63,981 nucleotides of DNA from Chloroflexota bacterium (lineage in GTDB: Bacteria; Chloroflexota; Limnocylindria; Limnocylindrales; CSP1-4). The stretch lies in contig PMBR01000117.1 in the NCBI GenBank assembly GCA_003152995.1, forward strand, positions 1-63,981, written 5' to 3'. The translations under genes were made by a program, and so were the position numbers. Below, one piece after another: positions 1 through 63,981 of this stretch. Every line of letters begins with the position of its first letter. Position 1 is the stretch's first letter. The notes under the pieces are model-generated. The model did not search any database and was not told the DNA's origin. It saw nothing but the letters and a program-made list of their open reading frames with translations.

Positions 1-760
1 GCGGTGGTGATGCCGCTGACCGCGACCGGGGTGGAGCTGTTCGTCGTGGTCCCGTTGCCGAGCTCGCCGTAGTAGTTGGATCCCCAGCAGCGGACGGAGC
101 CGCCGGTGAGGAGGGCACACGTGTCGCTGCCGCCGGCGGAAATCGCGGTCGCGGTGGTGATGCCGCTGACTGCGACCGGGAGTGGAGCTGTTCGTCGTGG
201 TCCCGTTGCCGAGCTCGCCGTAGCCGTTGTATCCCCAGCAGCGGACGGAGCCGCCGGTCAGGAGGGCACAGGTCTGATAGTCACCGGCTGAGATCGCGGT
301 CGCGGTGGTGATGCCGCTGACCGCGACCGGGGTGGAGCTGTCCGTCGTTGTTCCGTCCCCGAGCTGGCCGGCCCAGTTGTATCCCCAGCAGCGGACGGAG
401 CCGCCGGTCAGGAGGGCACAGGTGTGATAGTCACCGGCTGAGATCGCAGTGGCGGTGGTGATGCCGATGACCGCGACAGGGGTGGAGCTGTCCGTCGTTG
501 TTCCGTCCCCGAGCTCGCCGAAGGCGTTGCGTCCCCAGCAGCTGACGGAGCCGCCGGTCAGGAGGGCACACGTGTCGCTGCCGCCAGCGGAAATCGCGGT
601 TGCGGTGGTGATGCCGCTGACTGCGACCGGGGTGGAGCTGTTCGTCGTGGTCCCGTTGCCGAGCTCGCCGTAGCCGTTGTATCCCCAGCAGCGGACGGAG
701 CCGCCGGTCAGGAGGGCACAGGTGTCGCTGCTGCCAGCGGAAATCGCGGTTGCTGCTGCC
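1..760. repeat. Tandem 150-bp DNA repeats (about 5 units) encoding the RCC1 blades
   Basis: The string 'ggagggcaca' recurs at about 111, 261, 411, 561 and 711. Long near-identical blocks such as 'gcggtggtgatgccgctgac.gcgaccgg' flank each occurrence. Confidence 0.9.
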
Positions 761-909
761 GTCGTAAGTGCGAGGCCAGCGCTCGCCGCTGGAGCGCTGG
801 CCACAGGAGCCACCGCGGGCGACCCGCCGGCCATCACTCTCCCCGGCAGAGCGCCCGCAAGCAGAAGGGCGAAGAACAGGCCCACGCCCTCTACTCGTCG
901 GATTGCCAC
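1..909 (-). CDS. Secreted RCC1-repeat (beta-propeller) protein, C-terminus outside the window; apparent 1-nt frameshift at nt 181
   Basis: Absent from the ORF track because it runs off the window. Minus-strand translation from GTG at 909 (GGAGGAG about 10 nt upstream) gives the signal-like peptide [23 protein letters not shown]. At least 5 units of about 50 aa follow: [44 protein letters not shown], an RCC1 signature. An extra 'a' at 181 relative to sister repeats shifts the frame, and the motif continues in another frame down to nt 1. Confidence 0.75.
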
Positions 910-1349
910 CGTGCGCACTCCTCCCGAGGGAACCCTCCCATACGACCCAAACCCGCATTGAGTCTGTGGTCGAATCAACACTACGAAGACTCTGGCGACC
1001 CGAGGCCGTGACATTTGGGGGAGCCCCGCGTGGACTCCCAAGCTGCACCTGCTCGCCCGCCAAGCCCGCTACCCTAGGGCGGACGAACCCACCTCATTCT
1101 AGGCACGGCAAGTCAGCACGGGCGTATGCCAAAGGTCCTACTGCCGAGCGGCCCGGCGCCTCTCGAAGCGACGAAGGCGGGGATCGTGGAGTCCGGCAGC
1201 AACTCCGAGCCCTGCTCGCCGACCGTCGCTATCGCTGGATCGTGATCATGCGGAATCCGCCTATCGCGGAAACGAACGGCAGGTAGGCTTGACTCGAATC
1301 CCGCCGCTGCGGGCAGTTCGTCTGGCCGCCAACGATCGCAGGGGGTCCG

Positions 1350-1880
1350 ATGTCTCAGCTGAAAGACGCGCTGACCTGTCCGAAGTGCGGTGCGGCGATG
1401 GTGAGGCGGGAGCGAGGCAGTGATGGCTCCCCATTCTGGGGCTGTTCACGCTTTCCTCAGTGCCGAGGCACGCGACAGCTGGTGGACACGGGCCACACCG
1501 TTCCCACATTCGGTCCCGAAGCCAAGCCTGAGAGGCGCCGCGGAAGGCGCTTCGATCGGCTCGTACTGGCCTGCGGCGCAGTCGGCCTCGCAATCGGGCT
1601 CGGGTTCATCGTCGTCGGGCTTGGGGTCGGGCCGGCAACGTACAGCCTCCTCGGGGCCATCCTCGTGGCCCTCGTGGGCCTTGTGGTCCTCACGTCGCCG
1701 TTCCTGCCCCGGGATTTCGCCAGGAGCTCCGCGCTGAAGGTCGCGCTCTTCTGCGTTGTCGCGGCGGTCTTCGTCGTCGCGCTGGTTCCGGTCTCTGGGT
1801 GGCTAGCCCAGTATCTGAGCGGCGCGATCCTGCACTCTATCCCGACGCCCTCGGCGGCCGCTCCCACGCTCACACGCTGA
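1350..1880 (+). CDS. Membrane protein with N-terminal topoisomerase-type C4 zinc finger
   Basis: CPKCGAAMVRRERGSDGSPFWGCSRFPQCRGT resembles the zf-C4_Topoisom pattern. Several hydrophobic TM segments follow (LVLACGAVGLAIGLGFIVVGLGV...). Confidence 0.6.
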   Translation: MSQLKDALTCPKCGAAMVRRERGSDGSPFWGCSRFPQCRGTRQLVDTGHTVPTFGPEAKPERRRGRRFDRLVLACGAVGLAIGLGFIVVGLGVGPATYSLLGAILVALVGLVVLTSPFLPRDFARSSALKVALFCVVAAVFVVALVPVSGWLAQYLSGAILHSIPTPSAAAPTLTR

Positions 1881-1953
1881 CTGAGCCACGCCGGAGCACC
1901 CGGTTTCGCGACTAACTGCTCATCGTGTGGGCGTGCGGGCGGACCGGACACCT

Positions 1954-4900
1954 TCACCGAAGGGCGCTTGTCTCCAACCCGAGCAGCCGGGTCACTAGGC
2001 CTTCGATACGCGGCCCAACACCGTCACCTTCTAGCGCGGAGCGGATCAGTCGCCGAGCCCGAATGAAGTTGACGCCCGACGGCAGAGCGACAGATGCGCT
2101 CACAACTTCCGCCTGCCCGGCGGCGGCCACGAGATCAACGTGAAGAGCGTCGCTGGCCGAGAAGTCCGGGATGGGCAACTCAAGCATGACCTTGTCGAAG
2201 TCGCGCGCGCCCCACTGCCCTCGGCTCTGGAGATGGGCGGCGCCGGCCCTGGCCGTCTCACTGTTCAGGATGGCCTCCAGGTAGCGAGCCTCATCTTCGC
2301 CGGCGGCTGTCCAGTAGAGCTTGTGTTCCACAATCGCCCGCCGGTCACGCAGGATCGCTGCCGCCGGCAGTGTGCCGGAGGCACCGTAGATCACTCGGAT
2401 CGGTCCGGGTGGCATCTGAGCACTGAGTTGGCCGAAGAAGTCGAGCCGCGGAACAAGTGGCTCGTCACTCCGCTTGCCATGTTGTTTCCAGAGCTCTTCC
2501 ACCTCGCTCAACCATCGGCTGAGGTTCAGGCGAGCAGCGTCCCGGGCGGCGTCACGATCGAGCAACTTGCCCGCATCATCATCCCAGGGGATGACAGCGA
2601 GCGGCGCGTCCAGCAGCCGAAATGGCGCAATTGACTCGCCGAGGTACAGAGGCCGTAGGAACTGCGCTTCGACGCGTCCTTCAAGGGCAGGGAGGCTGCG
2701 CCACGGCTCTTTCTCCAGCGCCGTCCTGCGACTCCTGACAACTGGCGCGGCGGGATCGCCGCCGAGACGGCCGACAGGTGCTCGTTCGACGACGAATAGG
2801 ACGCGGGGCAGGATGATCGCGCCTTGCCGGAACCGCTTCTCGTACGACGAGGGCTCGGTGGACAGGTGCCCTGTCCACGGCCTCACGTATGCCGTCAATA
2901 CCGCATTTGCTTCCGTGGGCGTTGCGTCGCGCCGGGGCAATTCGCCCTCGAACATGGTCACGGAATCAGGCAGCGGCCCGGTCTCTCCAGCCCGCCCGAT
3001 GAGCACGCAAGACGGCACCGGGAAGAGCGGCTGGACGGTCTCATCAAAGCCCCAGGCTTCGATGAACTTGACCGAGGCGAAGACATGCTGAGTCTGCGGA
3101 CGACCCTGTGGGCTGGAGTAGTTGCCAGTGAGGAACTTCTCGAAATGGTGCCGGCTCAGCGCCGCGAACGGCATGACAAAGGCGATCGTGGCGCCGGGGT
3201 CCAGGTACAGTTCAACGCATCGGGCGTAGAAGTAACCAGAGAGATCCTGGTGTGGGGACCGGCCTGCTCCGCCTACCCATACGCCGAGTCTCTTCGACTC
3301 ATCCCAGAACTGCTGCTGCATCGCTGGAGCCATGTAGCGGTAGGAGAGCCACGGCGGATTTCCGACAATGACGTTGGGGCGCTGACCTGCACTCGACAGC
3401 CAGATCGGACGCGATAGGTTGCGGGCGACATACCCCCAGATGTGGTTTCGCCCTGCCTCGCGGAGGTCTCGGAGGAGCATGTAGGTGGCCGCTAACTCGG
3501 CAACGTCTGACGAGTCTGTGATGCCGGCTCGTCCGAGCCAGGCTCGGAAGGGTCCCTCGTCTGCCTTCTGCTCGCCGAGTTCAAGCATCGCCTCAATGAC
3601 GGAGTCGAGAACGCCTGGGTCGTGCGTGACGGAGAACGGGAAGACGATGGCGCGGGTCTCGTCCGGAACCGAGATCGAGATCTCCCGCTCACCCATGAAC
3701 GTGCGGGTGTTCCACTGAAGGGAGTCGCCGAGATAGACGGGCACGGTTATAGCCGGCCGATCGCGCAGCCCGTTCTCACCTAGCGCCAGTAGATAGGTGA
3801 CGCGGGCGATGATCGCCGCGACCGGATGAACATCGATCCCCAGAACGCTCGCACAGCAGCGGCTAACGGCTTCCGCGCTTGCGAGGCCAGCCGCATCCGC
3901 CGCCGCCAAGAACATCCGCACGGCGTGGAAGAGGAAGGTGCCACTACCGCAAGCAGGGTCGAGCACGCGCTGCCCCAACGGATCGGTTATCGCACGCTCG
4001 CAAACGCGCGCCGCCAGCCAGTCGGGTGTGTAGTACTCGCCGAGGTCGTGGCGCTGCTCCGGATCGATCAGCGACTCGTACAGGCCCTTGAGTACGTCAG
4101 CCTGCACTTCGGCGAGCTTGAACCGCGAAACCTGTCGGGCAATCCGCTCGACCAAGTCCGCACCCCCGGGTGCGTCGAGGACCCAGTCGAAGAAGTCGCT
4201 CTCGACGGCGCCATGAATGCCAGCATCCGTGAACGGCGTACCGGCAAGGAGGTCCGAAGCCTCTGGGACGCCGGCCCCAAGGACCTGGGTGGCCATAGTC
4301 TTGGCCACGATTGTCAGGTACGTGTGCTGATAGAAGAGGTCGTCCGCATCCATGCTGACGCCATAGACGCGGCTCAGGAGGTCGGCCCAAAGACGGCGTC
4401 GCAGTTGAACGTCGGGCCGCTCCCTGGCCTCCGCCCACAGCGCTTCGAGAGTTCCTTTCGACCGCTGAAACGCGACGCTCTCGCGGCCTAACTCGCGACG
4501 CACCAGTTCAGGGGTGGGTGCGAGATCAGCGCGAACGGAGACCGCGGCGTCGAGCCAGAGCAGCAGTTCCGTTCCTTGGTCTTTTGTCCCAAAGCCTGGC
4601 AGCTCCGTCAGCCGACCGCGCCGCAACTCGTACGGAACGAACTGGGCGCCGTCGGTCGCGATCCCGACGAACCGCAGGCCGGTCTGCCGCTCACGATCGG
4701 TTAGGTACCGGGTGAGTTCCTCTTCCGCGTCAGCCTTCTCCCGCCGCAGGTCGCGCTTGAACTCGAATATCGTCTGACCGAGGAGAGCGTCAATCCGCCC
4801 ACGCACTTCGGGGACTGGACGCTCGAAGTCCACGTCGGCGCTAGACGCGCCCAGGCCATCAACGAGGAGGGCGTAGACGAGCGCCCGCACTTTCTCATGG

Positions 4901-4959
4901 CCAGGTCGGGTGGAGAGTTCGGCGACGATCTCGTGTAGGCGCTCCCGCTCCAGGACCAC
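1954..4959 (-). CDS. Type IIG/IIL bifunctional restriction endonuclease / N6-adenine DNA methyltransferase (MmeI-like)
   Basis: 1001 aa. N-terminal D-x8-E-x-K (RIDALLGQTIFEFKRD). Methyltransferase motif I DPACGSGTFLFHAV and motif IV VIVGNPPWLSY. Long C-terminal region of target-recognition size. Confidence 0.6.
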   Translation of the reverse strand: MVLERERLHEIVAELSTRPGHEKVRALVYALLVDGLGASSADVDFERPVPEVRGRIDALLGQTIFEFKRDLRREKADAEEELTRYLTDRERQTGLRFVGIATDGAQFVPYELRRGRLTELPGFGTKDQGTELLLWLDAAVSVRADLAPTPELVRRELGRESVAFQRSKGTLEALWAEARERPDVQLRRRLWADLLSRVYGVSMDADDLFYQHTYLTIVAKTMATQVLGAGVPEASDLLAGTPFTDAGIHGAVESDFFDWVLDAPGGADLVERIARQVSRFKLAEVQADVLKGLYESLIDPEQRHDLGEYYTPDWLAARVCERAITDPLGQRVLDPACGSGTFLFHAVRMFLAAADAAGLASAEAVSRCCASVLGIDVHPVAAIIARVTYLLALGENGLRDRPAITVPVYLGDSLQWNTRTFMGEREISISVPDETRAIVFPFSVTHDPGVLDSVIEAMLELGEQKADEGPFRAWLGRAGITDSSDVAELAATYMLLRDLREAGRNHIWGYVARNLSRPIWLSSAGQRPNVIVGNPPWLSYRYMAPAMQQQFWDESKRLGVWVGGAGRSPHQDLSGYFYARCVELYLDPGATIAFVMPFAALSRHHFEKFLTGNYSSPQGRPQTQHVFASVKFIEAWGFDETVQPLFPVPSCVLIGRAGETGPLPDSVTMFEGELPRRDATPTEANAVLTAYVRPWTGHLSTEPSSYEKRFRQGAIILPRVLFVVERAPVGRLGGDPAAPVVRSRRTALEKEPWRSLPALEGRVEAQFLRPLYLGESIAPFRLLDAPLAVIPWDDDAGKLLDRDAARDAARLNLSRWLSEVEELWKQHGKRSDEPLVPRLDFFGQLSAQMPPGPIRVIYGASGTLPAAAILRDRRAIVEHKLYWTAAGEDEARYLEAILNSETARAGAAHLQSRGQWGARDFDKVMLELPIPDFSASDALHVDLVAAAGQAEVVSASVALPSGVNFIRARRLIRSALEGDGVGPRIEGLVTRLLGLETSALR

Positions 4960-5159
4960 AGTTCCCTCCGCGCATTCGCCTGTCCCGACCCGCCAACGGC
5001 GCCGGCTCCCAAGGTTACCGGTCCATTGTGCTGCCTGGAAGGTCCGGAAACACTACGCGAACATCGTCTGCAATCAGATTCTGAGGAGCCTTCGCCGAGA
5101 AACCGCCGTCGCCGGGACGATCCGTCTTCGTCTCGGCGCCGGAGCCCCGGTTCCCACGC

Positions 5160-5564
5160 CTAATGCTCCACCGTGTCCGTCACCTTGAGATCTATGTTTC
5201 GATCGGAGAGGCTACCCCTGATCGCCTTGACATTCCAACGCTTGAACACAGAGAGAAGGTCGGCACCAGAACGCCCGTACGGCAGCGAGAACCGCGTAAC
5301 AGGGATTGCCCCGTCATTCGCTTCGGCCAGGCGGCGCAGACTCTCGGGGTCCGCCCCGATAGTCCTCCTGACAGCCAGGAGCCAGGCACCGTTGTCTTCG
5401 TAGCCGCCCCACAGCTCGATGCCTAGGACATGCCACTGGCTGGGATCGATCCCCGCCAGTTCGCAGACCGCGTTCGTCGCCGGATTCTCGTCAAAGGCAG
5501 CCGTCCCTCGAAAGTCGTTGTACTGCGCCCGCGCCGTGCCGAGACGCTCTGTCATGGGCCTCAC
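5160..5564 (-). CDS. Hypothetical protein (134 aa)
   Basis: Clean ORF with no overlapping better candidate. No recognisable motif. Confidence 0.45.
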   Translation of the reverse strand: MRPMTERLGTARAQYNDFRGTAAFDENPATNAVCELAGIDPSQWHVLGIELWGGYEDNGAWLLAVRRTIGADPESLRRLAEANDGAIPVTRFSLPYGRSGADLLSVFKRWNVKAIRGSLSDRNIDLKVTDTVEH

Positions 5565-5676
5565 TCCGATCTGCTGCCAGTTTTGATGGTCGCCCTATGC
5601 TGCCCGCCTCACGTCACGATCCGCGACATCTGACGAAATGGAAGCGGACCGGATAGGGCCAACGGTCTCGCGTACC

Positions 5677-6681
5677 TCATGGGCCATCGTAGTAGCGAGT
5701 AACGGTGAACTTGGTGTAGCGGCTAGTTGGGAGGCTGGCGCTCGCGTGAGTTTGCGCCCCTCGGAATGCGTACTGCGTCGTGGACAGCCACCAAGTACGG
5801 AGGCCTCCAACGCGGCCGCCAGCCGTGATCTCAATGTTACTGAAGGTGGCGGCCTTGAACGGCCCGGCATCGCTGATGTTTGTCATATAGCCGAAATAGA
5901 GGCCGTAAACCGAACCCGCCACCGAGATCTTCTTCGTTACTCCGTGCGCAGAGAAGGAGACCGAAGATCCAGAAACCGAAGCTGTGATAGCGCCGTAGGC
6001 AGGGAAAGACATGGGGTCGCCGTTGTCCTTCTGGATGAAGGCGTCGTCCATTTCTTGAGTGCCGACGCACTCCGAGGCGTTGCCCAGCATGACGCTCGTT
6101 CCGCCACTTGATTGGACGATAAGGAAGAACCCGTCCTGAACGTCGTGGTATTCCATCCAGGCCCCGCAGGCATAGTCATCAACCGACGGAAGGTTCACCG
6201 TGACGCGTGTGATCGGTTCCTGGGAAGTGACCTGGTAGCCAGCTTGGCGGGCGCTTGTGGCAGTCTGGACAGGCGGAAGGCCGGGAGCCGGGACTCGGGT
6301 CGGTGCCAACGTCAGCCGCGGAGTGACGGTCGGTTCTGGGGTATTGGTCGGCTGGCGGGTGTCCGTGGGAGTTGCCGTCGGGGTCGATGTTGGCACCGCG
6401 GTGGGCGAGTCAGGGGCAGCAGCCGTCGCCGAGCCCAATGCGACTGCAGGGCCAGTCGGTGTCGGCGAGGGGTGAGCGCTGCCTGAGAGCACCGCCGTTC
6501 CAGCGACGACTAGTGCGATCACGAGTACGACGCACCCCATGAGAGCGAGCACCAAACCAGTCTGGGCGTGCTCAGCGGGGCTCCGATCCTCAACCCGAGG
6601 CGGGATGGGTCTTGGCCGATGGCAGGAATAGCAAAGGGCAGCCGACGGACGGTTCAGAGAATGGCACTCGCACTCCCACAC
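5677..6681 (-). CDS. Zinc-ribbon / single-TM / PT-linker / extracellular-domain protein
   Basis: N-terminus CECHSLNRPSAALCYSCH, TM segment LVLALMGCVVLVIALVVAG, a Pro/Thr-rich linker, then a beta-rich domain of about 190 aa. Confidence 0.6.
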   Translation of the reverse strand: MWECECHSLNRPSAALCYSCHRPRPIPPRVEDRSPAEHAQTGLVLALMGCVVLVIALVVAGTAVLSGSAHPSPTPTGPAVALGSATAAAPDSPTAVPTSTPTATPTDTRQPTNTPEPTVTPRLTLAPTRVPAPGLPPVQTATSARQAGYQVTSQEPITRVTVNLPSVDDYACGAWMEYHDVQDGFFLIVQSSGGTSVMLGNASECVGTQEMDDAFIQKDNGDPMSFPAYGAITASVSGSSVSFSAHGVTKKISVAGSVYGLYFGYMTNISDAGPFKAATFSNIEITAGGRVGGLRTWWLSTTQYAFRGAQTHASASLPTSRYTKFTVTRYYDGP

Positions 6682-6862
6682 GATCGCGCTCCCCTCCGGG
6701 CCCTGTATCCGTCCAAGCAGGGCGATGGTCCGATTGTAGGCGGCAGCCCGCTACGGCACGAGACCAGATCGTTCGTGCTCGGCTATGTGGTCATCGTGTG
6801 GGTTCGGTGTGGCGCGCAATCCGACCCGCGCGCGATGCTTCGCCTCCGTCCACGGGTCCTGG

Positions 6863-7798
6863 TCAGTCGGCGGGGATCGCCACGGCCTCGTGTCCGCCCG
6901 CCGTGGTGACGACCGCCGGCAGGCCCTGAGCAAATGCGATAAAGAGCAGCACCATACCCACGAGGCTCCCCAAGCTGATAAGGATCGGCTGGTACGGGAA
7001 GGCGAAGCCGACCAGTACGTGGGAGTACGCCGCGAGGTTCAGGGCGGTCACCAGAATGGCCACGCCGAGAAGCACGGCCGAGCCGGCGAAGACCAGCAAC
7101 CAGAACCTGCGCGGCTCCTCTTTGGCCCGAGCCGCGGCCAGAGTCGACCAGGCGAGTGCGCCCACGGTCAGTAGCCTCAAGGGCCCAAGAGCCGCGAAGG
7201 CGACCAACCAGGGGTAGCCAGGGGTGACCTGGATCGTGGTCCCCGAGAAGTCGCTGAGTGCGCCGTTCGCAGCAAGCAGGCACAGCATGGCCGTGGCAAC
7301 CAGCGTGGGCCCGACCAGCGCCCCCGGCCAGGTCGTTTCGGTACGTCTACTTCGCAGCAACGCGATGGCAACAAGAGCCGGTCCGGCCACCGAAACCAGA
7401 TCCGCCAGACCCCGGGCAATCTGTAGGTCGGAGAAGACAGATACATCCGGCCACTGCTCAGGCGAGAGTACCTGCTGGGCCCACGACACGACATCCCCGA
7501 CCAGCGGAATGGAAGTCCACACGATGGCTCCCAGCAGCAGCAAACGGGCCGACCGCCACGCATCACGGCAGCCGATCAGGATCGCCACCGGCAGGAGCGC
7601 TCCGGCAGCAATGCCCGCGCACAACAAGTCTGGTAACGCATTCGAGAGGAATAGCTGTCCGTTGGCCGCGACGGCGAATGCCGCCAGAAGGATGAAGGGC
7701 CAGGCCTCACGCGGGACACGCTGACCTCGGGCGGCCAGCCCATCCTGTATTTGGGTCAAGCCACGCGGATCGGCAGGTTCGTAGTCGGTCCCATTCAC
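6863..7798 (-). CDS. Polytopic integral membrane protein
   Basis: 311 aa, dominated by repeated hydrophobic helices. Confidence 0.6.
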   Translation of the reverse strand: MNGTDYEPADPRGLTQIQDGLAARGQRVPREAWPFILLAAFAVAANGQLFLSNALPDLLCAGIAAGALLPVAILIGCRDAWRSARLLLLGAIVWTSIPLVGDVVSWAQQVLSPEQWPDVSVFSDLQIARGLADLVSVAGPALVAIALLRSRRTETTWPGALVGPTLVATAMLCLLAANGALSDFSGTTIQVTPGYPWLVAFAALGPLRLLTVGALAWSTLAAARAKEEPRRFWLLVFAGSAVLLGVAILVTALNLAAYSHVLVGFAFPYQPILISLGSLVGMVLLFIAFAQGLPAVVTTAGGHEAVAIPAD

Positions 7799-8115
7799 GT
7801 GTACTCCCTCTCTCGTATCGATCGGCTACCGGCCGCGGTGGCATCGAACCACCAATGCGGTCTGCGTCACTCAAGCTAGAGTCGGACCCGACGGCAAGCG
7901 TTCCCAACGCAGGAAGTCGCCGCCAACCCGCCCACAAAGATAGACCTCTGCGAGCGCGCGCAGGTTCGGGCCGGTGACACTGCCCTCGAGCAGGATCGCC
8001 CCCGGTTCTTCCGACGGATCGGATCCCACCCTATCAAGCCGTCGTAAGGGTCGACTTCGGCCCATCGAAGCTCCAGAATGGGGAGCGAGGGAACGGTTGT
8101 GGAAGAGGCGGCACT

Positions 8116-8772
8116 ATGAACTGCCCACGGTGCGGAGCTCAGATCGCGCTCGGCGCGGCTTGGTGCCCTCGGTGCGCGCTACCGCTGGCGGCACAGCCTT
8201 GGCAGCCCCCGCTGGCATACGTGCAACCCACGCCACGCCGGAGCCCGCTCGTATGGCTCGGGTTGGCCATTGCCGTCCTATTCGTCTGCGCCCTGGCGAT
8301 CGCCGCGGCCTCGAGGGTCGCCTCGACCGCTGGCGCTTCGCCGACACCAGCCGGCCCGGCCGTCTACAGGCCCGGCGACACGGCAACGGTTACGCGTGAT
8401 GGCTGGACCGTGAAGATCACCGTATCCGACGTTCAGGTTGTCGACTCGTACAAGGGCGACTACGTGACCGAGCAGCCGCAGGTCCAGGGCGACGTGTTCA
8501 TTTCGGCGAAGGTGACCTACGAAGCAGTCACGGATCACGTCTCGTACGGTCTCGAGGATTGGAGCGCCTACTGCGCAGGCACCGCGGTAAGTACCGGCTA
8601 CGTCCTCTATGGCCCCGAACCAGACCTTGGCTTCGGCTCCCTGATCGCGGGACGGAATGCCTTCGGCTATCTCGTCTGGGAGGTACCGGCTACGGGTGAA
8701 GTCAGAATGGACTACAAGGCTGTGATCTTCGACGACACGCCGACATTCGAAGTCATCGTCCGCAGCACCTGA
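8116..8772 (+). CDS. Zinc-ribbon / TM / DUF4352-like extracellular domain protein
   Basis: CPRCGAQIALGAAWCPRC, a TM segment, then YRPGDTATV...GRNAFGYLVWEVPATGEVRMDY (DUF4352-like). Paralogous to 9317..9970. Confidence 0.7.
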   Translation: MNCPRCGAQIALGAAWCPRCALPLAAQPWQPPLAYVQPTPRRSPLVWLGLAIAVLFVCALAIAAASRVASTAGASPTPAGPAVYRPGDTATVTRDGWTVKITVSDVQVVDSYKGDYVTEQPQVQGDVFISAKVTYEAVTDHVSYGLEDWSAYCAGTAVSTGYVLYGPEPDLGFGSLIAGRNAFGYLVWEVPATGEVRMDYKAVIFDDTPTFEVIVRST

Positions 8773-8970
8773 GCGCTCGCGGCAGAGGCCGGAGCCCGGC
8801 AGCCCGGATTCGGACCGAATCGAGGCCCAGTTCCTAGGGCGACCCGCGTTAGGTGCGATCGAGCGGGGTGACGCTCCAAACCTTCAGGCGCCCGCATAGT
8901 CAGCCCCACTGTTGTCACCCCGGCCACTAGCGGGTGATAGCGCCCGCCCCATTCCGGGGCGCGCATTCTC

Positions 8971-9270
8971 TCAGTGGTGAGCACCCATGTTCGCGAGGAT
9001 CAGCAGGATGAGAAAGATGGTCGGAATGATTAGCAGGCATCCGCAGCCCCAGCCAAAGCCCTGAGTGATCGAACCTCCGAGACTGGGCTGCTTCTGCGGC
9101 GGGACGTAGTACTGCGGCGCCTGATACTGGGGCGTGGGCGGCGCTGAATAGCCAGGCGGAACGACCGGAGGCGGCGCTGGCTGTGAGAAGCGGCCGCCGC
9201 AGTTGGGGCAGAAAGCCGCCCCCGGTCCGACGGATCCGCGACAGAACGGACACTGATAGATCTGCTGCAT
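8971..9270 (-). CDS. Small zinc-ribbon, proline-rich, C-terminally TM-anchored protein
   Basis: CPFCRGSVGPGAAFCPNCG, then a PPxY-rich stretch, then the TM segment CLLIIPTIFLILLILA. Confidence 0.55.
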   Translation of the reverse strand: MQQIYQCPFCRGSVGPGAAFCPNCGGRFSQPAPPPVVPPGYSAPPTPQYQAPQYYVPPQKQPSLGGSITQGFGWGCGCLLIIPTIFLILLILANMGAHH

Positions 9271-9316
9271 AGTCGCCCCTCGCCCTGGTGCGTCGCTGCC
9301 CCTGCGATCCCAATGC

Positions 9317-9970
9317 TCACGCGGCCCGGATGATTACCTCAAACACAGGGCCGCTGTTCGAGAAGATATTCCCGCCGTAGGACATGCGGACCTCGCCCTT
9401 TCCTGGCACCTCATAAACCACGTAGCCCGTGGCCTTGCGCCCATTCGGCAGCTTGCCTGAATCCAGCTCGGGCTTCGGCGCGTTCATAAGGAACGTGGTG
9501 TTGTTGACGGCCATACCGGCGCAAAAGACCTGCCAGTCGAAGGGGTTGTAGTCGACGCCGTCCTGGAGAGCCTCGTAGGTCACCTTGGCCTGGATGAAGA
9601 CGTTGCCACGGGTCTGGGGTTTGTCGGTGTAGTAGCTGCCCTTGTACGAACCCACGATCTTGACGTCGGTGATCGTAATCTTCGCCCAATCGCTGCCGCT
9701 CTCGGTAACAGTGATAGCATCGCCGACCTTGTAGGTCGCCGGGCCAGCCGGGGTGGGCGTCGGCGTTACGAGGATTACGTTCGGTGTTGGCGCCAGGGTC
9801 GGGGCCTCCGCCACTTCAGTCGCGGCCGGACTTGCCTCGGTAGGCTCAGGCGCGACCGAAGCCACCGACGCCGTCGTGGACGCAGCCGGTTGGACGTTGC
9901 CGACCGATTGGGTGGCGCACCCCGCCACGACCATGACCCCTGTTAGGACGAGCGCGATTCTGCCGTGCAT
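9317..9970 (-). CDS. Lipoprotein with DUF4352-like domain
   Basis: Internal start MHGRIALVLTGVMVVAGC provides a lipobox. The domain aligns by eye with 8116..8772. The longer track ORF (to 10174, TTG start) adds an Arg/Ser-rich extension that is unlikely to be real. Confidence 0.7.
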   Translation of the reverse strand: MHGRIALVLTGVMVVAGCATQSVGNVQPAASTTASVASVAPEPTEASPAATEVAEAPTLAPTPNVILVTPTPTPAGPATYKVGDAITVTESGSDWAKITITDVKIVGSYKGSYYTDKPQTRGNVFIQAKVTYEALQDGVDYNPFDWQVFCAGMAVNNTTFLMNAPKPELDSGKLPNGRKATGYVVYEVPGKGEVRMSYGGNIFSNSGPVFEVIIRAA

Positions 9971-10163
9971 GCTGTACCCCTTCGTCGAGTCTCCCCTAGG
10001 ACGCATGCTTCCACGGTAGCCAGCGAAGTCACTATGCATATGGGCCACTTGGCTAGTCAGAGGCGTACTCGCCGAGCGCCCGCGATGCCGCGATGGTGAA
10101 CTCACTTTGGCACGACGAAGACGAGAGGGTCGTGACGAACCGAGCACCGGTAGAATCGCCCGC

Positions 10164-10784
10164 GTGAGCGACAAGTTTGGTCAGGGTGACATCGTCCGAG
10201 TGCTTGAAGGCCCGCACGCGGGTCGCGAGGGTGCGATCTACGATGCGATCGGTATTCCCCACGATCCCTGGATGAGGATGGACGAGGAGGGTCGGCCAGA
10301 GTATCGCGTCTATTTCGGGCTAGAACGTGGCATCGACGCCGGTTGGTTCAGCGACGAGGACCTGGAGATCGTGAGGCCAATGCCCGGAGTGGCATTTCGA
10401 ACCGGGGATCGAGTGCGCATCAGGGCGGAGGCCTACTGGGCCCGGGGCGAGCTCGGGACTGTCAATCCCGGCGCTTGGGCCCCGCCACTCACCCCCCGAG
10501 TCGTACATCGGCGCGAGGGTCCCGTACGGGTACACATGGTCCATCTCGATCATCCGCGGCGCGATGCAAGCGGGGACGGCCCGTACACGGTCGGCTCATT
10601 CGCCGAAGCGGAACTCGAACTGCTGGACGACCCGACGGATTGGGCGCCGGCTTACCCGGCGGCCCGCCTCGCCTCGGAAGGCGGCGCGCTCAAGCAGGTG
10701 ATAGAGAACCCGGGTCTCGGGAGACCCTCAAAAGGCGCGCAGACCGGCGCGACCGGGCCTAAGCGGAATCGACCGCGGACCTAG
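10164..10784 (+). CDS. Hypothetical protein with two KOW/SH3-like GD-V-R-V motifs
   Basis: GTG start giving VSDKFGQGDIVRVLEGPHAG; second motif GDRVRIRAEAYW. Function unknown. Confidence 0.45.
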   Translation: MSDKFGQGDIVRVLEGPHAGREGAIYDAIGIPHDPWMRMDEEGRPEYRVYFGLERGIDAGWFSDEDLEIVRPMPGVAFRTGDRVRIRAEAYWARGELGTVNPGAWAPPLTPRVVHRREGPVRVHMVHLDHPRRDASGDGPYTVGSFAEAELELLDDPTDWAPAYPAARLASEGGALKQVIENPGLGRPSKGAQTGATGPKRNRPRT

Positions 10785-10940
10785 TCAGCGAGGGCACCAA
10801 AATAGCCTAGTCCTGGCGACCTCTGACCAGATTCCGGGCGGTGGGAGAGTCGTCGTCGCCACCATTTGGTCATAGCGTTGCTATCCGAGCGCACCTGAGT
10901 GAGGTATGTGGGTGACCACTCCGCACCCGAGGCGCCCACG

Positions 10941-11876
10941 ATGACCGCTCAACCGCTCCCCGCACTGACCAGCGGAGACCCATCTGCCTGGGACCAGGCC
11001 CTCTACGCCTTCTTGATCGAGAAGGGCAACCGGTCGGGCTCGAAACGCACCGTCGAGTCCTACAGCCGGATGCTCTGGCCGTTCTTCGCCGACCTCGGCA
11101 AGACGCCTGATCGAGTCAAGCCGGCCGACGTCCTGGCCTGGGTGCACGGCATCGGCAAGTCGGGCCGGACCCCTTCGGCAACCACGGTCGGCGCCAGGAT
11201 CGCGTGCCTCTCCTCCCTGTACCGCTTCTTGATCCGGATGGGTCTGGTTGTCTCGAACCCCTGCGACGCCGTCGAACGGCCCAGGGCGGTCCAGTCGGTC
11301 GCTCGGGGTTACAGCGCCGATGAGGTACGTCGGCTCCTTGCCGTCGTCCCCGACACCATTGCCGGCCGGCGCGACCGGGCCATCCTGCTCACCCTCGTCT
11401 TGACCGGGAGACGGCGGGCGGAGGTGATCGGCCTGCGCGCAGGCGACCTGAGTCTGGAGGGGGAGACCACCTTCTACGCCTACCGAGGCAAAGGGGGCAA
11501 GCGAGGACGACGAGAACTCCCCCACCCCGCTTACGAGGCCATCTGCGCAACGCTCGCCGACGCCGGCAAGGAGCTGGCGACCATGGCTCCTGCCGAGTCG
11601 CTCTGGCAAGCGGCTGCTCGGCCGGAGGGAGTCACAAGCGGCACGTTCTACGCCCGCTTCAGACGCTACCTCGCGGCGGCTGGCATGGCCCCGACTGGCA
11701 TCCATGTCCTGCGGCACACCGCTGCCAAGCTGCGACGCGATGCTGGCGAGTCGATCGAGTCGGTCAGCCAGTTCTTGGACCACAGTTCGCTCGCGGTCAC
11801 GAGCGTCTACCTCCGCCGACTCGAGGGTCAGGAGGACCTGACCTGGCGCGAAGTAGCGCAGGCGATCGGGGTCTAG
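10941..11876 (+). CDS. Tyrosine recombinase/integrase (XerC/D-like), copy A
   Basis: TGRRRAEV, HVLRHTAAKL and LAVTSVYL supply the R, H-x-x-R and Y catalytic elements. About 92% aa identity by hand count to 45883..46818. Start ATG 10941 chosen because homology between the copies and the shared MTAQPLPAL begin there. Confidence 0.9.
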   Translation: MTAQPLPALTSGDPSAWDQALYAFLIEKGNRSGSKRTVESYSRMLWPFFADLGKTPDRVKPADVLAWVHGIGKSGRTPSATTVGARIACLSSLYRFLIRMGLVVSNPCDAVERPRAVQSVARGYSADEVRRLLAVVPDTIAGRRDRAILLTLVLTGRRRAEVIGLRAGDLSLEGETTFYAYRGKGGKRGRRELPHPAYEAICATLADAGKELATMAPAESLWQAAARPEGVTSGTFYARFRRYLAAAGMAPTGIHVLRHTAAKLRRDAGESIESVSQFLDHSSLAVTSVYLRRLEGQEDLTWREVAQAIGV

Positions 11877-11898
11877 ATCTACACCCACCCAACGGCGG

Positions 11899-12693
11899 CT
11901 AGAAGAACGGTTCGAACCTGGGAAGCACGTTTCGAGTGACTGCGCTATAGAGGTGGTTGACTACGTCCTCGAGGGGCCAAGCAGACGCCCAAAGCGGCCA
12001 GTCCTCTGCGAACCCCCGAGGGGGCTGCGCCAGCGTTACCTGGATCGCGAAGCGTGCCTGAAGTCCAGATATTGCTGAGTCGATTGGGAGCCAAATCTCA
12101 GCGTCATTCCTGGTGGTGGGAACGGCAAAGCCAGGCTCCGAGGTATCGCCGTCCGGTCGGTTGTAGGTCGCGGAGTCTGGCATCACGAACGAGTAGCCAA
12201 ACAAGATCGTCCGATGTTTCGCCACATTCCAGAGCGTTTCGAGAGTGGCAAGGGCGCGATAAGTGCTCCAGTCGTCCCCATCCTCGCGTCGACTCTCATA
12301 TGGCTGCAACTCTTCGATGATCCGATTGGCGTCGTCGGGAACGGAATCGAGTTTCCTCTTGCTGAGAGCCGTGAAGCCGCCAGATCCATCGGATTGGCGA
12401 CAAATAGGGAAGGCTGAGCCTCTCGAGGGCCCGTCGGGTCGCATCTCGCCGACCAGATAATCGAGGCTTGATCGAAGGTTGTCGATGAAGTCTCCTACGG
12501 TGAGGGCCACGTCGGATGGCACGGGCTCGGGATCATGGGCTCGCCAGATACGGCATTGGACACCATTCCGCTCGCCGATGCCTTCGGTCACCAAGAAGGG
12601 TCTTCGAAGGCGGTACGTGTCCAACTGACGCAGGAGCGATTCACGATGGCGGTTTGCCCATTGGATCTTGAGCACCAATGCTTGAGGGGTCAC
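11899..12693 (-). CDS. Hypothetical cargo protein (264 aa) in the variable slot of module A
   Basis: Start GTG 12693 (or TTG 12696) preceded by GGAGG. The upstream part of the 415-aa track ORF runs through the non-coding repeat. No confident family assignment. Confidence 0.55.
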   Translation of the reverse strand: MTPQALVLKIQWANRHRESLLRQLDTYRLRRPFLVTEGIGERNGVQCRIWRAHDPEPVPSDVALTVGDFIDNLRSSLDYLVGEMRPDGPSRGSAFPICRQSDGSGGFTALSKRKLDSVPDDANRIIEELQPYESRREDGDDWSTYRALATLETLWNVAKHRTILFGYSFVMPDSATYNRPDGDTSEPGFAVPTTRNDAEIWLPIDSAISGLQARFAIQVTLAQPPRGFAEDWPLWASAWPLEDVVNHLYSAVTRNVLPRFEPFF

Positions 12694-12875
12694 CAACCTA
12701 CCCTCCGTCTTGGGGAAACCGCGAGGGTCCGTCGGGCCCCGCTGCCCATCCAGACTACGCCGGCCGGTCTGCAGTTTCCTGTCCGGTGGGCGCGAGTCGG
12801 GGTGCAAGATGGTTGGCAACCATCCCGCGGGAGCAGATAAGCCGCAGCTAAGCGGCGCCTGATACGGTCGCTCCG

Positions 12876-12957
12876 GGTCGGGCTCCGCTCTGTGACCGGG
12901 CCGATGCCGGACGACGGTGAGCGAGCCAGCGAGGCGGCTGCCCCAGGCGTCCCGACC
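12876..12957. repeat. 82-bp conserved repeat, copy 1 (homology to copy 3 extends back to about 12824)
   Basis: ggtcggg...cccgacc termini form a 7-bp inverted repeat. Nearly identical to 47849..47930 except for a cluster of 4 substitutions at about 12937-12945. Confidence 0.85.
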
Positions 12958-12973
12958 CAACCGGCCGGCGTCT

Positions 12974-13189
12974 CTACCGATTGGTATCGCGCAGTCGCCG
13001 GCGAAGCTCGTCGCCGTCCTTGTCGCCGACACTGAGTCTCGGGTCAGGAAAGTACGGGCCCGCAATGACGGTTGCGCCACAGACTGGACAGCGGAACTTC
13101 GGACTGCCACGCAGGTGGCCGGTCTTGCGCACGAACCGATGCCCACTCGGGCAGATCAGCTCCAACTGCTGATCGTCAAAAGGCGCCAA
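12974..13189 (-). CDS. Small zinc-ribbon protein (about 71 aa)
   Basis: TTG at 13189 lies 7 nt after GAGGA. Motif CPSGH...CPVCG. The longer track ORF runs through repeat copy 2. Confidence 0.45.
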   Translation of the reverse strand: MAPFDDQQLELICPSGHRFVRKTGHLRGSPKFRCPVCGATVIAGPYFPDPRLSVGDKDGDELRRRLRDTNR

Positions 13190-13270
13190 ATGCTGATCCT
13201 CTAACGCGGCGCTTGGGTCAGATGAGCCGTCGCGCGAATCTAAGTCCTGGGCAGAAAGCCTATCCGCCCG

Positions 13271-13352
13271 CGTCGAGCTCCGCTCTGGCGCCGGGCCGAT
13301 GCCGGACGACGGTGAGCGAGCCAGCGAGGGTGATGCCGCAGGCGTCCCGACC
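13271..13352. repeat. 82-bp conserved repeat, copy 2 (5' arm degenerate)
   Basis: Matches copies 1 and 3 over 'ctccgctct...gccgggccgatgccggacgacggtgagcgagccagcgagggtgatgccgcaggcgtcccgacc'. Confidence 0.85.
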
Positions 13353-13408
13353 CGTCGGTCCCACAGGGCGGCAGGATCGGACGTGGGCGGTGGTTGCACC
13401 CGCGCGGA

Positions 13409-14329
13409 TCAGGTCGACGAGCCGCCACTCGCAGCGTCTTCGACCCGCAGTCGCCTGCGACGCGCATCCTGGCGCTCCGCGTTCTTCACCTTGCGACAGT
13501 TGGAACACCAGACTGCGTCCGATCTGCGGCGATGTCCGCCGGGGCTACGGTCTGGGAGAAGAGCCCCGCATCTGCGACATGCCGACGGCCGTCCGGAGGT
13601 CGTCATGGCAGAGCGAGCTTGGAGTTGGGCGATTAGCTGAGCGTACGCGTAGCCCAAGAGCGTCAGGCAGCGCACCTCGGGCATTGGTTGAGCCGGAGAC
13701 CAATCTCGCTGATGTATAGGCTTGGCAAGCCAGTCCTCCATCGGAACCCGCAAAGACCAGGTCTCCTCCACGGTGAGGGAGACCCATTCGAGGATCTGCC
13801 ACTCGCCGGTCTCCATGTCGCGCGGCGAGGGCGATGGTCGTCCCGGCTTGAGGTTGAGACCATTGCGGCCCACGTCTAGCGGTCGAAGGTCGGCTAGGGA
13901 GCTCTGCAGCGCGGCTGCCGCCTGGCGTCGAACCGAGTCAAACCGCTCCAGCGTCGAAGCCTTAGAACCTCTGGCTTGAGCCCGTGCCCCAGCCAGCCCG
14001 ACTCGCGCCAAATCCCGCAGGAGCCCAAGGACCAGCGCCTCTGATCGGATCGCGTCGACGATCTCAGCTTTGGGCGTGCCGGACGAAGTCGAGTAGAGCC
14101 CAGTGAAGCGATTAGCGAACCGCTCAACGGCCTGATCGTCGGCATTTGCCAGGTCAACAAGCCGATCGAGCAGCTCCGGGTCACCTTGAAACGGCGGCTC
14201 GTGGAGTCGGCCGTCGGCCACCAGGCAGATGTCGCCGTCAAGTTCAGCCAACCGCCAGCGCCAGCGCTCCAGGAACACTCGGAAGGGGAAACCGAACCAG
14301 TCTGGTAGAAGTGTGTGCGGATCCGTCAC
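13409..14329 (-). CDS. Hypothetical protein with C-terminal zinc ribbon (306 aa)
   Basis: GTG start. C-terminus CRRCGALLP...WCSNCRKV. No family recognised. Confidence 0.55.
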   Translation of the reverse strand: MTDPHTLLPDWFGFPFRVFLERWRWRLAELDGDICLVADGRLHEPPFQGDPELLDRLVDLANADDQAVERFANRFTGLYSTSSGTPKAEIVDAIRSEALVLGLLRDLARVGLAGARAQARGSKASTLERFDSVRRQAAAALQSSLADLRPLDVGRNGLNLKPGRPSPSPRDMETGEWQILEWVSLTVEETWSLRVPMEDWLAKPIHQRDWSPAQPMPEVRCLTLLGYAYAQLIAQLQARSAMTTSGRPSACRRCGALLPDRSPGGHRRRSDAVWCSNCRKVKNAERQDARRRRLRVEDAASGGSST

Positions 14330-14374
14330 CGGCTAATAGTAGAGCCGGGGTCTCCGGCGTCGTAAGTTCGGTCC

Positions 14375-14557
14375 GTGACAGCGGAACGCGTCGGTCGATC
14401 TCGGCGAGCACCTAGCGAAGCCTCTCGCCGACTTGCACGACCCCTCGACCTAGAGCGTGTATGTGCTCCTGACGCGCCGGCTATGGTGGCTGCCCTTCGG
14501 GTGGTTCTAGGCCTTCCGAGACAGCTTCCCGACCGCGGTCAGGGAGGTGCCCGATGA
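14375..14557 (+). CDS. Small conserved ORF translationally coupled to LSR-A
   Basis: Its stop overlaps the LSR start (ATGA). The C-terminal roughly 40 aa, RRLARPLDLERVCAPDAPAMVAALRVVLGLPRQLPD, are conserved with 48812..49027. Many differences are synonymous, including aga/cgc and ctt/ttg. The true start is uncertain. Confidence 0.6.
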   Translation: MTAERVGRSRRAPSEASRRLARPLDLERVCAPDAPAMVAALRVVLGLPRQLPDRGQGGAR

Positions 14558-16212
14558 CGGTGGCGGCAGGGGTCCGGCGAGTCGCGACCTACGAGCGAGT
14601 GAGCAGCGACGACCAGCGCGAGCGCGAGACCATCAAGACCCAGACCGATCAGCTGGATCGCTGGCTCGCTCGCGAGCCCGGTGTCGAGCTCGTTGGCCGG
14701 TACAAGGACGATGGCGTTAGCGGAACCATCGCCCTGCAGGATCGCCCCGGTGGTGGCAGGCTGCTGCGCGACGCGGCGGCGGGACTCTTCACCGAGCTGT
14801 GGGTGTACAAGACCGATCGGCTCGGTCGCGATGCCCCCGACGTCCTCCAGGTGCGTAGGCGACTCTCCTGGCTAGGCATCCGGCTTCTGAGCGAAGCTGA
14901 AGGCGAACAGAGTCCTCTCGCGTTCGACATCCAGACCGTGGTCGACGACTACTCCCGGGTCGAGTTCCTGCGCAAATCTGCCCACGGTATGGCGCGCGCC
15001 GCCCGTGAAGGCCGCTACTGCGGCGGCATCGTCCCCTTCGGCTTCCGAGTCGAGGGCGCCAAGCAGACAGCTCGCCTGGTGCCCGATGAGACGATTGTTT
15101 GGGCCGACAAGAGCGCAGCCGATCTCGTCCGCGATATCTACGAGCGTCTCTCCCTTAGGCGCCAGAGCTGCCGAGCGATTGCCCTCGACTTCAACGTTCT
15201 CGCTATTCCGACTCACTACACACGCGACGGGCGCGGGGTGAGGGGCAAGCTAACGCAGGGTTTGTGGCGGGCGGGTCGTATCCGCAACCTCGTGGTCAAC
15301 CCGGTCTATCGCGGCGAGCTGCAGTACGGCCGGCGGATCGACCAGCGCGGTCCCAAGACCGAGCGTCGTGGTCACGAGATTACCAGCGCTCCCATCGAAG
15401 GCTTGGTCTCCCCTACCCTCTGGCAAGCCGCCCAGGATGCCCTGGCCGCCAACCGCCGCTGCACCAAGAACACCCACAGGGTCTACCTCCTCAAGGGCGT
15501 GATGAAGTGCGGCATCTGCGGCCTGACCTACGGTGGCTCAGCAGGCACGCCCAACAATTGGTATCGCTGCCGCGGACAACTTTCAGATCGCGGTCCGGTG
15601 GTCGGCCGCTGTCCTGGGTATTCGATCCGCGACGATCGGGTCGAACCTGTCATCTGGACCGAGGTGGAAGCCTGGCTGCGCAATCCAGGCGATGTGCTTG
15701 ATGCCCTTGACGGCACCCGCGAACGCGAGGCTGCCGGAGCCATTGCCGAAGCCGAGTCGATCACCCTGCGGCGGGCCCTTGATGGACTCGAAGCTCAGCG
15801 CAAGCAGGCCACTGCCCTCAACATCCGCGGCCGGCTCAGTGATGCGGACCTCGACGCCGAGCTTGATCGCATCGAGATGGAACGAGGGGCGCTGGAAGCC
15901 CGCGTGGCCGCGTCAGAGGCCGCTATGGGCGATCCGCTACCCCAGGAGGCGCACGACTTCCTGACTGAGATCAGAGCCCGCCTGGACGCCGGACTGACCG
16001 ATGAGCAGCGGGCCGAGATCGTCCGCCTCCTCGTGCGCATCGTCATCCACACCGACCTGTCCGGCCCCAAGAAGACCGTCAAGGCCGCAGTGACGTTCCG
16101 CTTTCCCGCTGTAGTTAGTTTCTTCACGGGCATCCGTGAAGAGGTGAACTACACCACCGTGCGCCGGGTGATCGAGTTGCCGGTGGGCCGCCAGAAGGTA
16201 GCGGTGGGATGA
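14554..16212 (+). CDS. Large serine recombinase (LSR-A)
   Basis: Resolvase catalytic motif YERVSSDDQ, followed by recombinase, zinc-ribbon (CGICG...RCRG...GRCPG) and coiled-coil regions. 552 aa. Confidence 0.9.
   Translation: MTVAAGVRRVATYERVSSDDQRERETIKTQTDQLDRWLAREPGVELVGRYKDDGVSGTIALQDRPGGGRLLRDAAAGLFTELWVYKTDRLGRDAPDVLQVRRRLSWLGIRLLSEAEGEQSPLAFDIQTVVDDYSRVEFLRKSAHGMARAAREGRYCGGIVPFGFRVEGAKQTARLVPDETIVWADKSAADLVRDIYERLSLRRQSCRAIALDFNVLAIPTHYTRDGRGVRGKLTQGLWRAGRIRNLVVNPVYRGELQYGRRIDQRGPKTERRGHEITSAPIEGLVSPTLWQAAQDALAANRRCTKNTHRVYLLKGVMKCGICGLTYGGSAGTPNNWYRCRGQLSDRGPVVGRCPGYSIRDDRVEPVIWTEVEAWLRNPGDVLDALDGTREREAAGAIAEAESITLRRALDGLEAQRKQATALNIRGRLSDADLDAELDRIEMERGALEARVAASEAAMGDPLPQEAHDFLTEIRARLDAGLTDEQRAEIVRLLVRIVIHTDLSGPKKTVKAAVTFRFPAVVSFFTGIREEVNYTTVRRVIELPVGRQKVAVG
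16121..16142. other. Perfect palindrome tcttcacgg-gcat-ccgtgaaga; candidate attP-type recombination site inside the LSR-A 3' end
   Basis: 9-bp arms with a 4-bp spacer. The homologous position in LSR-B (50597..50609) keeps only the left arm and spacer, after which comM sequence starts. Confidence 0.55.
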
Positions 16213-17564
16213 GCAGCCTCGAGCGCCTCGGTGACAGTGCTGCAGCCCGCAAGGTGTTTGCGCGTGTCGAAGAGACCGCTCAGGACGGCGTGGTGGCCAT
16301 CAAGCCCGTCGCGCCGCTGCCCGAACCACTCGAAGCGATCGACCTCTCGCAGGTTCGAACCCGACCCATCGACTGGCTGTGGCGCGGCTACATCCCGCTG
16401 CGCAAGCTCACGATCCTCGATGGCGACCCGGGTTTGGGTAAGTCGACGATCCTGCTCGACTTGGCCTCACGTGGCTCGATTGGCGGTGTGGCGCCCACAG
16501 GTGAGCCCCTCGGCGATGCCTTCACGACCATCTACATCACGGTCGAGGACGACGCCGAAGACACGATCCTGCCGCGCATCCTCAAGGCCGGGGGAGACCC
16601 ATCTCGGTTCCACCTGGTCCGGAAGCTCGTCCTGCCCGCGGAGATCGACAGGCTCGAAGAAGCAGCCACAAGGCTGAAGGCTCGACTGATCGTCATCGAT
16701 CCGCTGATGGCCTACCTCGGCGATGGGGTCAAGACCAACGACGACCATCTCGTCCGCCGGGCCCTGGAACCGCTAGCCGAAATGGCTGCTCAACTCGACG
16801 CCGCAGTCGTGGCCATCCGCCACCTGAACAAGCGGGTCGGTGATGACGCGATCTACCGCGGCGGCGGCTCGATCGGGTTCGCGGGACTCGCCCGCAGCGT
16901 CCTAGCCGTTGGTCGCGATCCCGACGACTCCGACCGGATGATCCTTGCGGCCACCAAGCTCAACGTGGCCCGGCGCCCTGCCTCGCTGGCCTACCGGATC
17001 GTCGCCGACGGCGACTACGAGCCGGCCCACATCGCCTGGGACGGAACGTCAGATCGGACCGCCGAAGACCTCATAGGTCGTACCCGAGACGAGGTCGCTG
17101 GACGCTCCAAGACCGGTGACCTCGCCCACGCCATCCGCGAACTCCTCAAGGCGAACGGTGGCTCGATGCCGACCGGCGAGGCGTGCGAGGCCTTGAAGAA
17201 GCAGGGCTTCGACATCAGCTCCCAGGACAACCTCGGGCGGGCTCGGGCCCAAGCCGGCGTCAAGAGTGCCAAGGCGGGATACGCCGGCGGCTGGGTCTGG
17301 TCCTTTTCGTCGTCAGCGGGGAGATCGGAGCCTTCGGTGCCTTCGGAGCCTTGGCAGACCAATCCGTCGAAGACTCCGAAGAGTCCGAAGACACCGACCA
17401 AGACACCGAAGACACCGATTTCCTCCTCTAAGGAAGAACCGGTCTCTTCAACCCCAGAACCATCCCTAGAAGAGGGGGCGGCCACCTTCTGGGAGGACAA
17501 CTCCCTCCTTCAAGGAACGGTCTCCGCCAGTCGCACGAGAACCTTTGAAGGAAGGCCAAGATGA
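16209..17564 (+). CDS. RecA-fold AAA_25/RepA-like ATPase
   Basis: Walker A DGDPGLGKSTILLDLA. ATGA overlap with the LSR-A stop. Lys/Pro/Thr-rich C-terminal tail. Confidence 0.7.
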   Translation: MSSLERLGDSAAARKVFARVEETAQDGVVAIKPVAPLPEPLEAIDLSQVRTRPIDWLWRGYIPLRKLTILDGDPGLGKSTILLDLASRGSIGGVAPTGEPLGDAFTTIYITVEDDAEDTILPRILKAGGDPSRFHLVRKLVLPAEIDRLEEAATRLKARLIVIDPLMAYLGDGVKTNDDHLVRRALEPLAEMAAQLDAAVVAIRHLNKRVGDDAIYRGGGSIGFAGLARSVLAVGRDPDDSDRMILAATKLNVARRPASLAYRIVADGDYEPAHIAWDGTSDRTAEDLIGRTRDEVAGRSKTGDLAHAIRELLKANGGSMPTGEACEALKKQGFDISSQDNLGRARAQAGVKSAKAGYAGGWVWSFSSSAGRSEPSVPSEPWQTNPSKTPKSPKTPTKTPKTPISSSKEEPVSSTPEPSLEEGAATFWEDNSLLQGTVSASRTRTFEGRPR

Positions 17565-18802
17565 GCGTCCAGACTCCCCTGCCCTCCCTGGTCGTCGAGG
17601 AGGTCCCGATCGATCTCCTCCGTCCTGATCCCGCCAACCCTCGACGGATCAGCGACGAGGAGCTGGACTCCCTGGAGCGCAGCCTCCGCCAGTTCGGCTT
17701 CGTCCAGCCGGTCCTCGCTCGCAAGGAGGACAAGACTGTCATCGGCGGTCACCAGCGCCTGCTTGCCGCCCGCCGGCTCGGCCTGGCCACAGTCCCGGTC
17801 ACCTACCTCGATCTATCTACAGAGCAGGCTCGTCTGCTCAACCTCGCCCTCAACAAGATCTCCGGGTCCTGGGACGACGCTTTGCTCGCCCGTCTGCTGG
17901 CCGACCTGCAGGCCAGCCCGAACATCGACCTGACCCTCTCCGGCTTCGGAGACGACGAGATCGCCGATCTCCTCCGCAGTCTGGAGACCCGCGAGAAGAA
18001 GGAGCGGGTCGAGGACTTCGATCTCGACTCCGCTCTAGAGGACGCAACCCGGACTCCGCGCTCCAAGCCTGGCGATCTATGGGCCCTCGGCGAGCACCGA
18101 CTCCTGTGCGGGGACGCCACCAAGCCCGAGGACCTCGAACGGCTTCTGGCTGGCGCTCAAGCCTCGATGGCGTTCACCGATCCGCCATACAACGTCAGCC
18201 TCGGCGATCACGGTGGCCAGCAGAGAGGATCGCGAAAGAGACGGATCGCCAACGACTCCATGGACCCGATCGCCTGGGAGGTCTTCGTCCGGGCCTGGGG
18301 CCGGACGCTCCTGACCAGCGTCGACGGCGCCATCTACTGCGCCATGAGCAGCAAGGAGATGCCGCTCGTGTCGCGGGTCCTGGCCGAGGAAGGCGGCCAC
18401 TGGTCCGACACGATCATCTGGCACAAGGATCGCTTCGTCCTCGGACGTGCCGACTACCAGCGGGCGTATGAGCCGATCTGGTTCGGTTGGCGGGAAGGCG
18501 CGAGCCACCACTGGTGCGGGGATCGCGACCAGGACGACGTCTGGGAGATCAACCGACCATCCGACGCTCCGCTCCACCCCACGATGAAGCCTCTGCCGTT
18601 GATGGAGCGCGCGATTGCCAACAGCAGCGAGGCGGGTGATCTGGTGCTGGACCTCTTCGCCGGCTCAGGCAGCACCCTCATCGCCTGCGAGCGGACCGGC
18701 CGGCGGTGTGCGGCCCTCGAACTCGATCCTCGCTATGTAGACGTAGTGCTGGCGCGCTTCGAGAGGTTCAGCGGCCAGACTGCGGAGCGGCTCGATGGCT
18801 AG
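17561..18802 (+). CDS. ParB-like N-terminal domain fused to N4/N6 DNA methyltransferase
   Basis: IDLLRPDPANPRRI...GGHQRLLAARRLG (ParB/Srx fold). FTDPPYNV and LDLFAGSGSTLIACE methyltransferase motifs. Confidence 0.85.
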   Translation: MSVQTPLPSLVVEEVPIDLLRPDPANPRRISDEELDSLERSLRQFGFVQPVLARKEDKTVIGGHQRLLAARRLGLATVPVTYLDLSTEQARLLNLALNKISGSWDDALLARLLADLQASPNIDLTLSGFGDDEIADLLRSLETREKKERVEDFDLDSALEDATRTPRSKPGDLWALGEHRLLCGDATKPEDLERLLAGAQASMAFTDPPYNVSLGDHGGQQRGSRKRRIANDSMDPIAWEVFVRAWGRTLLTSVDGAIYCAMSSKEMPLVSRVLAEEGGHWSDTIIWHKDRFVLGRADYQRAYEPIWFGWREGASHHWCGDRDQDDVWEINRPSDAPLHPTMKPLPLMERAIANSSEAGDLVLDLFAGSGSTLIACERTGRRCAALELDPRYVDVVLARFERFSGQTAERLDG

Positions 18803-19196
18803 ACGAGCATCGCCACCCAAGCCGGCGTCGGGCGCCACCGTGGCTCGTGTGCGCCGATCGAGATCCAAGTCGGCCACGAACGCGACTCGCGCCCTGCGTG
18901 CGAGCGTGGACGCCCTCGCGGCCAAGGTTCCCCTCCAGGCAGCAGACCGCAATGACTCGACCCGCTGGGCGCTCCGCTATCTAGAAGCCAGCCGACCGAC
19001 GAGCGTCCTAGCACCCACACCCCTGAGCGCGGAAGACAAGACCAAGATGGTCTATGTCCAGGCCGATCAGTTGGTGGGCGTGATCAGAGCCGTGCTGGAG
19101 GGGCTCAACCTGTCGGACGCCGACTACACCCGCGGCATCGACCTCGCGATCAAGGAGCTTCGGGCTGCCTCCTCGCAAGGCTGGGAGCCGCTGTGA
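18795..19196 (+). CDS. Hypothetical protein (133 aa)
   Basis: Overlaps the upstream stop by 8 nt, consistent with operon continuity. Confidence 0.45.
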   Translation: MARRASPPKPASGATVARVRRSRSKSATNATRALRASVDALAAKVPLQAADRNDSTRWALRYLEASRPTSVLAPTPLSAEDKTKMVYVQADQLVGVIRAVLEGLNLSDADYTRGIDLAIKELRAASSQGWEPL

Positions 19197-19251
19197 GCGA
19201 CCGACCCTATGGCGAGATGGCGAGCACCCGGCGGTATACCAGAGGTAAACG

Positions 19252-19671
19252 ATGGTAAACCGCGGCTGCACCTTCGAGATGCCCGACGGCCTCCTGTGTC
19301 AGGCTCCAGCGCTGCGCGGCAAGGCGCTCTGCTACTGGCACGAACCCGACGCATCCGACGCGGCGCAGGAAGCTCGGCGGGTCGGAGGCCACCATCGGCG
19401 CAAGGCCCGAAGCGTCGCGACCATCTACGACTTCGCAGGGTTGCGCACCGTCGAGAGCGCCCAGCGACTGCTCGAGACCGCGGCCATTGAGACGTTGGCC
19501 TTGGAGAACTCGATCCAGCGCAACCGCACCCTCATCAGTGCCGCAGCCGGTGCCGGCAAGCTCATCGAGGCAGGCGATCTAGCAGACCGACTGACCGCCG
19601 TTGAAGCCGCCGTTGGCCCCAAGGCCCATCCCGAAGGCGATGCCGCCTTCCCCGAGGAGCCAGCTCGATGA
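19252..19671 (+). CDS. Hypothetical protein (139 aa)
   Basis: ORF coupled to the next gene through an ATGA overlap at 19668. Confidence 0.45.
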   Translation: MVNRGCTFEMPDGLLCQAPALRGKALCYWHEPDASDAAQEARRVGGHHRRKARSVATIYDFAGLRTVESAQRLLETAAIETLALENSIQRNRTLISAAAGAGKLIEAGDLADRLTAVEAAVGPKAHPEGDAAFPEEPAR

Positions 19672-20450
19672 CCCTTAAGCGACGCCTCGACTCCCTTGAG
19701 ACCTCACTGTCCCCCACCCAGCTTGTCCTGCGCTGGCTGGCCGAGGCTCATACCTACGGCGACATCGAGCCCTACGTAGCCTCGCTCCTGGCCGAGCCCA
19801 CGCCGGCCGCTCCTCTGGATCGTCTGGCCCGGGAGGCAGTCCAGGGGGCTAGGACTGCAATGCGCGGCAAGCGTCCCGAAGTGGTGGATGCCGCAGTCCG
19901 GAGCGCCCTACGCGAGACGGTCTTTCGCTTCGAGCTGGTGATGCGCATCAACGTGACCGCACACGAGCTACTGGATCGGGAGGCCTTGATCGACGCCGCC
20001 CTGTCAGCCAACCTCTGCCTTGCCTTCGGCGGGGATCAGCAGGCCGACCCGAAACGCGTGGAGCACCTCGCGACCCTGCGCGATCTGATCTGCGTCCGGG
20101 TTGACGAGCTATTGGCCAGCGGGGAAGCGCGCACGCTCGTCGAGAATCGCTACCTCGACGGCCATGACGCGCTCTTCCCCGACCTCGCAGCGGCCTGGGA
20201 AGAGCAGATCCACAGCACACAGGTGATCGCGGCTATGGCAGTCCGCATGGCCGAACTCGACGGCGCCCGGGCCGCTCCAACGCCGGACCCCGAGACGCCG
20301 TCCCGGCGGACGACGGAGCTTGTGGCCGATCTGGTGGAGCCTGCGAAGTCCGAAACGCTCGACAAGCTCGGGGAGGGCCGGCGGTCGCTGGACATCGCCA
20401 ACGCCTGGGTGCGGCGCAAGCTCCGCCAAGTTCCGCAGCCGGAGCCGTGA
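19668..20450 (+). CDS. Hypothetical protein (260 aa)
   Basis: Coupled to the upstream ORF. No motif recognised. Confidence 0.5.
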   Translation: MTLKRRLDSLETSLSPTQLVLRWLAEAHTYGDIEPYVASLLAEPTPAAPLDRLAREAVQGARTAMRGKRPEVVDAAVRSALRETVFRFELVMRINVTAHELLDREALIDAALSANLCLAFGGDQQADPKRVEHLATLRDLICVRVDELLASGEARTLVENRYLDGHDALFPDLAAAWEEQIHSTQVIAAMAVRMAELDGARAAPTPDPETPSRRTTELVADLVEPAKSETLDKLGEGRRSLDIANAWVRRKLRQVPQPEP

Positions 20451-20563
20451 ACGCCGTCACCATGGAACGATCGTGAGGTCGCCGTCCGACAACTCCGTCA
20501 CGATGCTAGCTATGCTGGCGTCCCAACCTCAATCGACGGGGCAGGCTCACAGAAGGGGATCAC

Positions 20564-22135
20564 GTGGAGCGGGGACCGGGTTCGTGGTCGGGTGGTAGAC
20601 GGGGTTCGTTCGGTCTGGCAGCGGTGGCGCTGATCGCTCTCGCGGCGACCGCGTGCACCGCGACGACGAGTCCGTCGCCGCAAGCATCAGCATCGCCGTC
20701 CGCGTCGGCAACGCCATCGGCAAGCGCCATCGGTTCGACCGAGACTGCCAGTCCGAGTCCGAGTCCGACTCCGAGCCCGACCGCCTTCTGGACCCCCGAT
20801 CTCGCCCTCACGCCGTCACCGACCGTCGCGCCGGATGACAACCCCACCGACGCGACGCCGACCCCGCCACTCCCCAAGGGCCCGCTGCCGAGCGTCGGCC
20901 CCGTCCCGACCGGCAACTGGACCGGCATCAAGTGGATCGCCATTCCCGGTGGCCACTCGCCGGCCATTCCGCCCTACACGGAGGACTACACCGTCAACGA
21001 CACTCTGGAAGGTTGGAGCCAGGGATACCTCGAGTTGATGTGGAACCCGTACAACCGCACGTTGACGCCGTGGGTTTCGACGGATGGGTTGAACTGGAGC
21101 TCCGGATCACGGATCGACATCAGCCTCTGGAGCGCCCAATTCAAGGGCTATGACCAGGGACTCGACGCCGCGGACCGCGCCGACTGCGGTTTCGAGGTCG
21201 TCCAATTTGAAGAAGGACCGGCGAACCTGCTGCTCCGAGGGAAGGTCGCCTGCAGCGGAGGCTGCGGCGGACCCTGGTATACGACCGAAACGATGTGGTC
21301 CTCTACGGACGCGAAGTCCTGGACGCCGATTGATATGCCAAAGATCTTCGGAGCTGGCGGGATCGGCCCGATCTCTGGTGGCTCGAGTGGCTTCGTCGCT
21401 CTCGGGGCCTCTCACGACAAACAGACCATATGGACTTCGAGCGACGGCCAGAACTGGGAACCTGGCGCGCTCCCTCCGGCTGCCCTAGCTACCGGATCAT
21501 GGGCCAACGATCCGGCTTCGTTCGCGGGCGGTTTCGTGCTCCCGGGTGTCGTGCTCGAGGCCAAGGGCCACGGCTTTGTCCCGCCGAACCATAGTGACTA
21601 CGGCTACGGCGGCGGCTACACCGACGGAGGTTGTGTTGGCCGTAGTCCAACAGACTTCTCGATGTACCGGGCCGCGATATGGTGGTCGCCCGACGGCAGC
21701 ACGTGGACACGAGCCACCTTGAGCGGGACCACAGCTGCCTCAAGCGTAGACATGGAGATCTATCGGATAGACGACCACACGTTGATAGCGCAGCAGATCG
21801 CTTCTACCGAGGACAGGGTGCTCACGTCCTGGATTTCCACCGACGGCAAGAGCTGGATGAGGCTCGTCAGTCGGTTCCCCGAGCTGCTGCCATGGCAGCT
21901 TATTGTGGGAAGGACTCGCGGCTTTATCTACGATTACGGGTGGGCCGGAGGCGAGGTCAGCACGATCCCGGCTACGACGCTGTCTGTCTTCACTCCCGAC
22001 TTCAGGATGGCCGATCTCAAACAGACCGGCGACGCTCCCTGGATCGACGAATGGCAGACCGCGCTGGGGCCGACCGGACTCCTCGTTACAGAAGATGGCT
22101 CGCAGTTCTGGATCGGGGTGCCGACTGCCGGGTGA
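20564..22135 (+). CDS. Lipoprotein with BNR/Asp-box beta-propeller repeats
   Basis: Lipobox LAATAC and a Ser/Pro/Thr linker. Five S-x-D-G-x-x-W boxes: WVSTDGLNW, SSTDAKSW, TSSDGQNW, WSPDGSTW, ISTDGKSW. Confidence 0.7.
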   Translation: MERGPGSWSGGRRGSFGLAAVALIALAATACTATTSPSPQASASPSASATPSASAIGSTETASPSPSPTPSPTAFWTPDLALTPSPTVAPDDNPTDATPTPPLPKGPLPSVGPVPTGNWTGIKWIAIPGGHSPAIPPYTEDYTVNDTLEGWSQGYLELMWNPYNRTLTPWVSTDGLNWSSGSRIDISLWSAQFKGYDQGLDAADRADCGFEVVQFEEGPANLLLRGKVACSGGCGGPWYTTETMWSSTDAKSWTPIDMPKIFGAGGIGPISGGSSGFVALGASHDKQTIWTSSDGQNWEPGALPPAALATGSWANDPASFAGGFVLPGVVLEAKGHGFVPPNHSDYGYGGGYTDGGCVGRSPTDFSMYRAAIWWSPDGSTWTRATLSGTTAASSVDMEIYRIDDHTLIAQQIASTEDRVLTSWISTDGKSWMRLVSRFPELLPWQLIVGRTRGFIYDYGWAGGEVSTIPATTLSVFTPDFRMADLKQTGDAPWIDEWQTALGPTGLLVTEDGSQFWIGVPTAG

Positions 22136-22302
22136 GCGGGCCAGGAAGGCAAGCAGCGCTCGGCCGCCACCATGACACCATCGCGTTCGCATCGGCCGTC
22201 CTGCCCAGACCTGGGCTGATTGGCTTCGCTCGCGGGGCCCTGACGTGCCCCCGGTCGGCTCGGTATCCTGTCGGGGCTGACCAAGGCGAGGGACAAGAGG
22301 GC

Positions 22303-24273
22303 ATGGCCAAACGCGCAACGTCCACCTATAAGCCTGTGAGGCCACGCAGTCGCGATCGCGCCGTCGGTGGCTGGCGTGGCCGCTTGCGCCTGCGGCGAGC
22401 TCGACCGCGACGCGAAGCCGTCCTTGTCGGTGGGCTCGCCCTGGCGGTGATCGTGGCCCTGGCCACTCTGGGCGGAGCGGTCCTGCTGGCCAAGGTCGAC
22501 CACGACTGGGCGAGCATCGCAACCGTGAACGGCCAGTCGATCAGTCGCGAGGCTCTGCGCTCACGGGTGAGCGTTCTGGAGTTACTCGCCACTGAGCGCT
22601 ACTCGTTCATCGCTAGCGAAGTTGGGCCGGGCGTCATCAGCGCCAGCGAGGCGAGCGATCTGGAGGCCGGAGCATCCGCACCACTGGCCGATATCGTGAC
22701 CGCAGCCCGCGAGAGCCTGATCGACGATGAGCTGGTCCGACAACTCGCAGATCGTGAAGGGGTCGCCACCAGCGCGCCTCCCGATCCCTGGGCCGAGGCA
22801 CTGGCGTACATAACGGGCGATCTGCGCCATCAGGTCCGAGTCGTGCGCTTTGGCCTGCCAACGAGCGGCGCAGGTTCGAACACCGCCACTGGCGGCTCTG
22901 GGCCCTGGCCGCCCGCCACCTCAGCCAACATCGCCGCCGCCACCGAGCGCCTGCGAGTGGAGCTTGCGGCCAACACGAAGGTGGAGACGATCGTGGCCGG
23001 CCTCCACGACGCGGGCTGGACCGTCACCGGCGAGGACGTAGCGCTGTCATCGAGCGGCGTACCTGCCGACGCCTCGCTCGCGCTCGACCCGCAGATCGCC
23101 GCCGGAGCCGAGACCGCGGGGGTCGACGATCTCCTGGGTCCCGCGACCGACGAATACGGCGAGGTCGCCATGGCCCGGGTCCTGGCTCCGACAGACACCA
23201 ACCGCGCCCTGATGGGTCTGCGCGAGGACGCCGGGAGCGCCAAGCTCGATACCGGAGCTCTCGCGGACTGGGCCGAGGGTCAGGCTCTCTCGCGTGCCCT
23301 GGCCGGCGACCTGGCGACCCGCCAGAAGACCGCGGGTGTGACCCTCGCGCACTTTCGAGAGCTCGTCATCGGAGATGCACCCGACTCATCGGGAACAGCT
23401 GGTCCCTGGGTCGAGCTATCGGGTCTGGCACTCGATCGACTCGCGTCGGTAAGCCCTAGCTCGATAGCCGGTGCTCCGGCCGGTCTGGATCTCGGAGCCG
23501 ATGCGCTGGCCAAGACTCTGCGCGGCCTGGCGCCACCCGATCGGATCAAGCTATTTGGTGCCCTGGTCAGCGGCGCCAACGCCGCACCCGGCTCGGATGG
23601 CCCCGATTCCTCTGGTGAGATCGGCTTTGCCACAAACGATGGTCTCCTCCCCGACATCGGTAAGGCGGCCTTCGATGCCAGGGTTCGGACCCCCGACATC
23701 CTGGGGCCGATCACTACCTCCGCTGGTCCGCAGCTATTCCTGGTCGAAGCCCGCTTTGGTGGAGCGCTCGACGAACGAGCGAAGGCTGCCCTGCAGGAGG
23801 TCCGGGCCGATCCCTCACCCGATCCGCTGACCTACACCACCCGCTTCTCGGCGCCCGATGCTGCTCTCGCGCGCGATGGCGGCTGGCGTGCCGACGCCGA
23901 GTTCGGAGCGGCCGAGGACGTTCGCTCCGCTCTCTTCGATACACCTCTTGGCACTCTCTCGGGTCCGTTCGTTCTCGATGGCAAGCTCGCCTGTGCCATC
24001 GTGGACTCCCGTTCGAGTGGCATCCCCTCTGCTCGAACGCTAGCTCGACTCTCGCTCGATGGCTTCGATGCCTGGTATCACGATGAGCGCATCGCGGCCA
24101 CCATCACCCGCTCGGATAACCCTCTACCCGAGCTTGCCTCTCCATCCCCGTCACCGACTCTGGCCCTGCCCACGATGCCCGGCCTCGCGACCCCGGCTCT
24201 GCCGACCATCCCGGGCCTTCCCGGGGCCACACCGGTCAGGACCGATGAGATGGGGTTGCCGGCGCTGCCGTAG
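22303..24273 (+). CDS. Membrane-anchored parvulin-type peptidyl-prolyl isomerase (SurA/PrsA/PpiD-like)
   Basis: ATG 22303 gives MAKRATS..., then a TM segment, a SurA-N-like region and the PpiC-like GEIGFATNDGLLPDIGKAAFD...GPQLFLVEA. The part of the track ORF 5' of 22303 overlaps the previous gene. Confidence 0.65.
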   Translation: MAKRATSTYKPVRPRSRDRAVGGWRGRLRLRRARPRREAVLVGGLALAVIVALATLGGAVLLAKVDHDWASIATVNGQSISREALRSRVSVLELLATERYSFIASEVGPGVISASEASDLEAGASAPLADIVTAARESLIDDELVRQLADREGVATSAPPDPWAEALAYITGDLRHQVRVVRFGLPTSGAGSNTATGGSGPWPPATSANIAAATERLRVELAANTKVETIVAGLHDAGWTVTGEDVALSSSGVPADASLALDPQIAAGAETAGVDDLLGPATDEYGEVAMARVLAPTDTNRALMGLREDAGSAKLDTGALADWAEGQALSRALAGDLATRQKTAGVTLAHFRELVIGDAPDSSGTAGPWVELSGLALDRLASVSPSSIAGAPAGLDLGADALAKTLRGLAPPDRIKLFGALVSGANAAPGSDGPDSSGEIGFATNDGLLPDIGKAAFDARVRTPDILGPITTSAGPQLFLVEARFGGALDERAKAALQEVRADPSPDPLTYTTRFSAPDAALARDGGWRADAEFGAAEDVRSALFDTPLGTLSGPFVLDGKLACAIVDSRSSGIPSARTLARLSLDGFDAWYHDERIAATITRSDNPLPELASPSPSPTLALPTMPGLATPALPTIPGLPGATPVRTDEMGLPALP

Positions 24274-24408
24274 GGTGAGGGCAGGCGACGGGCGGCATCA
24301 GTCGCGACGAGCCCCCATCGACATGACCGAATCAAGCGGCGCAACCAACCTATCTGGGGCCGAAAGTGTCCTAGATTCTTGACGCGGGACAAATCTCGGT
24401 GCGCGCGC

Positions 24409-24663
24409 TCAGCCCGGTGGACTCCAGAACTCCGCCCACTCCTGGGCGTGCGCTAACGCTCGGGGACCCAGTCTGTTCTTCCATAGGACGGGATCCAGAT
24501 CGTCCTCCGGCGTGTTCGAAAGGCTCTCGACGAAGCCGACGGCGACGCATTCGGTAACTTGGGGATCTCCCTTGTCCAACAGCCGCTCCACTAGGTCGAA
24601 TAGAGGCAGCCAACAGGACGAAGTGGATCGCGCTGCGAGTAATCGGGCTGAAGGCTCGCGCAA
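24409..24663 (-). CDS. Possible immunity-type small protein, perhaps frameshifted
   Basis: LFDLVERLLDKGDPQVTECVAVGFVESLSN resembles small helical immunity proteins. A plausible N-terminus lies in another frame (24371..24715 ORF). Confidence 0.35.
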   Translation of the reverse strand: MREPSARLLAARSTSSCWLPLFDLVERLLDKGDPQVTECVAVGFVESLSNTPEDDLDPVLWKNRLGPRALAHAQEWAEFWSPPG

Positions 24664-24793
24664 AATAGGCGCGGAGAAAAGCCAGCCGCCGAGCGGCTTG
24701 CGGGCGGCGAGTCATTGTTGGGCCTTTCTGCCAAGGTCTTAGGCCTCGACGAAGGGCTCGACGATCGCGGTGGGAGCGTCCATGAGAAATGGG

Positions 24794-25168
24794 TCAAATG
24801 AAAGAGAACCACGAGTCGCCTGGTCCCGCGCCTGCCAGAAGCGTCGGACCAATATGAGCGATCCAGCGTTCATACATCAAGTCCTCGGGTTCGGGAGCCG
24901 TTTCGAAGACGAGGCCCGAGTCCCACAGCAGACGCAGGTTGAACAGGTCACCGACGACCTCCAGCCCGGTCAACCTGGCTCCTTCGAGTACTCGGATATC
25001 TTCTGTCGACACCCCACTGCCGGAGACCAGCCGCCAGGAAGTCTGCACCCGAATCGACTGATGCTCGCCAAATCGCAAGAATGGATAGCCGTGCAGAATC
25101 TCGGCGGATTGGCAGGCCATGCCAACCAAACTCGACTGCAACTCGGCTACAACGCGCGCATCCATCAC
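24794..25168 (-). CDS. Candidate immunity protein for the orphan HINT toxin
   Basis: ATGA overlap with the stop of 25165..25920. 124 aa with no signal peptide. Confidence 0.55.
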   Translation of the reverse strand: MMDARVVAELQSSLVGMACQSAEILHGYPFLRFGEHQSIRVQTSWRLVSGSGVSTEDIRVLEGARLTGLEVVGDLFNLRLLWDSGLVFETAPEPEDLMYERWIAHIGPTLLAGAGPGDSWFSFI

Positions 25169-25920
25169 GGAGACAGCTCCAGGTGCGATAGGTCACGATC
25201 AATCTTGCCGCTGAGATTCGCGCCGGTGACGCCCAAAGGCTGCTCCGCGGCGTTCTGCACGATGAGCCGAGGGCCTTGGGGGCCTGAGCTCGCAGCTCCA
25301 TCCATGATCCGCCACGTGTTGCCGGTCGCGGGATCGGTGAAGATCACGCCCGCTTCCTTGCCGAGGGAAGGGACGCTCGGCCAGCCAGCTCTCTGCAGAT
25401 CAGAGATCAGTTGCGACCTCGACGTAGGCACGGCAGCGCCGGTCTTGCCGGCGACGAAGTCGCACAACGGGTTGAAGTTGTGCACGAGCACCGCGCCCGA
25501 GCCGACGAAGAAGGAGTGGGCGCCGTCGACGGTCAGGTCCCACATAGTAGAGGGAGTGGCCGAGACGGTGAAGCTCACGACCGTGGCGGGCTTGCGCGAC
25601 TCGGTCCGGACCTGCTCGCCGATCGCGAGTGAGCCAGCCTCCACCCAGCCGCGATCGGTCGTGAAGAAGGGGTGGTTCGGAGTCGTCTCGATGGGGCCCG
25701 TGTCGGTCACCAGGTGCTCGACGACTGGATCGGTGTGGGCCATGACCGCCGTCACGGTGTGCGGACCGGTGACGCCGGTCCGCGGGTCGTAGGCCTCGAC
25801 CGTGTCCCCGACCCTGATCTCGGAGATGGCGGTCTTGCCGGTCGGGGTGGCGACGAGGGTGTCGGAGCTGACGCGATCACTGCACCGCAAGCTCGCACAG
25901 ATCATGTACGAGGCCGCCAC
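25165..25920 (-). CDS. Orphan polymorphic-toxin module: Hint (intein-like) domain plus a C-terminal toxin domain of about 105 aa
   Basis: DTLVATPTGKTAISEIRVGDTV...TPNHPFFT...GAVLVHN is a Hint/PT-HINT signature. No N-terminal delivery region is present. Confidence 0.7.
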   Translation of the reverse strand: MAASYMICASLRCSDRVSSDTLVATPTGKTAISEIRVGDTVEAYDPRTGVTGPHTVTAVMAHTDPVVEHLVTDTGPIETTPNHPFFTTDRGWVEAGSLAIGEQVRTESRKPATVVSFTVSATPSTMWDLTVDGAHSFFVGSGAVLVHNFNPLCDFVAGKTGAAVPTSRSQLISDLQRAGWPSVPSLGKEAGVIFTDPATGNTWRIMDGAASSGPQGPRLIVQNAAEQPLGVTGANLSGKIDRDLSHLELSP

Positions 25921-26023
25921 CGACCTCTACGACTTCCAGGCCCGCAAGCTACGACCCGAGCCTTTTCGGGCTGCGCCGTTTCCTCAGCGTGCGAGACCTG
26001 CGACCCGGTCCAGCTGCGGATAC

Positions 26024-26581
26024 CTACAGCTTCGGCGTTCGGCCCGTCTGGCCATCGGTCAGCAGCTTCATGATCGTGGTCTGCGACGGCCACGGCCCGC
26101 CGCACGATATCGTGACGCGTTTGCCGGCTCGGCCCGGGACGCTTACCAGCTCCACCACGGGGGGGCTGCCAGACCTGGTGATCGCTGCGAAACGGGATCG
26201 ACCAACCGTGAGGCGCGCTACCTCTGACCACTCGTAGGTCCTGGAGTGGGTCAGATAGCCGATCCGGAGGCCTTTGCCGCTGACCCACAGCTCGGTCGGC
26301 ATGAAGACGAGCCGGCCGATGCGCCGCAGGAGATCCAGACAGAAGAGCACAGCCATGGGGATCGTGAAGAACGGGAAGTGCGCGAGCCTGTCTCCTGCAG
26401 ACTCCGGCGGCGGGGCCGGCGGCCCAAGCGAGATGCTCACCAGGTATAGGCATCCGATCAGGATCGCCGCGTCGAATGCCACCCAGGCCTGACGATTGCG
26501 AAGGACGGACACAGCAAGACACTCGCCGAGCTGTGGATCGGATCGGATGACGGCCCGGTAGTGGGGTCTGTATGTCGCCAT
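26024..26581 (-). CDS. Two-TM membrane protein with PH-like C-terminal domain; candidate RHS immunity protein
   Basis: ATG 26581 lies 4 nt after AGGAGG and immediately downstream of the RHS stop. TM helices AAILIGCLYLVSISL and FFTIPMAVLFCLDLL. Confidence 0.6.
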   Translation of the reverse strand: MATYRPHYRAVIRSDPQLGECLAVSVLRNRQAWVAFDAAILIGCLYLVSISLGPPAPPPESAGDRLAHFPFFTIPMAVLFCLDLLRRIGRLVFMPTELWVSGKGLRIGYLTHSRTYEWSEVARLTVGRSRFAAITRSGSPPVVELVSVPGRAGKRVTISCGGPWPSQTTIMKLLTDGQTGRTPKL

Positions 26582-26624
26582 TCGGCCTCCTAGCCCCAGG
26601 GATTGCCCTGGCGAAGTATGGTCC

Positions 26625-29600
26625 TCATGGATTGCCTGAGTCACGCACTGATAGGAGTCTGATGGCCTCGTAGTAGTCGTCTAGTTTCGGACAGTCGGAA
26701 TCGAAATTGCAGGCTACGGAATCCCAGGTAGAGCCGACCACGTTCGAAGTGACGACGCCCGCGATGACAGCCCCACCCCCGCAGATCAGAGCCTCCCCCG
26801 GGCCGGTAGCAAGCCCCAGTACGCATGCAGTTCCCACGAGGGCCCCGACCTTCAATCCCGCGTAGTCCTTCACCGCCGTCTTGGCCGACTGGTTTGCGCA
26901 ATTCAACTCGTCGCTCCAATCGCAGGTGGCCATGGTCAGGCCGGTGTCCGCCAGCAGTGCCGCAGCCCCGGCCTTGTCACTTATGCCCTCCAAAGCCGCT
27001 CCATTGCCTCCGGTGAACTGCTGTCTGACCATGCCTATCGCTGCGGAACGTGCGCTGGCTTCGGTCCAACCCCCACCCCTTGCCATGAAGCCTTCGAATA
27101 GCTTCTTGAATCTCGCCAGCCATAGCGCGTCCTTCGCGATGTCTGCCGGTACTTGGATATTGCCAACCGCCGTCGAGACGATCTCAGGAGGACCGTCGCT
27201 CGAGGAGTCACCAGCGATCTCTCCCCGCACGACCTTCTTCCATCGCCTGAGACACTCATCAAGATCCGAACCAGTGCTCAGGCACATGGTTAGGAACTGC
27301 CGGTGGGTATCGTTGAGCGTCGGCACAGTAGGGGTGCAGTCGTGATACTGGCATCCGCCATCGGTGACGGGTGGCACTGTCGGTGCCGGGGCCCCTCCCG
27401 TGGCCGGCGACTTGGGGCTGTTGCCGGTGTCCTTGCCTGTGCCCGTTTCCCAGCAGGAAGCATCCGTCACGATGTACTCACATATGCCCGTATGGCCATC
27501 CGGATCGATCAGCGTCGCCGGGTTGGCATCGCCGTAGAGATAGCGGTTCATGGAGATCGGGTTCTGGGCGGAGCCGCCGACGGAGTCGAACTGCGTGAAG
27601 GTGCCAAGGCCTGGGGAGTAGAAGCGGGCGCCGGCGTCGTAGAGGTCGGCGGCACCGGTTGCGGATACGAGCATGCGGCCCTGGTAGCGCCAGGGGGTCG
27701 GCAGGGAGGATGTGGTCGCGGCGATGAGGCGGCCGTAGGCGTCGTAGCGGAAGGCGTCGGTGATCGTGCCGAAGTTCCAGGTCGCCGCGGCGGCGACGTT
27801 GCCGTGGAGATCGGGTACGAGGAAGCTCAGGGTGTTGGAGCCGCCCACCTTTGTGGCGAGACGGCTGCCATCGGAGCCCAAGAGGGCGACGGTGGTGCTG
27901 TTCGAACCGCCGCTCGTGGCGATCTGGCAGACGGTCTCGCTCGTGCCGAGGTAGCTGTAGGTGTCGGTGGTGGCGGTCGGACTCGTCGCGGTGGTGCGGG
28001 TCGCGGTCCGGCCGAGAGGATCGAGGGTGAAGGTCGAGCTCGCGGTCGGGTTGGGAGCGGTGATGCCGAGCAGCCGATCGGCGATGTCGTACGTATAGGT
28101 GGTGGTCGAGCCACCGGCCACAGGTTCCGCGTCAGCGATCATGTTGCCGCCGGAGTCGTAGGCGAAGTAGTGGGTCGTGCCCGATACGGTCTGGCTCAAG
28201 AGCTGATCGGCGGCGTCATAGACGTAGGTCGTAGGCGAGCCGTCGGTCATGGACGTCCGGTTGGAGTCGCGATCGTACGTGTAGCTGATGCTGCGGGAGC
28301 CCAGGACATCGCTCACCACGCGCGCGAGGCCATCGTAAGTGAAGCTCGCGGTGTTGTTGCCCGAGTCGCCGGTGATGCCAGCGAACGTGCGGCCCTCGCT
28401 CTTGACGTTGCCGTCGCGATCGTAGGTCTGCGAGAGCGAGACGCTCGCTACCCCTGTGCCGCTGATCGCGAGGCCGACCGGACGCTTGGCGGCGTCGTAG
28501 GTGTAGGTGAACAGGGCATTGCTGCCGGTCCAGGTGCGTGACCCCAGGAGCCCATCGAGTCGATACGACCAGCGCGGTGTGAGGCTCGTCAGGCTCGTCT
28601 CGGACACGCTCGCCGGCCGCCCGGCGAAGTCGTAGCCGAACGTGGCCGTGCCGGTAGGATCGGTCCGGGTCCCAGCCGTGCCATCGGCGTTGTAGGTGTA
28701 GCTCGTGAGGACGCCGCCCGAACCGTCGCTGATCTCGATGGGTCGATCGAGCAGGTCGGGGCTGAAGTTGATGGTGAGGGTGGTCGTGCCTTCGACCGGT
28801 GAGGCGTATCTGCCGTCGAAGACCAGACGGGTCCTATAGCCGTCACCCTGGTATGTGCTGGTCCATGAGAGCGGTGAGGTGCCCGAGCCCGGAGCACCCT
28901 GGTAGGTCTTGACCAGCGTCGCTCGGCCGACCGCGTCATATGTCGTGGCGGTGTAGCGCGTGGCATTGGCACAGGTGCTAGCCCAGCTCGGGATCGTGCA
29001 GACCTGCGTGAGCCGGTTGCCCGCGTCGTATACCCAGGCGTTCGATGAGAGCTGGACGCCGCCCAGAGCGGTGACACCGGTTGGCAGAGGAGTCACGGTC
29101 GGTGGCTTCTGGTAGATGAGATGGCCGGCGGCGTCATAGGAGTAGTGCCAGGCGGTGGTCGCAGAACCCGAGGTCGGGTCGCACAAGGTGCCCGCGTCGC
29201 CGCGGTTCTGGGCGCTGCAGTAGCCGGTCATCTCGCCGAGGGCGTCATAGGCGTAGGTCGAGCTGACGTCGCGATCGGGGTTAGCGCTGCTCCACACGCC
29301 ATCGACGTAGTTGGAGGTGGTGGCGGTCACGCGGCCAAGGCGGTCGTAGACATAGTGGCTGTTGATGCCGGTCGGATCGACTAGATCGGTCTTGCGGCCC
29401 AGGGCGTCGTAGACGTTGGCGGTGACAAGGTTGGAGTCGGGCGCGGTTTCGCGCCCGGCGGCGAAGTGGCTCGACATCGTGCCGCCCGAGAGGGCGGCGT
29501 TGTAGAGGGCGACTTCGTCGATCGAGCCTGGGAAGAAGCCCGAGCCCGAAGCCGAGCTCGCGATCGTATTGGTCTTCGCGCCGCCGGTTGGCGTATACGA

Positions 29601-32600
29601 GCCGAAGCTGCCGGTTCCGGCCGCCGCCCCGTTGACGTAGTAGGTCACCGTTCCGCCAGCGGCGCTGAAGGTGGCGCCGACATGGGTCCACGTGTTGGTC
29701 GGGATGGTCACGTTGGCCGAGCCGGCGTTGGCGACGCCCGTGATCCGGGCCGCCAGATACAGATTGCCGCTCGAGCCCGTCAGAATCAGGCCGTAGCTGC
29801 CGGTGGCTCCGGCGACGATGGACTTGTAGCCGTCCGCGGAGCTCGCCGGGTTTACCCAAGCCTCGATGGTCCAGTCTCCGGTCGTGAGATCGCAACCGGC
29901 GAAGCCGACGTTGCCGCTTGCGCCATCGAAGGACGCCGCGGTCCGGGCCTCGTCAATGGCGCCGGCCACCCCGAGGGCGACCCCGCCGGTGTACGTGCCG
30001 TCATTGGATCCCTTCTTGTCTTCGGCAGCCGTGCCACCGCGCTCGTCGAGCGGCCAGTAGTCGAGGAGACTCGCCGTGTTGATGATGCTCGTGCTGTAAG
30101 CGTCGGTGGCATCGACCGAAGTCGCGACCAGGCGGCCGTCGGGGTCATATGCCGAGGCCGTGACCATCGGCTCATCGACCCCGGGCACACCCGGCGGGGT
30201 GACGTTCTCGATCGGATGGCTATCGGCGTCGTAGATCGTCTCCGAGGTGGGGATGTTCGATTGGGTCGTGACCGTGGCGGTCGCGTCCCAGACCACGACG
30301 TCGTCGAGATAGAAGTTGATCCAGCCCGAGGCGTCCTTGCGCACCGCGAAGTGGACGTTGCTGGCCCGATCGGCAGACGGCGTCCAGGTGCAGTCGATTG
30401 TCTGCCAGTGGCCGTTGGTGGAGAGCGAGCCGCAACTGTGGTAGTCGCCGCCTGATGCATCGACGCCGAAGAAAGAGGTGAGGGTGTAGCCACTCCAGCC
30501 GTCGATGTCGGCATGGATCTTGTAGGTGTGGCCGGCCAGGAAGGTCTGGCCGCCGTCCTGGGCCGAGAGGTCGACCCAGGCACCGCTATACGAGCCACTG
30601 GTGCTCGTCGCGACGCGGAGACGGCCGCGGCCATTGTCTGGCGCGGTCGTCTGGTAGGCAGAGCCGGCCGTGTCCTGATCGGACGATATCGCGCCGGCGG
30701 GAGCGCCGATGAAATAGCCACTCCCGCTACCGGTCCAGCCGTCGACGCCGCCCTCGAAGCTAAAGAGGCTCATGCCTGCGGCGCCGCTGCGATCCCAGTT
30801 GGCCAGCGTCGAGTAGGCGCGCCCGGCGGCGTCGTAGAGGGTCGCTGTCCAGGTCACGTCGTCGTCGCCCTGCGTGGACGAACCGGGCTGGCTCGTGGCG
30901 GCCGTCCGCCCGCCGGGCGTGTAGTCGGTCCGCGTCCAGGAGTTGTCTGGGCGGACCACCGCTGTGGCGCGGCCGAGGGCGTCGCGCTTGGTGGACGTAG
31001 TGTGGCCCAGGACATCGACGACACCCACGAGGTTGCCGTTGAGATCGAACTGGTTGTCGCTGCTTATGTCGCGGTCGGGGTGGCTCGGATCGTATGTGCC
31101 GGTGCTGTAGTTACCGACCGTCCGGACCTCGTGACCGTCGAGATCGAAGACGTGCTGGCTTGGGGTGCCGTAGGCGTCGTAGGTCATGGTCGGGCGGCCG
31201 GCCATGTCGAGCACGCTCACGCTATTGCAGTAGAGCGTCGTCGAACCAGGGCAGAGCCGGCCGCCGGTCGGCGCGATCGGGCCACGCGAGCCCGACGGCT
31301 TGGGCCGTGCAATCGAGCCGCTCACATCGAAGTAGGCGGTCGTTGTCCGTGAGTTCGTGTGAGCGGAATCCGAGTAGACGACGCTCTGGATGACGTTACC
31401 CAGGAGGTCGTACCCGCTCGTGGTCTCGGCATTGATCAGCCCGCTGCCGCCGTCGGAGATGACCGAGGCCTGGTTTCCCAGGTTGTCATAGGTGTAGTTC
31501 GTGGTGAGGTTGGCGGTGCCGCTCGTGCCCCCTCCGGAGACGGAGTTGGCGACCGAGCTCACGAGCAGGCCGTGGGTATACGTGCTCGTGTTCTGGATGC
31601 CGTTCGGGTCGGTCACGCTCACGGCATGGCCCGCGAGGTCGTAGGCCGTCGTGGTCATCTCGCCGAGCGGGCTCGTGACCGAGGTCCGGCGGCCGGCCGG
31701 GTCGTAGGCGTAGGTCGTGACGTTACCGACGCCATCGGCGGTGCTGGCCACGTCGGTCATATTGGTGGCGTAGGTTGTGGTGGCGCCGACGCCGTCGGGG
31801 TCGGTGGTCGAGATCGTCCGGCCCCAGGCGTCGTAGGTGGCGCTCGAGATCACGTCCTCGTCGGGCTTGGTCGGATCGAAGGAGCCGTTGACGTAGTTGG
31901 CCGTTCGCGAAGTGGGCAAGATGGCGGGCGTGACCGAGGAGGCGCCATACGCCAGGCGCGTATCGATCCCTCCTGTAGTGCCCGGTGTCTCCTGGTTCAG
32001 GACGAACGTGTCGGTCGGAAGCCCGGCCGGGGTCGCGCCGGTGCCATCCGCGTATGTCGTGCGCGAGTACATAGTCAGCAGATCGACGTCGTCGACGTAT
32101 CCGGTGCCGGCCGACGCGTCATTCCAGAACGAGACGCGGATACGTCCGTCGCCGCTGACCGGGACCCGAGTGTCGATCGCGTACTGGGTCCAACCGCCCG
32201 GCGCCTTGCTGGCGGTGGCCATTGCCGGAGTTTCCCAGGTCGAACCAGCGGCATCCTCGATCTTGTAGGAGACGTGTCCGCCTGAGACGCCATGCGCCCA
32301 GAACTGGAGCCGCATCGCCTGGCCGGGCACGAGGCGAACGGTCTGGGTTGCCGGGCCCGCGGCGCCGTTGGCGGCGAGCTTGAGCGACGCGGTGCCGCTG
32401 TGGACGCTGGCATCGGGCAGGCTCGTAGCCTGATAGATCGTGGCGCTGCTGCCCAGGGTCCAGCCCGCGTTGTTGCCGCCGGTGCCGTACTCGAATCCCT
32501 CGTTGGCAAGGTACGTGTCGTCGGTGACCGAGGTCGGATTGCCCGAGTCGTCGTAGAGCGTCTGGACGTCGTTGAGGACGGTCGCGGCGCCCTCGGCCCA

Positions 32601-35600
32601 GTGGGCCTCGATTGCCCCGGGGCTCAAGACGCCAGCGTAGACCGCCACTTCGTCGATTGAGCCTGCCCAATGAGCGCTCGCGTTGCCATCCTGGCCAATC
32701 CGCAGGGCGTGGCTCCCATCGGCGAGGAGCGCGGTGCCGACATAGACGCCCGAGCCGATCTGGATGCCATTGACGTAGATCTCGAAGTTGCCGCCGCCGA
32801 CGGTCTCCACGATGTGATACCAGGCTCCGGGGGCGTACTCGAATTCGGCGTCCGCGGCGGAGTTGAGCCATGCGCCCCCAGTCCCGATGGCGCTGTGGAT
32901 CTCGATCGGGTTGGTCGCGGTCGCAGGCGCTAGCTCGAGGGCGAAGCCATACGAGCCGCTCCCCACGATGGCCTGCTTGGCGGTTGCACTCGTGGTCTTG
33001 ACCCAAGCCTCGACCGTGAAGCTGCCTGAGAGCGCGAGGCCGGAGTTGATCGCAATCGAACCCGAGCTGCCGTTGAAGCTCATGGCCTTGTTGGCATCAC
33101 CCACGAGGGCACCAGGCTGCGCGAGGCTTACGCCGCTGCTGCTGATGGTGCCGGCGTGGTTGCCCGAGCTGGAGTCGGCCGCGGTCGAGCCGCTGGGCTC
33201 ACCAAGGCGCCAGTAGCCGGCGAGGTTCGGCCCGGCCGCCACGACCGTGGAATAGACGGGCTCCGGACTCGTATATGGGGTAATCGTGTCGACCACTTCG
33301 TGGAGCGCGTTGTACGTGTAGGTGGTCCGATACAGTCCCGGATTGCCTGCGGCGACCGAGGCGTAGTACTGGTCGGCGCTCTGGCTCCACAGCGTCTCGG
33401 CGCCGGTCAGCGGATCGGCCAGGTTGTCGACCGCGAGCGCGGCGTTCGTGCCGCGGCGGCTCACGACCTGATTGCCTCCGCCGGTGCTCGTGCAGCCGGC
33501 GGTCTGACAGCGGGTTTCGGTGCTGTAGTGGCCGACGCCATCGAAGGCGTAGCTCGCCATCAGATCGCCAGCGTCGACCGCTGGGGTGCACGCACTCGAG
33601 CTGCACGTCAGCGGCTGGTATTCGTTGAGAGTCGTCCCATCGGGGCTCAGGTCGATGTACAGAGCCTTGGAAGCTGCCAACGCGGGGCCGTTCTGCCAGA
33701 GCACGCGCCTGTAGGTATCCGAGCTCGCGGAGTAGGTGTCCACGACGAGCATGTCCTCGTCGGGACTCGCGGACACATCGGTGATCTTGGTCGGGCGATT
33801 GGTCCCGTCGTACGTGACCATCGTGTAGAAGTTGTTGCCGCTCGATCCCGTGTCGCGAGGGTCGCGGATCTTCCAGAGCAAATTGGAGCCTGTGTATTCG
33901 AACTTGAGACATCCCGATGCGGTGCCAACGGCCGCGCACCCCGTGCCGACGTGTTGCGCCGGGATGACGGTCATGAGGTTGCTGCTGGTCAGATCGAATT
34001 CGGTGGCGCGACCGCTGTGGCTCGTCGTCGAGCCGAGTTCTTCGGTGAATGTCACCTTGCCGCTGGCGTAGGCCACGGCGATGTCGCGCTGCGCCGTGCC
34101 GCTCGAAAGCGCCATGCCATCGGAGGGGGCGTGGATCTTGGTCAGGGTGTAGGCGGCCTGGCCCGACTTGGAGGTGTCGTACGTCCAGTCGAAGGTCGTG
34201 GTCTGGCCGTTGCGATCGACGATGCGCTCCAGGAGGCCATCGAGATTGAAGTAGTGCTGGCTGCCGTCGGCGCCGGTGGCGACGAAGTCCTCGGATCCAG
34301 GGGCGATAAGCGGATCGGCACCGGTCTGGCTTGTGAGGTAGTCGTCGTCGAACAGGGCGTACTGACCGTCATACGCGATGAGCTCGTAACCGGTCAGCTG
34401 CACGTCATCGGGGATAGGGCCATTCGAGGGCGCGGCCCCGGGCGAGCTCGAACCAGGATTGTCGTTGTAGAAGCCGAGAACCTGGCGGGCGTCGTCTTCG
34501 AGATCGCGCGTGACCGGAGTCCAACTCACCGGCAGCGAATCGGAGATCTTGATCGGGTTCGCATAGCCCTTGTTCTCGCCGGCGTAGTAGGTGATGGTTT
34601 GGCTGATGTTGGTGCGAACGTCCTTGATCGTGAAGGCTTGGGCGATCGTTGTCCCGCCGACCTTGCGCCAGTACCAGCGGGCGAACGGGTAGACGTACAG
34701 CGGCGTTGTGAGGCCGCTCACCGTCGGACTGGCCGACAGAGGCGTGATGGCAGTCACCTGGAGCGAGTCCGCGCCGATGGCCTTGTCCGAGCTGTTCAAG
34801 CTTGCGTAGCTGCCACTACCGCCGACAAAGGTGGGCAGGCTGTCGTCGAAAGCGACGCTGCTGCCGGGCTCGAGGGCGGCCCCGTCGAACCAGAGGCTTC
34901 CACCCGACACGTAGCCCGTGATCTCGACCGCAAGCACCAGATACGAGTCGTGGTCGGTAGCAGCGCCAAAGAGGCTCTTGTTGGCGTTGACGTCGTTCCA
35001 GACGTTGCGCTCGTACGGCGTCCAGGATGTGGATATGCCACCGATGTCGGTCTGCCAGTCCATGCCAGCGATCGACCAGGACGCCCCGAAGTTGTAACCG
35101 AACCAATTCTGCGTCGAGGTATTGGTGTCGTAGATGTCGAGCGCGATGCCGGCCTTGTTGTATGTGAGCGAGCTTGTCTTGGCGCTGAAGTCCAGCAGCG
35201 GGTATGAATTGAGGGGAACCTGGGGCGTGATGGCGGCGCTCGTCGTGGAGCGGCTGTCGATCTTGGTCGAGAAGGCGCCCGACGATGCGGTCAAGTGGTC
35301 GTACGTCGGCGGCGAGCTCCAGGCGAGCTTGTTGTCGTCGAACAACGTCCAGCGCGTGCGCGCCAGGGCCGAGGGTGCGCTCGAGATCAACTGGCCGTTG
35401 CCGTCGGCGCCCACGAAATAGCTGTTGCCCGACGGGTCCTGGTATGTGTAGGTGCCCGGCGCGGTCGTGCTGACGTTGAGCCGTTCATCGAAGTTGGTCG
35501 ACCAGCCGCATGCTCCCAGGATCTCGGCGCAACTGGAGATCGCGCCCGAGTCGTACTGGTATGACAGGTTCACAGGGTCGAGGTCGTTGAAGCCCACACC

Positions 35601-38387
35601 GCCCGAGCCATCGACATGGAGCGTGCCCGACCACAGGTTCACCGCAGCGGTCGAGCCATCGCCGAGGGTTACCGACTTGACCGGGCCCTGTGCGGTGCCG
35701 CCGCCCGAGACCACGCTCATCGAGAACTCGTCGCGCTCGATCACCGAGCCACCGGTCCAGCGGGTGTTGGCGGGATCGAAGGAGCGTTTGTCGCGGGCCA
35801 TGAAGAGCTTGGGGTTCGCCCAGTCCGAGGCCCAAACGCACTGGACTCCAGCGGTCGAGCAGTCCGCGCCGGTGACGTGGACGAGATCCAGACGCAGGGT
35901 GTACGAGCCCGGCGTTGGGGGCGCGGTGACTGCCAGGGTTACGGCCCCGGTGTGTCCGTCGGTGATCCCGCCGGACGGCAGATCCTGGGTCCCCGGCGCA
36001 GGGCTGGTGACCAGCTTGCCGGTCTGGTCGAACCAGCGATAGCCGGCCTTGTAGTACCAGCCGGCGCTGTCGGGATTGTTCTTGTCGTTGAAGGTGAAGC
36101 CCGAGCCGTTGTTGGTGATCACGATCGGGAGGTTTGTCACCTGGCCCGCGGGCATCGCCGAGGGGGCGTAATTCGGACCCAGTTCGGTCGCGAAGTCGAT
36201 CTGGGTCTGGGGCACGACGTAGTTGATCGTGAGGAGCGGCCGGTTCGTGACCGGCGAGGCCGTACCGAGATCGAAGTCGATCTCGTTCTTGGTCTCGTCG
36301 GTCTGGACGAGCATGAAGCCGAGGTTCGCCATCCAGTCCGCGGCTCGGTTGGTGTACAAGTCGCGAACGATGGCGGTCACATCGAAGGTGTCCGTACAGT
36401 TGTCTGAACCGTGCCCCCCGCATGAGTTCGCCGTGGCCTGCTGCACGGTCGTGCCGCCGCCGTTCACCTGGGCCCAGGTCGACTCGCCGGTCCAAGCATT
36501 GCGCATCCGCTGCGCGGCGAGGGTCATCGTCCCGGTGCCGTAGTTGTACATCTGGTGGATCGTGAGCGAGGCGCTGATAACCTGGCCGCCGTCCTCGGTG
36601 CAGCCCGTGCCGTCGCACAACGAAGCCGAGGGGAAGAACACGAGCGAGCGCATCAAGCCGAAGCCGGTGCCGCGGGCATCCACGCCGACGCGCTCGAAGC
36701 CGCGCCCGGTCGGGTAGTACTGGGGCATGCCGGCCATGAGGTAGGTGTCGAGGTATCCGGTGTTGGTGCAGCCGGTCCCACCGTTCTGGATGCAAATCGA
36801 CGGATCGAGGCTGACCGGGAAGGTGCGGACAGAGGCGGTGAGCCAGCTCGGAGCGATGGCGTAGACGAGCAGAACCTCAGTTGGCCCCAGGCCAGAGACC
36901 GTTGCGGCGGACACGCCGGCGGGATAGGTCGTGTCGCCCGGATGAACGAGGGCAACCGAAATGTCCGCGTTGGTGGAGCCGAGCCCTGTGGCATCGACTA
37001 GACCCGGCGCCCCGATCCGGCCGACCACGTCGGGCCCGCTCTGGCCGGCGGCCGGAACGCCGGCAGGGTCGATCAGAAGGACGCTCTGGCCATCGGTGTC
37101 GAGGGTTGCCTGCAGGGAGCCCGCGTCGAGGGCGTAGGCGTACGTCGTCGCCGCGCTCGCGTTGTTGAGGGTCGCCCCGAATTCGAAGCCGTCTGCCGTG
37201 GGGATGACGCTCAGCGCCCCCGCCACGCCCGTGCCGGCAAAGCTTAGGCCGCCATTCGGACCGACATTGGCGATCGGATTGACCGAGGGTGTGGGCGTAG
37301 CCGAAGGTGTGGGCGTGGGCGCGGGCGTAGGCGCGGCCGAAGGTATGGGCGTGGGCGTAGCCGAAGGTGTGGCCGAGCCCGATGGTGTGGGCGTGGCCGA
37401 AGGCGCGGGCGACTGAGTCGGCAAAGGCGCGGCCGACGCCGTCGGCTGGGCCGAAGTTGCTGGATTACCCGTTGGCGGGGGCGTGGCAGCGGCGGCAGGA
37501 TTGGCCGAGGGTGTGGGTGTGGGTGTGGGTGTGGCCGAAGCCGTTGGCTGAGCTGAAGGTGCTGGATTACCCGTTGGCGTTGGCGTTGGCGTTGGCGTTG
37601 GCATGGCCGTCGGCGTGGGCGTGGCCGAGGGGGTGGGCGTGGCCGTCGGCGTGGGCGAAGGAGATGGACCGACCGTGAGTCCCCCCAATGAGGCCGATCC
37701 GTAGCCGGGCGCACGCAGCTTGATCGAGTAGGGTCCCGACGCAAGTTGGGCTAGGCCCGCAGTCGCGTCGCGGTCGCTGAGCTGAAGCGAGACGTCATTG
37801 GCTTTGGTCCCTAGATCGTAGGCGCCTGCGGTCTTGGCCACGAGACTCGTGTCGATCGGGGCCCAGGCGCCGGTGGTGTCGCGGTAGTTGACTCGCACCG
37901 GGTAGTAGATGAGGGTGATCGTGCCGTTGGTCTCAGCGTAGGCACGGACGTTGGGGCCCCAGCGAGTCATGGCCGGCGTCCGGACCGATGGCGCCTTGTA
38001 TGTCGGCTGGGTCGGCCGCAGCGAGACCCCTCCGTCTGCAGTGGCTCCTGCGCTCCCCGGCTGCTGGGGAACGTCGATCGGGGCGCGTTCGACAGCCGAA
38101 GGGATCGAGTTCGCCCCGGAGTCAGTGGCGGGCAGACTCCCGCCTTGGGCCGGTGGCAGGGCGGTGGTCGCGGCAACGGCGGAGACGGTGATCGAGGTGG
38201 CGACGAGCACCAGGCACGTTGCCGTGCTCAGAGCCCGACCAATGACACCACGACGGAGCAGACGCGAGCGCACGCGTCGAGCGAGGTCGACCCTCACGTT
38301 ACCCCCGGCCCTGCGGCCCTGTCTTTGGCGCGCCAGCGCGCCGTTCTCCACCTCTGCGGCTCGCTGACGGAAGCGAACCGGGTCCAC
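26625..38387 (-). CDS. Giant RHS/YD-repeat polymorphic toxin (3920 aa)
   Basis: N-terminal signal anchor and PT-rich linker. Two LamG-like modules (FTVEAWVK / WTIEAWVN ... IDEVA-Y), two CBM-like modules and dozens of YD repeats (Y-YD--G). RHS core end is YDAGARFYSPGLGTFTQFD...NRYLYGDANPATLIDPDGH, followed by a 288-aa C-terminal domain. Confidence 0.95.
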   Translation of the reverse strand: MDPVRFRQRAAEVENGALARQRQGRRAGGNVRVDLARRVRSRLLRRGVIGRALSTATCLVLVATSITVSAVAATTALPPAQGGSLPATDSGANSIPSAVERAPIDVPQQPGSAGATADGGVSLRPTQPTYKAPSVRTPAMTRWGPNVRAYAETNGTITLIYYPVRVNYRDTTGAWAPIDTSLVAKTAGAYDLGTKANDVSLQLSDRDATAGLAQLASGPYSIKLRAPGYGSASLGGLTVGPSPSPTPTATPTPSATPTPTAMPTPTPTPTPTGNPAPSAQPTASATPTPTPTPSANPAAAATPPPTGNPATSAQPTASAAPLPTQSPAPSATPTPSGSATPSATPTPIPSAAPTPAPTPTPSATPTPSVNPIANVGPNGGLSFAGTGVAGALSVIPTADGFEFGATLNNASAATTYAYALDAGSLQATLDTDGQSVLLIDPAGVPAAGQSGPDVVGRIGAPGLVDATGLGSTNADISVALVHPGDTTYPAGVSAATVSGLGPTEVLLVYAIAPSWLTASVRTFPVSLDPSICIQNGGTGCTNTGYLDTYLMAGMPQYYPTGRGFERVGVDARGTGFGLMRSLVFFPSASLCDGTGCTEDGGQVISASLTIHQMYNYGTGTMTLAAQRMRNAWTGESTWAQVNGGGTTVQQATANSCGGHGSDNCTDTFDVTAIVRDLYTNRAADWMANLGFMLVQTDETKNEIDFDLGTASPVTNRPLLTINYVVPQTQIDFATELGPNYAPSAMPAGQVTNLPIVITNNGSGFTFNDKNNPDSAGWYYKAGYRWFDQTGKLVTSPAPGTQDLPSGGITDGHTGAVTLAVTAPPTPGSYTLRLDLVHVTGADCSTAGVQCVWASDWANPKLFMARDKRSFDPANTRWTGGSVIERDEFSMSVVSGGGTAQGPVKSVTLGDGSTAAVNLWSGTLHVDGSGGVGFNDLDPVNLSYQYDSGAISSCAEILGACGWSTNFDERLNVSTTAPGTYTYQDPSGNSYFVGADGNGQLISSAPSALARTRWTLFDDNKLAWSSPPTYDHLTASSGAFSTKIDSRSTTSAAITPQVPLNSYPLLDFSAKTSSLTYNKAGIALDIYDTNTSTQNWFGYNFGASWSIAGMDWQTDIGGISTSWTPYERNVWNDVNANKSLFGAATDHDSYLVLAVEITGYVSGGSLWFDGAALEPGSSVAFDDSLPTFVGGSGSYASLNSSDKAIGADSLQVTAITPLSASPTVSGLTTPLYVYPFARWYWRKVGGTTIAQAFTIKDVRTNISQTITYYAGENKGYANPIKISDSLPVSWTPVTRDLEDDARQVLGFYNDNPGSSSPGAAPSNGPIPDDVQLTGYELIAYDGQYALFDDDYLTSQTGADPLIAPGSEDFVATGADGSQHYFNLDGLLERIVDRNGQTTTFDWTYDTSKSGQAAYTLTKIHAPSDGMALSSGTAQRDIAVAYASGKVTFTEELGSTTSHSGRATEFDLTSSNLMTVIPAQHVGTGCAAVGTASGCLKFEYTGSNLLWKIRDPRDTGSSGNNFYTMVTYDGTNRPTKITDVSASPDEDMLVVDTYSASSDTYRRVLWQNGPALAASKALYIDLSPDGTTLNEYQPLTCSSSACTPAVDAGDLMASYAFDGVGHYSTETRCQTAGCTSTGGGNQVVSRRGTNAALAVDNLADPLTGAETLWSQSADQYYASVAAGNPGLYRTTYTYNALHEVVDTITPYTSPEPVYSTVVAAGPNLAGYWRLGEPSGSTAADSSSGNHAGTISSSGVSLAQPGALVGDANKAMSFNGSSGSIAINSGLALSGSFTVEAWVKTTSATAKQAIVGSGSYGFALELAPATATNPIEIHSAIGTGGAWLNSAADAEFEYAPGAWYHIVETVGGGNFEIYVNGIQIGSGVYVGTALLADGSHALRIGQDGNASAHWAGSIDEVAVYAGVLSPGAIEAHWAEGAATVLNDVQTLYDDSGNPTSVTDDTYLANEGFEYGTGGNNAGWTLGSSATIYQATSLPDASVHSGTASLKLAANGAAGPATQTVRLVPGQAMRLQFWAHGVSGGHVSYKIEDAAGSTWETPAMATASKAPGGWTQYAIDTRVPVSGDGRIRVSFWNDASAGTGYVDDVDLLTMYSRTTYADGTGATPAGLPTDTFVLNQETPGTTGGIDTRLAYGASSVTPAILPTSRTANYVNGSFDPTKPDEDVISSATYDAWGRTISTTDPDGVGATTTYATNMTDVASTADGVGNVTTYAYDPAGRRTSVTSPLGEMTTTAYDLAGHAVSVTDPNGIQNTSTYTHGLLVSSVANSVSGGGTSGTANLTTNYTYDNLGNQASVISDGGSGLINAETTSGYDLLGNVIQSVVYSDSAHTNSRTTTAYFDVSGSIARPKPSGSRGPIAPTGGRLCPGSTTLYCNSVSVLDMAGRPTMTYDAYGTPSQHVFDLDGHEVRTVGNYSTGTYDPSHPDRDISSDNQFDLNGNLVGVVDVLGHTTSTKRDALGRATAVVRPDNSWTRTDYTPGGRTAATSQPGSSTQGDDDVTWTATLYDAAGRAYSTLANWDRSGAAGMSLFSFEGGVDGWTGSGSGYFIGAPAGAISSDQDTAGSAYQTTAPDNGRGRLRVATSTSGSYSGAWVDLSAQDGGQTFLAGHTYKIHADIDGWSGYTLTSFFGVDASGGDYHSCGSLSTNGHWQTIDCTWTPSADRASNVHFAVRKDASGWINFYLDDVVVWDATATVTTQSNIPTSETIYDADSHPIENVTPPGVPGVDEPMVTASAYDPDGRLVATSVDATDAYSTSIINTASLLDYWPLDERGGTAAEDKKGSNDGTYTGGVALGVAGAIDEARTAASFDGASGNVGFAGCDLTTGDWTIEAWVNPASSADGYKSIVAGATGSYGLILTGSSGNLYLAARITGVANAGSANVTIPTNTWTHVGATFSAAGGTVTYYVNGAAAGTGSFGSYTPTGGAKTNTIASSASGSGFFPGSIDEVALYNAALSGGTMSSHFAAGRETAPDSNLVTANVYDALGRKTDLVDPTGINSHYVYDRLGRVTATTSNYVDGVWSSANPDRDVSSTYAYDALGEMTGYCSAQNRGDAGTLCDPTSGSATTAWHYSYDAAGHLIYQKPPTVTPLPTGVTALGGVQLSSNAWVYDAGNRLTQVCTIPSWASTCANATRYTATTYDAVGRATLVKTYQGAPGSGTSPLSWTSTYQGDGYRTRLVFDGRYASPVEGTTTLTINFSPDLLDRPIEISDGSGGVLTSYTYNADGTAGTRTDPTGTATFGYDFAGRPASVSETSLTSLTPRWSYRLDGLLGSRTWTGSNALFTYTYDAAKRPVGLAISGTGVASVSLSQTYDRDGNVKSEGRTFAGITGDSGNNTASFTYDGLARVVSDVLGSRSISYTYDRDSNRTSMTDGSPTTYVYDAADQLLSQTVSGTTHYFAYDSGGNMIADAEPVAGGSTTTYTYDIADRLLGITAPNPTASSTFTLDPLGRTATRTTATSPTATTDTYSYLGTSETVCQIATSGGSNSTTVALLGSDGSRLATKVGGSNTLSFLVPDLHGNVAAAATWNFGTITDAFRYDAYGRLIAATTSSLPTPWRYQGRMLVSATGAADLYDAGARFYSPGLGTFTQFDSVGGSAQNPISMNRYLYGDANPATLIDPDGHTGICEYIVTDASCWETGTGKDTGNSPKSPATGGAPAPTVPPVTDGGCQYHDCTPTVPTLNDTHRQFLTMCLSTGSDLDECLRRWKKVVRGEIAGDSSSDGPPEIVSTAVGNIQVPADIAKDALWLARFKKLFEGFMARGGGWTEASARSAAIGMVRQQFTGGNGAALEGISDKAGAAALLADTGLTMATCDWSDELNCANQSAKTAVKDYAGLKVGALVGTACVLGLATGPGEALICGGGAVIAGVVTSNVVGSTWDSVACNFDSDCPKLDDYYEAIRLLSVRDSGNP
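37275..37667. repeat. Low-complexity Pro/Thr/Ser/Ala-coding repeats in the RHS N-terminus
   Basis: The DNA shows reiterated 'ggcgtgggcgtggccga'-type units, giving about 131 aa of PTPTPSATPTP-type sequence. Confidence 0.8.
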
Positions 38388-38514
38388 GATCTCGGGCGAT
38401 GAGTCAGAGCGCGGTCAACTCCTGCCCGGCCACCTCACCCGGAATGGACCGGTTCCGAGTCTAGTAGGTTGCGACCCGCGGGTTAAGGCGATTCCGCATG
38501 CCGGCCGGCGCATA

Positions 38515-38826
38515 GTGGCGGGGGTGGTCTGGGGCTTTCGCCATGCCTTTGCCTGCGAGGCAGTGGGCGAGTCGGGCACGGGCCGCCGCACCACCCTCGC
38601 CGAGATCTACGGTCGTGGCCTCACGATCGAGAATGTCATCCCGGCCCTGCTAGATCTCAAGGCTTACCCGATCCGCAGGTGCCGCCGTGCGACAGTGGAT
38701 CGTCGCGATCCGCGCATAGCGTCGACGCCGGCTGGTGAGCACAAGACGGCCAACGAGCACAAAGCCTCTACTGTCGTTACGCCTGCTCTCCGCCCATCGG
38801 ATCAGGGTTCACTGCCTGGAGCGTAG
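38515..38826 (+). CDS. Possible small protein in the RHS upstream gap
   Basis: Only an ORF with fairly GC-rich third codon positions. No motif, and it overlaps a convergent gene end. Confidence 0.25.
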   Translation: MAGVVWGFRHAFACEAVGESGTGRRTTLAEIYGRGLTIENVIPALLDLKAYPIRRCRRATVDRRDPRIASTPAGEHKTANEHKASTVVTPALRPSDQGSLPGA

Positions 38827-39449
38827 TTGCCTTCCTCGTCGATTACGAGCCACCTGTTGTCGATATGCTGGAGTTCGAGAGTGAAGATCATCGTATTCTT
38901 CGGGTGCGCGACGACCAGCTTGCCGCCGTCCTGTACCTGGGCGATGTCCAGCCAGACGTCCGCCTGTACCGTCGCGGTCACCATGTCACACGGCAGCGGC
39001 GTGCCGACTGCACCCGAGGGATCCGCGGCCGGCACGGCGCTAGCGCAGGTGTCCAGAGACACGATGTCGATACGGCTAACACCAGCGTCCAGGTACCGCA
39101 CGTCGCCGACCATCTGACCATCCAGGTTCTGTGCTAGGACTGTATTCCGTTTGGCCAGTTCGTTTCCCGCAAAATACTTAGCGAGATCGGACCTACCAAG
39201 GCCTTCAATTGTCGCGCGGTCTGCCTGGGCCAACGCCCGGCCCTTGAAGTTGGCCCCGGGCATCGGCGCCATCTGTTGGCTAATGATCGCGTTCTTGATG
39301 GCAAGCCGAATGGGCGCCTCGTCAGGAGCCGCTTTCGTCGCGCTCGGAAACGAAAGCACAATAGCTGCCGCGACCATCGCGGACAAACCAGCTAGCGATG
39401 CGAGCACTCTTCGTGATAGTCGGTGGCGACCCACGGACCACTTGTTCAT
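38802..39449 (-). CDS. Secreted hypothetical protein
   Basis: Signal peptide LASLAGLSAMVAAAIVLSFPSATKA. Confidence 0.55.
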   Translation of the reverse strand: MNKWSVGRHRLSRRVLASLAGLSAMVAAAIVLSFPSATKAAPDEAPIRLAIKNAIISQQMAPMPGANFKGRALAQADRATIEGLGRSDLAKYFAGNELAKRNTVLAQNLDGQMVGDVRYLDAGVSRIDIVSLDTCASAVPAADPSGAVGTPLPCDMVTATVQADVWLDIAQVQDGGKLVVAHPKNTMIFTLELQHIDNRWLVIDEEGNYAPGSEP

Positions 39450-39479
39450 GGCTCTTGTCCCTTCTCTACCGTTTCGAGA

Positions 39480-40112
39480 CTACGGCGTATTGGGATCGAT
39501 GTGGATCCGGGTGATCATCGTCGTCGCCTGGTTATTAGCGTTGTAATCTCCGAGATTCCAAAACGCGTGCTTCCGGGACACGCTGTGCTGGTCGACCAAG
39601 TCGCCCACCCAGCCATTTGGATCGGTGCCATAGCCTACTTGTATAACTGAATGAGACACGCCGTAACGATTTGAGTCGTCCCAGTCGAAGTAGAGGACGT
39701 CGCCGACGCTCACGCCAGACCTGGACCCAGATCCTTGAGTGGGACCGTAAATCCTTGCGAGCCCGCCGTAGGTCTGCCAGTAAAGCCACTGCAGCTGGTC
39801 GAAAGCTATCGACCAGCTGAACGAAGCATTATCCGTACTTGTTCCGCTGACGAACCAGTTCTTCAGCGTGCTCCGATCGCCTCCTACGTACGAGCTAACC
39901 ATCGAGATTCCCCCGGCATGGAGGGCCTGGGACACGAAGTTCGTGCAGTCGTCTCCGGTAAACACGGGGTAACTCGGATTGCTTGTCGCGGCCCATTGGT
40001 CCGCGTATGAGGCGGCAGCGGTTGGGTTATAGGCTAACGTGGCTCGAGGGGCCAACGCCGCTAGGACAAGAGCCACGAGGATCACCCCGCAGCAGTATCG
40101 TGTTCTATGCAC
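39480..40112 (-). CDS. Secreted putative amidase-domain (Amidase_6 / NlpC-P60-like) protein
   Basis: GTG 40112 follows GGGGGCGG. Motifs DDCTNFVSQALHAGG and YGVSHSVIQV, with a candidate Cys/His pair. Confidence 0.65.
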   Translation of the reverse strand: MHRTRYCCGVILVALVLAALAPRATLAYNPTAAASYADQWAATSNPSYPVFTGDDCTNFVSQALHAGGISMVSSYVGGDRSTLKNWFVSGTSTDNASFSWSIAFDQLQWLYWQTYGGLARIYGPTQGSGSRSGVSVGDVLYFDWDDSNRYGVSHSVIQVGYGTDPNGWVGDLVDQHSVSRKHAFWNLGDYNANNQATTMITRIHIDPNTP

Positions 40113-40122
40113 AATCCGCCCC

Positions 40123-40608
40123 CTAATAGTCCTTGATCGAAGAAATCTGGTTGTCCCAGCCCTGGAGGTCGCCTGATGAAACGTCACTCGTGTAGGTGAG
40201 ACACGTGCCCGTCAGTCCATCCCAGCACAATGACCACTTAACGCTGACGCCGTGACTCATGTTGAATGTTTGGAAGCTGGAGATGACGTCATTCCATGTC
40301 GTACACATGAGGTGGCAGCCAGCCCCGAAATTCTCGACCATTCCTCCCAGGTTTGGCCATTGCGCCTGATTGCCACAGAGGAGCATATACCGACCAGTGA
40401 AACTTGGGCTCTCCCATAGCTCGATCCCCGGACCGTAGAAGCATCGTGTATCTCCCGATGAGTACTGCGCCGCACTCGCAATCTTCGGCTCGGCAATAGG
40501 CCGCGCCATCGAGGCAATCGCTGGCGAAGGGATCGATGCGGCGACCAAAGCGGCCACCACCACAGCCCCTCCCCAGCGGAGTCCCGCGCCAGAAGTCCTC
40601 ACGTTCAC
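40123..40608 (-). CDS. Secreted beta/gamma-crystallin-like protein
   Basis: Signal peptide, then Greek-key-like IELWESPSFTGRYMLL...WNDVISS and GDLQGWDNQISS. Confidence 0.55.
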   Translation of the reverse strand: MNVRTSGAGLRWGGAVVVAALVAASIPSPAIASMARPIAEPKIASAAQYSSGDTRCFYGPGIELWESPSFTGRYMLLCGNQAQWPNLGGMVENFGAGCHLMCTTWNDVISSFQTFNMSHGVSVKWSLCWDGLTGTCLTYTSDVSSGDLQGWDNQISSIKDY

Positions 40609-40733
40609 CCTCCTTGAACTGACGGTCGAACAAGCACGAGTTTGAGCAGGTCAGGCTGAGGACATCCCTCCCTCCGGGCTACACCCTGGAGACGACTTCT
40701 ACCGAGGCGATCCGGGGTTCGCCTGGACCGTGA

Positions 40734-41537
40734 CTAGTGAGTTACCTTCTCGGGCACGCCGTTCGAAACAATCTCCGAACCCGACAGCAAGTCGTGTAAC
40801 CCTCGTTTGGACCGGTTCATATGCGTGCTCACCAAGAGAACGGATGACCAGACATATCCCGCTAGGTAGGCCGTCATCCACGGGATCGCGAGGCCGTTGC
40901 TCAGGACAGAGCCAACCGTTGAGGCTGGGGTACTCAGCCATGCGTTTGTCGGCGTACGCGACAACCAGTCAGTTGCGCTGAGGATAACGATAGCGGCGCT
41001 CACCGATGCGAGAGACAGCGATGCCCCAAAGCCGGAGAGCCAGAACCATCGGGAGAGTGCGCCAGAGGCCGTGAGCCTCCCGCGGCCGCTTGCTTGAGCG
41101 ACCGAGAGTCCCATCAATCGTTGCCCCAGGGTGGCCCCTAGCTTCGTCCAGCTGCCAGCGTAATAGAAGCCTGCGAAACCGACGTATGCCAAGAGAATAA
41201 TTGCGACAAGGAGACCGTTCGAATGGAGGAGCGGCGCGCTCACCAATTGGAACGGATGAACTCCGCTGGCGTCCATCTGGGGTTCTGTCTGCGGGACTAG
41301 GCGCATCTGATCGATCGCCAATCCGTTGGGGCCCAGGGCACCCACTACGAGCGCGAGCAGCAAGAACGCGCCGCCTGCAAGCCCAACGATCGCCGAATCG
41401 ACGAACCAGGCGAGTACTCGCCGTCCAATCGATGGTGGGCGCGCTCCACCCGAGTATCTCGGCCTGCGAGAAACATCATCCACCCTGATGCCTCCGTCCC
41501 ACCGCGGTCGCCCAAGGTTCGATCGTAACCGTGTCAA
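40734..41537 (-). CDS. RDD-family membrane protein
   Basis: RRVLAWFVDSAIVG motif plus multiple TM segments. Confidence 0.65.
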   Translation of the reverse strand: MTRLRSNLGRPRWDGGIRVDDVSRRPRYSGGARPPSIGRRVLAWFVDSAIVGLAGGAFLLLALVVGALGPNGLAIDQMRLVPQTEPQMDASGVHPFQLVSAPLLHSNGLLVAIILLAYVGFAGFYYAGSWTKLGATLGQRLMGLSVAQASGRGRLTASGALSRWFWLSGFGASLSLASVSAAIVILSATDWLSRTPTNAWLSTPASTVGSVLSNGLAIPWMTAYLAGYVWSSVLLVSTHMNRSKRGLHDLLSGSEIVSNGVPEKVTH

Positions 41538-41920
41538 GGCCCAATATACACATTTGAGCGCCCGGACAGACTACATCATCCGTTTCGACACTTTCCGGTT
41601 CTTGATGTCGACCAACGGCTCGTGTCTGCCGCGCCTGTGCGGGTCCGAATCCAACTGTCGCCGTTTGAGAAGGTTGCGGGCATCCGCGCGTCGGTGAAGC
41701 ACTTGCACTCTGAATCGAGTTGACCCGGTAGAGGTCAACGTCGTCTCCGGCCGCCTCGCTACGCCCCTCACGAGGTGGTCATCGTGTCCGCGACCCCCAC
41801 AGTCGAGAGTCGAGCCGGTTCATCCGCGACGGGACCGCCCCGTGTTCTCTGGCAATCGCTCCAGCTGGTGCGGCTGCTTGATGGGCAGGGCCATGACTCA
41901 GCCGAAGGGGCCGGCATCGG

Positions 41921-43033
41921 CTACTCCGGGGTCACCGTCCAAGCGCCGTCGGCATTGATCACCAGGAGCATCATCCCCGGCGGCAGCTGAATCTCGCCAC
42001 TGAACTTGCCAATCTCGTTCACCAGCAGGTCTCGGCCGCTGTCGCTGTAACTCCAGACGGCGAAGTTCGAGGAACCTGAGTGCGTGATAGTCGCCGTCGT
42101 GAGCCCGACTATCGGCTCCTGGAGCAGGACAACATCGTCGCCGCGGCCAGTCAACTTGGACACGCCGTCCCACAACCTCGCCGCCTGAATGGGCTTCACT
42201 GTGATGGTCCAAGAACCGCTCGACTCAACCTTGAACGCGACGGAATGCTCGCCCGAACCCGTATCGAAGATCACGGTTCCTGAGTAGTTGCCGATCACGT
42301 TCACCAGGAGGTCGAGTGTCGAGCCATCGGCCCCTATCGACCAGACCACGAAATTGGCGCTGCCACGATTGGCGATCGTGGCAGTCCCGGGCACGTCTTC
42401 CGGGATCGTGAACTTCGGCACCTTGTTGCCCCGCCCCGAGAGCTTGATGGGATTGAAGTCGAGGACGGGCGTCGGTACGGCCGTCGGCGACGGAGCCGGT
42501 GTCGGGGTCGGCATAGCCGTCGGCGACTGGGTAGGCCCGGTGGTCGGCGTCGGTACGGCCGTCGGCGACTGGGTAGGCCCGGTGGTCGGCGTCGGTACGG
42601 CCGTCGGCGACGGCGTGGGTGTCAGGGTCGGCGTCGGTACGGCTGTTGGTGACTGGGTAGGCCCGGTGGTCGGCGTCGGTGCAGTCGCATCGGTTGCTGT
42701 TGGATTCGGAGTCGGGCTCGCGGTCCCCATTGCCACCAGCGCGGTTGGAGTGGCCCCCGCGCTCTTCGGCTTCTGCTCCGTCGCGCCCGCAAACACGATG
42801 GCAGCTACCCACACGGCAGCGAGAGCGATGGACGCCCCAATGCGCAGCCGCCGGTCCTCTCGGACTCGGGCCAGTTTTCCGAGGACCCAGTAGCCTGCAT
42901 CGAACACTAGCGGCCCGTACAGCGCCGCGAACGTAGCGCAGACGAACAGGGCTGCCAGCGCCACTTTCAAGCCGACAGATGCGGACCGCCACTTCGGCTC
43001 GAACCATCGCCAGAACCTGCCACTGATTGGCAT
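41921..43033 (-). CDS. Membrane-anchored protein with a PT-repeat linker and two beta-rich domains
   Basis: N-terminal TM helices, then 14-aa [14 protein letters not shown] repeats, then duplicated [18 protein letters not shown] modules. Confidence 0.6.
42471..42690. repeat. 42-bp tandem repeat array (two perfect copies at 42517..42600, flanked by degenerate units)
   Basis: 'ccgtcggcgactgggtaggcccggtggtcggcgtcggtacgg' occurs twice back to back. Confidence 0.85.
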
Positions 43034-43431
43034 GCGAGCGACCCCTTCTTTAGGTTCGAAGGACGCGACGGCGAACGCCAGTTGCGACCCACGCGATTAT
43101 GCTCGTCCCTCTACCTAGAAGGGGGGCTGATTCGGCGCAGTTCCACGACCTTCGGGCGCGATCGTAGACATCATCGCGGTGGTGCCGGGCCATCAGGGCG
43201 GGCGAAAGTGCTCCGCACGATCAAGCCATAGGGTTGCTCTTGGGGTGAGGTCTGGCCGGTGCCATCATTCGGTCTGCCTCTCCGACGCCTGCCCTCCGCT
43301 GCTGGCCAGGTGGGCCGCCCACTCGATGACGTCGAAGAAGCTTCGTCCGGCCGCCTCGCGGAAGAGAGCCGAAACTGAGAACGTGGGTAGGCGCTCAAGC
43401 GCGGTTGTATTCCGTCACGGCGCCATCTACG

Positions 43432-44601
43432 TCAGTCCGACTCAGGCCCGTCCGCGCTCAGCGGAGCGCCGGAGGCCTCGAGCTCGTCCTCGTCGTCTGG
43501 CGCGGGCGCTGGCTTCTCCGGATAAATCTCGCGGTACAACCCAGCTCCCATGAGTTGGTCGATGGCCCCCACGAACCAGGCCACCGCGTCCTCCGAGTTG
43601 TCGACCAGGATTGCACGCTTCGTCGTCTTGAGGACGGGCCAGCCTTCCACTGGGCGTCCCCAATCAGCGAGCGAGTCGTGACGCTTGGCCCAGTCTCGGA
43701 CGACGCCCCGGACATCGGCGTACTTGGGATCGGCCTCGAGCCAGACGGTCATGTTCGTCTCGCCATCTATAGGCTCGTAACCGTAGGTGACCCAGACGCG
43801 GCGACCGTTGCCAAAGAAGAGCGTCACTCGCCCGTGGGCGGCGAACTGGTTGCGGCACGTTCGCTCAACCCAGTGATTGGGCCAGCGGAACTCGGGCGGA
43901 AACCCCAACTCGCGATGCTCCGGAGCGTCGAGGGCTTCGTTCACCTGCCGGAGCACCGCGAGGGCCTTGCGGAATAAGTGGTAAGCATCTTCGAGCGAGA
44001 TCGCCTCCCGGGCTGAGACCGGCAGCGTCCATTCCTCGGTCATCTTGATCTCCTGCAGGTATTCACGAAGATCGAGCCAGTGCTCACCTGGCTTGTGAGT
44101 GTCCCTGACGGCGTCCGCGATGGCTTGCCAGCGGAGCTGGTGAGGCTTGGCTTCACTGTCCATCGGCTCGGGCGCGAGCAGAACCAGGTCGCGCCGGCTG
44201 TCTGGATGGGCTTCGATGTAGTCTCGGTAGTGTGCCAGCTGATTGCCGCTTAAGCCGGCGTTCACCTTGTTCTCGAACCAGATCTCTCTCCGGGTTTCGC
44301 TGTGGCCCCGTCCGTCTGGTCGGGCGATCGTGAGATGGAGCACCAGATCGATGAAGCCGTAGGAGGGAGCCGCCGCCGAGGCGGGCATCGGCCACTGGGT
44401 GACCGCGGTCACTCGGGCGTGATGGACCTCGTCCTCGTCGATGATCCCCGCCCGGCCGAGGGCAAGAAGAATGGGCTGCGGATTGCGGCGGATCGCCTCG
44501 GCCAGGGCCTCAGTGGTGAAGTTCTCCTGACTTTCGACAAGTCTCTCGTCGCCAGCTCCCGACACCTTGGCGTACCGGAACAGGTGCTCCAGGGTGGACA
44601 T
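43432..44601 (-). CDS. PD-(D/E)xK nuclease-superfamily protein
   Basis: FIDLVLHL ... EIWFENKV gives a D...E-x-K arrangement. 389 aa. Confidence 0.55.
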   Translation of the reverse strand: MSTLEHLFRYAKVSGAGDERLVESQENFTTEALAEAIRRNPQPILLALGRAGIIDEDEVHHARVTAVTQWPMPASAAAPSYGFIDLVLHLTIARPDGRGHSETRREIWFENKVNAGLSGNQLAHYRDYIEAHPDSRRDLVLLAPEPMDSEAKPHQLRWQAIADAVRDTHKPGEHWLDLREYLQEIKMTEEWTLPVSAREAISLEDAYHLFRKALAVLRQVNEALDAPEHRELGFPPEFRWPNHWVERTCRNQFAAHGRVTLFFGNGRRVWVTYGYEPIDGETNMTVWLEADPKYADVRGVVRDWAKRHDSLADWGRPVEGWPVLKTTKRAILVDNSEDAVAWFVGAIDQLMGAGLYREIYPEKPAPAPDDEDELEASGAPLSADGPESD

Positions 44602-44822
44602 CCGACCCCTTCATCGAGATCCGGCCGGCGGCCGAACCGATGAGCCAATCCTAGCGCGCGCTTGCCGGCCTCGTCCCACCAATCGCACGATCGGGTGATC
44701 GTGGCTCGTGTCTGACGAGCCGCTCCACAAGTTCGGGAGCCAGTAGAGCTCCGACGGGCTTTCGCTGGCGCCGCTACCAGCCGCGGGCCTCGCTCGCATT
44801 ATTGCTGACCGGCAGCTGGCGC

Positions 44823-45659
44823 TTATGCGGTCGCGGCAGGCGTCGCACCAGCGCGGTCTCGAGCGTTCACTCGGAGGACCGCAACTGCAGCGGGTAGCAA
44901 AGTGACGACCCCTACTCCGCCCACGACCACGGCAACAGCGAGGGGAACCTCATCGCCGGCGAGCGCCGCAAAAGCAAACCCTCCGACGATGCCCGCTGAG
45001 GTGAGGAAGAGCCAGATGAGCATCGGGAGCGCGAACGCTCCGGCGACCGGGACACCTCGGAGGAGGCCAACGCCGGCCACGACGCACAGCGGCAGGAAGA
45101 GTCCGAGATCGAGGGCATAGACGGGGTTCGTTGGGAGGCCGGCCTTCGCGAGGTCCACGGGCGGAACGCCACTCGTCGTGGCGGTCGCGATCTGCCCCAG
45201 CCAGAGCATCCCAAAGAGGGCCGCAACGAGGAGGAGCACGGCGACCGATGTGCGGCGCGGGAGCCGCCCGATGAGGACGCGGCCGGCGCCAGCGAGGTCC
45301 GCGGAGGACAGGCTGAGCACGAGGCTCCAGACCGCGAGTCCTAGGATCGCGATATAGACCGCGGCGAGCGGGTTCATCACCACGGAGAACGCGAAAATCG
45401 CGTAGTTGTAGACGAGGTAGAGGAGGCCAGCAGTCGCCGCAAGGCGGCCCACGAGCGAGCCATGACGGGCAGTCGCCAGACCCACGACTAGGATCGGCAC
45501 CGCCAGGAACAGCGTCGCAAGGTCAATCCCGCGCGCCTGTTGGGCCCAGAAGGGGACGTCACGGTAAAGACCGCCGATACCAAGTCCGGCCGCCGCGGCG
45601 ACGGCGGCAAGCAGGGCCGCGATCCAGGCCAGCGGGTCGGCGATGGCGAGTCGGTTCAT
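44823..45659 (-). CDS. Polytopic membrane protein
   Basis: 278 aa made up almost entirely of TM helices. Confidence 0.6.
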   Translation of the reverse strand: MNRLAIADPLAWIAALLAAVAAAAGLGIGGLYRDVPFWAQQARGIDLATLFLAVPILVVGLATARHGSLVGRLAATAGLLYLVYNYAIFAFSVVMNPLAAVYIAILGLAVWSLVLSLSSADLAGAGRVLIGRLPRRTSVAVLLLVAALFGMLWLGQIATATTSGVPPVDLAKAGLPTNPVYALDLGLFLPLCVVAGVGLLRGVPVAGAFALPMLIWLFLTSAGIVGGFAFAALAGDEVPLAVAVVVGGVGVVTLLPAAVAVLRVNARDRAGATPAATA

Positions 45660-45882
45660 TGAGACCTCCTGAGAACGCGTGCCTGAAGCTCGTTGTCGCC
45701 AAGGGCGGACGCCCCTCCAGGGTGGGGTTCCGCCGGGCGAAGAGGCAGAGTCGATTGGCCCTCAGCCGGCCCGCTTCGTCAGGGCCTACTGGTCCGGCTG
45801 CCACGATGCCGCGATAGCGTTGCTTTCTCCGGCCAGCTGAGTGACTCATGTGGGCGACCACCTTGTACCCGAGGCGCCCACG

Positions 45883-46818
45883 ATGACCGCTCAACCACTC
45901 CCGGCCCTGACCAGCGGAGACCCCTCCGCCTGGGACCAGGCCCTCTACGCCTTCTTGATAGAGAAGGGCAACCGCTCGGGATCGAAGCGGACGGTCGAGT
46001 CATACAGCCGGATGCTCTGGCCCTTCTTCGCCGAGCGCAGCTTGACGCCTGATCGAGTCAAGCCTGGCGAGGTCCTCGCCTGGGTCCATGGCATCGGCCG
46101 CTCCGGTCGGACACCGTCCTCAACCACGGTCGGTGCGCGGATCGCGTGCCTGTCCTCCTTCTACCGCTTCCTGATCAGGATGGGCCTGGTCGTCAGCAAC
46201 CCCTGCGACGCCGTCGAGCGACCCAGAGCCATTCAGTCCGTTGCCCGGGGATACAGCGCCGACGAGGTGCGACGGCTCCTTGCGGTGGTCCCCGACACCA
46301 TCGCCGGGCGGCGAGACCGAGCCATCCTCCTCACACTCGTTCTGACGGGACGGCGTCGGACCGAGGTGATCAGCCTGAAGGCCGGCGACCTCAGCATCGA
46401 AGGCGAGACGGTCTTCTATGCCTACCGAGGCAAGGGCGGTAAGAGAGGTCGGCGGGAACTCCCTCGCCCGGCCTACGAGGCGATATGCGCGACGCTTGCC
46501 GATGCCGGCAAGGAGCTGGCCTCGATGACTCCGGCCGAGTCGCTCTGGCAAGCCGCCGCACGAGTGGAGGGAGTCACGAGCGGCACGTTCTACGCCAGGT
46601 TCCGCCGATATCTGCAGCTTGCCGGCATGGCCCCGACCGGCATACACGTCTTGCGGCATACGGCGGCAAAGCTGCGGCGAGATGCCGGGGAGTCGATCGA
46701 GTCAGTCAGCCAGTTCTTGGACCACAGTTCGCTCGCGGTCACGAGCGTCTACCTGCGCCGACTGGAGGGTCAGGAGGACCTGACGTGGCGCGAGGTTGCG
46801 GAGGCAATCGGGGTCTGA
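45883..46818 (+). CDS. Tyrosine recombinase/integrase, copy B
   Basis: Same catalytic motifs as copy A. DNA homology to copy A spans about 45813..46818. Confidence 0.9.
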   Translation: MTAQPLPALTSGDPSAWDQALYAFLIEKGNRSGSKRTVESYSRMLWPFFAERSLTPDRVKPGEVLAWVHGIGRSGRTPSSTTVGARIACLSSFYRFLIRMGLVVSNPCDAVERPRAIQSVARGYSADEVRRLLAVVPDTIAGRRDRAILLTLVLTGRRRTEVISLKAGDLSIEGETVFYAYRGKGGKRGRRELPRPAYEAICATLADAGKELASMTPAESLWQAAARVEGVTSGTFYARFRRYLQLAGMAPTGIHVLRHTAAKLRRDAGESIESVSQFLDHSSLAVTSVYLRRLEGQEDLTWREVAEAIGV

Positions 46819-46890
46819 GGCTTGATAAGAATCAGTCGGCCCCGGCGCCTTGCGCCAGGAACTCGCCCAGAATCGCCCACCCAACCAGCA

Positions 46891-47691
46891 TCACAGGCGT
46901 GCCCACCGCTCCGAGACTCCACCGATGATCTGCGGGGGTATGCCGAGTGCTGCGACGAAGTTCGGCTCGGGCACGATGGGCACTCCGTAGTCTCGCGCCT
47001 TCTGCAGAGTGGTCGTCACTTCGTTCGAATCGGCGACGATCAAGACCTGCGTCTTCTTGGTAAGCCGTGGGAGCACTTCGCAACCGGCCCATCGAGCGAG
47101 CATGACCTGAGCGTTTCGGTCGAGTGGCGCGCCGTAGAGAGTGGTCGAGCCCTGTCCGCTAAAGACGACGGACTTTCCGCCCCAAGTCGAGTCCGCTGGT
47201 GTCCGATTGTCGGTCGCCAGCTCCACGATGCACTCGCCCGGCGTCCCTAGGTGAAGAACGACACCCACGCCTCCACGTTCAGACTGGAGCGCGGCATCAC
47301 ATGCCACCGCGGGCGGAGTAGCCCCTGATGTCGCCGCAAGCCAGCGAAAGACCGGTTGATAGCTTGCCGCGTCGGTCCGAGACAGGTAGCCCGCCAACGA
47401 CCAGGTGCCGCCCGCCCACAGGACCACAGCAATCGCGTTGCGGTCGTACTGGTTGGCGGGCTCAGCAACGAGCAGTGCCTTGTAGTAGCCCGGCGGCGGC
47501 CCGGGCATCCCAGGCGGGAGATCGTTTGGCCCGGGCGGCCGCGCAAGCCTCACCGACGCTTGTCGGTAGTACTCGCCGACGACCGGCAGCATCGCGTCGT
47601 CGCGCAAACGGGTGAAACACGTCACGTTGAGGCGGGCGGAGTTAACTCCGCTACCACCGAGAAAGCGCCGTAGGAAACTCATGCCTCGCAC
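46891..47691 (-). CDS. HIRAN-domain / BRCT-domain protein (variable-slot cargo of module B)
   Basis: HIRAN-like VVGEYYRQ...LLVAEPANQYDRNAIAVV...GYLSR. C-terminal BRCT-like GKSVVFSG...TKKTQVLIVAD...KARDYGVPIV. Confidence 0.7.
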   Translation of the reverse strand: MRGMSFLRRFLGGSGVNSARLNVTCFTRLRDDAMLPVVGEYYRQASVRLARPPGPNDLPPGMPGPPPGYYKALLVAEPANQYDRNAIAVVLWAGGTWSLAGYLSRTDAASYQPVFRWLAATSGATPPAVACDAALQSERGGVGVVLHLGTPGECIVELATDNRTPADSTWGGKSVVFSGQGSTTLYGAPLDRNAQVMLARWAGCEVLPRLTKKTQVLIVADSNEVTTTLQKARDYGVPIVPEPNFVAALGIPPQIIGGVSERWARL

Positions 47692-47848
47692 CCTCTAGCA
47701 CCGTGAGCACCCTCAATAACCTACGCGCTTTTGGTCAGTGACGGACGACGAGTACGCACGGACTGACCCGTAGCCCCGGCGAAGAGCCCGCGGTCCGAGG
47801 GAGCGCCAGATAAGCGCCCGATAAGCGGCGACTGCTAGGGTCGGCTCG

Positions 47849-47930
47849 GGTCGGGCTCCGCTCTGTGACCGGGCCGATGCCGGACGACGGTGAGCGAGCC
47901 AGCGAGGGTGATGCCGCAGGCGTCCCGACC
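47849..47930. repeat. 82-bp conserved repeat, copy 3 (homology to copy 1 extends back to about 47800)
   Basis: Same orientation as copies 1 and 2. Lies 158 to 239 nt upstream of the HIRAN-BRCT start codon on the minus strand. Confidence 0.85.
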
Positions 47931-47935
47931 TAGCC

Positions 47936-48727
47936 TTGCCGCGCGACCCCACGGGACGTGGGCCGGGGCGAGACAATGCAGCCGTGACAGGGTCGAGAGA
48001 TCGCGATAGCCATGGAAGCGCTCGCGGGCCGCAGGACCAGCGCCGGCTCCATGACTGGCTGGCGTGGGACGAGTCGGTCAGGCGAGGGCGACGCATTCTC
48101 TCCTTCGATCCGGACTGGACGCCCCGACCAGGCGGCCCTCAGTCCCCCGAGTACATCCGCTGGCGACAGGCCGTCGAACTTCGTCGCCTGCTCGCGGAGG
48201 CCAACCGCGCCCTGATCGAGCTGCACCTGCCGGCCCTGTTCCGCGACTACTGGATCGCCTGCTTCCTAGCGCCCTACGAGCGCGATGGTCTCGAGGTCAT
48301 CTGCGATCCGCAGCCAACCGGGGACGTGACCACCGAGCGCGTCTACCCGCCGCCCTCGGAGTCGTGGTTCGACGCGGGCATCGACTACTCCACCGCTCCG
48401 GCCACACTGCTGATAGAGGGACCAGCCGCGCTCGCGAGCAGCCTCGTCCTTCGTGCCGCGGTTCGTCGGGCGCTGGAGAGCAAGCGACGGTCGGGCTTTG
48501 CGGCCCAGCACCCGCTCATGCGGACGCGGCAGATCGGAGCCGTGGCCGAGGATCGCACCGCCGCGAGGGGCCGGCCGAACCCTGCCAAGGAGGTCGCCAT
48601 CCGCCGTGCGCGAGCATGGGCAGCAGGCGGAGAGAAGCCCGAGTTCATTGCGCTTCGCCTCACCGAGCGCGGGTATCAAGTGTCCGCGCGAACCGTGCGG
48701 CGGTGGCTGGACGTGCCGCCAGAATAG
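47936..48727 (+). CDS. Hypothetical protein with C-terminal resolvase-type HTH
   Basis: PEFIALRLTERGYQVSARTVRRWL. The N-terminal limit is uncertain. Confidence 0.5.
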   Translation: MPRDPTGRGPGRDNAAVTGSRDRDSHGSARGPQDQRRLHDWLAWDESVRRGRRILSFDPDWTPRPGGPQSPEYIRWRQAVELRRLLAEANRALIELHLPALFRDYWIACFLAPYERDGLEVICDPQPTGDVTTERVYPPPSESWFDAGIDYSTAPATLLIEGPAALASSLVLRAAVRRALESKRRSGFAAQHPLMRTRQIGAVAEDRTAARGRPNPAKEVAIRRARAWAAGGEKPEFIALRLTERGYQVSARTVRRWLDVPPE

Positions 48728-48811
48728 GGAAATTGACACGCCGTCTGGGCAGCACGAGGGGCCGAAGCCGAAGGCATAGGCGACGATCAGGCCCCCGGAT
48801 AATCTCGCCTC

Positions 48812-49027
48812 ATGGCCGCACGAGACACCGCGACACCAACAGCAGCCGGCGCTACTCGACATGAGACGCCGGCGCCCGGACTCGCCCTGCCTCGTCGTCG
48901 ACTTGCACGACCCCTCGACATCGAGCATGTGTATGTCCCTGACCGCGACGTCATGGCGGCAGCCCTCCGGATCGTCCTGGGACTTCCCCGCCGCTTGCCC
49001 GACGGTCTGCATGGGAGACCTCGATGA
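48812..49027 (+). CDS. Small conserved ORF translationally coupled to LSR-B
   Basis: ATGA overlap with the LSR-B start. C-terminus RRLARPLDIEHVYVPDRDVMAAALRIVLGLPRRLPD is homologous to 14375..14557. Confidence 0.6.
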   Translation: MAARDTATPTAAGATRHETPAPGLALPRRRLARPLDIEHVYVPDRDVMAAALRIVLGLPRRLPDGLHGRPR

Positions 49028-50778
49028 GCGCGATGACAACGGCGGTGGCGGTCCGGCGGGTGGCGATCTACATCCGAGTCAGCAGCGAGGACCAGGCGGA
49101 GCGCGGCAGCATCAAGACCCAGGAGGACGAGATCCGGCGTCGCCTGGAGCGCGAACCCGGAGTGGTCATCGTCGGCGTCTACTCCGATGAGGGCGTGTCG
49201 GGCACGGTGCCCCTGGCCGAACGTCCGGCTGGTGCCAGGCTCCTGGCCGACGCCCGGGCGGGACTGATCGACGAGGTCTGGGTCTACAAGCTCGATCGCC
49301 TGGGCCGCGACCTCATTGGCCTCGCGATCGCCCGCCGCAGCCTCGTGGAGCTTGGCGTCCGCCTGGTCAGCGCCCATGAGGGTGAGCCCGACGAGTTCAT
49401 GTTCGACATCCAGTCCGCGGTCGCCGCCAACGAACGCCGGGTCTTCCTGCGGCGCTCGGCCGAGGGGATGAGCCGGGCGGCGCGAGAAGGTCGCTATACC
49501 GGCGGGATCGTGCCGTTCGGATACCGCGTCGCCGGCGAGAAGCAGAAGGCGCGCCTGGAGCCCGACACGGCCCCGCTGTGGGGCGATCTCTCGGCGGTTG
49601 ATCTCGTGCGCCGCATCTACAACTCGCTCGGTCTGGAGCGCCGGAGTTGCCGCTCCATCGCAGCGGAGTTCAACGCCCTGGGCATCCCGACCCACTACTC
49701 ACGCGATCATCGCGAGGTCAAACGGGGAGAACGCAAGGAGCGCACCCAGGGCCTCTGGCGGGCCGGGCGTATCCGGAACCTGGTCGTGAACCCGATCTAC
49801 AAGGGTCTCCTCCAGTACGGCCGACGGAGTGACAAGGCTCGCGAGCCCATCCCGGCTCAGATCGAGCCCCTCGTGTCTGAGGACCTTTGGCAGGCTGCTC
49901 AGCAGACCCTGGCTGCCAACCGGACCATCGCCAAGAACACCCACCGGCGCTACCTGCTCAAAGGCGTCATCCGGTGCGGCCTCGACGGGTTGACATACGT
50001 TGGCTCGCAGGGCCGCCAGGGTGTCGGCTGGTATCGCTGCGGTGGTCAGCTGGTCGAGCGCGGTCCCCTCCCCGGCCGGTGCTGGGGTCAGTCGATCCGG
50101 ACCGACGTCATCGAACCGCCGATCTGGGACGACATCGAAGCCTGGCTTCGCAACCCTGGCGACATCCTCCAAACGCTCGAAGCGGAGATCGAGCGGGTCC
50201 CGGACGTGCCCGACGAGTCGATCGCCCTTCGCCGTGCCCTCGAAGAGGTCGAGCAACGCCGGCGACGGCTCGTCTCCCTAGCCGAGGAGGGCCTTCAGAC
50301 GACCGCTGAGCTTCGTCCCGAGTTCGCTCGCCTGGCGGGCCAGCGCGAGGAGATCGAGGCACGCCTGACTCGTCTGGCGCCCCGGCCGCAGGAGCCTGTG
50401 CCGGCGGAGACCATCGACCTCCTCTCCGATGTGCGTACTCGCCTGGAATGCGGACTCACCGACGAGCAGCGCCAAGAGATCGTCCGGCTGCTCGTCTCGG
50501 TCGTCGTCCACACCGACACGGGCGCGGACGGCAAGAAGCAGGCCAGAGCGGTGGTGGAGTACCGGTTCCCCAATGGCGTAGATGGTGTAGTCGATTTCTC
50601 CACGGGCATGGATTCATCGCGGCGACGAGTTGGAAACGTGACGGGAAGACCGCCGCTCGGCCCACCCGGGCGATCGCGACCTGGCCGTCCTCCAGCGGCT
50701 GTCGCAGCGCCTCAAGAGCACCGCGGTCGAACTCGGGCAACTCATCGAGGAAGAGGATTCCGTCGTGCGCCAAAGTGA
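49024..50778 (+). CDS. Large serine recombinase (LSR-B) with a chimeric C-terminal tail
   Basis: YIRVSSEDQ catalytic motif. About 60-65% identity to LSR-A over the stretches aligned by eye. From about 50610 the reading frame is antisense comM sequence (about 56 aa). Confidence 0.85.
50597..50618. other. Island/chromosome junction (attR-like hybrid site)
   Basis: tctccacgg-gcat matches the left arm and spacer of the LSR-A palindrome. The following ggattcatc is comM coding sequence (antisense of ATGAATCC). Confidence 0.6.
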
Positions 50779-51715
50779 CCTCGCCCGGGGAAAGGCGAGG
50801 GCCGCCGCCGACCATGGCCGCATACGAGATGGTGTGGTGAGGCGATCGGAATGGGCGCCGTCTGATCAAACCTCGTATCGGGACCGTGCCGGCAACAGAG
50901 GCGATGATCGTCGCCACCCGCGATTCCTCGTCGTCGAGAGGGGGCAGCAATCCCGGAATCGTTCTGGCCAGAAGAGTCTTGCCCGATCCGGGCGGGCCGA
51001 TCATCAGCAGACAGTGACCGCCGGCCAGCGCCACCTCCAGGCCCCGTCGAGCCTCCAGTTGGCCTCGTACCTCCGCCAGGTCAGGCGCCGCGTCGCCGTC
51101 CTCCGACGCCTGCCCCACCGCCGAGCAATGAGCGTCTCCGTCATCGGCCTCGAGGCGCACCGCGTCCGATAGTTCGACGCGTGGCGGCATCGTTCGCGTT
51201 CGCCCGTGGCGGCTGGCGCGCAGCAGCGCCGCCGCCTCTGCCAGTGTGGCCGCCGGCACGACCTCGACGCCATCCGCGAGCGACGCCTCAGCAGCGCCAT
51301 CCGCAGGCACGATCACGCGCCTGACGCGCCGCCTTCCCAGCGCCATGACCATCGGCAGCAGGCCCGGCACGGGGCGCAGGTCCCCGCCCAGCGACAACTC
51401 GCCGAGCACCGCCCACCTGCCCGTAGCCTTGACCTGCTCCGAACCGACCATGATGCCGAGGGCTATCGCCAGATCGAGCGACGCGCCACCTTTGCGCAGG
51501 TCGGCGGGCGCCAGGTTCACCGTAATGCGCCGTGGTGGGTAGTCGTAGCCGCTGTTCCGGATCGCCCCCCGGACTCGCTCCCGCGCTTCCTGCAAGGCAG
51601 TGTCCGCGAGCCCAACGATCGTGAAGCCCGGCAGACCTGGAGCGACATCGACTTCGACGCGAACGATGCGGCCATCGAGGCCGTGAACGGTGGCAGATAG
51701 CAGTGACGCAAGCAC
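50601..51715 (-). pseudogene. comM: comM/yifB (Mg-chelatase-like ATPase), 5' fragment truncated by island insertion
   Basis: N-terminus [15 protein letters not shown]...[22 protein letters not shown], Walker [18 protein letters not shown], ending ...[11 protein letters not shown], where family members continue CG. The last 47 aa of the track ORF are unrelated island sequence. Confidence 0.85.
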
Positions 51716-52064
51716 ACCGGCGACGCTACGCCTGGGGAATCAACTCCGGCTTATCTGAGCCTTACGGAAGCGGCGCCCCGGCGCCCAGACCGCAACGAGG
51801 CTCGCCGTCTCGGTGGTCTGCGAAGGCGCATGGAAGGCACGATCGCGGTCGCCTACAACCTGCGGGTCCGGACTCGATCGATGGCATCCGCCGACTCCTG
51901 GAGACCAACCTGACGACATCGCGCCGCGGGCAGCCACCCGTCCGAACCGGCCAGCGCGACGATCCTCCCACCCGATTGCATGGGCCTTCTACCGGAACAA
52001 TGATCCGCCCGGCGGTGCGGCCACATGCGTTTGGCGAAACTCGCGCCGTTGGAGGATTCCTCGA

Positions 52065-53351
52065 ATGGCTGCCGAACCGCTCACCGAACCCATCGTTCTA
52101 GCCGATGCCGCTCCCGAAGCTCCACTAGCTGAGCCGTCCCGCTCGCGGCGCTCGATCCTCGGGGCCGGGCTCGCAGGCCTGGCCGGTCTGGTTCTCGGCT
52201 CGCTCGGGAGACCGCAAGCGGCTGACGCAGCGGCGGGTGGCTCGCTCGTGATGGGTGCGGCCAACAGCGCCGGCACGACGAACACGAGCCTCGCGACCAA
52301 CTCGACCGGCACAGCCATGTACGTCACCCAGGCCGGCACCGGCACCGCCGTTCGAGGCATTGCCAACAACGGCATCGCCGGCTTCTTCACCAGCTCGAAC
52401 GGCTCGGGTGTCAGCGGTGTCGTGGCGAACAACACCAAGTACGGCGTGTACGGCGCTAACGACGCGTTGACCAACGGTGGCGGCGCCGCCATCCGGGCCA
52501 GCGGTGAGCAGAACCACGGTCTCGTGGCCACCACGGCCAGTACCTTCGCCTATGCCATCAAGGCGACCAACACGAACCCGGGCACCGGCTATTCGTCGGG
52601 CGCTGGCATCCGTGCCCTCGCGGGAAACGGCACCGACGCCGACATCGATGACCTGGCGGTGCCTCACGGCGCCGGGGAGTTCTGCGGCGGAAATGGCATC
52701 GTGGCCGTGTCCCATGGAGGAGCGGGGAACGGCGTCTCGGCCTACAGCGTCTCAGGAGCTGGCGTCTACGGTTCCTGCGGCACGGGGTGGGCCATCTACG
52801 GTTCCAGCGGCTCGGGGTACGGCGTCTACAGCAACGGCAACGCGGGGGTCTCCGGCAACCTCGACGTCATCGGCACGCTGTCCAAGGGCGGCGGCTCGTT
52901 CAAGATCGACCATCCCCTCGATCCCGCGAACAAGTTCCTCTATCACAGCTTCGTCGAATCGCCGGACATGCTCAACGTGTACAGCGGCACGGTCACGCTC
53001 GATGCCAGGGGCGAGGCGACTGTCAGTCTGCCGGCCTGGTTCGACGCCCTCAATCGAGACGCTCGGATCCAGCTCACAGCGGTCGGCGAGTTCAGCCCGC
53101 TGTACGTCAAGTCGGAGATGCACGGGGGCTCCTTCTCGATGGCTGGTGGCAAGGCTAGCCAGCGGGTGTACTGGCAACTCACCGGCATCCGACAGGACGC
53201 TTGGGCCAACGCCCACCGCATCCCGGTGGAAGAGGAGAAGCCGGCAGCCGAGCGCGGGCTCTACCTCCATCCGACCGAGCACGGCCAGGCTGCCGCCAAG
53301 GGTATCGACGCCGTCCGCAACGCCGCGATGAAGCCGCACGCGGGTAAGTAG
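52065..53351 (+). CDS. Tat-exported Gly/Ala/Asn-rich beta-helix-like protein with a conserved C-terminal domain
   Basis: ATG 52065 after GGAGGA. Twin-arginine motif SRSRRSILGAGLAGLAG. Repeats GV-G-A-N. C-terminus GGGSFKIDHPLDPANKFLYHSFVESPDMLNVYSG. Confidence 0.6.
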   Translation: MAAEPLTEPIVLADAAPEAPLAEPSRSRRSILGAGLAGLAGLVLGSLGRPQAADAAAGGSLVMGAANSAGTTNTSLATNSTGTAMYVTQAGTGTAVRGIANNGIAGFFTSSNGSGVSGVVANNTKYGVYGANDALTNGGGAAIRASGEQNHGLVATTASTFAYAIKATNTNPGTGYSSGAGIRALAGNGTDADIDDLAVPHGAGEFCGGNGIVAVSHGGAGNGVSAYSVSGAGVYGSCGTGWAIYGSSGSGYGVYSNGNAGVSGNLDVIGTLSKGGGSFKIDHPLDPANKFLYHSFVESPDMLNVYSGTVTLDARGEATVSLPAWFDALNRDARIQLTAVGEFSPLYVKSEMHGGSFSMAGGKASQRVYWQLTGIRQDAWANAHRIPVEEEKPAAERGLYLHPTEHGQAAAKGIDAVRNAAMKPHAGK

Positions 53352-53570
53352 CGGGCCGAATGGGGCCGGACCTCCGCCATGTCGATCCCGGCCCTCGCTC
53401 CGCCATCTCACACCCACACGATGGCTGCCTCGTGACGGCTCTGCGCCTCTGTCCGGGCGCCTGCGCGCCGTTCGCCCAGCCCCGGTCCCGATCAGTTGAC
53501 GACGATGCCGCTCTGGCTGCCCTTGAGCGTGGCCGTCACGGTGTCCGTGGCTTTTACGGATTGGGCAGGC

Positions 53571-54776
53571 TCAGCGGGCGACTTTCGCCGCCGGTCGATC
53601 GGACAGGTCCTTGTCCAGCGCCTTCACAAAATCGAGCATGTTGCGGCCCAGGACCGAGTCCGACTTGGTGTACATGAACGGAGCGCCACTGTTCAGAGCG
53701 CCGATAGCCGAGCGGTACTCGTTGACGATCTGGTAGTCGATGCGGCGCTTGAGGGCACTCTCGGCGTTCTTCACGTTTATGCCCGTGAACGCGTTCGACC
53801 GATTGAGAATCAGCTTCACCTTCTCGTCTGAATAGCCGAGGTGGCCGATCGTCTCGAGCACCAGGCGGACGTTCTTCAAACACGGAAGGTCGGCGGTCAT
53901 GACGACAAAGATGGTCTGGGCTACGTCCATGACGCGGAGATTCACTTCGTCGAGGCGTTTGTCAACGTCCAGAACGATGTAGTCGAACTCGGTCGTCATC
54001 ACATTGATGACCTCGGGCAAGTGGTCGGACGTGACGAGCTCGGCGGTCTCCGGCGACGGCGGCGCAAGAAGCAGATCGATCCCAGATTCGTGCTTCACGA
54101 GAACCTGGCGGATGAGGTCCAAATCGAATCCCGGCGCCGTCGAAAGATCAACGATGCTCATCTTGTCCAGACCGAGGTCCATGAAGACCCGATGGTCCCC
54201 GAACTGCAGGTTGGCGTCGATCAGGCAGACTCGCTTGCCGAGTTCCTTGTGTAGGGCAATCGCTGTGTTGATGGCGATCGTTGTGGTGCCGACGCCGCCT
54301 TTGGCCCCATAGAACAGAATCACTCGGGCCGGGTCGCGACGCCTTGAGGGCGCGATCGCCGTTGGCCGCTGGACGGGTATGGGCGCCGAATCGGTCGGTG
54401 CGTATCGAGACAGAAGGCTGCGCATTCGAGCCATCAGCTCGGCCGGATGGAACGGCTTGATCAGATAGTCGTCGGCGCCGGATCGAAGGGCCTTGCCGCG
54501 ATGCTCCGCCTCGTTTTCCGCGAGCAGCAGGATGACCGGCGTGTGAGTGGAGGGGCCGTCCTCCATTCGCAGACGGCTGACGATCGTGAACCCGTCGACG
54601 CCCGGAAGATTGCCCGCGATAAGGACAAGCGCCGGCCGGTCCGCGCGCGCAACTCGCAGGGCCTCGGCGCCATCGCTCAGCGCAGTTGGCTGATACCCGG
54701 CCTGGCTCAGCGCGTTGGAGAGAGCCCGCTGGACGGTGGGGTCCGCATCGACTACTAGGATCCTGACGGCCATCAA
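53571..54776 (-). CDS. Response-regulator receiver domain fused to a CpaE/MinD-ParA-type ATPase
   Basis: REC motifs ILVVDAD...D...LP-VDG. Deviant Walker A GAKGGVGTTTIAIN. Confidence 0.75.
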   Translation of the reverse strand: MMAVRILVVDADPTVQRALSNALSQAGYQPTALSDGAEALRVARADRPALVLIAGNLPGVDGFTIVSRLRMEDGPSTHTPVILLLAENEAEHRGKALRSGADDYLIKPFHPAELMARMRSLLSRYAPTDSAPIPVQRPTAIAPSRRRDPARVILFYGAKGGVGTTTIAINTAIALHKELGKRVCLIDANLQFGDHRVFMDLGLDKMSIVDLSTAPGFDLDLIRQVLVKHESGIDLLLAPPSPETAELVTSDHLPEVINVMTTEFDYIVLDVDKRLDEVNLRVMDVAQTIFVVMTADLPCLKNVRLVLETIGHLGYSDEKVKLILNRSNAFTGINVKNAESALKRRIDYQIVNEYRSAIGALNSGAPFMYTKSDSVLGRNMLDFVKALDKDLSDRPAAKVAR

Positions 54777-54991
54777 CTCACCTGGCTGTAACGCACGCAG
54801 ACATGCACTCGATACCGTGGCGGACAGCCGCCCCCAACCCGGGACGCTACTAGGACGGGCTGATTATAGGCAGCCTCCCGCGGGAGTGGCATAGTCCCCG
54901 GTGGAGCCACGCCGAATCGCAAGGGAGGCTGCGCTCTTCTGTAACCCTGGCCCCGCCCAAGACGTCTCGCGACGCCCCGGTCAGGCCGTCA

Positions 54992-55909
54992 CTAACCGCG
55001 CTTGGGACTCGCTTGCGGGTCGACCGCCGCCATCCCAGACTGCACCATTGCCCCCAGAGGGCCCAGGAGCTGGGTGAACTCAAGCGGGATGATGAACTTG
55101 GTCGCGGGGCCGCTGCCGAGTGCCTTGAGTGCATCGAGGTACTGCAATGTCATCGTCTTCTGATCGATGTTCTTGGCAGCGCCGAAGATCGTGTTCAATG
55201 CCTCGCTGAAGCCTTGAGCGCGGAGTATTGCTGCCTGGCGGTCGCCCTCGGCCCGAAGGATGGCGGATTGCTTGTCGCCCTCGGCGACGTTGATCGTGGC
55301 CTGGCGAGTTCCTTCCGATTCGGTGATGACGGCGCGGCGGGTTCGCTCGGCGGAGAGCTGCCGGTTCATCGCATCCTGGACTCCGGGCGGCGGAAGGATC
55401 TCGCGAATCTCGACCGTGGTGACCTTGCCGCCCCAGCGCTCCGTGACCTCGTCCAGCTTGAGCCGCAGCGTTTCATTGATCTTCTCCCGCTGCGAGAGCA
55501 CGTCGTCGAGCGGAATGTCGCCGATGACGGAGCGCAGCGAGGTTGCGGCCACGCCCTGGAGGGCGCCCGAGAAGTTGGTCACGTTGACCAGGCTCATGAG
55601 TGGATCGACCACCTTCCAGTAAATCAGGAAGTCGACGCCCAACGGCGCGTTGTCCTTGGTAATGGCGGTCTGGCGCGGGACCTCGATGAATTGTTCGCGA
55701 AGGTCGACTTGATAGCCTCTGTCGACGAACGGTATGAGGAGATTCAAGCCCGGGGCCCGAACCAGGCCCTGGTTCGTCTGCCCCCAGCGATAGACCACCA
55801 GCTTCGCCCATTGGGGCACGATCCGGATCGAGAGCGCCGCCGCGGCGATCAGCAAACCAGCCACTACGATCAGAACGATCAGCAGCACCGTCGTCCCACT
55901 CGTGTCCAT
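54992..55909 (-). CDS. SPFH/band-7 (stomatin-like) protein
   Basis: ATG 55909 lies 8 nt after GGAGG. TM segment plus IVPQWAKLVVYRWGQ...ITKDNAPLGVDFLIYWKV. Confidence 0.85.
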   Translation of the reverse strand: MDTSGTTVLLIVLIVVAGLLIAAAALSIRIVPQWAKLVVYRWGQTNQGLVRAPGLNLLIPFVDRGYQVDLREQFIEVPRQTAITKDNAPLGVDFLIYWKVVDPLMSLVNVTNFSGALQGVAATSLRSVIGDIPLDDVLSQREKINETLRLKLDEVTERWGGKVTTVEIREILPPPGVQDAMNRQLSAERTRRAVITESEGTRQATINVAEGDKQSAILRAEGDRQAAILRAQGFSEALNTIFGAAKNIDQKTMTLQYLDALKALGSGPATKFIIPLEFTQLLGPLGAMVQSGMAAVDPQASPKRG

Positions 55910-56117
55910 TCCCCGTACCTCCAGCAGCACTGATGCCCAAATGGGCTGTTCTAACGGGCAACTGCCGCGTCGGCGATTGAGCTTCGACCCGGCGACCCGA
56001 TTTCTGCAATATCCACTCTCAGTACCCTACCTCCCCACCCGGCGACTATCTCGCAAGCTTGACCTGAAGCTCTTTCGAGGGCGAGGCCTGCGACTGCGAC
56101 AAGAACCTGCGACATGG

Positions 56118-57704
56118 CTATTCCACCGAATCGACAACCAGGATCAGGCCTTCTTTCCGCACAACCTTGACCCGCTCCCCCCGAACGGCGCTGCCGCCGC
56201 CGGCCAGTCTGGCCGACCATGACTCCCGTGCGACATAGACCGTGCCAAGCGGGTTCAAATCCTTCTCCACCACGCCGGTCATTCCGATCACGTCGACGGT
56301 ACCCACCATCCCCGAACCTGCCGGCAATGCCTGGTGCCTCATGCGGACCAGCGTCCGCACGAGGATCAGACCGTAGGCGGCGGCGGCTGCGGCCATCGTC
56401 GCGATTATCGGCCACGCGACCGTGGCTGCCGGCAGATATGGTCCTGGTGAGCCGTAAAAGGCGACCGCTCCGACGACGAAGCTGGCGAGCCCACCTACGG
56501 CCAACAAGCCGTGGCTCGGCAGGTTCGGTTCGAGCACGAACATGGCGATCCCGAGGATGACGAGTACGACCCCCAGCATGTTCAGTGGCAGGCTGCCCGA
56601 CCCGTAGAAGGAGAGCGCCAGGCACAAGGCCCCCAACAGACCCATCACCAGCGTGGGGTGGAATAGCTCGATCACCACTAGCAGGACGCCGAGCACGAGC
56701 AGGATGAAGGCGATGTTGGGGTCGTCCAGGCCGTGCAGGATGGACTGGATCGGATCCTCTCCGATCGTGACGATCGTGGCGCCCTTCGTGTGCAATTCGA
56801 CCTGAGCGCTGCCGACAGTGGCCGTCTTGAGATCGACCTGATTGAGCACGTCGTCGAGACTGGCCGCGGTGCCGTCGACGAGTCCCTTGTCAAACGCATC
56901 CTGGGCCGAGTACGACGCGGCACTCGCCACGGTGGCGACCGCCAGGTCCACAGGTCGATGACGAAGCTGGGCGATCCCGGTCATCGCGGCCACTGCGTCC
57001 TGCATGACCTTGTCGGCCTCCGTTTGACCGTAGGCCTTGACTATGTCCTGGCCCCCGGCAGCTACCGGAGACGCAGCCCCGATATTGGTCGCAGGAGCCA
57101 TGTAGGCGAAATTCGCGGCAAGCGTGATAAACGTTCCTGCGCTGGCCGCCTTCGCGCCCGAGGGCCCGACCCAGACGATCGTCGGGATCGTGGCGTTCTC
57201 GAGGGCCTTGTAGATGGTCGTCATCGAGCTTCCGCTGCCGCCCAGCGTGTCCAGCTGGATCACCACCGCGACCGCCCCGTCGGCCTCGGCCTGACGAATG
57301 CCCCCCGTAACGTAGCTCGCCATGACGTCGTCGACGACGCCGCCGGTCGGCAGGACGACCACCTCCGGCCCCGACGGAGCGCCTGCCACGGGCGATGGCC
57401 GCGGCGTGGACTGTGCCGGGAATAGTTCCGCGCCGGAGCCGCCGGCCCGAGTGTGAGTCGCAGCGAAGACCAGTCCGAACGCCACCGCGAATGTGGCCGT
57501 CAGCCGAACCGCCGCATACGCAGCCCGACCCGTGCGTCCAGATAGAGAGTCGATCGCCGACAGCCAGCGCGGGAGGCTCAGGCGAGGCTTCTCGGACTGG
57601 ACCGCCCACGGCAGGGCGACCGTCTCGGCGGGGAGTGGCGGTGTCCTGGTGCTATCGGCGAATTTCCGCAACCGCTCTTCCATGTCGAGGTCTGAATCGC
57701 TCAC
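56118..57704 (-). CDS. NfeD-family membrane serine protease (ClpP-class) with an extra N-terminal cytoplasmic segment of about 90 aa plus a TM
   Basis: VVIQLDTLGGSGSS...GAKAASAGTFI (ClpP fold), 4-5 TM segments and a C-terminal OB-like NfeD domain. GTG 57704 follows AGGGGG and overlaps the sigma-factor stop. Confidence 0.8.
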   Translation of the reverse strand: MSDSDLDMEERLRKFADSTRTPPLPAETVALPWAVQSEKPRLSLPRWLSAIDSLSGRTGRAAYAAVRLTATFAVAFGLVFAATHTRAGGSGAELFPAQSTPRPSPVAGAPSGPEVVVLPTGGVVDDVMASYVTGGIRQAEADGAVAVVIQLDTLGGSGSSMTTIYKALENATIPTIVWVGPSGAKAASAGTFITLAANFAYMAPATNIGAASPVAAGGQDIVKAYGQTEADKVMQDAVAAMTGIAQLRHRPVDLAVATVASAASYSAQDAFDKGLVDGTAASLDDVLNQVDLKTATVGSAQVELHTKGATIVTIGEDPIQSILHGLDDPNIAFILLVLGVLLVVIELFHPTLVMGLLGALCLALSFYGSGSLPLNMLGVVLVILGIAMFVLEPNLPSHGLLAVGGLASFVVGAVAFYGSPGPYLPAATVAWPIIATMAAAAAAYGLILVRTLVRMRHQALPAGSGMVGTVDVIGMTGVVEKDLNPLGTVYVARESWSARLAGGGSAVRGERVKVVRKEGLILVVDSVE

Positions 57705-58306
57705 TTTGTGCCCCCTGTCGCCGGTTCGATACGGCGGCGCAGCGTCTGCAACGCAGCATGGTGCCGTGACTTGACCGTGCCGATCGGAATGCCCAACCGA
57801 TCGGCGATCTCGGCCAGCGGCAGATCTCCCCAGTAGCGCAGCACGATCACCATGCGAAGTTCCGTGCTGAGGCTGGACAGCGCCCGGCCTACGACGTCGC
57901 GAGCGAGAGCGGACCGGAACGGGTCGGCGCCCTCCAGATCGATCTCATCCACGTCCAGGGTGCGCTGGCGAGACCGTTTGCTCAGCTTCGTGCGGCAAAC
58001 GTTGACGAGGATCTGGCTGAACCACGAGTGGAACTTGTCGCGTTCGCGCAGGTTCGACCAGGCGCGCCATGCCCTGACGGACGCTTCCTGGACGGCATCC
58101 TGAGCCTCGGCCGAGTCTGCCAGAAGGTAGCCGGCGAGCCGATAGGCGCCGCTCAACTCGTCCGATAGAGCTTCGGCGAACTCGGTGTCAATGGCTCGGC
58201 TACGAGCACCGGCCGCCTCGGCGGGAGCCCGAACGACTTCGGGCGTCAGATACGCTTCCTTGACGAACATGCCACGCTCTCTCGGCGGACCGACGTGGTC
58301 GCTCAT
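57701..58306 (-). CDS. ECF-type sigma-70 family sigma factor
   Basis: Region 2 AQDAVQEASVRAW...FHSWFSQILVN. Region 4 LPLAEIADRLGIPIGTVKSRHH. Start ATG 58306 overlaps the upstream stop. Confidence 0.8.
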   Translation of the reverse strand: MSDHVGPPRERGMFVKEAYLTPEVVRAPAEAAGARSRAIDTEFAEALSDELSGAYRLAGYLLADSAEAQDAVQEASVRAWRAWSNLRERDKFHSWFSQILVNVCRTKLSKRSRQRTLDVDEIDLEGADPFRSALARDVVGRALSSLSTELRMVIVLRYWGDLPLAEIADRLGIPIGTVKSRHHAALQTLRRRIEPATGGTK

Positions 58307-58911
58307 CCCTGAGACTCCGTCGGCGCGGCGTAGGTTCGGTCGTCGAGCGCATCCAATACCAGCTGGCTCCACGTTTCCATGCGATCGTAGACCGTTCGAA
58401 CGACCTCGAGCGGCGCGAACCCGCCGGTCAGCTTGTGCGTCTCACGAACTGCCACCGGCCTGCCGGCGGCGTCAGCGAGGTAGACCACGCCCAGATGATG
58501 CCGGCCGACATCCACTTCGTCGTCGTTGAGCAGCCCGAAGAACTCGAACTCGGGAACGAAGTCGGCAGCAATCTCCTCGCGCCATTCGCGCGCCAGACAC
58601 ACCAGGACCGATTCATCGCCCGGGTTCATGTGCCCTCCCACTCCCACCGAGTAGTGGTCGTGGAGCCGGGCATCGCCGCCGGCTCGAGTCCGTTTCATCA
58701 GGAACACCCGCTCGCCGTCGCGCAGGACCAGGTACGGGATGATCTGCTTGATGGTCGTGTCCGCCTCGGCGGAAGGACGTGCGTAGAACGCGCCTCGGTC
58801 GAGGCGGCACAGAATCTCCTCGACGTTCGCTGTTCGTACGCCCCGCCACGTTGCCTGGCCCATGAGCACGTCGCGCGGCACTGCATAGACGAGCTCTGGC
58901 GCTGCGGTCAT
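58303..58911 (-). CDS. NUDIX-like hydrolase
   Basis: Near-canonical Nudix box GGHMNPGDESVLVCLAREWREEI. ATG 58911 overlaps the tyrA stop. Confidence 0.6.
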   Translation of the reverse strand: MTAAPELVYAVPRDVLMGQATWRGVRTANVEEILCRLDRGAFYARPSAEADTTIKQIIPYLVLRDGERVFLMKRTRAGGDARLHDHYSVGVGGHMNPGDESVLVCLAREWREEIAADFVPEFEFFGLLNDDEVDVGRHHLGVVYLADAAGRPVAVRETHKLTGGFAPLEVVRTVYDRMETWSQLVLDALDDRTYAAPTESQG

Positions 58912-59795
58912 CGCGAATCGGATTCTTCGAGCCGGTCTTTCGCCGACGCGAAGCGGGCCTCGAGCGCGTCGGCGTCCGGGCCGCCGTTCTGTTCCAGTTC
59001 GACGAGCCATCCGTCGATCGCACCGCGCAGGTCCCGCAACCTCGAGGCGATGGCAGCCGAATTCGTGGCGGCTATGCCGGCGCCCATCGCCGGCTCGCCT
59101 CGTGCCAGGCGCGTCATGCCGGCCCAGCCGGTGGCGGCGAGCGCTTCGGCAGCCTGCCAGTCGGGTCGCTCGGGGACACCGGGACCGCCCGCGAGCGACT
59201 CAACCAGGGCCGCCGAGACAACGAGTGGCATGTGGCTGATGGCCGCGACCGCATCGTCGTGAGCAGCCGCCAGCATCGGCATCTGAACCGCTCCGCAGGC
59301 CTCCACCAGTTCGCGTACCCGTTCCACGTCGATCGGCCGAGCGAATACGCCCGCCACAGTGACCCAGGGCCGCCCGACGAATAGATCCGGCAGGGCGGCC
59401 GCGTAGCCGCTCACTTCGCGGCCCGCCATGGGGTGCCCGCCGATGAAGGGCAGGCGCATAGCGTCGGCTCTGGCCACGATCCGCGCCTTTGAGCTGGCCG
59501 CGTCCGTGACCGTGGCGCCTTCCGGCAGCGACACACGCATGGCCCCACCGATCTCGTCGATCAAGTCCAGACAGGCCAGCGGCGGGGCGGCCAACAACAC
59601 CAGGTCCGCGTCGCGCAGGGCCTCCTCCAGCGTTGCCGCGGCAACCTCCAGGACGCCATCGTCCACCGCCTGCCGCACGGGACCGGGCGTGCGGCTCCAG
59701 GCTGTCACGTGCCACTCCTCTGCCCCACCACGCCGGTGAAGCGCACGGGCTATCGAGCCGCCGATCAAACCGAAGCCTATGATCGATACTCTCAC
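58908..59795 (-). CDS. tyrA: Prephenate dehydrogenase
   Basis: Rossmann motif VSIIGFGLIGGSIARAL and FIGGHPMAG. GTG 59795 chosen as start; the longer track ORF adds an unlikely extension. Confidence 0.8.
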   Translation of the reverse strand: MRVSIIGFGLIGGSIARALHRRGGAEEWHVTAWSRTPGPVRQAVDDGVLEVAAATLEEALRDADLVLLAAPPLACLDLIDEIGGAMRVSLPEGATVTDAASSKARIVARADAMRLPFIGGHPMAGREVSGYAAALPDLFVGRPWVTVAGVFARPIDVERVRELVEACGAVQMPMLAAAHDDAVAAISHMPLVVSAALVESLAGGPGVPERPDWQAAEALAATGWAGMTRLARGEPAMGAGIAATNSAAIASRLRDLRGAIDGWLVELEQNGGPDADALEARFASAKDRLEESDSR

Positions 59796-60053
59796 GCCGC
59801 CATTATGGGGCGGCGCGTCGCAACCATATGCCGGTCGCGGCTCCAATCTCGCGTCCGTGCGCCGCTCCTGGCCCAATGAATCCGGGCTCTTCTCGGTGCC
59901 CGTTCGGGGTACCCCTCCGGGTCATTTATGGCACACCCGTACGAATTAGTGCGCAGCGCCCCAAAGTCCGACTAGAATGCAAGCGGTTCCTGGGCCGATG
60001 CCGGCAGCTTTCATCTGCCGGTCTTCGCGGCCAACCAAGAAGGGTCAAGAGCG

Positions 60054-60749
60054 ATGGTCGAATCGTATGGCGAGACCAGGCCGATCCGGGTCCTCCTTGT
60101 CGACGACCATCAGCTTCTGACTGGCGCTCTGTCGCAGATGCTCAGCCGCGAACCGGACATCATCGTGGCCGGCGTCGCAGGCAGCGTGGCCGAGGCCAAG
60201 GCCATGGCCCGCGAGCGCCTCGATGTCGTCCTCATGGACTATCGCCTACCCGACGGAACCGGGGCCGAAGCCACTCGTGCAATCAAGGCCCGCTGGCCCG
60301 CTGCCCGGGTAGTGATGCTGACCGCCCTCACGGACGACGAGACGGTGCTCGAATCGATCCAGGCCGGCGCGGACGGCTACCTCACCAAGGACCGGGCAAT
60401 CGACGAGGTAGTCAACGCAGTGCGGGCCGCTTATGCCGGGGAGACGCTTCTGCCCCGCTCGGTGATCGTCGGCATCGCCCAGCGCGTCGCCGCGGCCAGG
60501 GAGCGCGGCACCGAGCGCCGCCAGATCGAGCCTCTCACGCCGCGGGAACTGGAAGTGCTCAAGGCCCTGACCGAGGGTCTGGCCACGCCGGAGATCTGCG
60601 AGCGCCTCTACATAGCCCCGAACACGCTGCGCACGCACGTCCAGAACATCATGGGCAAGCTGCGGGTGCACTCAAAGCTCGAGGCCGTGGCCTTCGCGCT
60701 CCGCAATCGGCTCGTGGAACCGCCGAAGTCGGACGACAGCCTCTTCTGA
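60054..60749 (+). CDS. Two-component response regulator, NarL/FixJ (LuxR HTH) family
   Basis: IRVLLVDDHQL...DVVLMDYRLPDG (REC). LTPRELEVLKALTEGLATPEICERLYIAPNTLRTHV (LuxR HTH). Confidence 0.9.
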   Translation: MVESYGETRPIRVLLVDDHQLLTGALSQMLSREPDIIVAGVAGSVAEAKAMARERLDVVLMDYRLPDGTGAEATRAIKARWPAARVVMLTALTDDETVLESIQAGADGYLTKDRAIDEVVNAVRAAYAGETLLPRSVIVGIAQRVAAARERGTERRQIEPLTPRELEVLKALTEGLATPEICERLYIAPNTLRTHVQNIMGKLRVHSKLEAVAFALRNRLVEPPKSDDSLF

Positions 60750-60851
60750 TCCCCCGGATCGCCCGCGAGCGATTCGCCGGATAGACATCCGCGCCTTCAG
60801 CCCGGTCCGCACCGCTCGGGCCCCTGCATTCGAGGCCCCGGCCGCAACGCC

Positions 60852-61091
60852 CTAGACGGCGCTCCGCCGCCGCCGGGCGGTGCGACGGTCGGTGACGCGC
60901 CGTTCCTCGCCGCTCGGTGAGGTCCCCTCGCTCCTCTGACGCCTGGCGAGTACGCGCCGGTCCCACGCTCGCCGATCGTCACGCAGCGAGGCTCCGCAGC
61001 GCGGGCAGCGTCGCTCTTCGGCGAAAAGCTGGGCAAGCGGGACCGTCGCCCATATGGTCCGTCCGCAGGAGGAGCATGCGAGTCGTGGCAT
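60852..61091 (-). CDS. Small zinc-ribbon, Arg-rich protein
   Basis: CSSCGRT...CPRCGAS. Otherwise low complexity. Confidence 0.4.
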   Translation of the reverse strand: MPRLACSSCGRTIWATVPLAQLFAEERRCPRCGASLRDDRRAWDRRVLARRQRSEGTSPSGEERRVTDRRTARRRRSAV

Positions 61092-61437
61092 GGCTCGATG
61101 CTACGTCATCGCCAGCCGATGTGGACGATCGCGCTGTGCCCGATACCGGGGTGCCGGTGGTGGGTACGCAAATACGTTGCTTGCACGATGCTCCGAGCCG
61201 AATGTTGGAGCCATCATCTATACGTTCGCCGGCAACGGCGACGTGACGATCGCTCTGACGAGTGGTCGTGTCGGCGGGTCGCTTCGCTCCCCCCGGAGCG
61301 ACCCGCTCAGAACTCCATTCGGAGCTCGTTCCCCGCCGATCGCTACCTCCTCCTCCAGCGATCGGCTGTCTCCGGGCAGACGATCGTCCGCGATCGGCGG
61401 CCCCGCGGCGCCGAAGGTGCCCAACGCCGTGAATCGG

Positions 61438-61470
61438 AAAGGCCGCGCCCTGAGGCGCGGCCTTTCTCTT
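61438..61470. terminator. Intrinsic terminator hairpin, bidirectional, 20 nt downstream of trpB2
   Basis: aaa-ggccgcgcc-ctga-ggcgcggcc-tttctcttt: a 9-bp GC stem with a 4-nt loop and T or A tracts on both sides. Confidence 0.6.
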
Positions 61471-61484
61471 TGGCGACGGGTGGG

Positions 61485-62840
61485 TTACGCCTCGACACCC
61501 TCGAGAGCGAGCTTGACCGCTTCGGCCGGATATTCGTAGTCCTCGAGCAGGCCGGAGAGATAGCGTTGATACGACGTCATGTCGAAGTAGCCGTGGCCCG
61601 ACAGGTTGAAGAGGATGACCTTCTTCTCGCCGGTCTCCTTGGCCACCAGGGCCTCGTCGATCGCGGCGCGGATGGCGTGCGTGGACTCGGGCGCCGGGAT
61701 GAGGCCTTCCGTCCGGGCAAACTGGATGCCCGCCTCGAAACAGGGGCGCTGATGGACGCTGCGGGCCTCGATGAAGCCTTCGTGCTTGAGCAGGCTGACC
61801 TGCGGCGACATGCCGTGGTAGCGGAGGCCGCCGGCGTGAATGGGCTCGGGGATGAAGTCGTGGCCCAGCGTGTACATCTTCACTACGGGTGCCATCTTGG
61901 CTGTGTCCCCGTAGTCGTATGCGTAGCGACCGCGCGTCATGCTCGGTGCCGCTTCCGGCTCCACGGCGATGATCCGGTACTTGCGACCGCCACGGAATGT
62001 CTGCCCGAGCCATGGGAAGGTCAACCCGGCGAAGTTGGAGCCCCCGCCGGCGCAGGCGATGATGACGTCCGGCTCCTCGCCGGCCATCTGCATCTGCTGG
62101 ATTGACTCGAGGCCGATCACGGTCTGGTGCAGCATCACGTGGTTGAGGACCGATCCCAGTGAGTAGTGGGTGTCCTCGCGCTTGACCGCGTCCTCGACAG
62201 CTTCGCTGATAGCGATGCCGAGAGATCCGGTGCTGTCCGGATGCTGGGCCAGGATCGCCCGACCGGCATCCGTTTCCATGCTCGGGCTGGCGGTCACACT
62301 GGCGCCGTAGGTCTCCATCATCAGGCGACGGTACGGCTTCTGATCGTAGCTGGCCCGCACCATGTAGACCTTGACTTCGATGCCGAACATCGCTCCCGCG
62401 TAGGCAAGGGCGCTGCCCCACTGGCCGGCGCCGGTCTCGGTAGCAATGCGGTTGATGCCCTCTTGCTTGTTGTAGAAGGCCTGCGGGATAGCCGTGTTCG
62501 GCTTGTGGCTGCCGGCGGGGCTGACGCCTTCGTTCTTGTAGTAAATGTGCGCGGGCGTGTCGAGCGCCTTCTCCAGCCGAAGAGCTCGGACGAGCGGACT
62601 CGGCCGGTATTGCTTGTACAAGGCGCGGACGGGCTCGGGAATCTCGATCTCCCGCTCCGTCGAAACCTCCTGCATGATCAACGCCATGGGGAAGAGCGGC
62701 GCCAGATCGGCGGGGCCGAGCGGTTGATGCGTCCCCGGATGGAGCGGCGGTGCTTGCGGAACGGGCAGATCCGCGGCGATGTTGTACCAAGCGCGAGGGA
62801 TCTTGTCCTCGTCCAGCATGTAACGCGTGCGCTCGACCAT
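61485..62840 (-). CDS. trpB: Tryptophan synthase beta-like PLP enzyme, TrpB2 type
   Basis: [19 protein letters not shown] (PLP lysine motif). The long N-terminal extension and 451-aa length are typical of TrpB2. Confidence 0.9.
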
Positions 62841-63052
62841 CCGACTCCTCCCGCCGGCTTCCCGGCGACCTGCGGGTAATTGCCCCTCCCGCCCCCATCA
62901 GGACGGCTGGATCGAAAGCCTACGGCTTCCGGCGGGTTCCGTGCAAGGCGATCCGGCACGTTCGGCGGGATGGGCCGACGGTCGCGACCGAAATCCATGG
63001 AATCGCGCGGACCTCGCCGCTCCAATCCCCTGCTCGGTTTCCGCGCCGGCAG

Positions 63053-63727
63053 TCAGACGGCTCCGAGACGTGCCTCGACCAGGGCTTCGTAACGGGTCGG
63101 GCCGTGACCCTGATGACTCTTGTACAAGACCAGGCTGTCCGCCTGCCACGTCAGCCGCACGTCGCGTGCCAGTTCGATCAAGCGGCTTGCTTTCTCGTCG
63201 GACCCGGGGACGCCGTCGGTGCGAGCCAGTGTCAGGTGGGCCGCCAACGGCCTATCCTCCGGCGGCCACCCAAGGCGCTGCAGCTCGCCGTTCAGCCGCC
63301 GCGCCAGATCCACAAGTTCCGCCTCGCCCGCCCCGATCCCGATCCACAGGACGCGAGGGTGCTGCGCTGTCGGGAATGCCCCTCCCCCGGTGAGCTCGAC
63401 ACGGAACGGGGCCGCTTCCCTCGCGGTGGCGGCCACGGCCGCTGACAACTCATCCACGCGCACGTCCGGCGTCGCCCCGAGGAACCGGAGGGTCAGATGC
63501 AAACCGTCGATGCTGACCCAACGCGGCTGACCCGGGCCGCGCACGTCGATCGGAGCTCCGGCCAGCTGCTCCATGAGGCGGCCCACCGCTTCTCGAACTT
63601 CGTCGGCGACCGGCACAGCCATGAAGAGCCGGCTCGTGCCCGGAGGATCGTCCTGCGGCCGCACGAAGGGGCGCCGCCCTCCGCCGCCAGGTCTCCGTCC
63701 ATAGCTCATCGCGTCGGCAGGAGTCAC
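63053..63727 (-). CDS. thpR: 2H phosphoesterase, RNA 2',3'-cyclic phosphodiesterase / LigT-like
   Basis: Two H-x-T-x motifs: HLTLRFLG and HLTLART. Confidence 0.8.
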   Translation of the reverse strand: MTPADAMSYGRRPGGGGRRPFVRPQDDPPGTSRLFMAVPVADEVREAVGRLMEQLAGAPIDVRGPGQPRWVSIDGLHLTLRFLGATPDVRVDELSAAVAATAREAAPFRVELTGGGAFPTAQHPRVLWIGIGAGEAELVDLARRLNGELQRLGWPPEDRPLAAHLTLARTDGVPGSDEKASRLIELARDVRLTWQADSLVLYKSHQGHGPTRYEALVEARLGAV

Positions 63728-63981
63728 TCGTTGTAGAGGCGCTCTTCGATCAGCTTTTCCTGCACCGACCGGCCGTTCGGATCGAAGCAGGAGTACTCGA
63801 AGTGCTTCTCGAATTCGAGATCGATGTTGTCCTGGCCGCCCCGGTTCTTCTCGATCGAGAGGATCACCCAGTCGCGGAACCGCTGCGCCTGGTACGGGTT
63901 GAACTCGATGTTGACCTTGGCGACGACGTGGTACTTCTCGTTGATGATCAGGATTATGTCGGCCTCGTAGTTGATCGCCGA
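63724..63981 (-). CDS. DnaB-like/RecA-fold ATPase C-terminus (N-terminus outside the window)
   Basis: Not in the ORF track. Minus-strand translation gives ...ADIILIINEKYHVV...WVILSIEKNRGGQDNIDLEFEKHFEYSCF...LYNE* with stop at 63724..63726. Confidence 0.5.
   Translation of the reverse strand, partial: SAINYEADIILIINEKYHVVAKVNIEFNPYQAQRFRDWVILSIEKNRGGQDNIDLEFEKHFEYSCFDPNGRSVQEKLIEERLYNE

Follow-up and report, generated by a model that had tools for sequence, protein, structure and literature searches.

What could a small protein made of a HIRAN and a BRCT domain, with no catalytic domain, be doing next to the integrase of a mobile element? The question is raised by a gene, here called HB, on a contig of 63,981 nt from a Limnocylindrales bacterium (Chloroflexota); the whole of this stretch is referred to as the window.

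The open reading frame at 46891-47691 on the minus strand runs to 266 codons from a mechanical start at GTG 47691. In the alignment all HB homologues open with MSFLRR or MGFLRR, and the true start was therefore placed at ATG 47682, which is preceded by an AGAGGG ribosome-binding site at 8 nt and gives a protein of 263 aa (Table 1). HB is present once in the window. It has about 116 homologues with roughly 50-72% identity across the full length and 15 invariant columns, showing that it is a real gene rather than a chance ORF. Its GC3 of 0.73 is atypical for the window, where ORFs of at least 200 aa have 0.79 +/- 0.03. A scan of 45600-49100 for sigma-70 promoters and terminators found none. Metatranscriptome contigs span HB with a depth that follows the DNA depth, so that its expression is not established by coverage.

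Table 1. Positions in the window of HB, its parts and the two recombination modules, with the disrupted host gene.
Feature	Position	Strand	Remarks
HB (HIRAN-BRCT gene)	46891..47682	-	263 aa plus stop; ATG start shared with homologues
N-terminal peptide of HB, M-[SG]-F-L-[RK]-R-[LF]-x-G	47653..47682	-	Conserved; disordered in the model
HIRAN domain (aa 18-157)	47212..47631	-	Six-stranded beta-barrel and two helices; Pro-rich loop aa 45-66
BRCT domain (aa 165-250), LigA/RFC1 class	46933..47190	-	[S/T]-G176, R189, T208-K209-K210; insert 'xxIxGxPLxR'
C-terminal tail of HB	46894..46932	-	Terminal G-R-W-A-R motif conserved; W260 invariant
Tyrosine recombinase B, Xer-like	45841..46818	+	Convergent with HB
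Conserved repeat	47795..47930	.	113 nt upstream of HB start; bounds the variable slot
Second variable slot ORF	47936..48727	+	263 aa (elsewhere given as 247 aa); weak C-terminal HTH match
Large serine recombinase B (Resolvase, Recombinase, Zn ribbon)	49024..50778	+	3' end crosses the attachment junction into antisense comM
attR junction, TCTCCACGGGCATGG	50598..50612	.	Element half matches the module A attP-like palindrome; comM sequence begins here
comM/yifB 5' part	50600..51715	-	Codons 1-371 of about 529
Paralogous module A	10858..16212	+	Comparison module, 35 kb from module B
Tyrosine recombinase A	10899-11876		Module A
Slot-1 gene of module A	11899 to about 12693	-	Unrelated to HB
Slot-2 ORF of module A	13409-14329	-	Different from that of module B
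Serine recombinase A	14554-16212		Module A
attP-like site, CTTCACGG-GCAT-CCGTGAAG	16122-16141		Module A; intact, palindromic

The AlphaFold2 model of HB (86 sequences) has a pLDDT of 90.3 and a pTM of 0.87 and contains two domains, which are predicted to pack as a single rigid unit. In the secondary-structure map only one linker helix (aa 148-157) lies between them, leaving no space for a third domain. No helicase, nuclease or ligase domain was found there in the model, and no catalytic domain anywhere in HB by Pfam profiles and the model. The sequence-only reading had proposed a HIRAN-like N-terminal domain, a LigA-like C-terminal BRCT and no helicase, nuclease or ligase domain between the two, with structure prediction as a check on both domains. 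These proposals were confirmed: the two-domain model is confident and agrees with the fold and profile searches, the HIRAN assignment being supported by Pfam at the family level, AlphaFold2, Foldseek and motif alignment with HLTF, and the BRCT assignment by Pfam at the family level, a LigA profile match and Foldseek. The conserved peptide at the extreme N-terminus could possibly be a partner-binding motif.

By both profile and fold, the N-terminal domain belongs to HIRAN (PF08797). In the window protein the Pfam match covers aa 74-115 (E 3e-4) with 21.0 bits, below the gathering cut-off of 24.7; the same profile matches 78 of the 86 family members (best 5.7e-8), and several homologues carry precomputed PF08797 matches. 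The HB family profile matches lp_0118 (E 1.5e-3), and Foldseek paired the N-terminal half with HLTF HIRAN (4xzg, 6kcs, 4s0n) and lp_0118 (3k2y) at a probability of 0.97-0.99 and a target-normalised TM of 0.42-0.51. In HLTF, D94 reads the 3'-OH and Y93 stacks on bases, and an N90/N91 double mutant was made as a test of HIRAN DNA binding (PMC5773155, PMC4666394). HB N77-x-Y79-D80-x-N82-A83 aligns with HLTF N91-P-Y93-D94-K-N-A, and HMMER pairs the family motif P-x-N-Q-Y-D-x-N-A-I (PtNqYDrNAi) with HLTF P-N-N-P-Y-D-K-N-A-I. Within the family N77 is invariant and D80 is conserved in at least 90%, while HB Y39 was paired with HLTF Y72 by pattern only. By this alignment, HB keeps the 3'-OH pocket motif of HLTF. 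Prokaryotic HIRAN domains are still termed uncharacterised (PMC11090510), and a role as phage DNA-end sensors has been proposed for them on paper only (PMC8262856).

For the C-terminal domain, Pfam BRCT (PF00533) matches aa 196-240 of the window protein (E 9e-4) with 19.9 bits, below the gathering cut-off of 21.3, and 37/86 family members (best 2.1e-6). The HB profile matches the E. coli LigA BRCT (E 8e-4), and Foldseek paired the C-terminal half with the RFC1 and LigA BRCT domains at a probability of 1.0. Two motifs define the BRCT phosphate pocket, S/T-G within the beta1-alpha1 loop and, at alpha2, T/S-x-K (PMC10386641). HB has F-[S/T]-G176 and T208-K209-K210 as conserved residues and an invariant R189, and its BRCT thus keeps the phosphate-pocket motifs of the DNA-binding LigA/RFC1 class. 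The nearest BRCT relatives, with many representative matches of 1e-13 to 1e-20, are DEDDh-exonuclease-BRCT proteins, in which the same insert as in HB separates the TG motif from the Arg. A match to the PADLOC candidate PDC-S48 (E 1.7e-10) is limited to profile positions 325-405 of 411. As judged from these sequence matches, the HB BRCT is much closer to that of the DEDDh-exonuclease-BRCT proteins (PDC-S48) than to that of LigA.

HB joins known domains in a new way. Its barrel fold and N-x-Y-D-x-N-A-I pocket motif are those of the HLTF/Rad5 HIRAN (PF08797; PDB 4XZF, 4S0N, 6KCS) and of the bacterial stand-alone protein lp_0118 (PDB 3K2Y), but it has a 20-residue Pro-rich loop insertion and a fused BRCT, and a fork remodeller of the HLTF/Rad5 type was rejected because the SNF2 motor and RING are absent. 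As in LigA and RFC1 (PDB 2OWO, 1L7B, 2K7F, 7U19), there is a single BRCT with the S/T-G, R and T-K-K pocket residues; HB, however, lacks the clamp-loader AAA+ module as well as the adenylation, OB, Zn-finger and HhH domains, and with two domains in 263 aa it is not LigA, whose models match only in the last 70-85 positions (13.5 bits against a cut-off of 444). PDC-S48 is an RNase_T/DEDDh 3'-5' exonuclease of about 410-430 aa with a C-terminal BRCT, so that it and HB both join a 3'-end-engaging domain to the same BRCT subfamily, but HB has a non-catalytic HIRAN in place of the exonuclease and helical linker. HB was not assigned to PDC-S48, as only the BRCT part matches and the exonuclease-bearing relatives are ~420 aa long.

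Prokaryotic HIRAN domains are also found in toxin-antitoxin or defence-island settings, where they are the proposed phage DNA-end sensors: HipN/HipL comprise antitoxins of the HipS-HIRAN type and HipA-like kinases that end in a HIRAN domain (PMC8262856), and HIRAN-HipA clusters adjoin diDNases (PMC11706625). HB differs from these in that it has a BRCT and lacks a HipS or kinase domain as well as an adjacent HipA, and no HipS-like or HipA-kinase Pfam or NCBIfam match was obtained in HB or its neighbours. Our literature search found no paper on HIRAN with BRCT in prokaryotic defence, on BRCT in anti-phage systems or on PDC-S48.

The gene lies in module B, in the order tyrosine recombinase, slot containing HB, repeat of ~135 nt, second slot and large serine recombinase. 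Module A has the tyrosine recombinase (92% protein identity between A and B), the repeat and the serine recombinase in common with it and differs in the contents of both slots; the second-slot ORF of module B has no counterpart there. Module A contains the repeat twice, at 12825-12957 and 13263-13352; identity among the copies is 87-92%, and a core of ~60 nt hardly varies. In both strands the folding of the repeat was no better than that of shuffled sequences (z -1.2 to +0.7), leaving a structured-RNA or attC reading unsupported, and Rfam found no family over the whole window, the repeat included. An integron cassette was likewise rejected, since the tyrosine recombinase is Xer-like and scored 43 bits against an integron-integrase cut-off of 265 and the repeat has no attC-like fold.

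Module B ends an element integrated in comM. The host gene is cut at codon 371, the att core is common to the attP-like palindrome and the empty attB, and RNA contigs from two runs break at 50601, at the attR junction. The 3' part of comM was not found in the window by motif search or by tblastn with an intact 529-aa homologue, and the left end of the element is therefore undefined. Peat metagenomes contain HB in single copy, whereas the recombinase and the repeat on either side of it have a 2-5 times greater depth and several alternative flanks; the read-layout joints 46515>51104 and 49687>44656 were disregarded, being single contigs with 21-nt anchors. HB therefore lies between the recombinases of an element whose insertion disrupts a host gene, within conserved flanks of variable content, and it occupies a hypervariable slot as accessory cargo. 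This bears out the sequence-only reading, which had placed HB in an exchangeable slot by the integrase, behind a conserved repeat.

Prophages, satellites and ICEs have defence hotspots adjoining their integrases. The arrangement in the window resembles these in its conserved flanks (here a recombinase and the repeat) and interchangeable single-gene cargo, and differs from them in that the slot lies between the tyrosine and serine recombinases of a comM element in Limnocylindrales and in that the fold of the sister-slot cargo is unmatched. For the slot-1 gene of module A there are ~35 homologues, and its model is confident (pLDDT 87); with no Pfam, PADLOC or PHROG match and no PDB fold match, it is uninformative on whether the slot is a defence hotspot.

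The ~116 close homologues of HB are mostly from Chloroflexota of soil and peat. By tblastn, HB had no match in 50,697 phage and 72,556 plasmid records, and IMG/VR lacked the repeat core and gave a single match, distant and HIRAN-only, which is not an HB homologue. The direction, defence or counter-defence, can therefore not be read from the carriers. The sequence-only reading had raised the objection that orthologues might be found consistently in housekeeping contexts. This was not upheld: the neighbourhoods are not conserved, even close relatives having different neighbours, and by a descriptive count over about 20 informative loci, many are either a defence island (type I HsdR, PARIS, AbiGi, MTase-Mrr, TIR/SLATT) or a recombinase module. 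Among the former, HB homologues are accompanied by NERD, MmeI_N, an SLFN-g3 helicase, SLATT, QueC, OGG, ThsB-TIR, TIR_2 and HEPN/NTase (L019); by NERD, a Ppl-like ATPase and PIN/HTH (L021); by PARIS AriAB (L032); by an MTase-Mrr fusion (L007); or by AbiGi (L031), and in L023 HB begins 49 nt after a type I HsdR with Mrr_cat close by. Distant homologues (41-43% identity; L042, L041, L044) lie beside a tyrosine recombinase 68% identical to that of the window, AAA_25 and serine recombinases, with an Eco57I-like MTase also present in L042 and a serine recombinase in L041. The family shifts between these two kinds of setting, the defence island and the recombinase module. The surroundings of the homologues in L022, L025 and L026 contain no gene recognisable as a defence or mobile gene, and in a distant branch of ~41% identity (L045, L049) the neighbour is a P-type ATPase and nothing in the vicinity is annotated as mobile.

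Taken together, we consider that HB may read or cap 3' ends, nicks or gaps in DNA without being an enzyme, most likely defending the host or the element from phages and mobile DNA of other kinds, with counter-defence as the main alternative; to this reading we would give a little under an even chance. The function suggested in the sequence-only reading, a DNA-end sensor or protector in element replication, anti-defence or defence, fits the data. The HIRAN pocket would capture a free 3'-OH DNA end, as in HLTF, and the BRCT phosphate pocket would, like that of RFC1 and LigA, hold a duplex junction or a 5'-phosphate. With a 3'-OH held by one domain and a 5'-phosphate by the other, HB would thus bind nicks, gaps and ends of foreign or replicating DNA. 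It could act by occupancy, blocking the access of ligase, polymerase or exonuclease, or alternatively could present the DNA end to a partner nuclease-helicase. In a narrower form of this reading, which we regard as rather doubtful, HB would be an autonomous enzyme-free clamp, with HIRAN on the 3'-OH and the rigidly attached BRCT on the 5'-phosphate of the same nick or gap, and would either keep phage or plasmid DNA from being sealed or extended or mark it for nucleases. Against the end-cap reading, a nick-capping protein should also encounter host Okazaki nicks, and no immunity or regulatory partner of HB is evident.

A partner is suggested in one part of the tree, where HB in 8 loci directly follows a PD-(D/E)xK and SLFN-g3 helicase similar to Nhi/AbiO/PDC-S41 or what is left of the 3' end of such a gene. 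The helicase is of full length in L035, L034 and L019 and a 3' remnant in L007, L021, L032, L046 and L028, the truncated copies having a common breakpoint about 440-457 nt upstream, and in L035 and L021 it overlaps HB by 4 nt. One HB clade is therefore, or was, paired and translationally coupled with an Nhi/AbiO-like nuclease-helicase (SLFN-g3/DUF2075, PF09848), its neighbour and probable operon partner, to which HB itself has no similarity. This raises the possibility of a two-gene system in which HB is the subunit that senses DNA ends, an in-trans analogue of the HLTF HIRAN and motor, the window copy being an orphan that needs a partner elsewhere or is being lost. We consider this unlikely, as the window contains no helicase homologue, the association is limited to that one clade, and HB is intact and conserved in many helicase-less contexts, which argues for autonomous activity. 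The decayed helicases can also be read in favour of counter-defence, in that HB stays intact beside a remnant, as an orphan neutraliser would. HB would then be a decoy or protector that caps 3' ends or nicks in the DNA of the element itself, when this is excised or replicating, and competes with the host's DEDDh-exonuclease-BRCT or Nhi-like nuclease-helicases by the same BRCT targeting, using a binder of 3' ends without catalytic activity instead of the nuclease. That its BRCT is of the same subfamily as the ~420-aa RNase_T-BRCT proteins, insert included, and that the element carrying it also encodes an AAA_25 primase/helicase-like protein fit this explanation. However, many homologues have bona fide defence genes around them in defence islands of the chromosome, the phages, plasmids and viral contigs searched yielded no homologue, and PDC-S48 is itself merely a candidate, making counter-defence a rather unlikely role.

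The position of HB inside a recombination module, repeated among the distant homologues beside recombinases and AAA_25 (L042, L041, L044), could instead point to an accessory factor of the element's life cycle, which would hold ends or nicks while the excised circle is replicated or in serine or tyrosine recombinase reactions. This appears distinctly improbable, since most homologues do not adjoin recombinases, and HB is not a core element function because module A has an unrelated gene in the slot and no HB. Least probable would be an ordinary host factor for DNA repair or damage tolerance, binding nicks or gaps and located on the island by chance. Both domains are classical repair-protein modules and some loci are without mobile or defence genes, but conserved synteny is absent, the distribution is patchy (a pattern scan gave 8 matches in 185,579 species genomes), and the gene has an atypical GC3 and occupies a variable slot.

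By keeping both the 3'-OH and the phosphate pockets, HB offers a clean and easily cloned test case for the sensing or masking of DNA termini in the conflict of bacteria with mobile DNA. Its BRCT draws attention to a larger subfamily, that of the DEDDh-exonuclease-BRCT proteins (PDC-S48), whose target may be the same DNA structure. If the clamping of nicks and gaps were true, it would be the first function for a prokaryotic HIRAN, the first BRCT-based immune or counter-immune factor and an in-trans bacterial counterpart of end recognition by HLTF. If HB merely binds ends without a phenotype, the outcome would be a minor annotation fix to 'HIRAN-BRCT protein', as the JGI name 'NAD-dependent DNA ligase' on some of the homologues is a mis-annotation caused by the BRCT domain.

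The HIRAN-BRCT gene (HB) is present once in the window. Its real start is the ATG at 47682, since the homologues begin with M-[S/G]-F-L-[R/K]-R (116/116 in a collection of 5.8 billion proteins) and P0001, an identical database entry, has a length of 263 aa; an AGAGGG ribosome-binding site lies 8 nt before this ATG. The GC3 of HB (0.73) is about 2 SD lower than the mean of ORFs of at least 200 aa (0.79 +/- 0.03).

An AlphaFold2 model of HB, built on an alignment of 86 homologues, was confident (pLDDT 90.3, pTM 0.87), with disorder limited to residues 1-14. The C-terminal domain was matched by Foldseek against PDB with a probability of 1.0 to the BRCT domains of RFC1 (7u19, 2ebu, 2k7f), LigA (9a6z_B), XRCC1 and others, and the N-terminal domain with probabilities of 0.97-0.99 to HLTF HIRAN (4xzg, 6kcs, 4s0n) and the bacterial HIRAN protein lp_0118 (3k2y). 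At the sequence level, the family profile found the E. coli LigA BRCT (E 8e-4) and lp_0118 (E 1.5e-3). The Pfam matches of HB itself were sub-threshold, yet specific, for HIRAN (aa 74-115, E 3e-4, 21.0 bits, cut-off 24.7) and BRCT (aa 196-240, E 9e-4, 19.9 bits, cut-off 21.3), and among 86 family members scanned singly HIRAN was found in 78 (best 5.7e-8) and BRCT in 37 (best 2.1e-6). With NCBIfam, only the BRCT tails of the DEDDh exonuclease model and LigA were matched. Profile, fold and motifs all place HB in the HIRAN and BRCT superfamilies, and as modelled it offers a single linker helix and no space for a helicase, nuclease or ligase domain. This bears out the sequence-only reading, which had proposed an N-terminal HIRAN domain and a LigA-like C-terminal BRCT domain with no catalytic domain between them.

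The residues of both pockets are conserved. In the HMMER alignment, l-v-p-e-P-t-N-q-Y-D-r-N-A-i of the HB family lies opposite L-Q-R-D-P-N-N-P-Y-D-K-N-A-I of HLTF, in which the primer 3'-OH is recognised by D94, the two terminal bases are pinched by Y72 and Y93 (PMC5773155; PMC4666394), and N90/N91 were changed to alanine as a test of the role of the HIRAN domain (PMC4666394). The HB counterparts are N77 (invariant), Y79 (usually Y, occasionally H or F) and D80 (at least 90% conserved). In the BRCT domain, the conserved F-[S/T]-G176, R189 and T208-K209-K210 align with VLTG...R...SKKT of LigA and VFTG...R...SSKT of Rfc1; S/T-G and T/S-x-K are elements of the BRCT phosphate pocket (PMC10386641), and the RFC BRCT contributes to a second site holding the 5' duplex end at gaps (PMC9293004). 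The conserved pockets suggest that HB could bind a 3'-OH end and a 5'-phosphate junction. Both termini are also conserved, namely the peptide MSFLRRLxG, disordered in the model, and the tail GRWAR with the invariant W260.

The close family comprises 116 proteins of roughly 260-270 aa, with named sources in Chloroflexota (Limnocylindrales and 'Chloroflexia' MAGs) and one entry each named Propionicimonas and Binatia. When 1.84 billion cluster representatives were searched exhaustively with a profile, 46 clusters were matched at E < 1e-30, about 30 of them full length, and past these many proteins with one HB domain only. The top BRCT-only matches were proteins of ~410-430 aa with an N-terminal RNase_T/DEDDh exonuclease, the architecture of the PADLOC defence candidate PDC-S48. 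As HB has in common with these proteins an insert between the TG motif and the conserved Arg (x-x-I-x-G-x-P-[LI]-x-R) and matches PDC-S48 (E 1.7e-10), its BRCT is closer to the exonuclease-BRCT subfamily than to LigA. Phage proteins matched HIRAN or BRCT, one domain each, and none of the PDB or BFVD matches listed spanned both. When tested for the defining features of LigA (its name in some sources), HLTF-type remodellers, PDC-S48, HipN/HipL proteins and integron cassettes, HB was found to lack them in every case. Homologues P0002, P0008, P0087, P0093 and P0102 carry the JGI name 'NAD-dependent DNA ligase', an annotation error arising from the BRCT domain alone.

HB lies in module B, between two recombinases, and a paralogous module A is located 35 kb to the left. 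The tyrosine recombinases A and B are 92% identical in aa and the serine recombinases ~66% in nt. In module A the slot-1 gene is followed by the repeat twice, a different ORF and serine recombinase A, so that the modules have the two recombinases and the repeat in common and differ in the content of both slots. The repeat (~135 nt, copies 87-92% identical, near-invariant core of ~60 nt) is conserved far above the neighbouring recombinase genes and in both modules lies ~110-130 nt from the slot-1 gene, on its upstream side. It gave no Rfam match or folding signal, and may serve the cargo slot as a promoter/operator or be a site of recombination. Two GCTTATC motifs are present between the repeat and HB. 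In peat, permafrost and wetland metagenomes containing the window sequence, the depth of the HB segment equalled that of the unique flanks (~20x in run X1), whereas the tyrosine recombinase and repeat were 2-5 times deeper (the repeat ~5 times in peat); assembly contigs end at the edges of these two features, and each repeat edge leads into at least three different sequences. These observations support an exchangeable slot, as had been proposed. The slot-1 protein of module A is one of ~35 family members with the motifs GDxLQNLRSSLDYLVWEL, FPIC, QPY and NINKHRRILL and has a confident AlphaFold model (pLDDT 87). Searches of Pfam, PADLOC and PHROG and a fold comparison with PDB all gave no match, so this protein, encoded in the equivalent cargo slot, may have a new fold.

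Features of the window and of HB, and neighbourhoods of HB homologues at database loci (L numbers)
Feature	Position	Strand	Details
Tyrosine recombinase B	45841-46818	+	Module B, precedes HB
HB ORF as called mechanically	46891-47691	-	266 codons, GTG start; module B, between tyrosine recombinase B and repeat
Conserved repeat, module B	47795-47930		Copies also at 12825-12957 and 13263-13352
ORF with weak HTH match	47936-48727	+	Module B
Large serine recombinase B	49024-50778	+	Module B
Slot-1 gene, module A	11899 to ~12693	-	Unrelated to HB
Six-stranded barrel and two helices (HIRAN)	aa 18-157		AlphaFold2 model of HB
Pro-rich loop	aa 45-66		AlphaFold2 model; interrupts HIRAN barrel
Linker helix			AlphaFold2 model; single, between barrel and alpha/beta domain
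Alpha/beta domain (BRCT)	aa 165-250		AlphaFold2 model of HB
L019			NERD, MmeI_N, SLFN-g3 helicase, SLATT, QueC, OGG, ThsB-TIR, TIR_2, HEPN/NTase
L021			NERD, helicase remnant, Ppl-like ATPase, PIN/HTH
L023			HB 49 nt past type I HsdR; next DUF6308, Mrr_cat, UDG, HTH/M78
L032			Helicase fragment, PARIS AriAB
L007			N6_N4 MTase-Mrr fusion
L031			AbiGi
L004			Peptidase M78
L042 (41% id)			Tyrosine recombinase (68% identical to the window's), AAA_25, serine recombinase, Eco57I-like MTase
L041, L044			Unknown gene in common; L041 also serine recombinase
L048	837-1655 and 1959-2777		Two tandem HB-like genes, 272 aa each
L022, L025, L026			Uninformative
L045, L049 (~41% id)			P-type ATPase

The identical HB protein had the arrangement of the window in all ten places listed, of 22 contigs, and other members were found in unrelated neighbourhoods, close relatives included. 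Defence islands or recombinase modules made up ~12-13 of ~20 informative contexts, a purely descriptive tally, and this is what the neighbourhood comparison suggested by the earlier reading yielded. HB is cargo in a variable slot, and its family moves among defence and mobile-element contexts. At L048, a distant branch, the gene is duplicated locally, and the upstream copy matches HIRAN.

At L035 (8085-10004), a complete protein of 639 aa is encoded by a gene that overlaps the HB start by 4 nt and is translationally coupled to HB. The protein carries an SLFN-g3/DUF2075 helicase domain (Pfam E 4e-86) and a PD-(D/E)xK-like N-terminus, judged from sequence only, and matches PADLOC PDC-S41, Nhi and AbiO. 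Full-length, frameshifted helicases are upstream of HB at L034 (3273-5190) and L019 (6718-8641), and 3' remnants lie directly upstream at L007, L021, L032, L046 and L028. On their left side the truncated copies break off at a common point, 440-457 nt ahead of the HB ATG, and their farther neighbours differ. Taken together, the coupled pair, the remnants and the common breakpoint indicate that in one clade HB was once part of a helicase-HB operon, and that HB with a short helicase remnant later persisted or moved alone.

The high pTM suggests a fixed geometry of the two domains, which may let HB read a recessed end or the two sides of a nick or gap, the HIRAN domain capping the free 3'-OH end and the BRCT domain holding the 5'-phosphate or duplex junction. 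As HB cannot cut, join or unwind DNA, it would either act by occupancy and obstruct LigA, polymerases or exonucleases, or pass the end on to a partner, for instance the Nhi-like nuclease-helicase of the ancestral operon. In HLTF the HIRAN domain positions the motor, and HB with a helicase would be a parallel in trans. Any capping model would need the Okazaki nicks of the host to be spared.

We rank defence, by sensing or capping of DNA ends, as the leading role of HB, at slightly less than an even chance. The ancestral operon, followed by the persistence of HB with a mere remnant, speaks both for a functional tie with a nuclease-helicase of defence type and for an activity that needs no helicase. 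The former is in line with HB being an obligate sensor subunit of a helicase system, orphaned in the window, where an Nhi/AbiO-like helicase is absent; this is unlikely and ranks third, behind counter-defence. There, HB would be a decoy or protector of element DNA, which the BRCT in common with DEDDh-exonuclease-BRCT proteins favours, and which we consider rather unlikely. A helper role in the life cycle of the element is improbable (fourth), and a housekeeping repair role is highly improbable and comes last.

Returning to defence by end sensing, prokaryotic HIRAN domains have been called uncharacterised (PMC11090510), and those in Hip kinase systems have been suggested, on non-experimental grounds, to sense the ends of phage DNA (PMC8262856; PMC11706625). 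Our literature search turned up neither an account of a prokaryotic HIRAN-BRCT protein nor a paper in which 'BRCT domain' occurs together with 'anti-phage'. The domains of HB are familiar; their combination and setting are new.

Serine recombinase B adjoins comM/yifB (50598-51715), which is interrupted exactly after codon 371 (...AAMNPCP|) and whose 3' third was not found in the window. The attR junction is TCTCCACGGGCATGG; its left half is common to a perfect attP-like palindrome, CTTCACGG-GCAT-CCGTGAAG, at 16122-16141 within the 3' end of serine recombinase A, and its core CACGGGCA is common to the empty attB in the uninterrupted comM of a related genome (L052, 3001-4590), where the order is NfeD, Band_7, response regulator, comM and dprA. 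Many Limnocylindrales comM database entries end at ~368-400 aa, which suggests that this site is a recurrent integration target. Both the left end of the element and the 3' part of comM lie beyond the window, so that the stretch of >50 kb to the left of the junction may consist of a single element or of two in tandem.

The gene for a 512-aa Gly/Ser/Thr/Ala-rich protein (51813-53351, +), which has comM on one side and the response-regulator gene on the other, may be a separate variable or mobile insertion; it is absent from L052, and its metagenome depth is 4-10 times that of the flanks, with many variant positions. Immediately 3' of serine recombinase A, at 16209-18802 (+), are an AAA_25/primase-helicase-like gene with PHROG DNA primase/helicase matches and a ParB-like DNA methyltransferase gene, read by eye, both typical replication/anti-restriction genes of integrative elements. 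A 389-aa protein at 43432-44601 (-), with weak PD-(D/E)XK_4 (E 0.016) and PADLOC PDC-S26 (E 7e-5) matches, is encoded 2.3 kb from HB and is syntenic in 10/10 listed contigs with identical HB. A giant ORF of 3920 aa (26625-38387, -), followed by small ORFs at 25165-25920 (-) and 26024-26644 (-), one of them Hint-like by eye, may together with these form a polymorphic-toxin-like locus within the putative element; the stretch at 39-41 kb that comes after this region is low in GC (0.58). The left end of the window (1-781) is a tandem array of at least five ~150-nt units with 78-91% identity.

Follow-up and report, generated by a model that had tools for sequence, protein, structure and literature searches.

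Probable site-specific integration of tandem LSR elements into comM of a Candidatus Limnocylindrales genome

We found that comM, a gene of DNA repair and competence, in the genome of an uncultured Candidatus Limnocylindrales bacterium (Chloroflexota) is interrupted within the codons of its N-P-C-P-C-G motif, and we consider it probable (about 85%) that the gene was split by site-specific integration of large-serine-recombinase (LSR) elements, A and B in tandem, at an attB lying over these codons. The event is of an ordinary, known kind, except that the LSR gene spans its own recombination site. We analysed the whole of contig PMBR01000117.1 (assembly GCA_003152995.1; 63,981 nt), hereafter the window. 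In the proposed mechanism, LSR elements would integrate at attB inside comM with strand exchange at a CA dinucleotide (50607-50608), and the resulting array would comprise an incomplete element A and a complete 34.5-kb element B, joined by a hybrid P_A-CA-P'_B site. Integration would swap the conserved tail of the LSR for whatever antisense comM encodes, and in the excised or tandem form the LSR stop would overlap the start of an AAA_25 ATPase gene. Demonstrated below are the anatomy of the junction and its recurrence, the attP, attL and attR forms, and a B-like element whose ends are joined; coordinates are collected in Table 1.

Table 1. Features of the comM locus and the adjoining elements in the window
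Feature	Position	Strand	Basis or remark
Element A, partial, at least 16 kb	1..16130	.	Runs off contig
MmeI-like methylase, element A cargo	1954..4959	-	
Element A right-end backbone	10872-16130		Module shared with B
Tyrosine recombinase paralogue, element A	10899..11876		83.6% nt identity to B copy
LSR-A, 552 aa	14554..16212	+	Pfam
Hybrid attP-like site P_A-CA-P'_B: TGTAGTTAGTTTCTTCACGG G CA T CCGTGAAGAGGTGAACTACA	16110..16153	+	Within LSR-A coding sequence
Element B, 34.5 kb, putatively one complete integrative element	16131..50606	.	Ends joined in L030
Element B left backbone	16133-20476		
AAA_25 ATPase, first P'-side gene	16209..17564	+	Pfam
ParB_N + N6_N4 methyltransferase, P' side	17561..18802	+	Pfam
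Element B cargo	~20.5-44.7 kb		Pfam
RHS toxin, element B cargo	26625..38387	-	
Element B right backbone	44686-50606		
Tyrosine recombinase, element B right-end backbone	45841..46818	+	Pfam Phage_integrase, self-blast
LSR-B, 584 aa	49024..50778	+	Resolvase, Recombinase, Zn_ribbon_recom domains
Annotated comM ORF	50456..51715	-	Extends to 50456 through island DNA
attR (P_B arm - CA - B' arm): TGTAGTCGATTTCTCCACGGG CA TGGATTCATCGCGGCGACGAG	50586..50629	+	15-junction comparison
Inferred crossover CA (TG of first Cys codon TGC in N-P-C-P-C-G)	50607..50608	.	Inverted-repeat centre, invariance
comM/yifB host-derived 5' part, codons 1-369 through ...AAMNP	50609..51715	-	Pfam, blastn synteny, orthologue identity

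The window comM is a 5' fragment that lacks the full set of ChlI, complete Mg_chelatase and Mg_chelatase_C domains of an intact ComM. Pfam searches found ChlI at residues 20-138 and positions 1-161 of the 207-position Mg_chelatase profile at residues 212-372, and detected no Mg_chelatase_C (PF13335) in the ORF. ComM orthologues (80-90% identity) are 520-530 aa long and carry PF13335 together with ChlI and Mg_chelatase, so NPCP is not a natural end of the ComM family. Residues 1-372 were 90% identical to P0004 (529 aa), and blastn and alignment showed synteny with the intact relatives L001 and L005 from 61358 down to 50601, placing the visible break at 50601/50600. The last comM-matching letters before the break were ...TGCCCGTG, and the next base was G in the window and C in the relatives. 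The final 48 codons of the ORF were the reverse complement of the LSR-B ORF. Pfam and alignment thus agree with the original prediction, which described a normal comM ORF up to NPCP followed by the antisense of the LSR-B 3' end. Its claim that the C-terminal ComM segment is absent from the window was likewise borne out by tblastn with five full-length ComM proteins, which matched residues 1-372 only. The best other match, at 5262-5567, was rejected as the comM 3' part; it was at chance level (E = 0.65, ~30% identity) and therefore unlike a fragment of a 90% orthologue. The window, a whole contig, also lacks dprA, Big_5 and topA, the genes downstream of comM in relatives.

To place the crossover, we compared fifteen junctions together with attP and attL forms. 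The crossover dinucleotide is most likely the CA in Table 1, which was invariant in 39 of 39 distinct attP/attL sequences and at all 15 attR junctions. The base 5' of CA tracked the island (G, T or A), with T creating a TGA stop in comM of L014 and L021, and the base 3' of CA tracked the wobble position of the host Pro codon. The P arm was conserved across the 15 junctions, with the consensus TGTAGTY-N6-TnCACGGn followed by antisense comM, and intact attB reads GCACGGG CA CGGGTTCAT. Because attP and attB share the letters CACGGG (50601-50606), homology to comM seems to reach 50601. The CCGTG after the crossover is island DNA that mimics comM and encodes the 'CP' of NPCP, and the visible break (NPCP/W, 50601/50600) differs from the crossover, lying 6-7 nt beyond it. 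The earlier claim of a cut exactly at NPCP was therefore right about the motif region, but the crossover itself would lie 6-7 nt upstream, in the first Cys codon. The comM-insertion junction in the window is attR, where the LSR-B gene and the comM 5' fragment point towards each other. Within the window the P-arm pattern occurred once, at 50581-50605. An attB-like 17-mer at 12520, the single match in the window with 3 mismatches, was within chance expectation and was rejected.

Both recombinase genes carry the domains of an LSR, namely Resolvase, Recombinase and a zinc ribbon with an inserted coiled coil: PF00239, PF07508 and PF13408 were found in LSR-A and LSR-B alike, and AF2 predicted long helices at 388-453 in the LSR C-terminal domain. 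The two proteins were 55% identical as far as ...F(S/F)TG. Codons 1-528 of LSR-B are encoded by the element, and codons 529-584 (50608-50775) are antisense comM and represent accidental read-through. In L006-L009, where the host allele LI creates a TGA, the homologous ORF ends for this reason 6 codons past the core; the LV allele of the window removes this stop from the LSR-B reading frame. Codons 527-552 of LSR-A (IREEVNYTTVRRVIELPVGRQKVAVG) lie past the crossover and are encoded on the left end of element B, the core sitting 26 codons ahead of the LSR-A stop. This TGA stop shares bases with the start codon of the gene that follows (ATGA, 16209-16212). Among the 120 best LSR homologues, 29 had the conserved post-core tail, and most others had antisense-comM tails. 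In this LSR family, attP lies within the recombinase ORF, with a conserved tail (NYTTVRRVIELPVGR) encoded past the crossover. With attP placed in the 3' end of the gene, a full LSR, its conserved tail of ~20 aa included, is encoded in the excised or tandem form. LSR-B presumably catalysed the integration; no candidate recombination directionality factor (RDF) was identified. A non-exhaustive literature search found no serine-integrase ORF containing attP and no such exchange of tails.

The original prediction proposed either an island of more than 50 kb with its left end outside the window or loss of the comM 3' part. The left end does lie off the window, but the foreign DNA of more than 50 kb appears to comprise not one island but a tandem pair of related elements, A (<1..16130) and B (16131..50606). 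Self-blast showed a right-end tyrosine-recombinase/LSR module common to both, and the same tyrosine recombinase was found upstream of the LSR in L006, L010, L030 and L033. The site between them has its core CA at 16131-16132 and forms an inverted repeat with 20-nt arms, 80% complementary and 4 nt apart. A similar dyad surrounds the CA core in L030. The hybrid site thus shows the anatomy of an LSR attP, an imperfect dyad of about 40-50 bp around a central non-palindromic dinucleotide that is common to attB, attL and attR. DNA to the right of the hybrid core was ~90% identical to the island DNA adjoining comM 3' fragments in L026, L027 and L029.

Other metagenome contigs contain the two ends of element B joined to each other, with 93-94% identity. 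In L030, DNA left of the core matched window 48890-50609 (93.4%) and 44686-46816 (89-93%), and DNA right of the core matched 16134-20476 (93.9%); unrelated elements reached only 75-81% against the element B left backbone. The gene order LSR, AAA_25, ParB-MTase was also present in the attP-form contigs L030-L033, and the ParB-MTase gene adjoins attL in L026 and sits further in within L028. Alternatively, a single island of more than 50 kb could carry two LSR paralogues, with its left end off the contig and 16110-16153 as an unused internal attP of LSR-A. This would fit the lack of a comM 3' part or second junction within the window, and the identical LSR-A/AAA_25 arrangement in ~10 contigs would then be a stable configuration. 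However, in L030 a copy of 16134-20476 (94% identical) directly follows an LSR-B that is 93% identical, the right-end module is complete in both A and B, and the left-backbone genes at 16.2-20.5 kb adjoin comM 3' in other genomes; a single island would also need a partner of the element B right end beyond the window. We regard it as improbable.

Under the tandem reading, the left end of element A would simply lie on another contig, since the window is a whole contig. The end of the contig falls within island DNA, at a 150-bp tandem repeat of the sort at which assemblies typically break. No second tail-coding pattern and no comM 3' part were found within the window. The comM 3' part and the left end of element A are off the contig, so the attL of this array is unseen, and attL was observed in other genomes (L026-L029). 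To our knowledge, canonical LSRs recombine attP x attB only, so P_A-CA-P'_B would need attP x attR, attP x attL or another route. Contigs L030-L033 could be tandem arrays instead of circles. No terminal direct repeats were found in L030-L032 and no terminal overlap in L030-L033. GC content was 0.61-0.69 throughout the window and did not mark the island limits; a strict GC3 gene-calling filter was dropped as it lost too many genuine genes.

Of the 120 cluster representatives closest to this ComM, 18-28 showed the same cut. An LSR adjoined the comM 5' part in L006-L010, L012-L017 and L021, including Dehalococcoidia-labelled MAGs whose comM is merely 48% identical. The comM-LSR junction recurred in at least 12 independent loci, in agreement with the earlier claim of a site-specific insertion with an LSR at the comM junction. 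A scan for the tail-coding pattern gave 39 metagenome loci, of which 26 had the attL form and 13 carried P-type arms, and attL ends with matching P' arms were found beside comM 3' plus dprA in L026-L029. Deletion of the comM 3' part, perhaps with dprA, after insertion would leave a decayed and non-excisable remnant; it would explain the absence of both from the window, and L010 and L018 do appear partly decayed or rearranged. We give it as little credence as the single island: the window is a complete contig ending in island DNA (the 150-bp tandem repeat), the ORF of the comM 5' part is intact and 90% identical, the LSR-A and LSR-B genes are both intact, and attL forms with comM 3' plus dprA are the commonest P' context in metagenomes (26/39 loci). 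Each of the two junctions, A/B and B/comM, recurred with 99.9-100% identity in ~10 contigs assembled from several samples, and the 584-aa chimeric LSR-B ORF was encoded unchanged in about as many. The peat and wood samples with such identical contigs include ERZ28653468, ERZ28653714, ERZ27256921 and JGI 3300037214. An assembly chimera of chromosome with an unrelated element is very improbable, for although the window is a short-read metagenome contig and the att sites share 8 nt (CACGGGCA), a conceivable mis-join point, 8 nt is far below the assembler k (k141_ contig names, k 141), the 584-aa chimeric ORF is identical on 10 contigs from several samples, and more than 12 diverged loci, some of them on megabase long-read MAG contigs, share this architecture.

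With regard to the nature of element B, Pfam and PHROGs gave no capsid, portal, tail or terminase match among its ORFs, many of which are unassigned, making this weak negative evidence, and PHROGs found no structural genes among 10 unknown ORFs. Classification of element B as a prophage found no support in these scans, which detected no virion structural or packaging genes. A faint Terminase_6C match was seen in L028. The nearest LSRs of annotated phages were 24-32% identical (Paenibacillus phages 32%, phage WO 24%); with the best at only 32%, there is no close known phage. An IMG/VR scan with LSR-B gave a single relative at 26% identity and was uninformative, and the AAA_25 protein gave only ~30% identity matches in a plasmid collection. 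A conserved 125-nt intergenic element was also noted; it had no Rfam match, and its fold energies did not surpass those of shuffles on either strand.

Mg-chelatase/comM genes are the target of 12.4% of site-specific LSRs (Durrant et al. 2022, PMC10083194), and in Wolbachia, phage WO sr1WO is an LSR element at a Mg-chelatase/ComM-family gene (PMC9203015). Disruption of comM has been read as competence loss that limits further gene transfer (PMC10083194; PMC9203015). As in the present locus, these elements have the LSR at the edge, an insertion within coding sequence and gene fragments on both sides, and many diverged LSRs share one target gene, a likeness at the gene level. They differ in that the hosts here belong to the Chloroflexota (Limnocylindrales and Dehalococcoidia-labelled MAGs), the nearest phage LSRs share only 24-32% identity, and Pfam and PHROGs found no phage structural genes in element B.

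Integrase genes containing attP are known from myxophage Mx8 (IntP/IntX) and from the archaeal SSV-type 'suicidal' integrases (PMC6070905, PMC8371274); in the SSV type, attP is located within the int ORF (PMC8371274). The present family resembles them in having attP in the integrase ORF and acquiring a new 3' end on integration. However, those enzymes are tyrosine recombinases, whereas here a serine recombinase exchanges its last ~26 codons, so the likeness is one of analogy, not membership. AbaR/AbGRI islands in Acinetobacter comM are Tn7-like, and comM inactivation lowers transformation (PMC11472951). These islands, which the original prediction offered as a parallel, also interrupt comM with a large insert, but they are a poor analogue, being Tn7-like transposons as against an LSR with attP/attB/attL/attR anatomy at the junction. 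An AbaR-type island was rejected, as Pfam found no transposase in the 32 window ORFs scanned (30 in the island) and an LSR stands at the junction. In SCCmec-type composites, Ccr serine recombinases stack related elements in tandem at one chromosomal site, the orfX/rlmH 3' end, leaving internal hybrid sites. The present array is likewise an LSR-mobilised tandem stack with an internal hybrid site, but its target is internal to comM, its LSRs belong to another clade, and the gene is placed differently with respect to att.

For the host, the insertion would inactivate ComM through loss of the zinc motif, arginine finger and lid, and it would separate dprA from the comM promoter, a polar effect. 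The 3-nt spacing of comM and dprA in relatives suggests that they form an operon, in which case insertion would also uncouple dprA from its promoter. Excision would restore comM exactly. A further reading, which we consider doubtful, is that attP inside the LSR ORF acts as a built-in state switch reversibly controlling the tail, the replication module and comM. The full LSR, complete with the conserved beta-strand tail (NYTTVRRVIELPVGR), would then be encoded only by the excised or tandem form, which would also place the AAA_25 and ParB-methylase genes in the LSR operon through the ATGA overlap. On integration the tail would be lost, the activity or directionality of the LSR altered and the replication module silenced, and excision would restore comM and comM-dprA co-transcription exactly. 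If this is true, the element would be a reversible switch of recombination and competence functions; in Listeria, phage excision from comK is a comparable reversible switch.

These findings do not overturn current knowledge; LSR-element targeting of comM is already documented. The A/B array raises the question of whether attR (or attL) may serve as a secondary LSR target, a use we do not know from canonical serine integrases, and the tail beyond the crossover raises that of feedback from the integration state on the recombinase and the element replication genes. The matched natural set of attB, attP, attL, attR and hybrid sites for a diverged LSR clade provides testable integrase/att pairs. 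In Limnocylindrales, an uncultured soil and peat lineage, a single LSR family splits about one-fifth of the closest ComM cluster representatives, always at the same codon.

Pfam searches of the truncated comM (yifB) ORF showed a ChlI N-domain and an Mg_chelatase AAA+ module covering only profile positions 1–161 of 207 (residues 212–372), with no match to the Mg_chelatase_C lid. The closest homologues, 75–98% identical, were named YifB-family ATPases of Candidatus Limnocylindrales; intact comM homologues were mostly 520–530 aa and carried PF13335, indicating that the family has no natural end at NPCP. By blastn, the window was collinear with L001, a contig of a relative with intact comM (ComM P0004, 90% amino acid identity), from 61358 down to 50601; collinearity ended after ...TGCCCGTG, where the next base is G in the window and C in relatives. 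The remainder of the ORF reads, in reverse complement, the 3′ end of LSR-B, a plus-strand large serine recombinase (LSR) gene. The comM C-terminal part was absent across the window by tblastn with five full-length ComM queries (best stray match, E = 0.65), and the window held none of dprA, the Big_5 genes and topA, which lie downstream of comM in relatives. Since the window is the complete 63,981-bp contig, an island end outside it would lie on another contig. These results bear out the original prediction that comM passes into the antisense of the LSR-B 3′ end and lacks its C-terminal segment; the finding is real, and that reading was essentially right.

The same cut was found in other genomes. 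Unrelated short tails (EWELHTESGK, KWELHQETGR and ESALHRESGR, for example) followed ...AAMNPC(P)C in 18 of the 120 best ComM cluster representatives, and 10 more ended at most two codons from the cut site. Wherever neighbouring DNA existed, a convergent LSR gene adjoined the comM 5′ fragment (contigs L006–L010, L012–L017 and L021); such junctions included megabase contigs of Dehalococcoidia-labelled MAGs with comM ~48% identical to the Limnocylindrales gene. A 157-aa ComM C-terminal query retrieved fragments with foreign N-termini up to ...HG/CPCG or ...MNPCPCG, and in contigs L026–L029 island DNA was followed by comM 3′ and dprA. This island DNA was ~90% identical to window 16134–16200 in L026, L027 and L029; on the attL side it encoded NYTTVRRVIELPVGR(Q/R) in the LSR frame, with element differences at third codon positions. 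The cargo adjoining attL varied between elements (L028; the attL ends of L026 and L029), and in L028 an 892-aa SIR2_2 protein (7216–9894), a candidate defence gene, directly adjoined the comM 3′ fragment. Two family LSRs from Dehalococcoidia-labelled MAGs (L018 and L019; LSR 3′ ends ~11540) had only a short comM-like remnant on the B′ side, ...NFMMGAAMNPC and then tRNA-like sequence in L018 and VAATNEC in L019, which suggests decayed or secondary targets.

The aligned junctions shared the layout P arm TGTAGTY-N6-TnCACGGn, then CA, then nGGRTTCAT... (antisense comM). The base preceding CA was G, T or A depending on the element, a T creating a TGA stop in comM (L014, L021), which marks it as element DNA, while the base following CA changed with the wobble base of the Pro codon in the host, which marks it as host DNA. 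This pattern argues for strand exchange at CA and places the predicted crossover at window 50607–50608, which corresponds to the TG of the codon for the first Cys of N-P-C-P-C-G. The cut had been expected after NPCP; it does lie within the motif, and the displacement arises because CACGGG (50601–50606), although element DNA, is identical to attB and extends the apparent comM similarity to 50601.

LSR-A, a second LSR in the window, resembled LSR-B right up to ...FRFP..VV.F.TG, and at the corresponding place it contained an inverted repeat (TGTAGTTAGTTTCTTCACGG / CCGTGAAGAGGTGAACTACA) with 20-nt arms, 80% complementary and 4 nt apart, and its core CA at 16131–16132. This attP-like site lies 26 codons ahead of the LSR-A stop. 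The stop codon and the start codon of an AAA_25 ATPase gene overlap as ATGA (16209–16212); a ParB_N + N6_N4 methyltransferase gene comes next. Two attP subtypes were observed, the P′ inner arm being either palindromic with P (TCCGTGAAG) or a comM mimic (CGGGTTCAT) with ~20 bp of attP/attB identity.

Sequence comparison points to the tail beyond the crossover as part of the LSR gene in its unintegrated form. Twenty-nine of the 120 best LSR-A homologues ended ...TG-x5-NYTTVRRVIELPVGRQKVAVG, and most of the rest had antisense-comM peptide ends of arbitrary length (TGTGSSRR before a stop, or TGTGSWPR...). An alignment of 27 tail-bearing LSRs gave a mean column identity of 66%, with 12 of the 15 tail positions (532–546) invariant or nearly so, figures that are indicative only since these proteins were chosen by eye for possessing the tail. 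A metagenome scan for the TVRRVIELPVG coding pattern found 39 loci, 26 after antisense comM 3′ (attL) and 13 after an LSR-type P arm. CA was invariant in all of them, third codon positions varied, and the adjoining N, Y, T and R codons, outside the scan pattern, were conserved at positions 1–2. In the AlphaFold2 model, the tail formed a beta strand (residues 533–542) with modest confidence (pLDDT ~60), preceded by a low-confidence linker (521–532) corresponding to the inner att arms. After integration, the length of the substitute tail is set by the host allele: LI before AAMNPC stops the LSR ORF 6 codons past the core (L006), and LV, as in the window, lets it continue for 56 codons.

The closest LSR-B homologue, P0345, bears the tail and lies on contigs L030–L032, where a tyrosine recombinase, a 66-aa ORF, the LSR, AAA_25 and ParB-methylase follow one another. 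L030 diverged equally from the window on both sides of its core; the 16.1–20.5 kb backbone was only 75–81% identical to other elements (L033, L026). The equal divergence argues that 16133 and 50606 are the two ends of one unit, element B, with a predicted length of 34,476 bp counting one core copy. Elements A and B have a common right-end module: their tyrosine recombinase genes were 83.6% identical in nucleotides, the conserved intergenic element of B also occurred in A, and their LSR genes were 66% identical, likewise in nucleotides. With B delimited by the L030 matches and its right-end module shared by A, site 16110–16153 reads as P_A-CA-P′_B. An assembly chimera was ruled out since the A/B and B/comM junctions were each independently assembled in ~10 contigs from several samples at 99.9–100% identity. 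The hybrid site could have arisen from attP_B × attR_A (or attP_A × attL_B) or, alternatively, by insertion of a cointegrate; to our knowledge, canonical serine integrases do not perform attP × attR or attP × attL recombination.

The element backbone comprised the LSR, tyrosine recombinase, AAA_25 ATPase and ParB-methyltransferase. The cargo of element B included an RHS/LamG protein, a PT-HINT (pretoxin HINT) fragment, an amidase and an RDD protein; together, the RHS and PT-HINT genes resemble a polymorphic-toxin locus that has an orphan toxin cassette. The cargo of element A included an MmeI-like methylase, which may be a type IIL restriction-modification enzyme. Neither phage structural genes nor conjugation genes were detected, though many ORFs had no assignment, and we treated A and B as integrative elements of unspecified transfer mode. 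Between the tyrosine recombinase and LSR genes lay a ~125-nt non-coding element of paired CAGATAAGC repeats followed by GGGTCGGGCTCCGCTCTGTGACCGGGCCGATGCCGGACGACGGTGAGCGAGCCAGCGAGGGTGATGCCGCAGGCGTCCCGACCC, 87–92% identical across elements against only 67–79% for the flanking genes. It had no Rfam match, and its fold energy was no better than that of shuffled sequences, so a role in protein binding or regulation is possible. The tandem repeat at the contig left end is the probable reason that assembly broke off at this point.

Coordinates of features in the window and, where indicated, in other contigs
Feature	Position (strand)	Remarks
comM ORF	50456..51715 (−)	419 aa
LSR-B	49024..50778 (+)	Resolvase, Recombinase, Zn_ribbon_recom domains
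LSR-A	14554..16212	552 aa; 55% identical to LSR-B up to ...FRFP..VV.F.TG
Tyrosine recombinase, element A	10899..11876	
Tyrosine recombinase, element B	45841..46818	
L030 match, left of core	48890–50609	93.4% identity
L030 match, left of core	44686–46816	89–93% identity
L030 match, right of core	16134–20476	93.9% identity
RHS-repeat/LamG protein, then separate PT-HINT ORF	25165–38387 (−)	3920 aa (RHS/LamG)
N6_Mtase/MmeI-like protein, element A	1954–4959 (−)	1001 aa
Topoisomerase-type C4 zinc ribbon protein, element A	1350–1880 (+)	176 aa
Tandem repeat	1–750	150-bp unit, 5 copies, 88% matches; overlaps ORF 431..1063 (−)
~125-nt element, window	47795–47930, 12825–12957, 13263–13352	
~125-nt element, other contigs	L006 14270–14404, L010 13943–14071, L033 8808–8934	
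Insertion upstream of comM	51716–53570	~1.8 kb
Gly/Ala/Thr-rich ORF in this insertion	51813..53351 (+)	512 aa; no Pfam match

The insertion upstream of comM separates its start from a response-regulator/ParA-like gene, a place where relatives L001–L010 have only 90–150 bp. In contig L081 the counterpart of the Gly/Ala/Thr-rich ORF is 579 aa, with no gene called at the window's response-regulator position. Just ahead of the comM start, a stretch of 120 bp (51782–51904) was 79% identical to L026 6501–6622, inside the unrelated comM island of that contig.

The comM fragment ends right after the sensor-1 region (AAMNPC); the Cys-rich motif, the arginine-finger region (SGPLRDR) and the lid are all missing. 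In AAA+ proteins generally, loss of these parts makes a working hexameric ATPase unlikely, and by analogy the fragment is unlikely to form one. Since dprA starts 3 nt past the comM stop in relatives, the insertion probably also cuts dprA off from the promoter of comM. An exact comM would be restored if the insert were excised at CA.

According to Durrant et al. (PMC10083194), 12.4% of predicted site-specific LSRs target Mg-chelatase/ATP-dependent-protease homologues, and LSR targets are enriched in competence genes. The phage WO recombinase sr1WO integrates in a Wolbachia Mg-chelatase gene (PMC9203015), and mobile-element inactivation of comM lowers transformation in Acinetobacter (PMC11472951). 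An attP within the integrase ORF is known for Mx8 (PMC6070905) and archaeal suicidal integrases (PMC8371274), which share this arrangement with the window element but are tyrosine rather than serine recombinases; a non-exhaustive literature search found no description of attP inside a serine-integrase ORF. The window elements are a Chloroflexota case of an already known kind, LSR elements targeting comM, and the account is refined by the predicted true crossover position, the tandem A/B structure, and a recombinase gene that spans its own attP, with a conserved tail past it.
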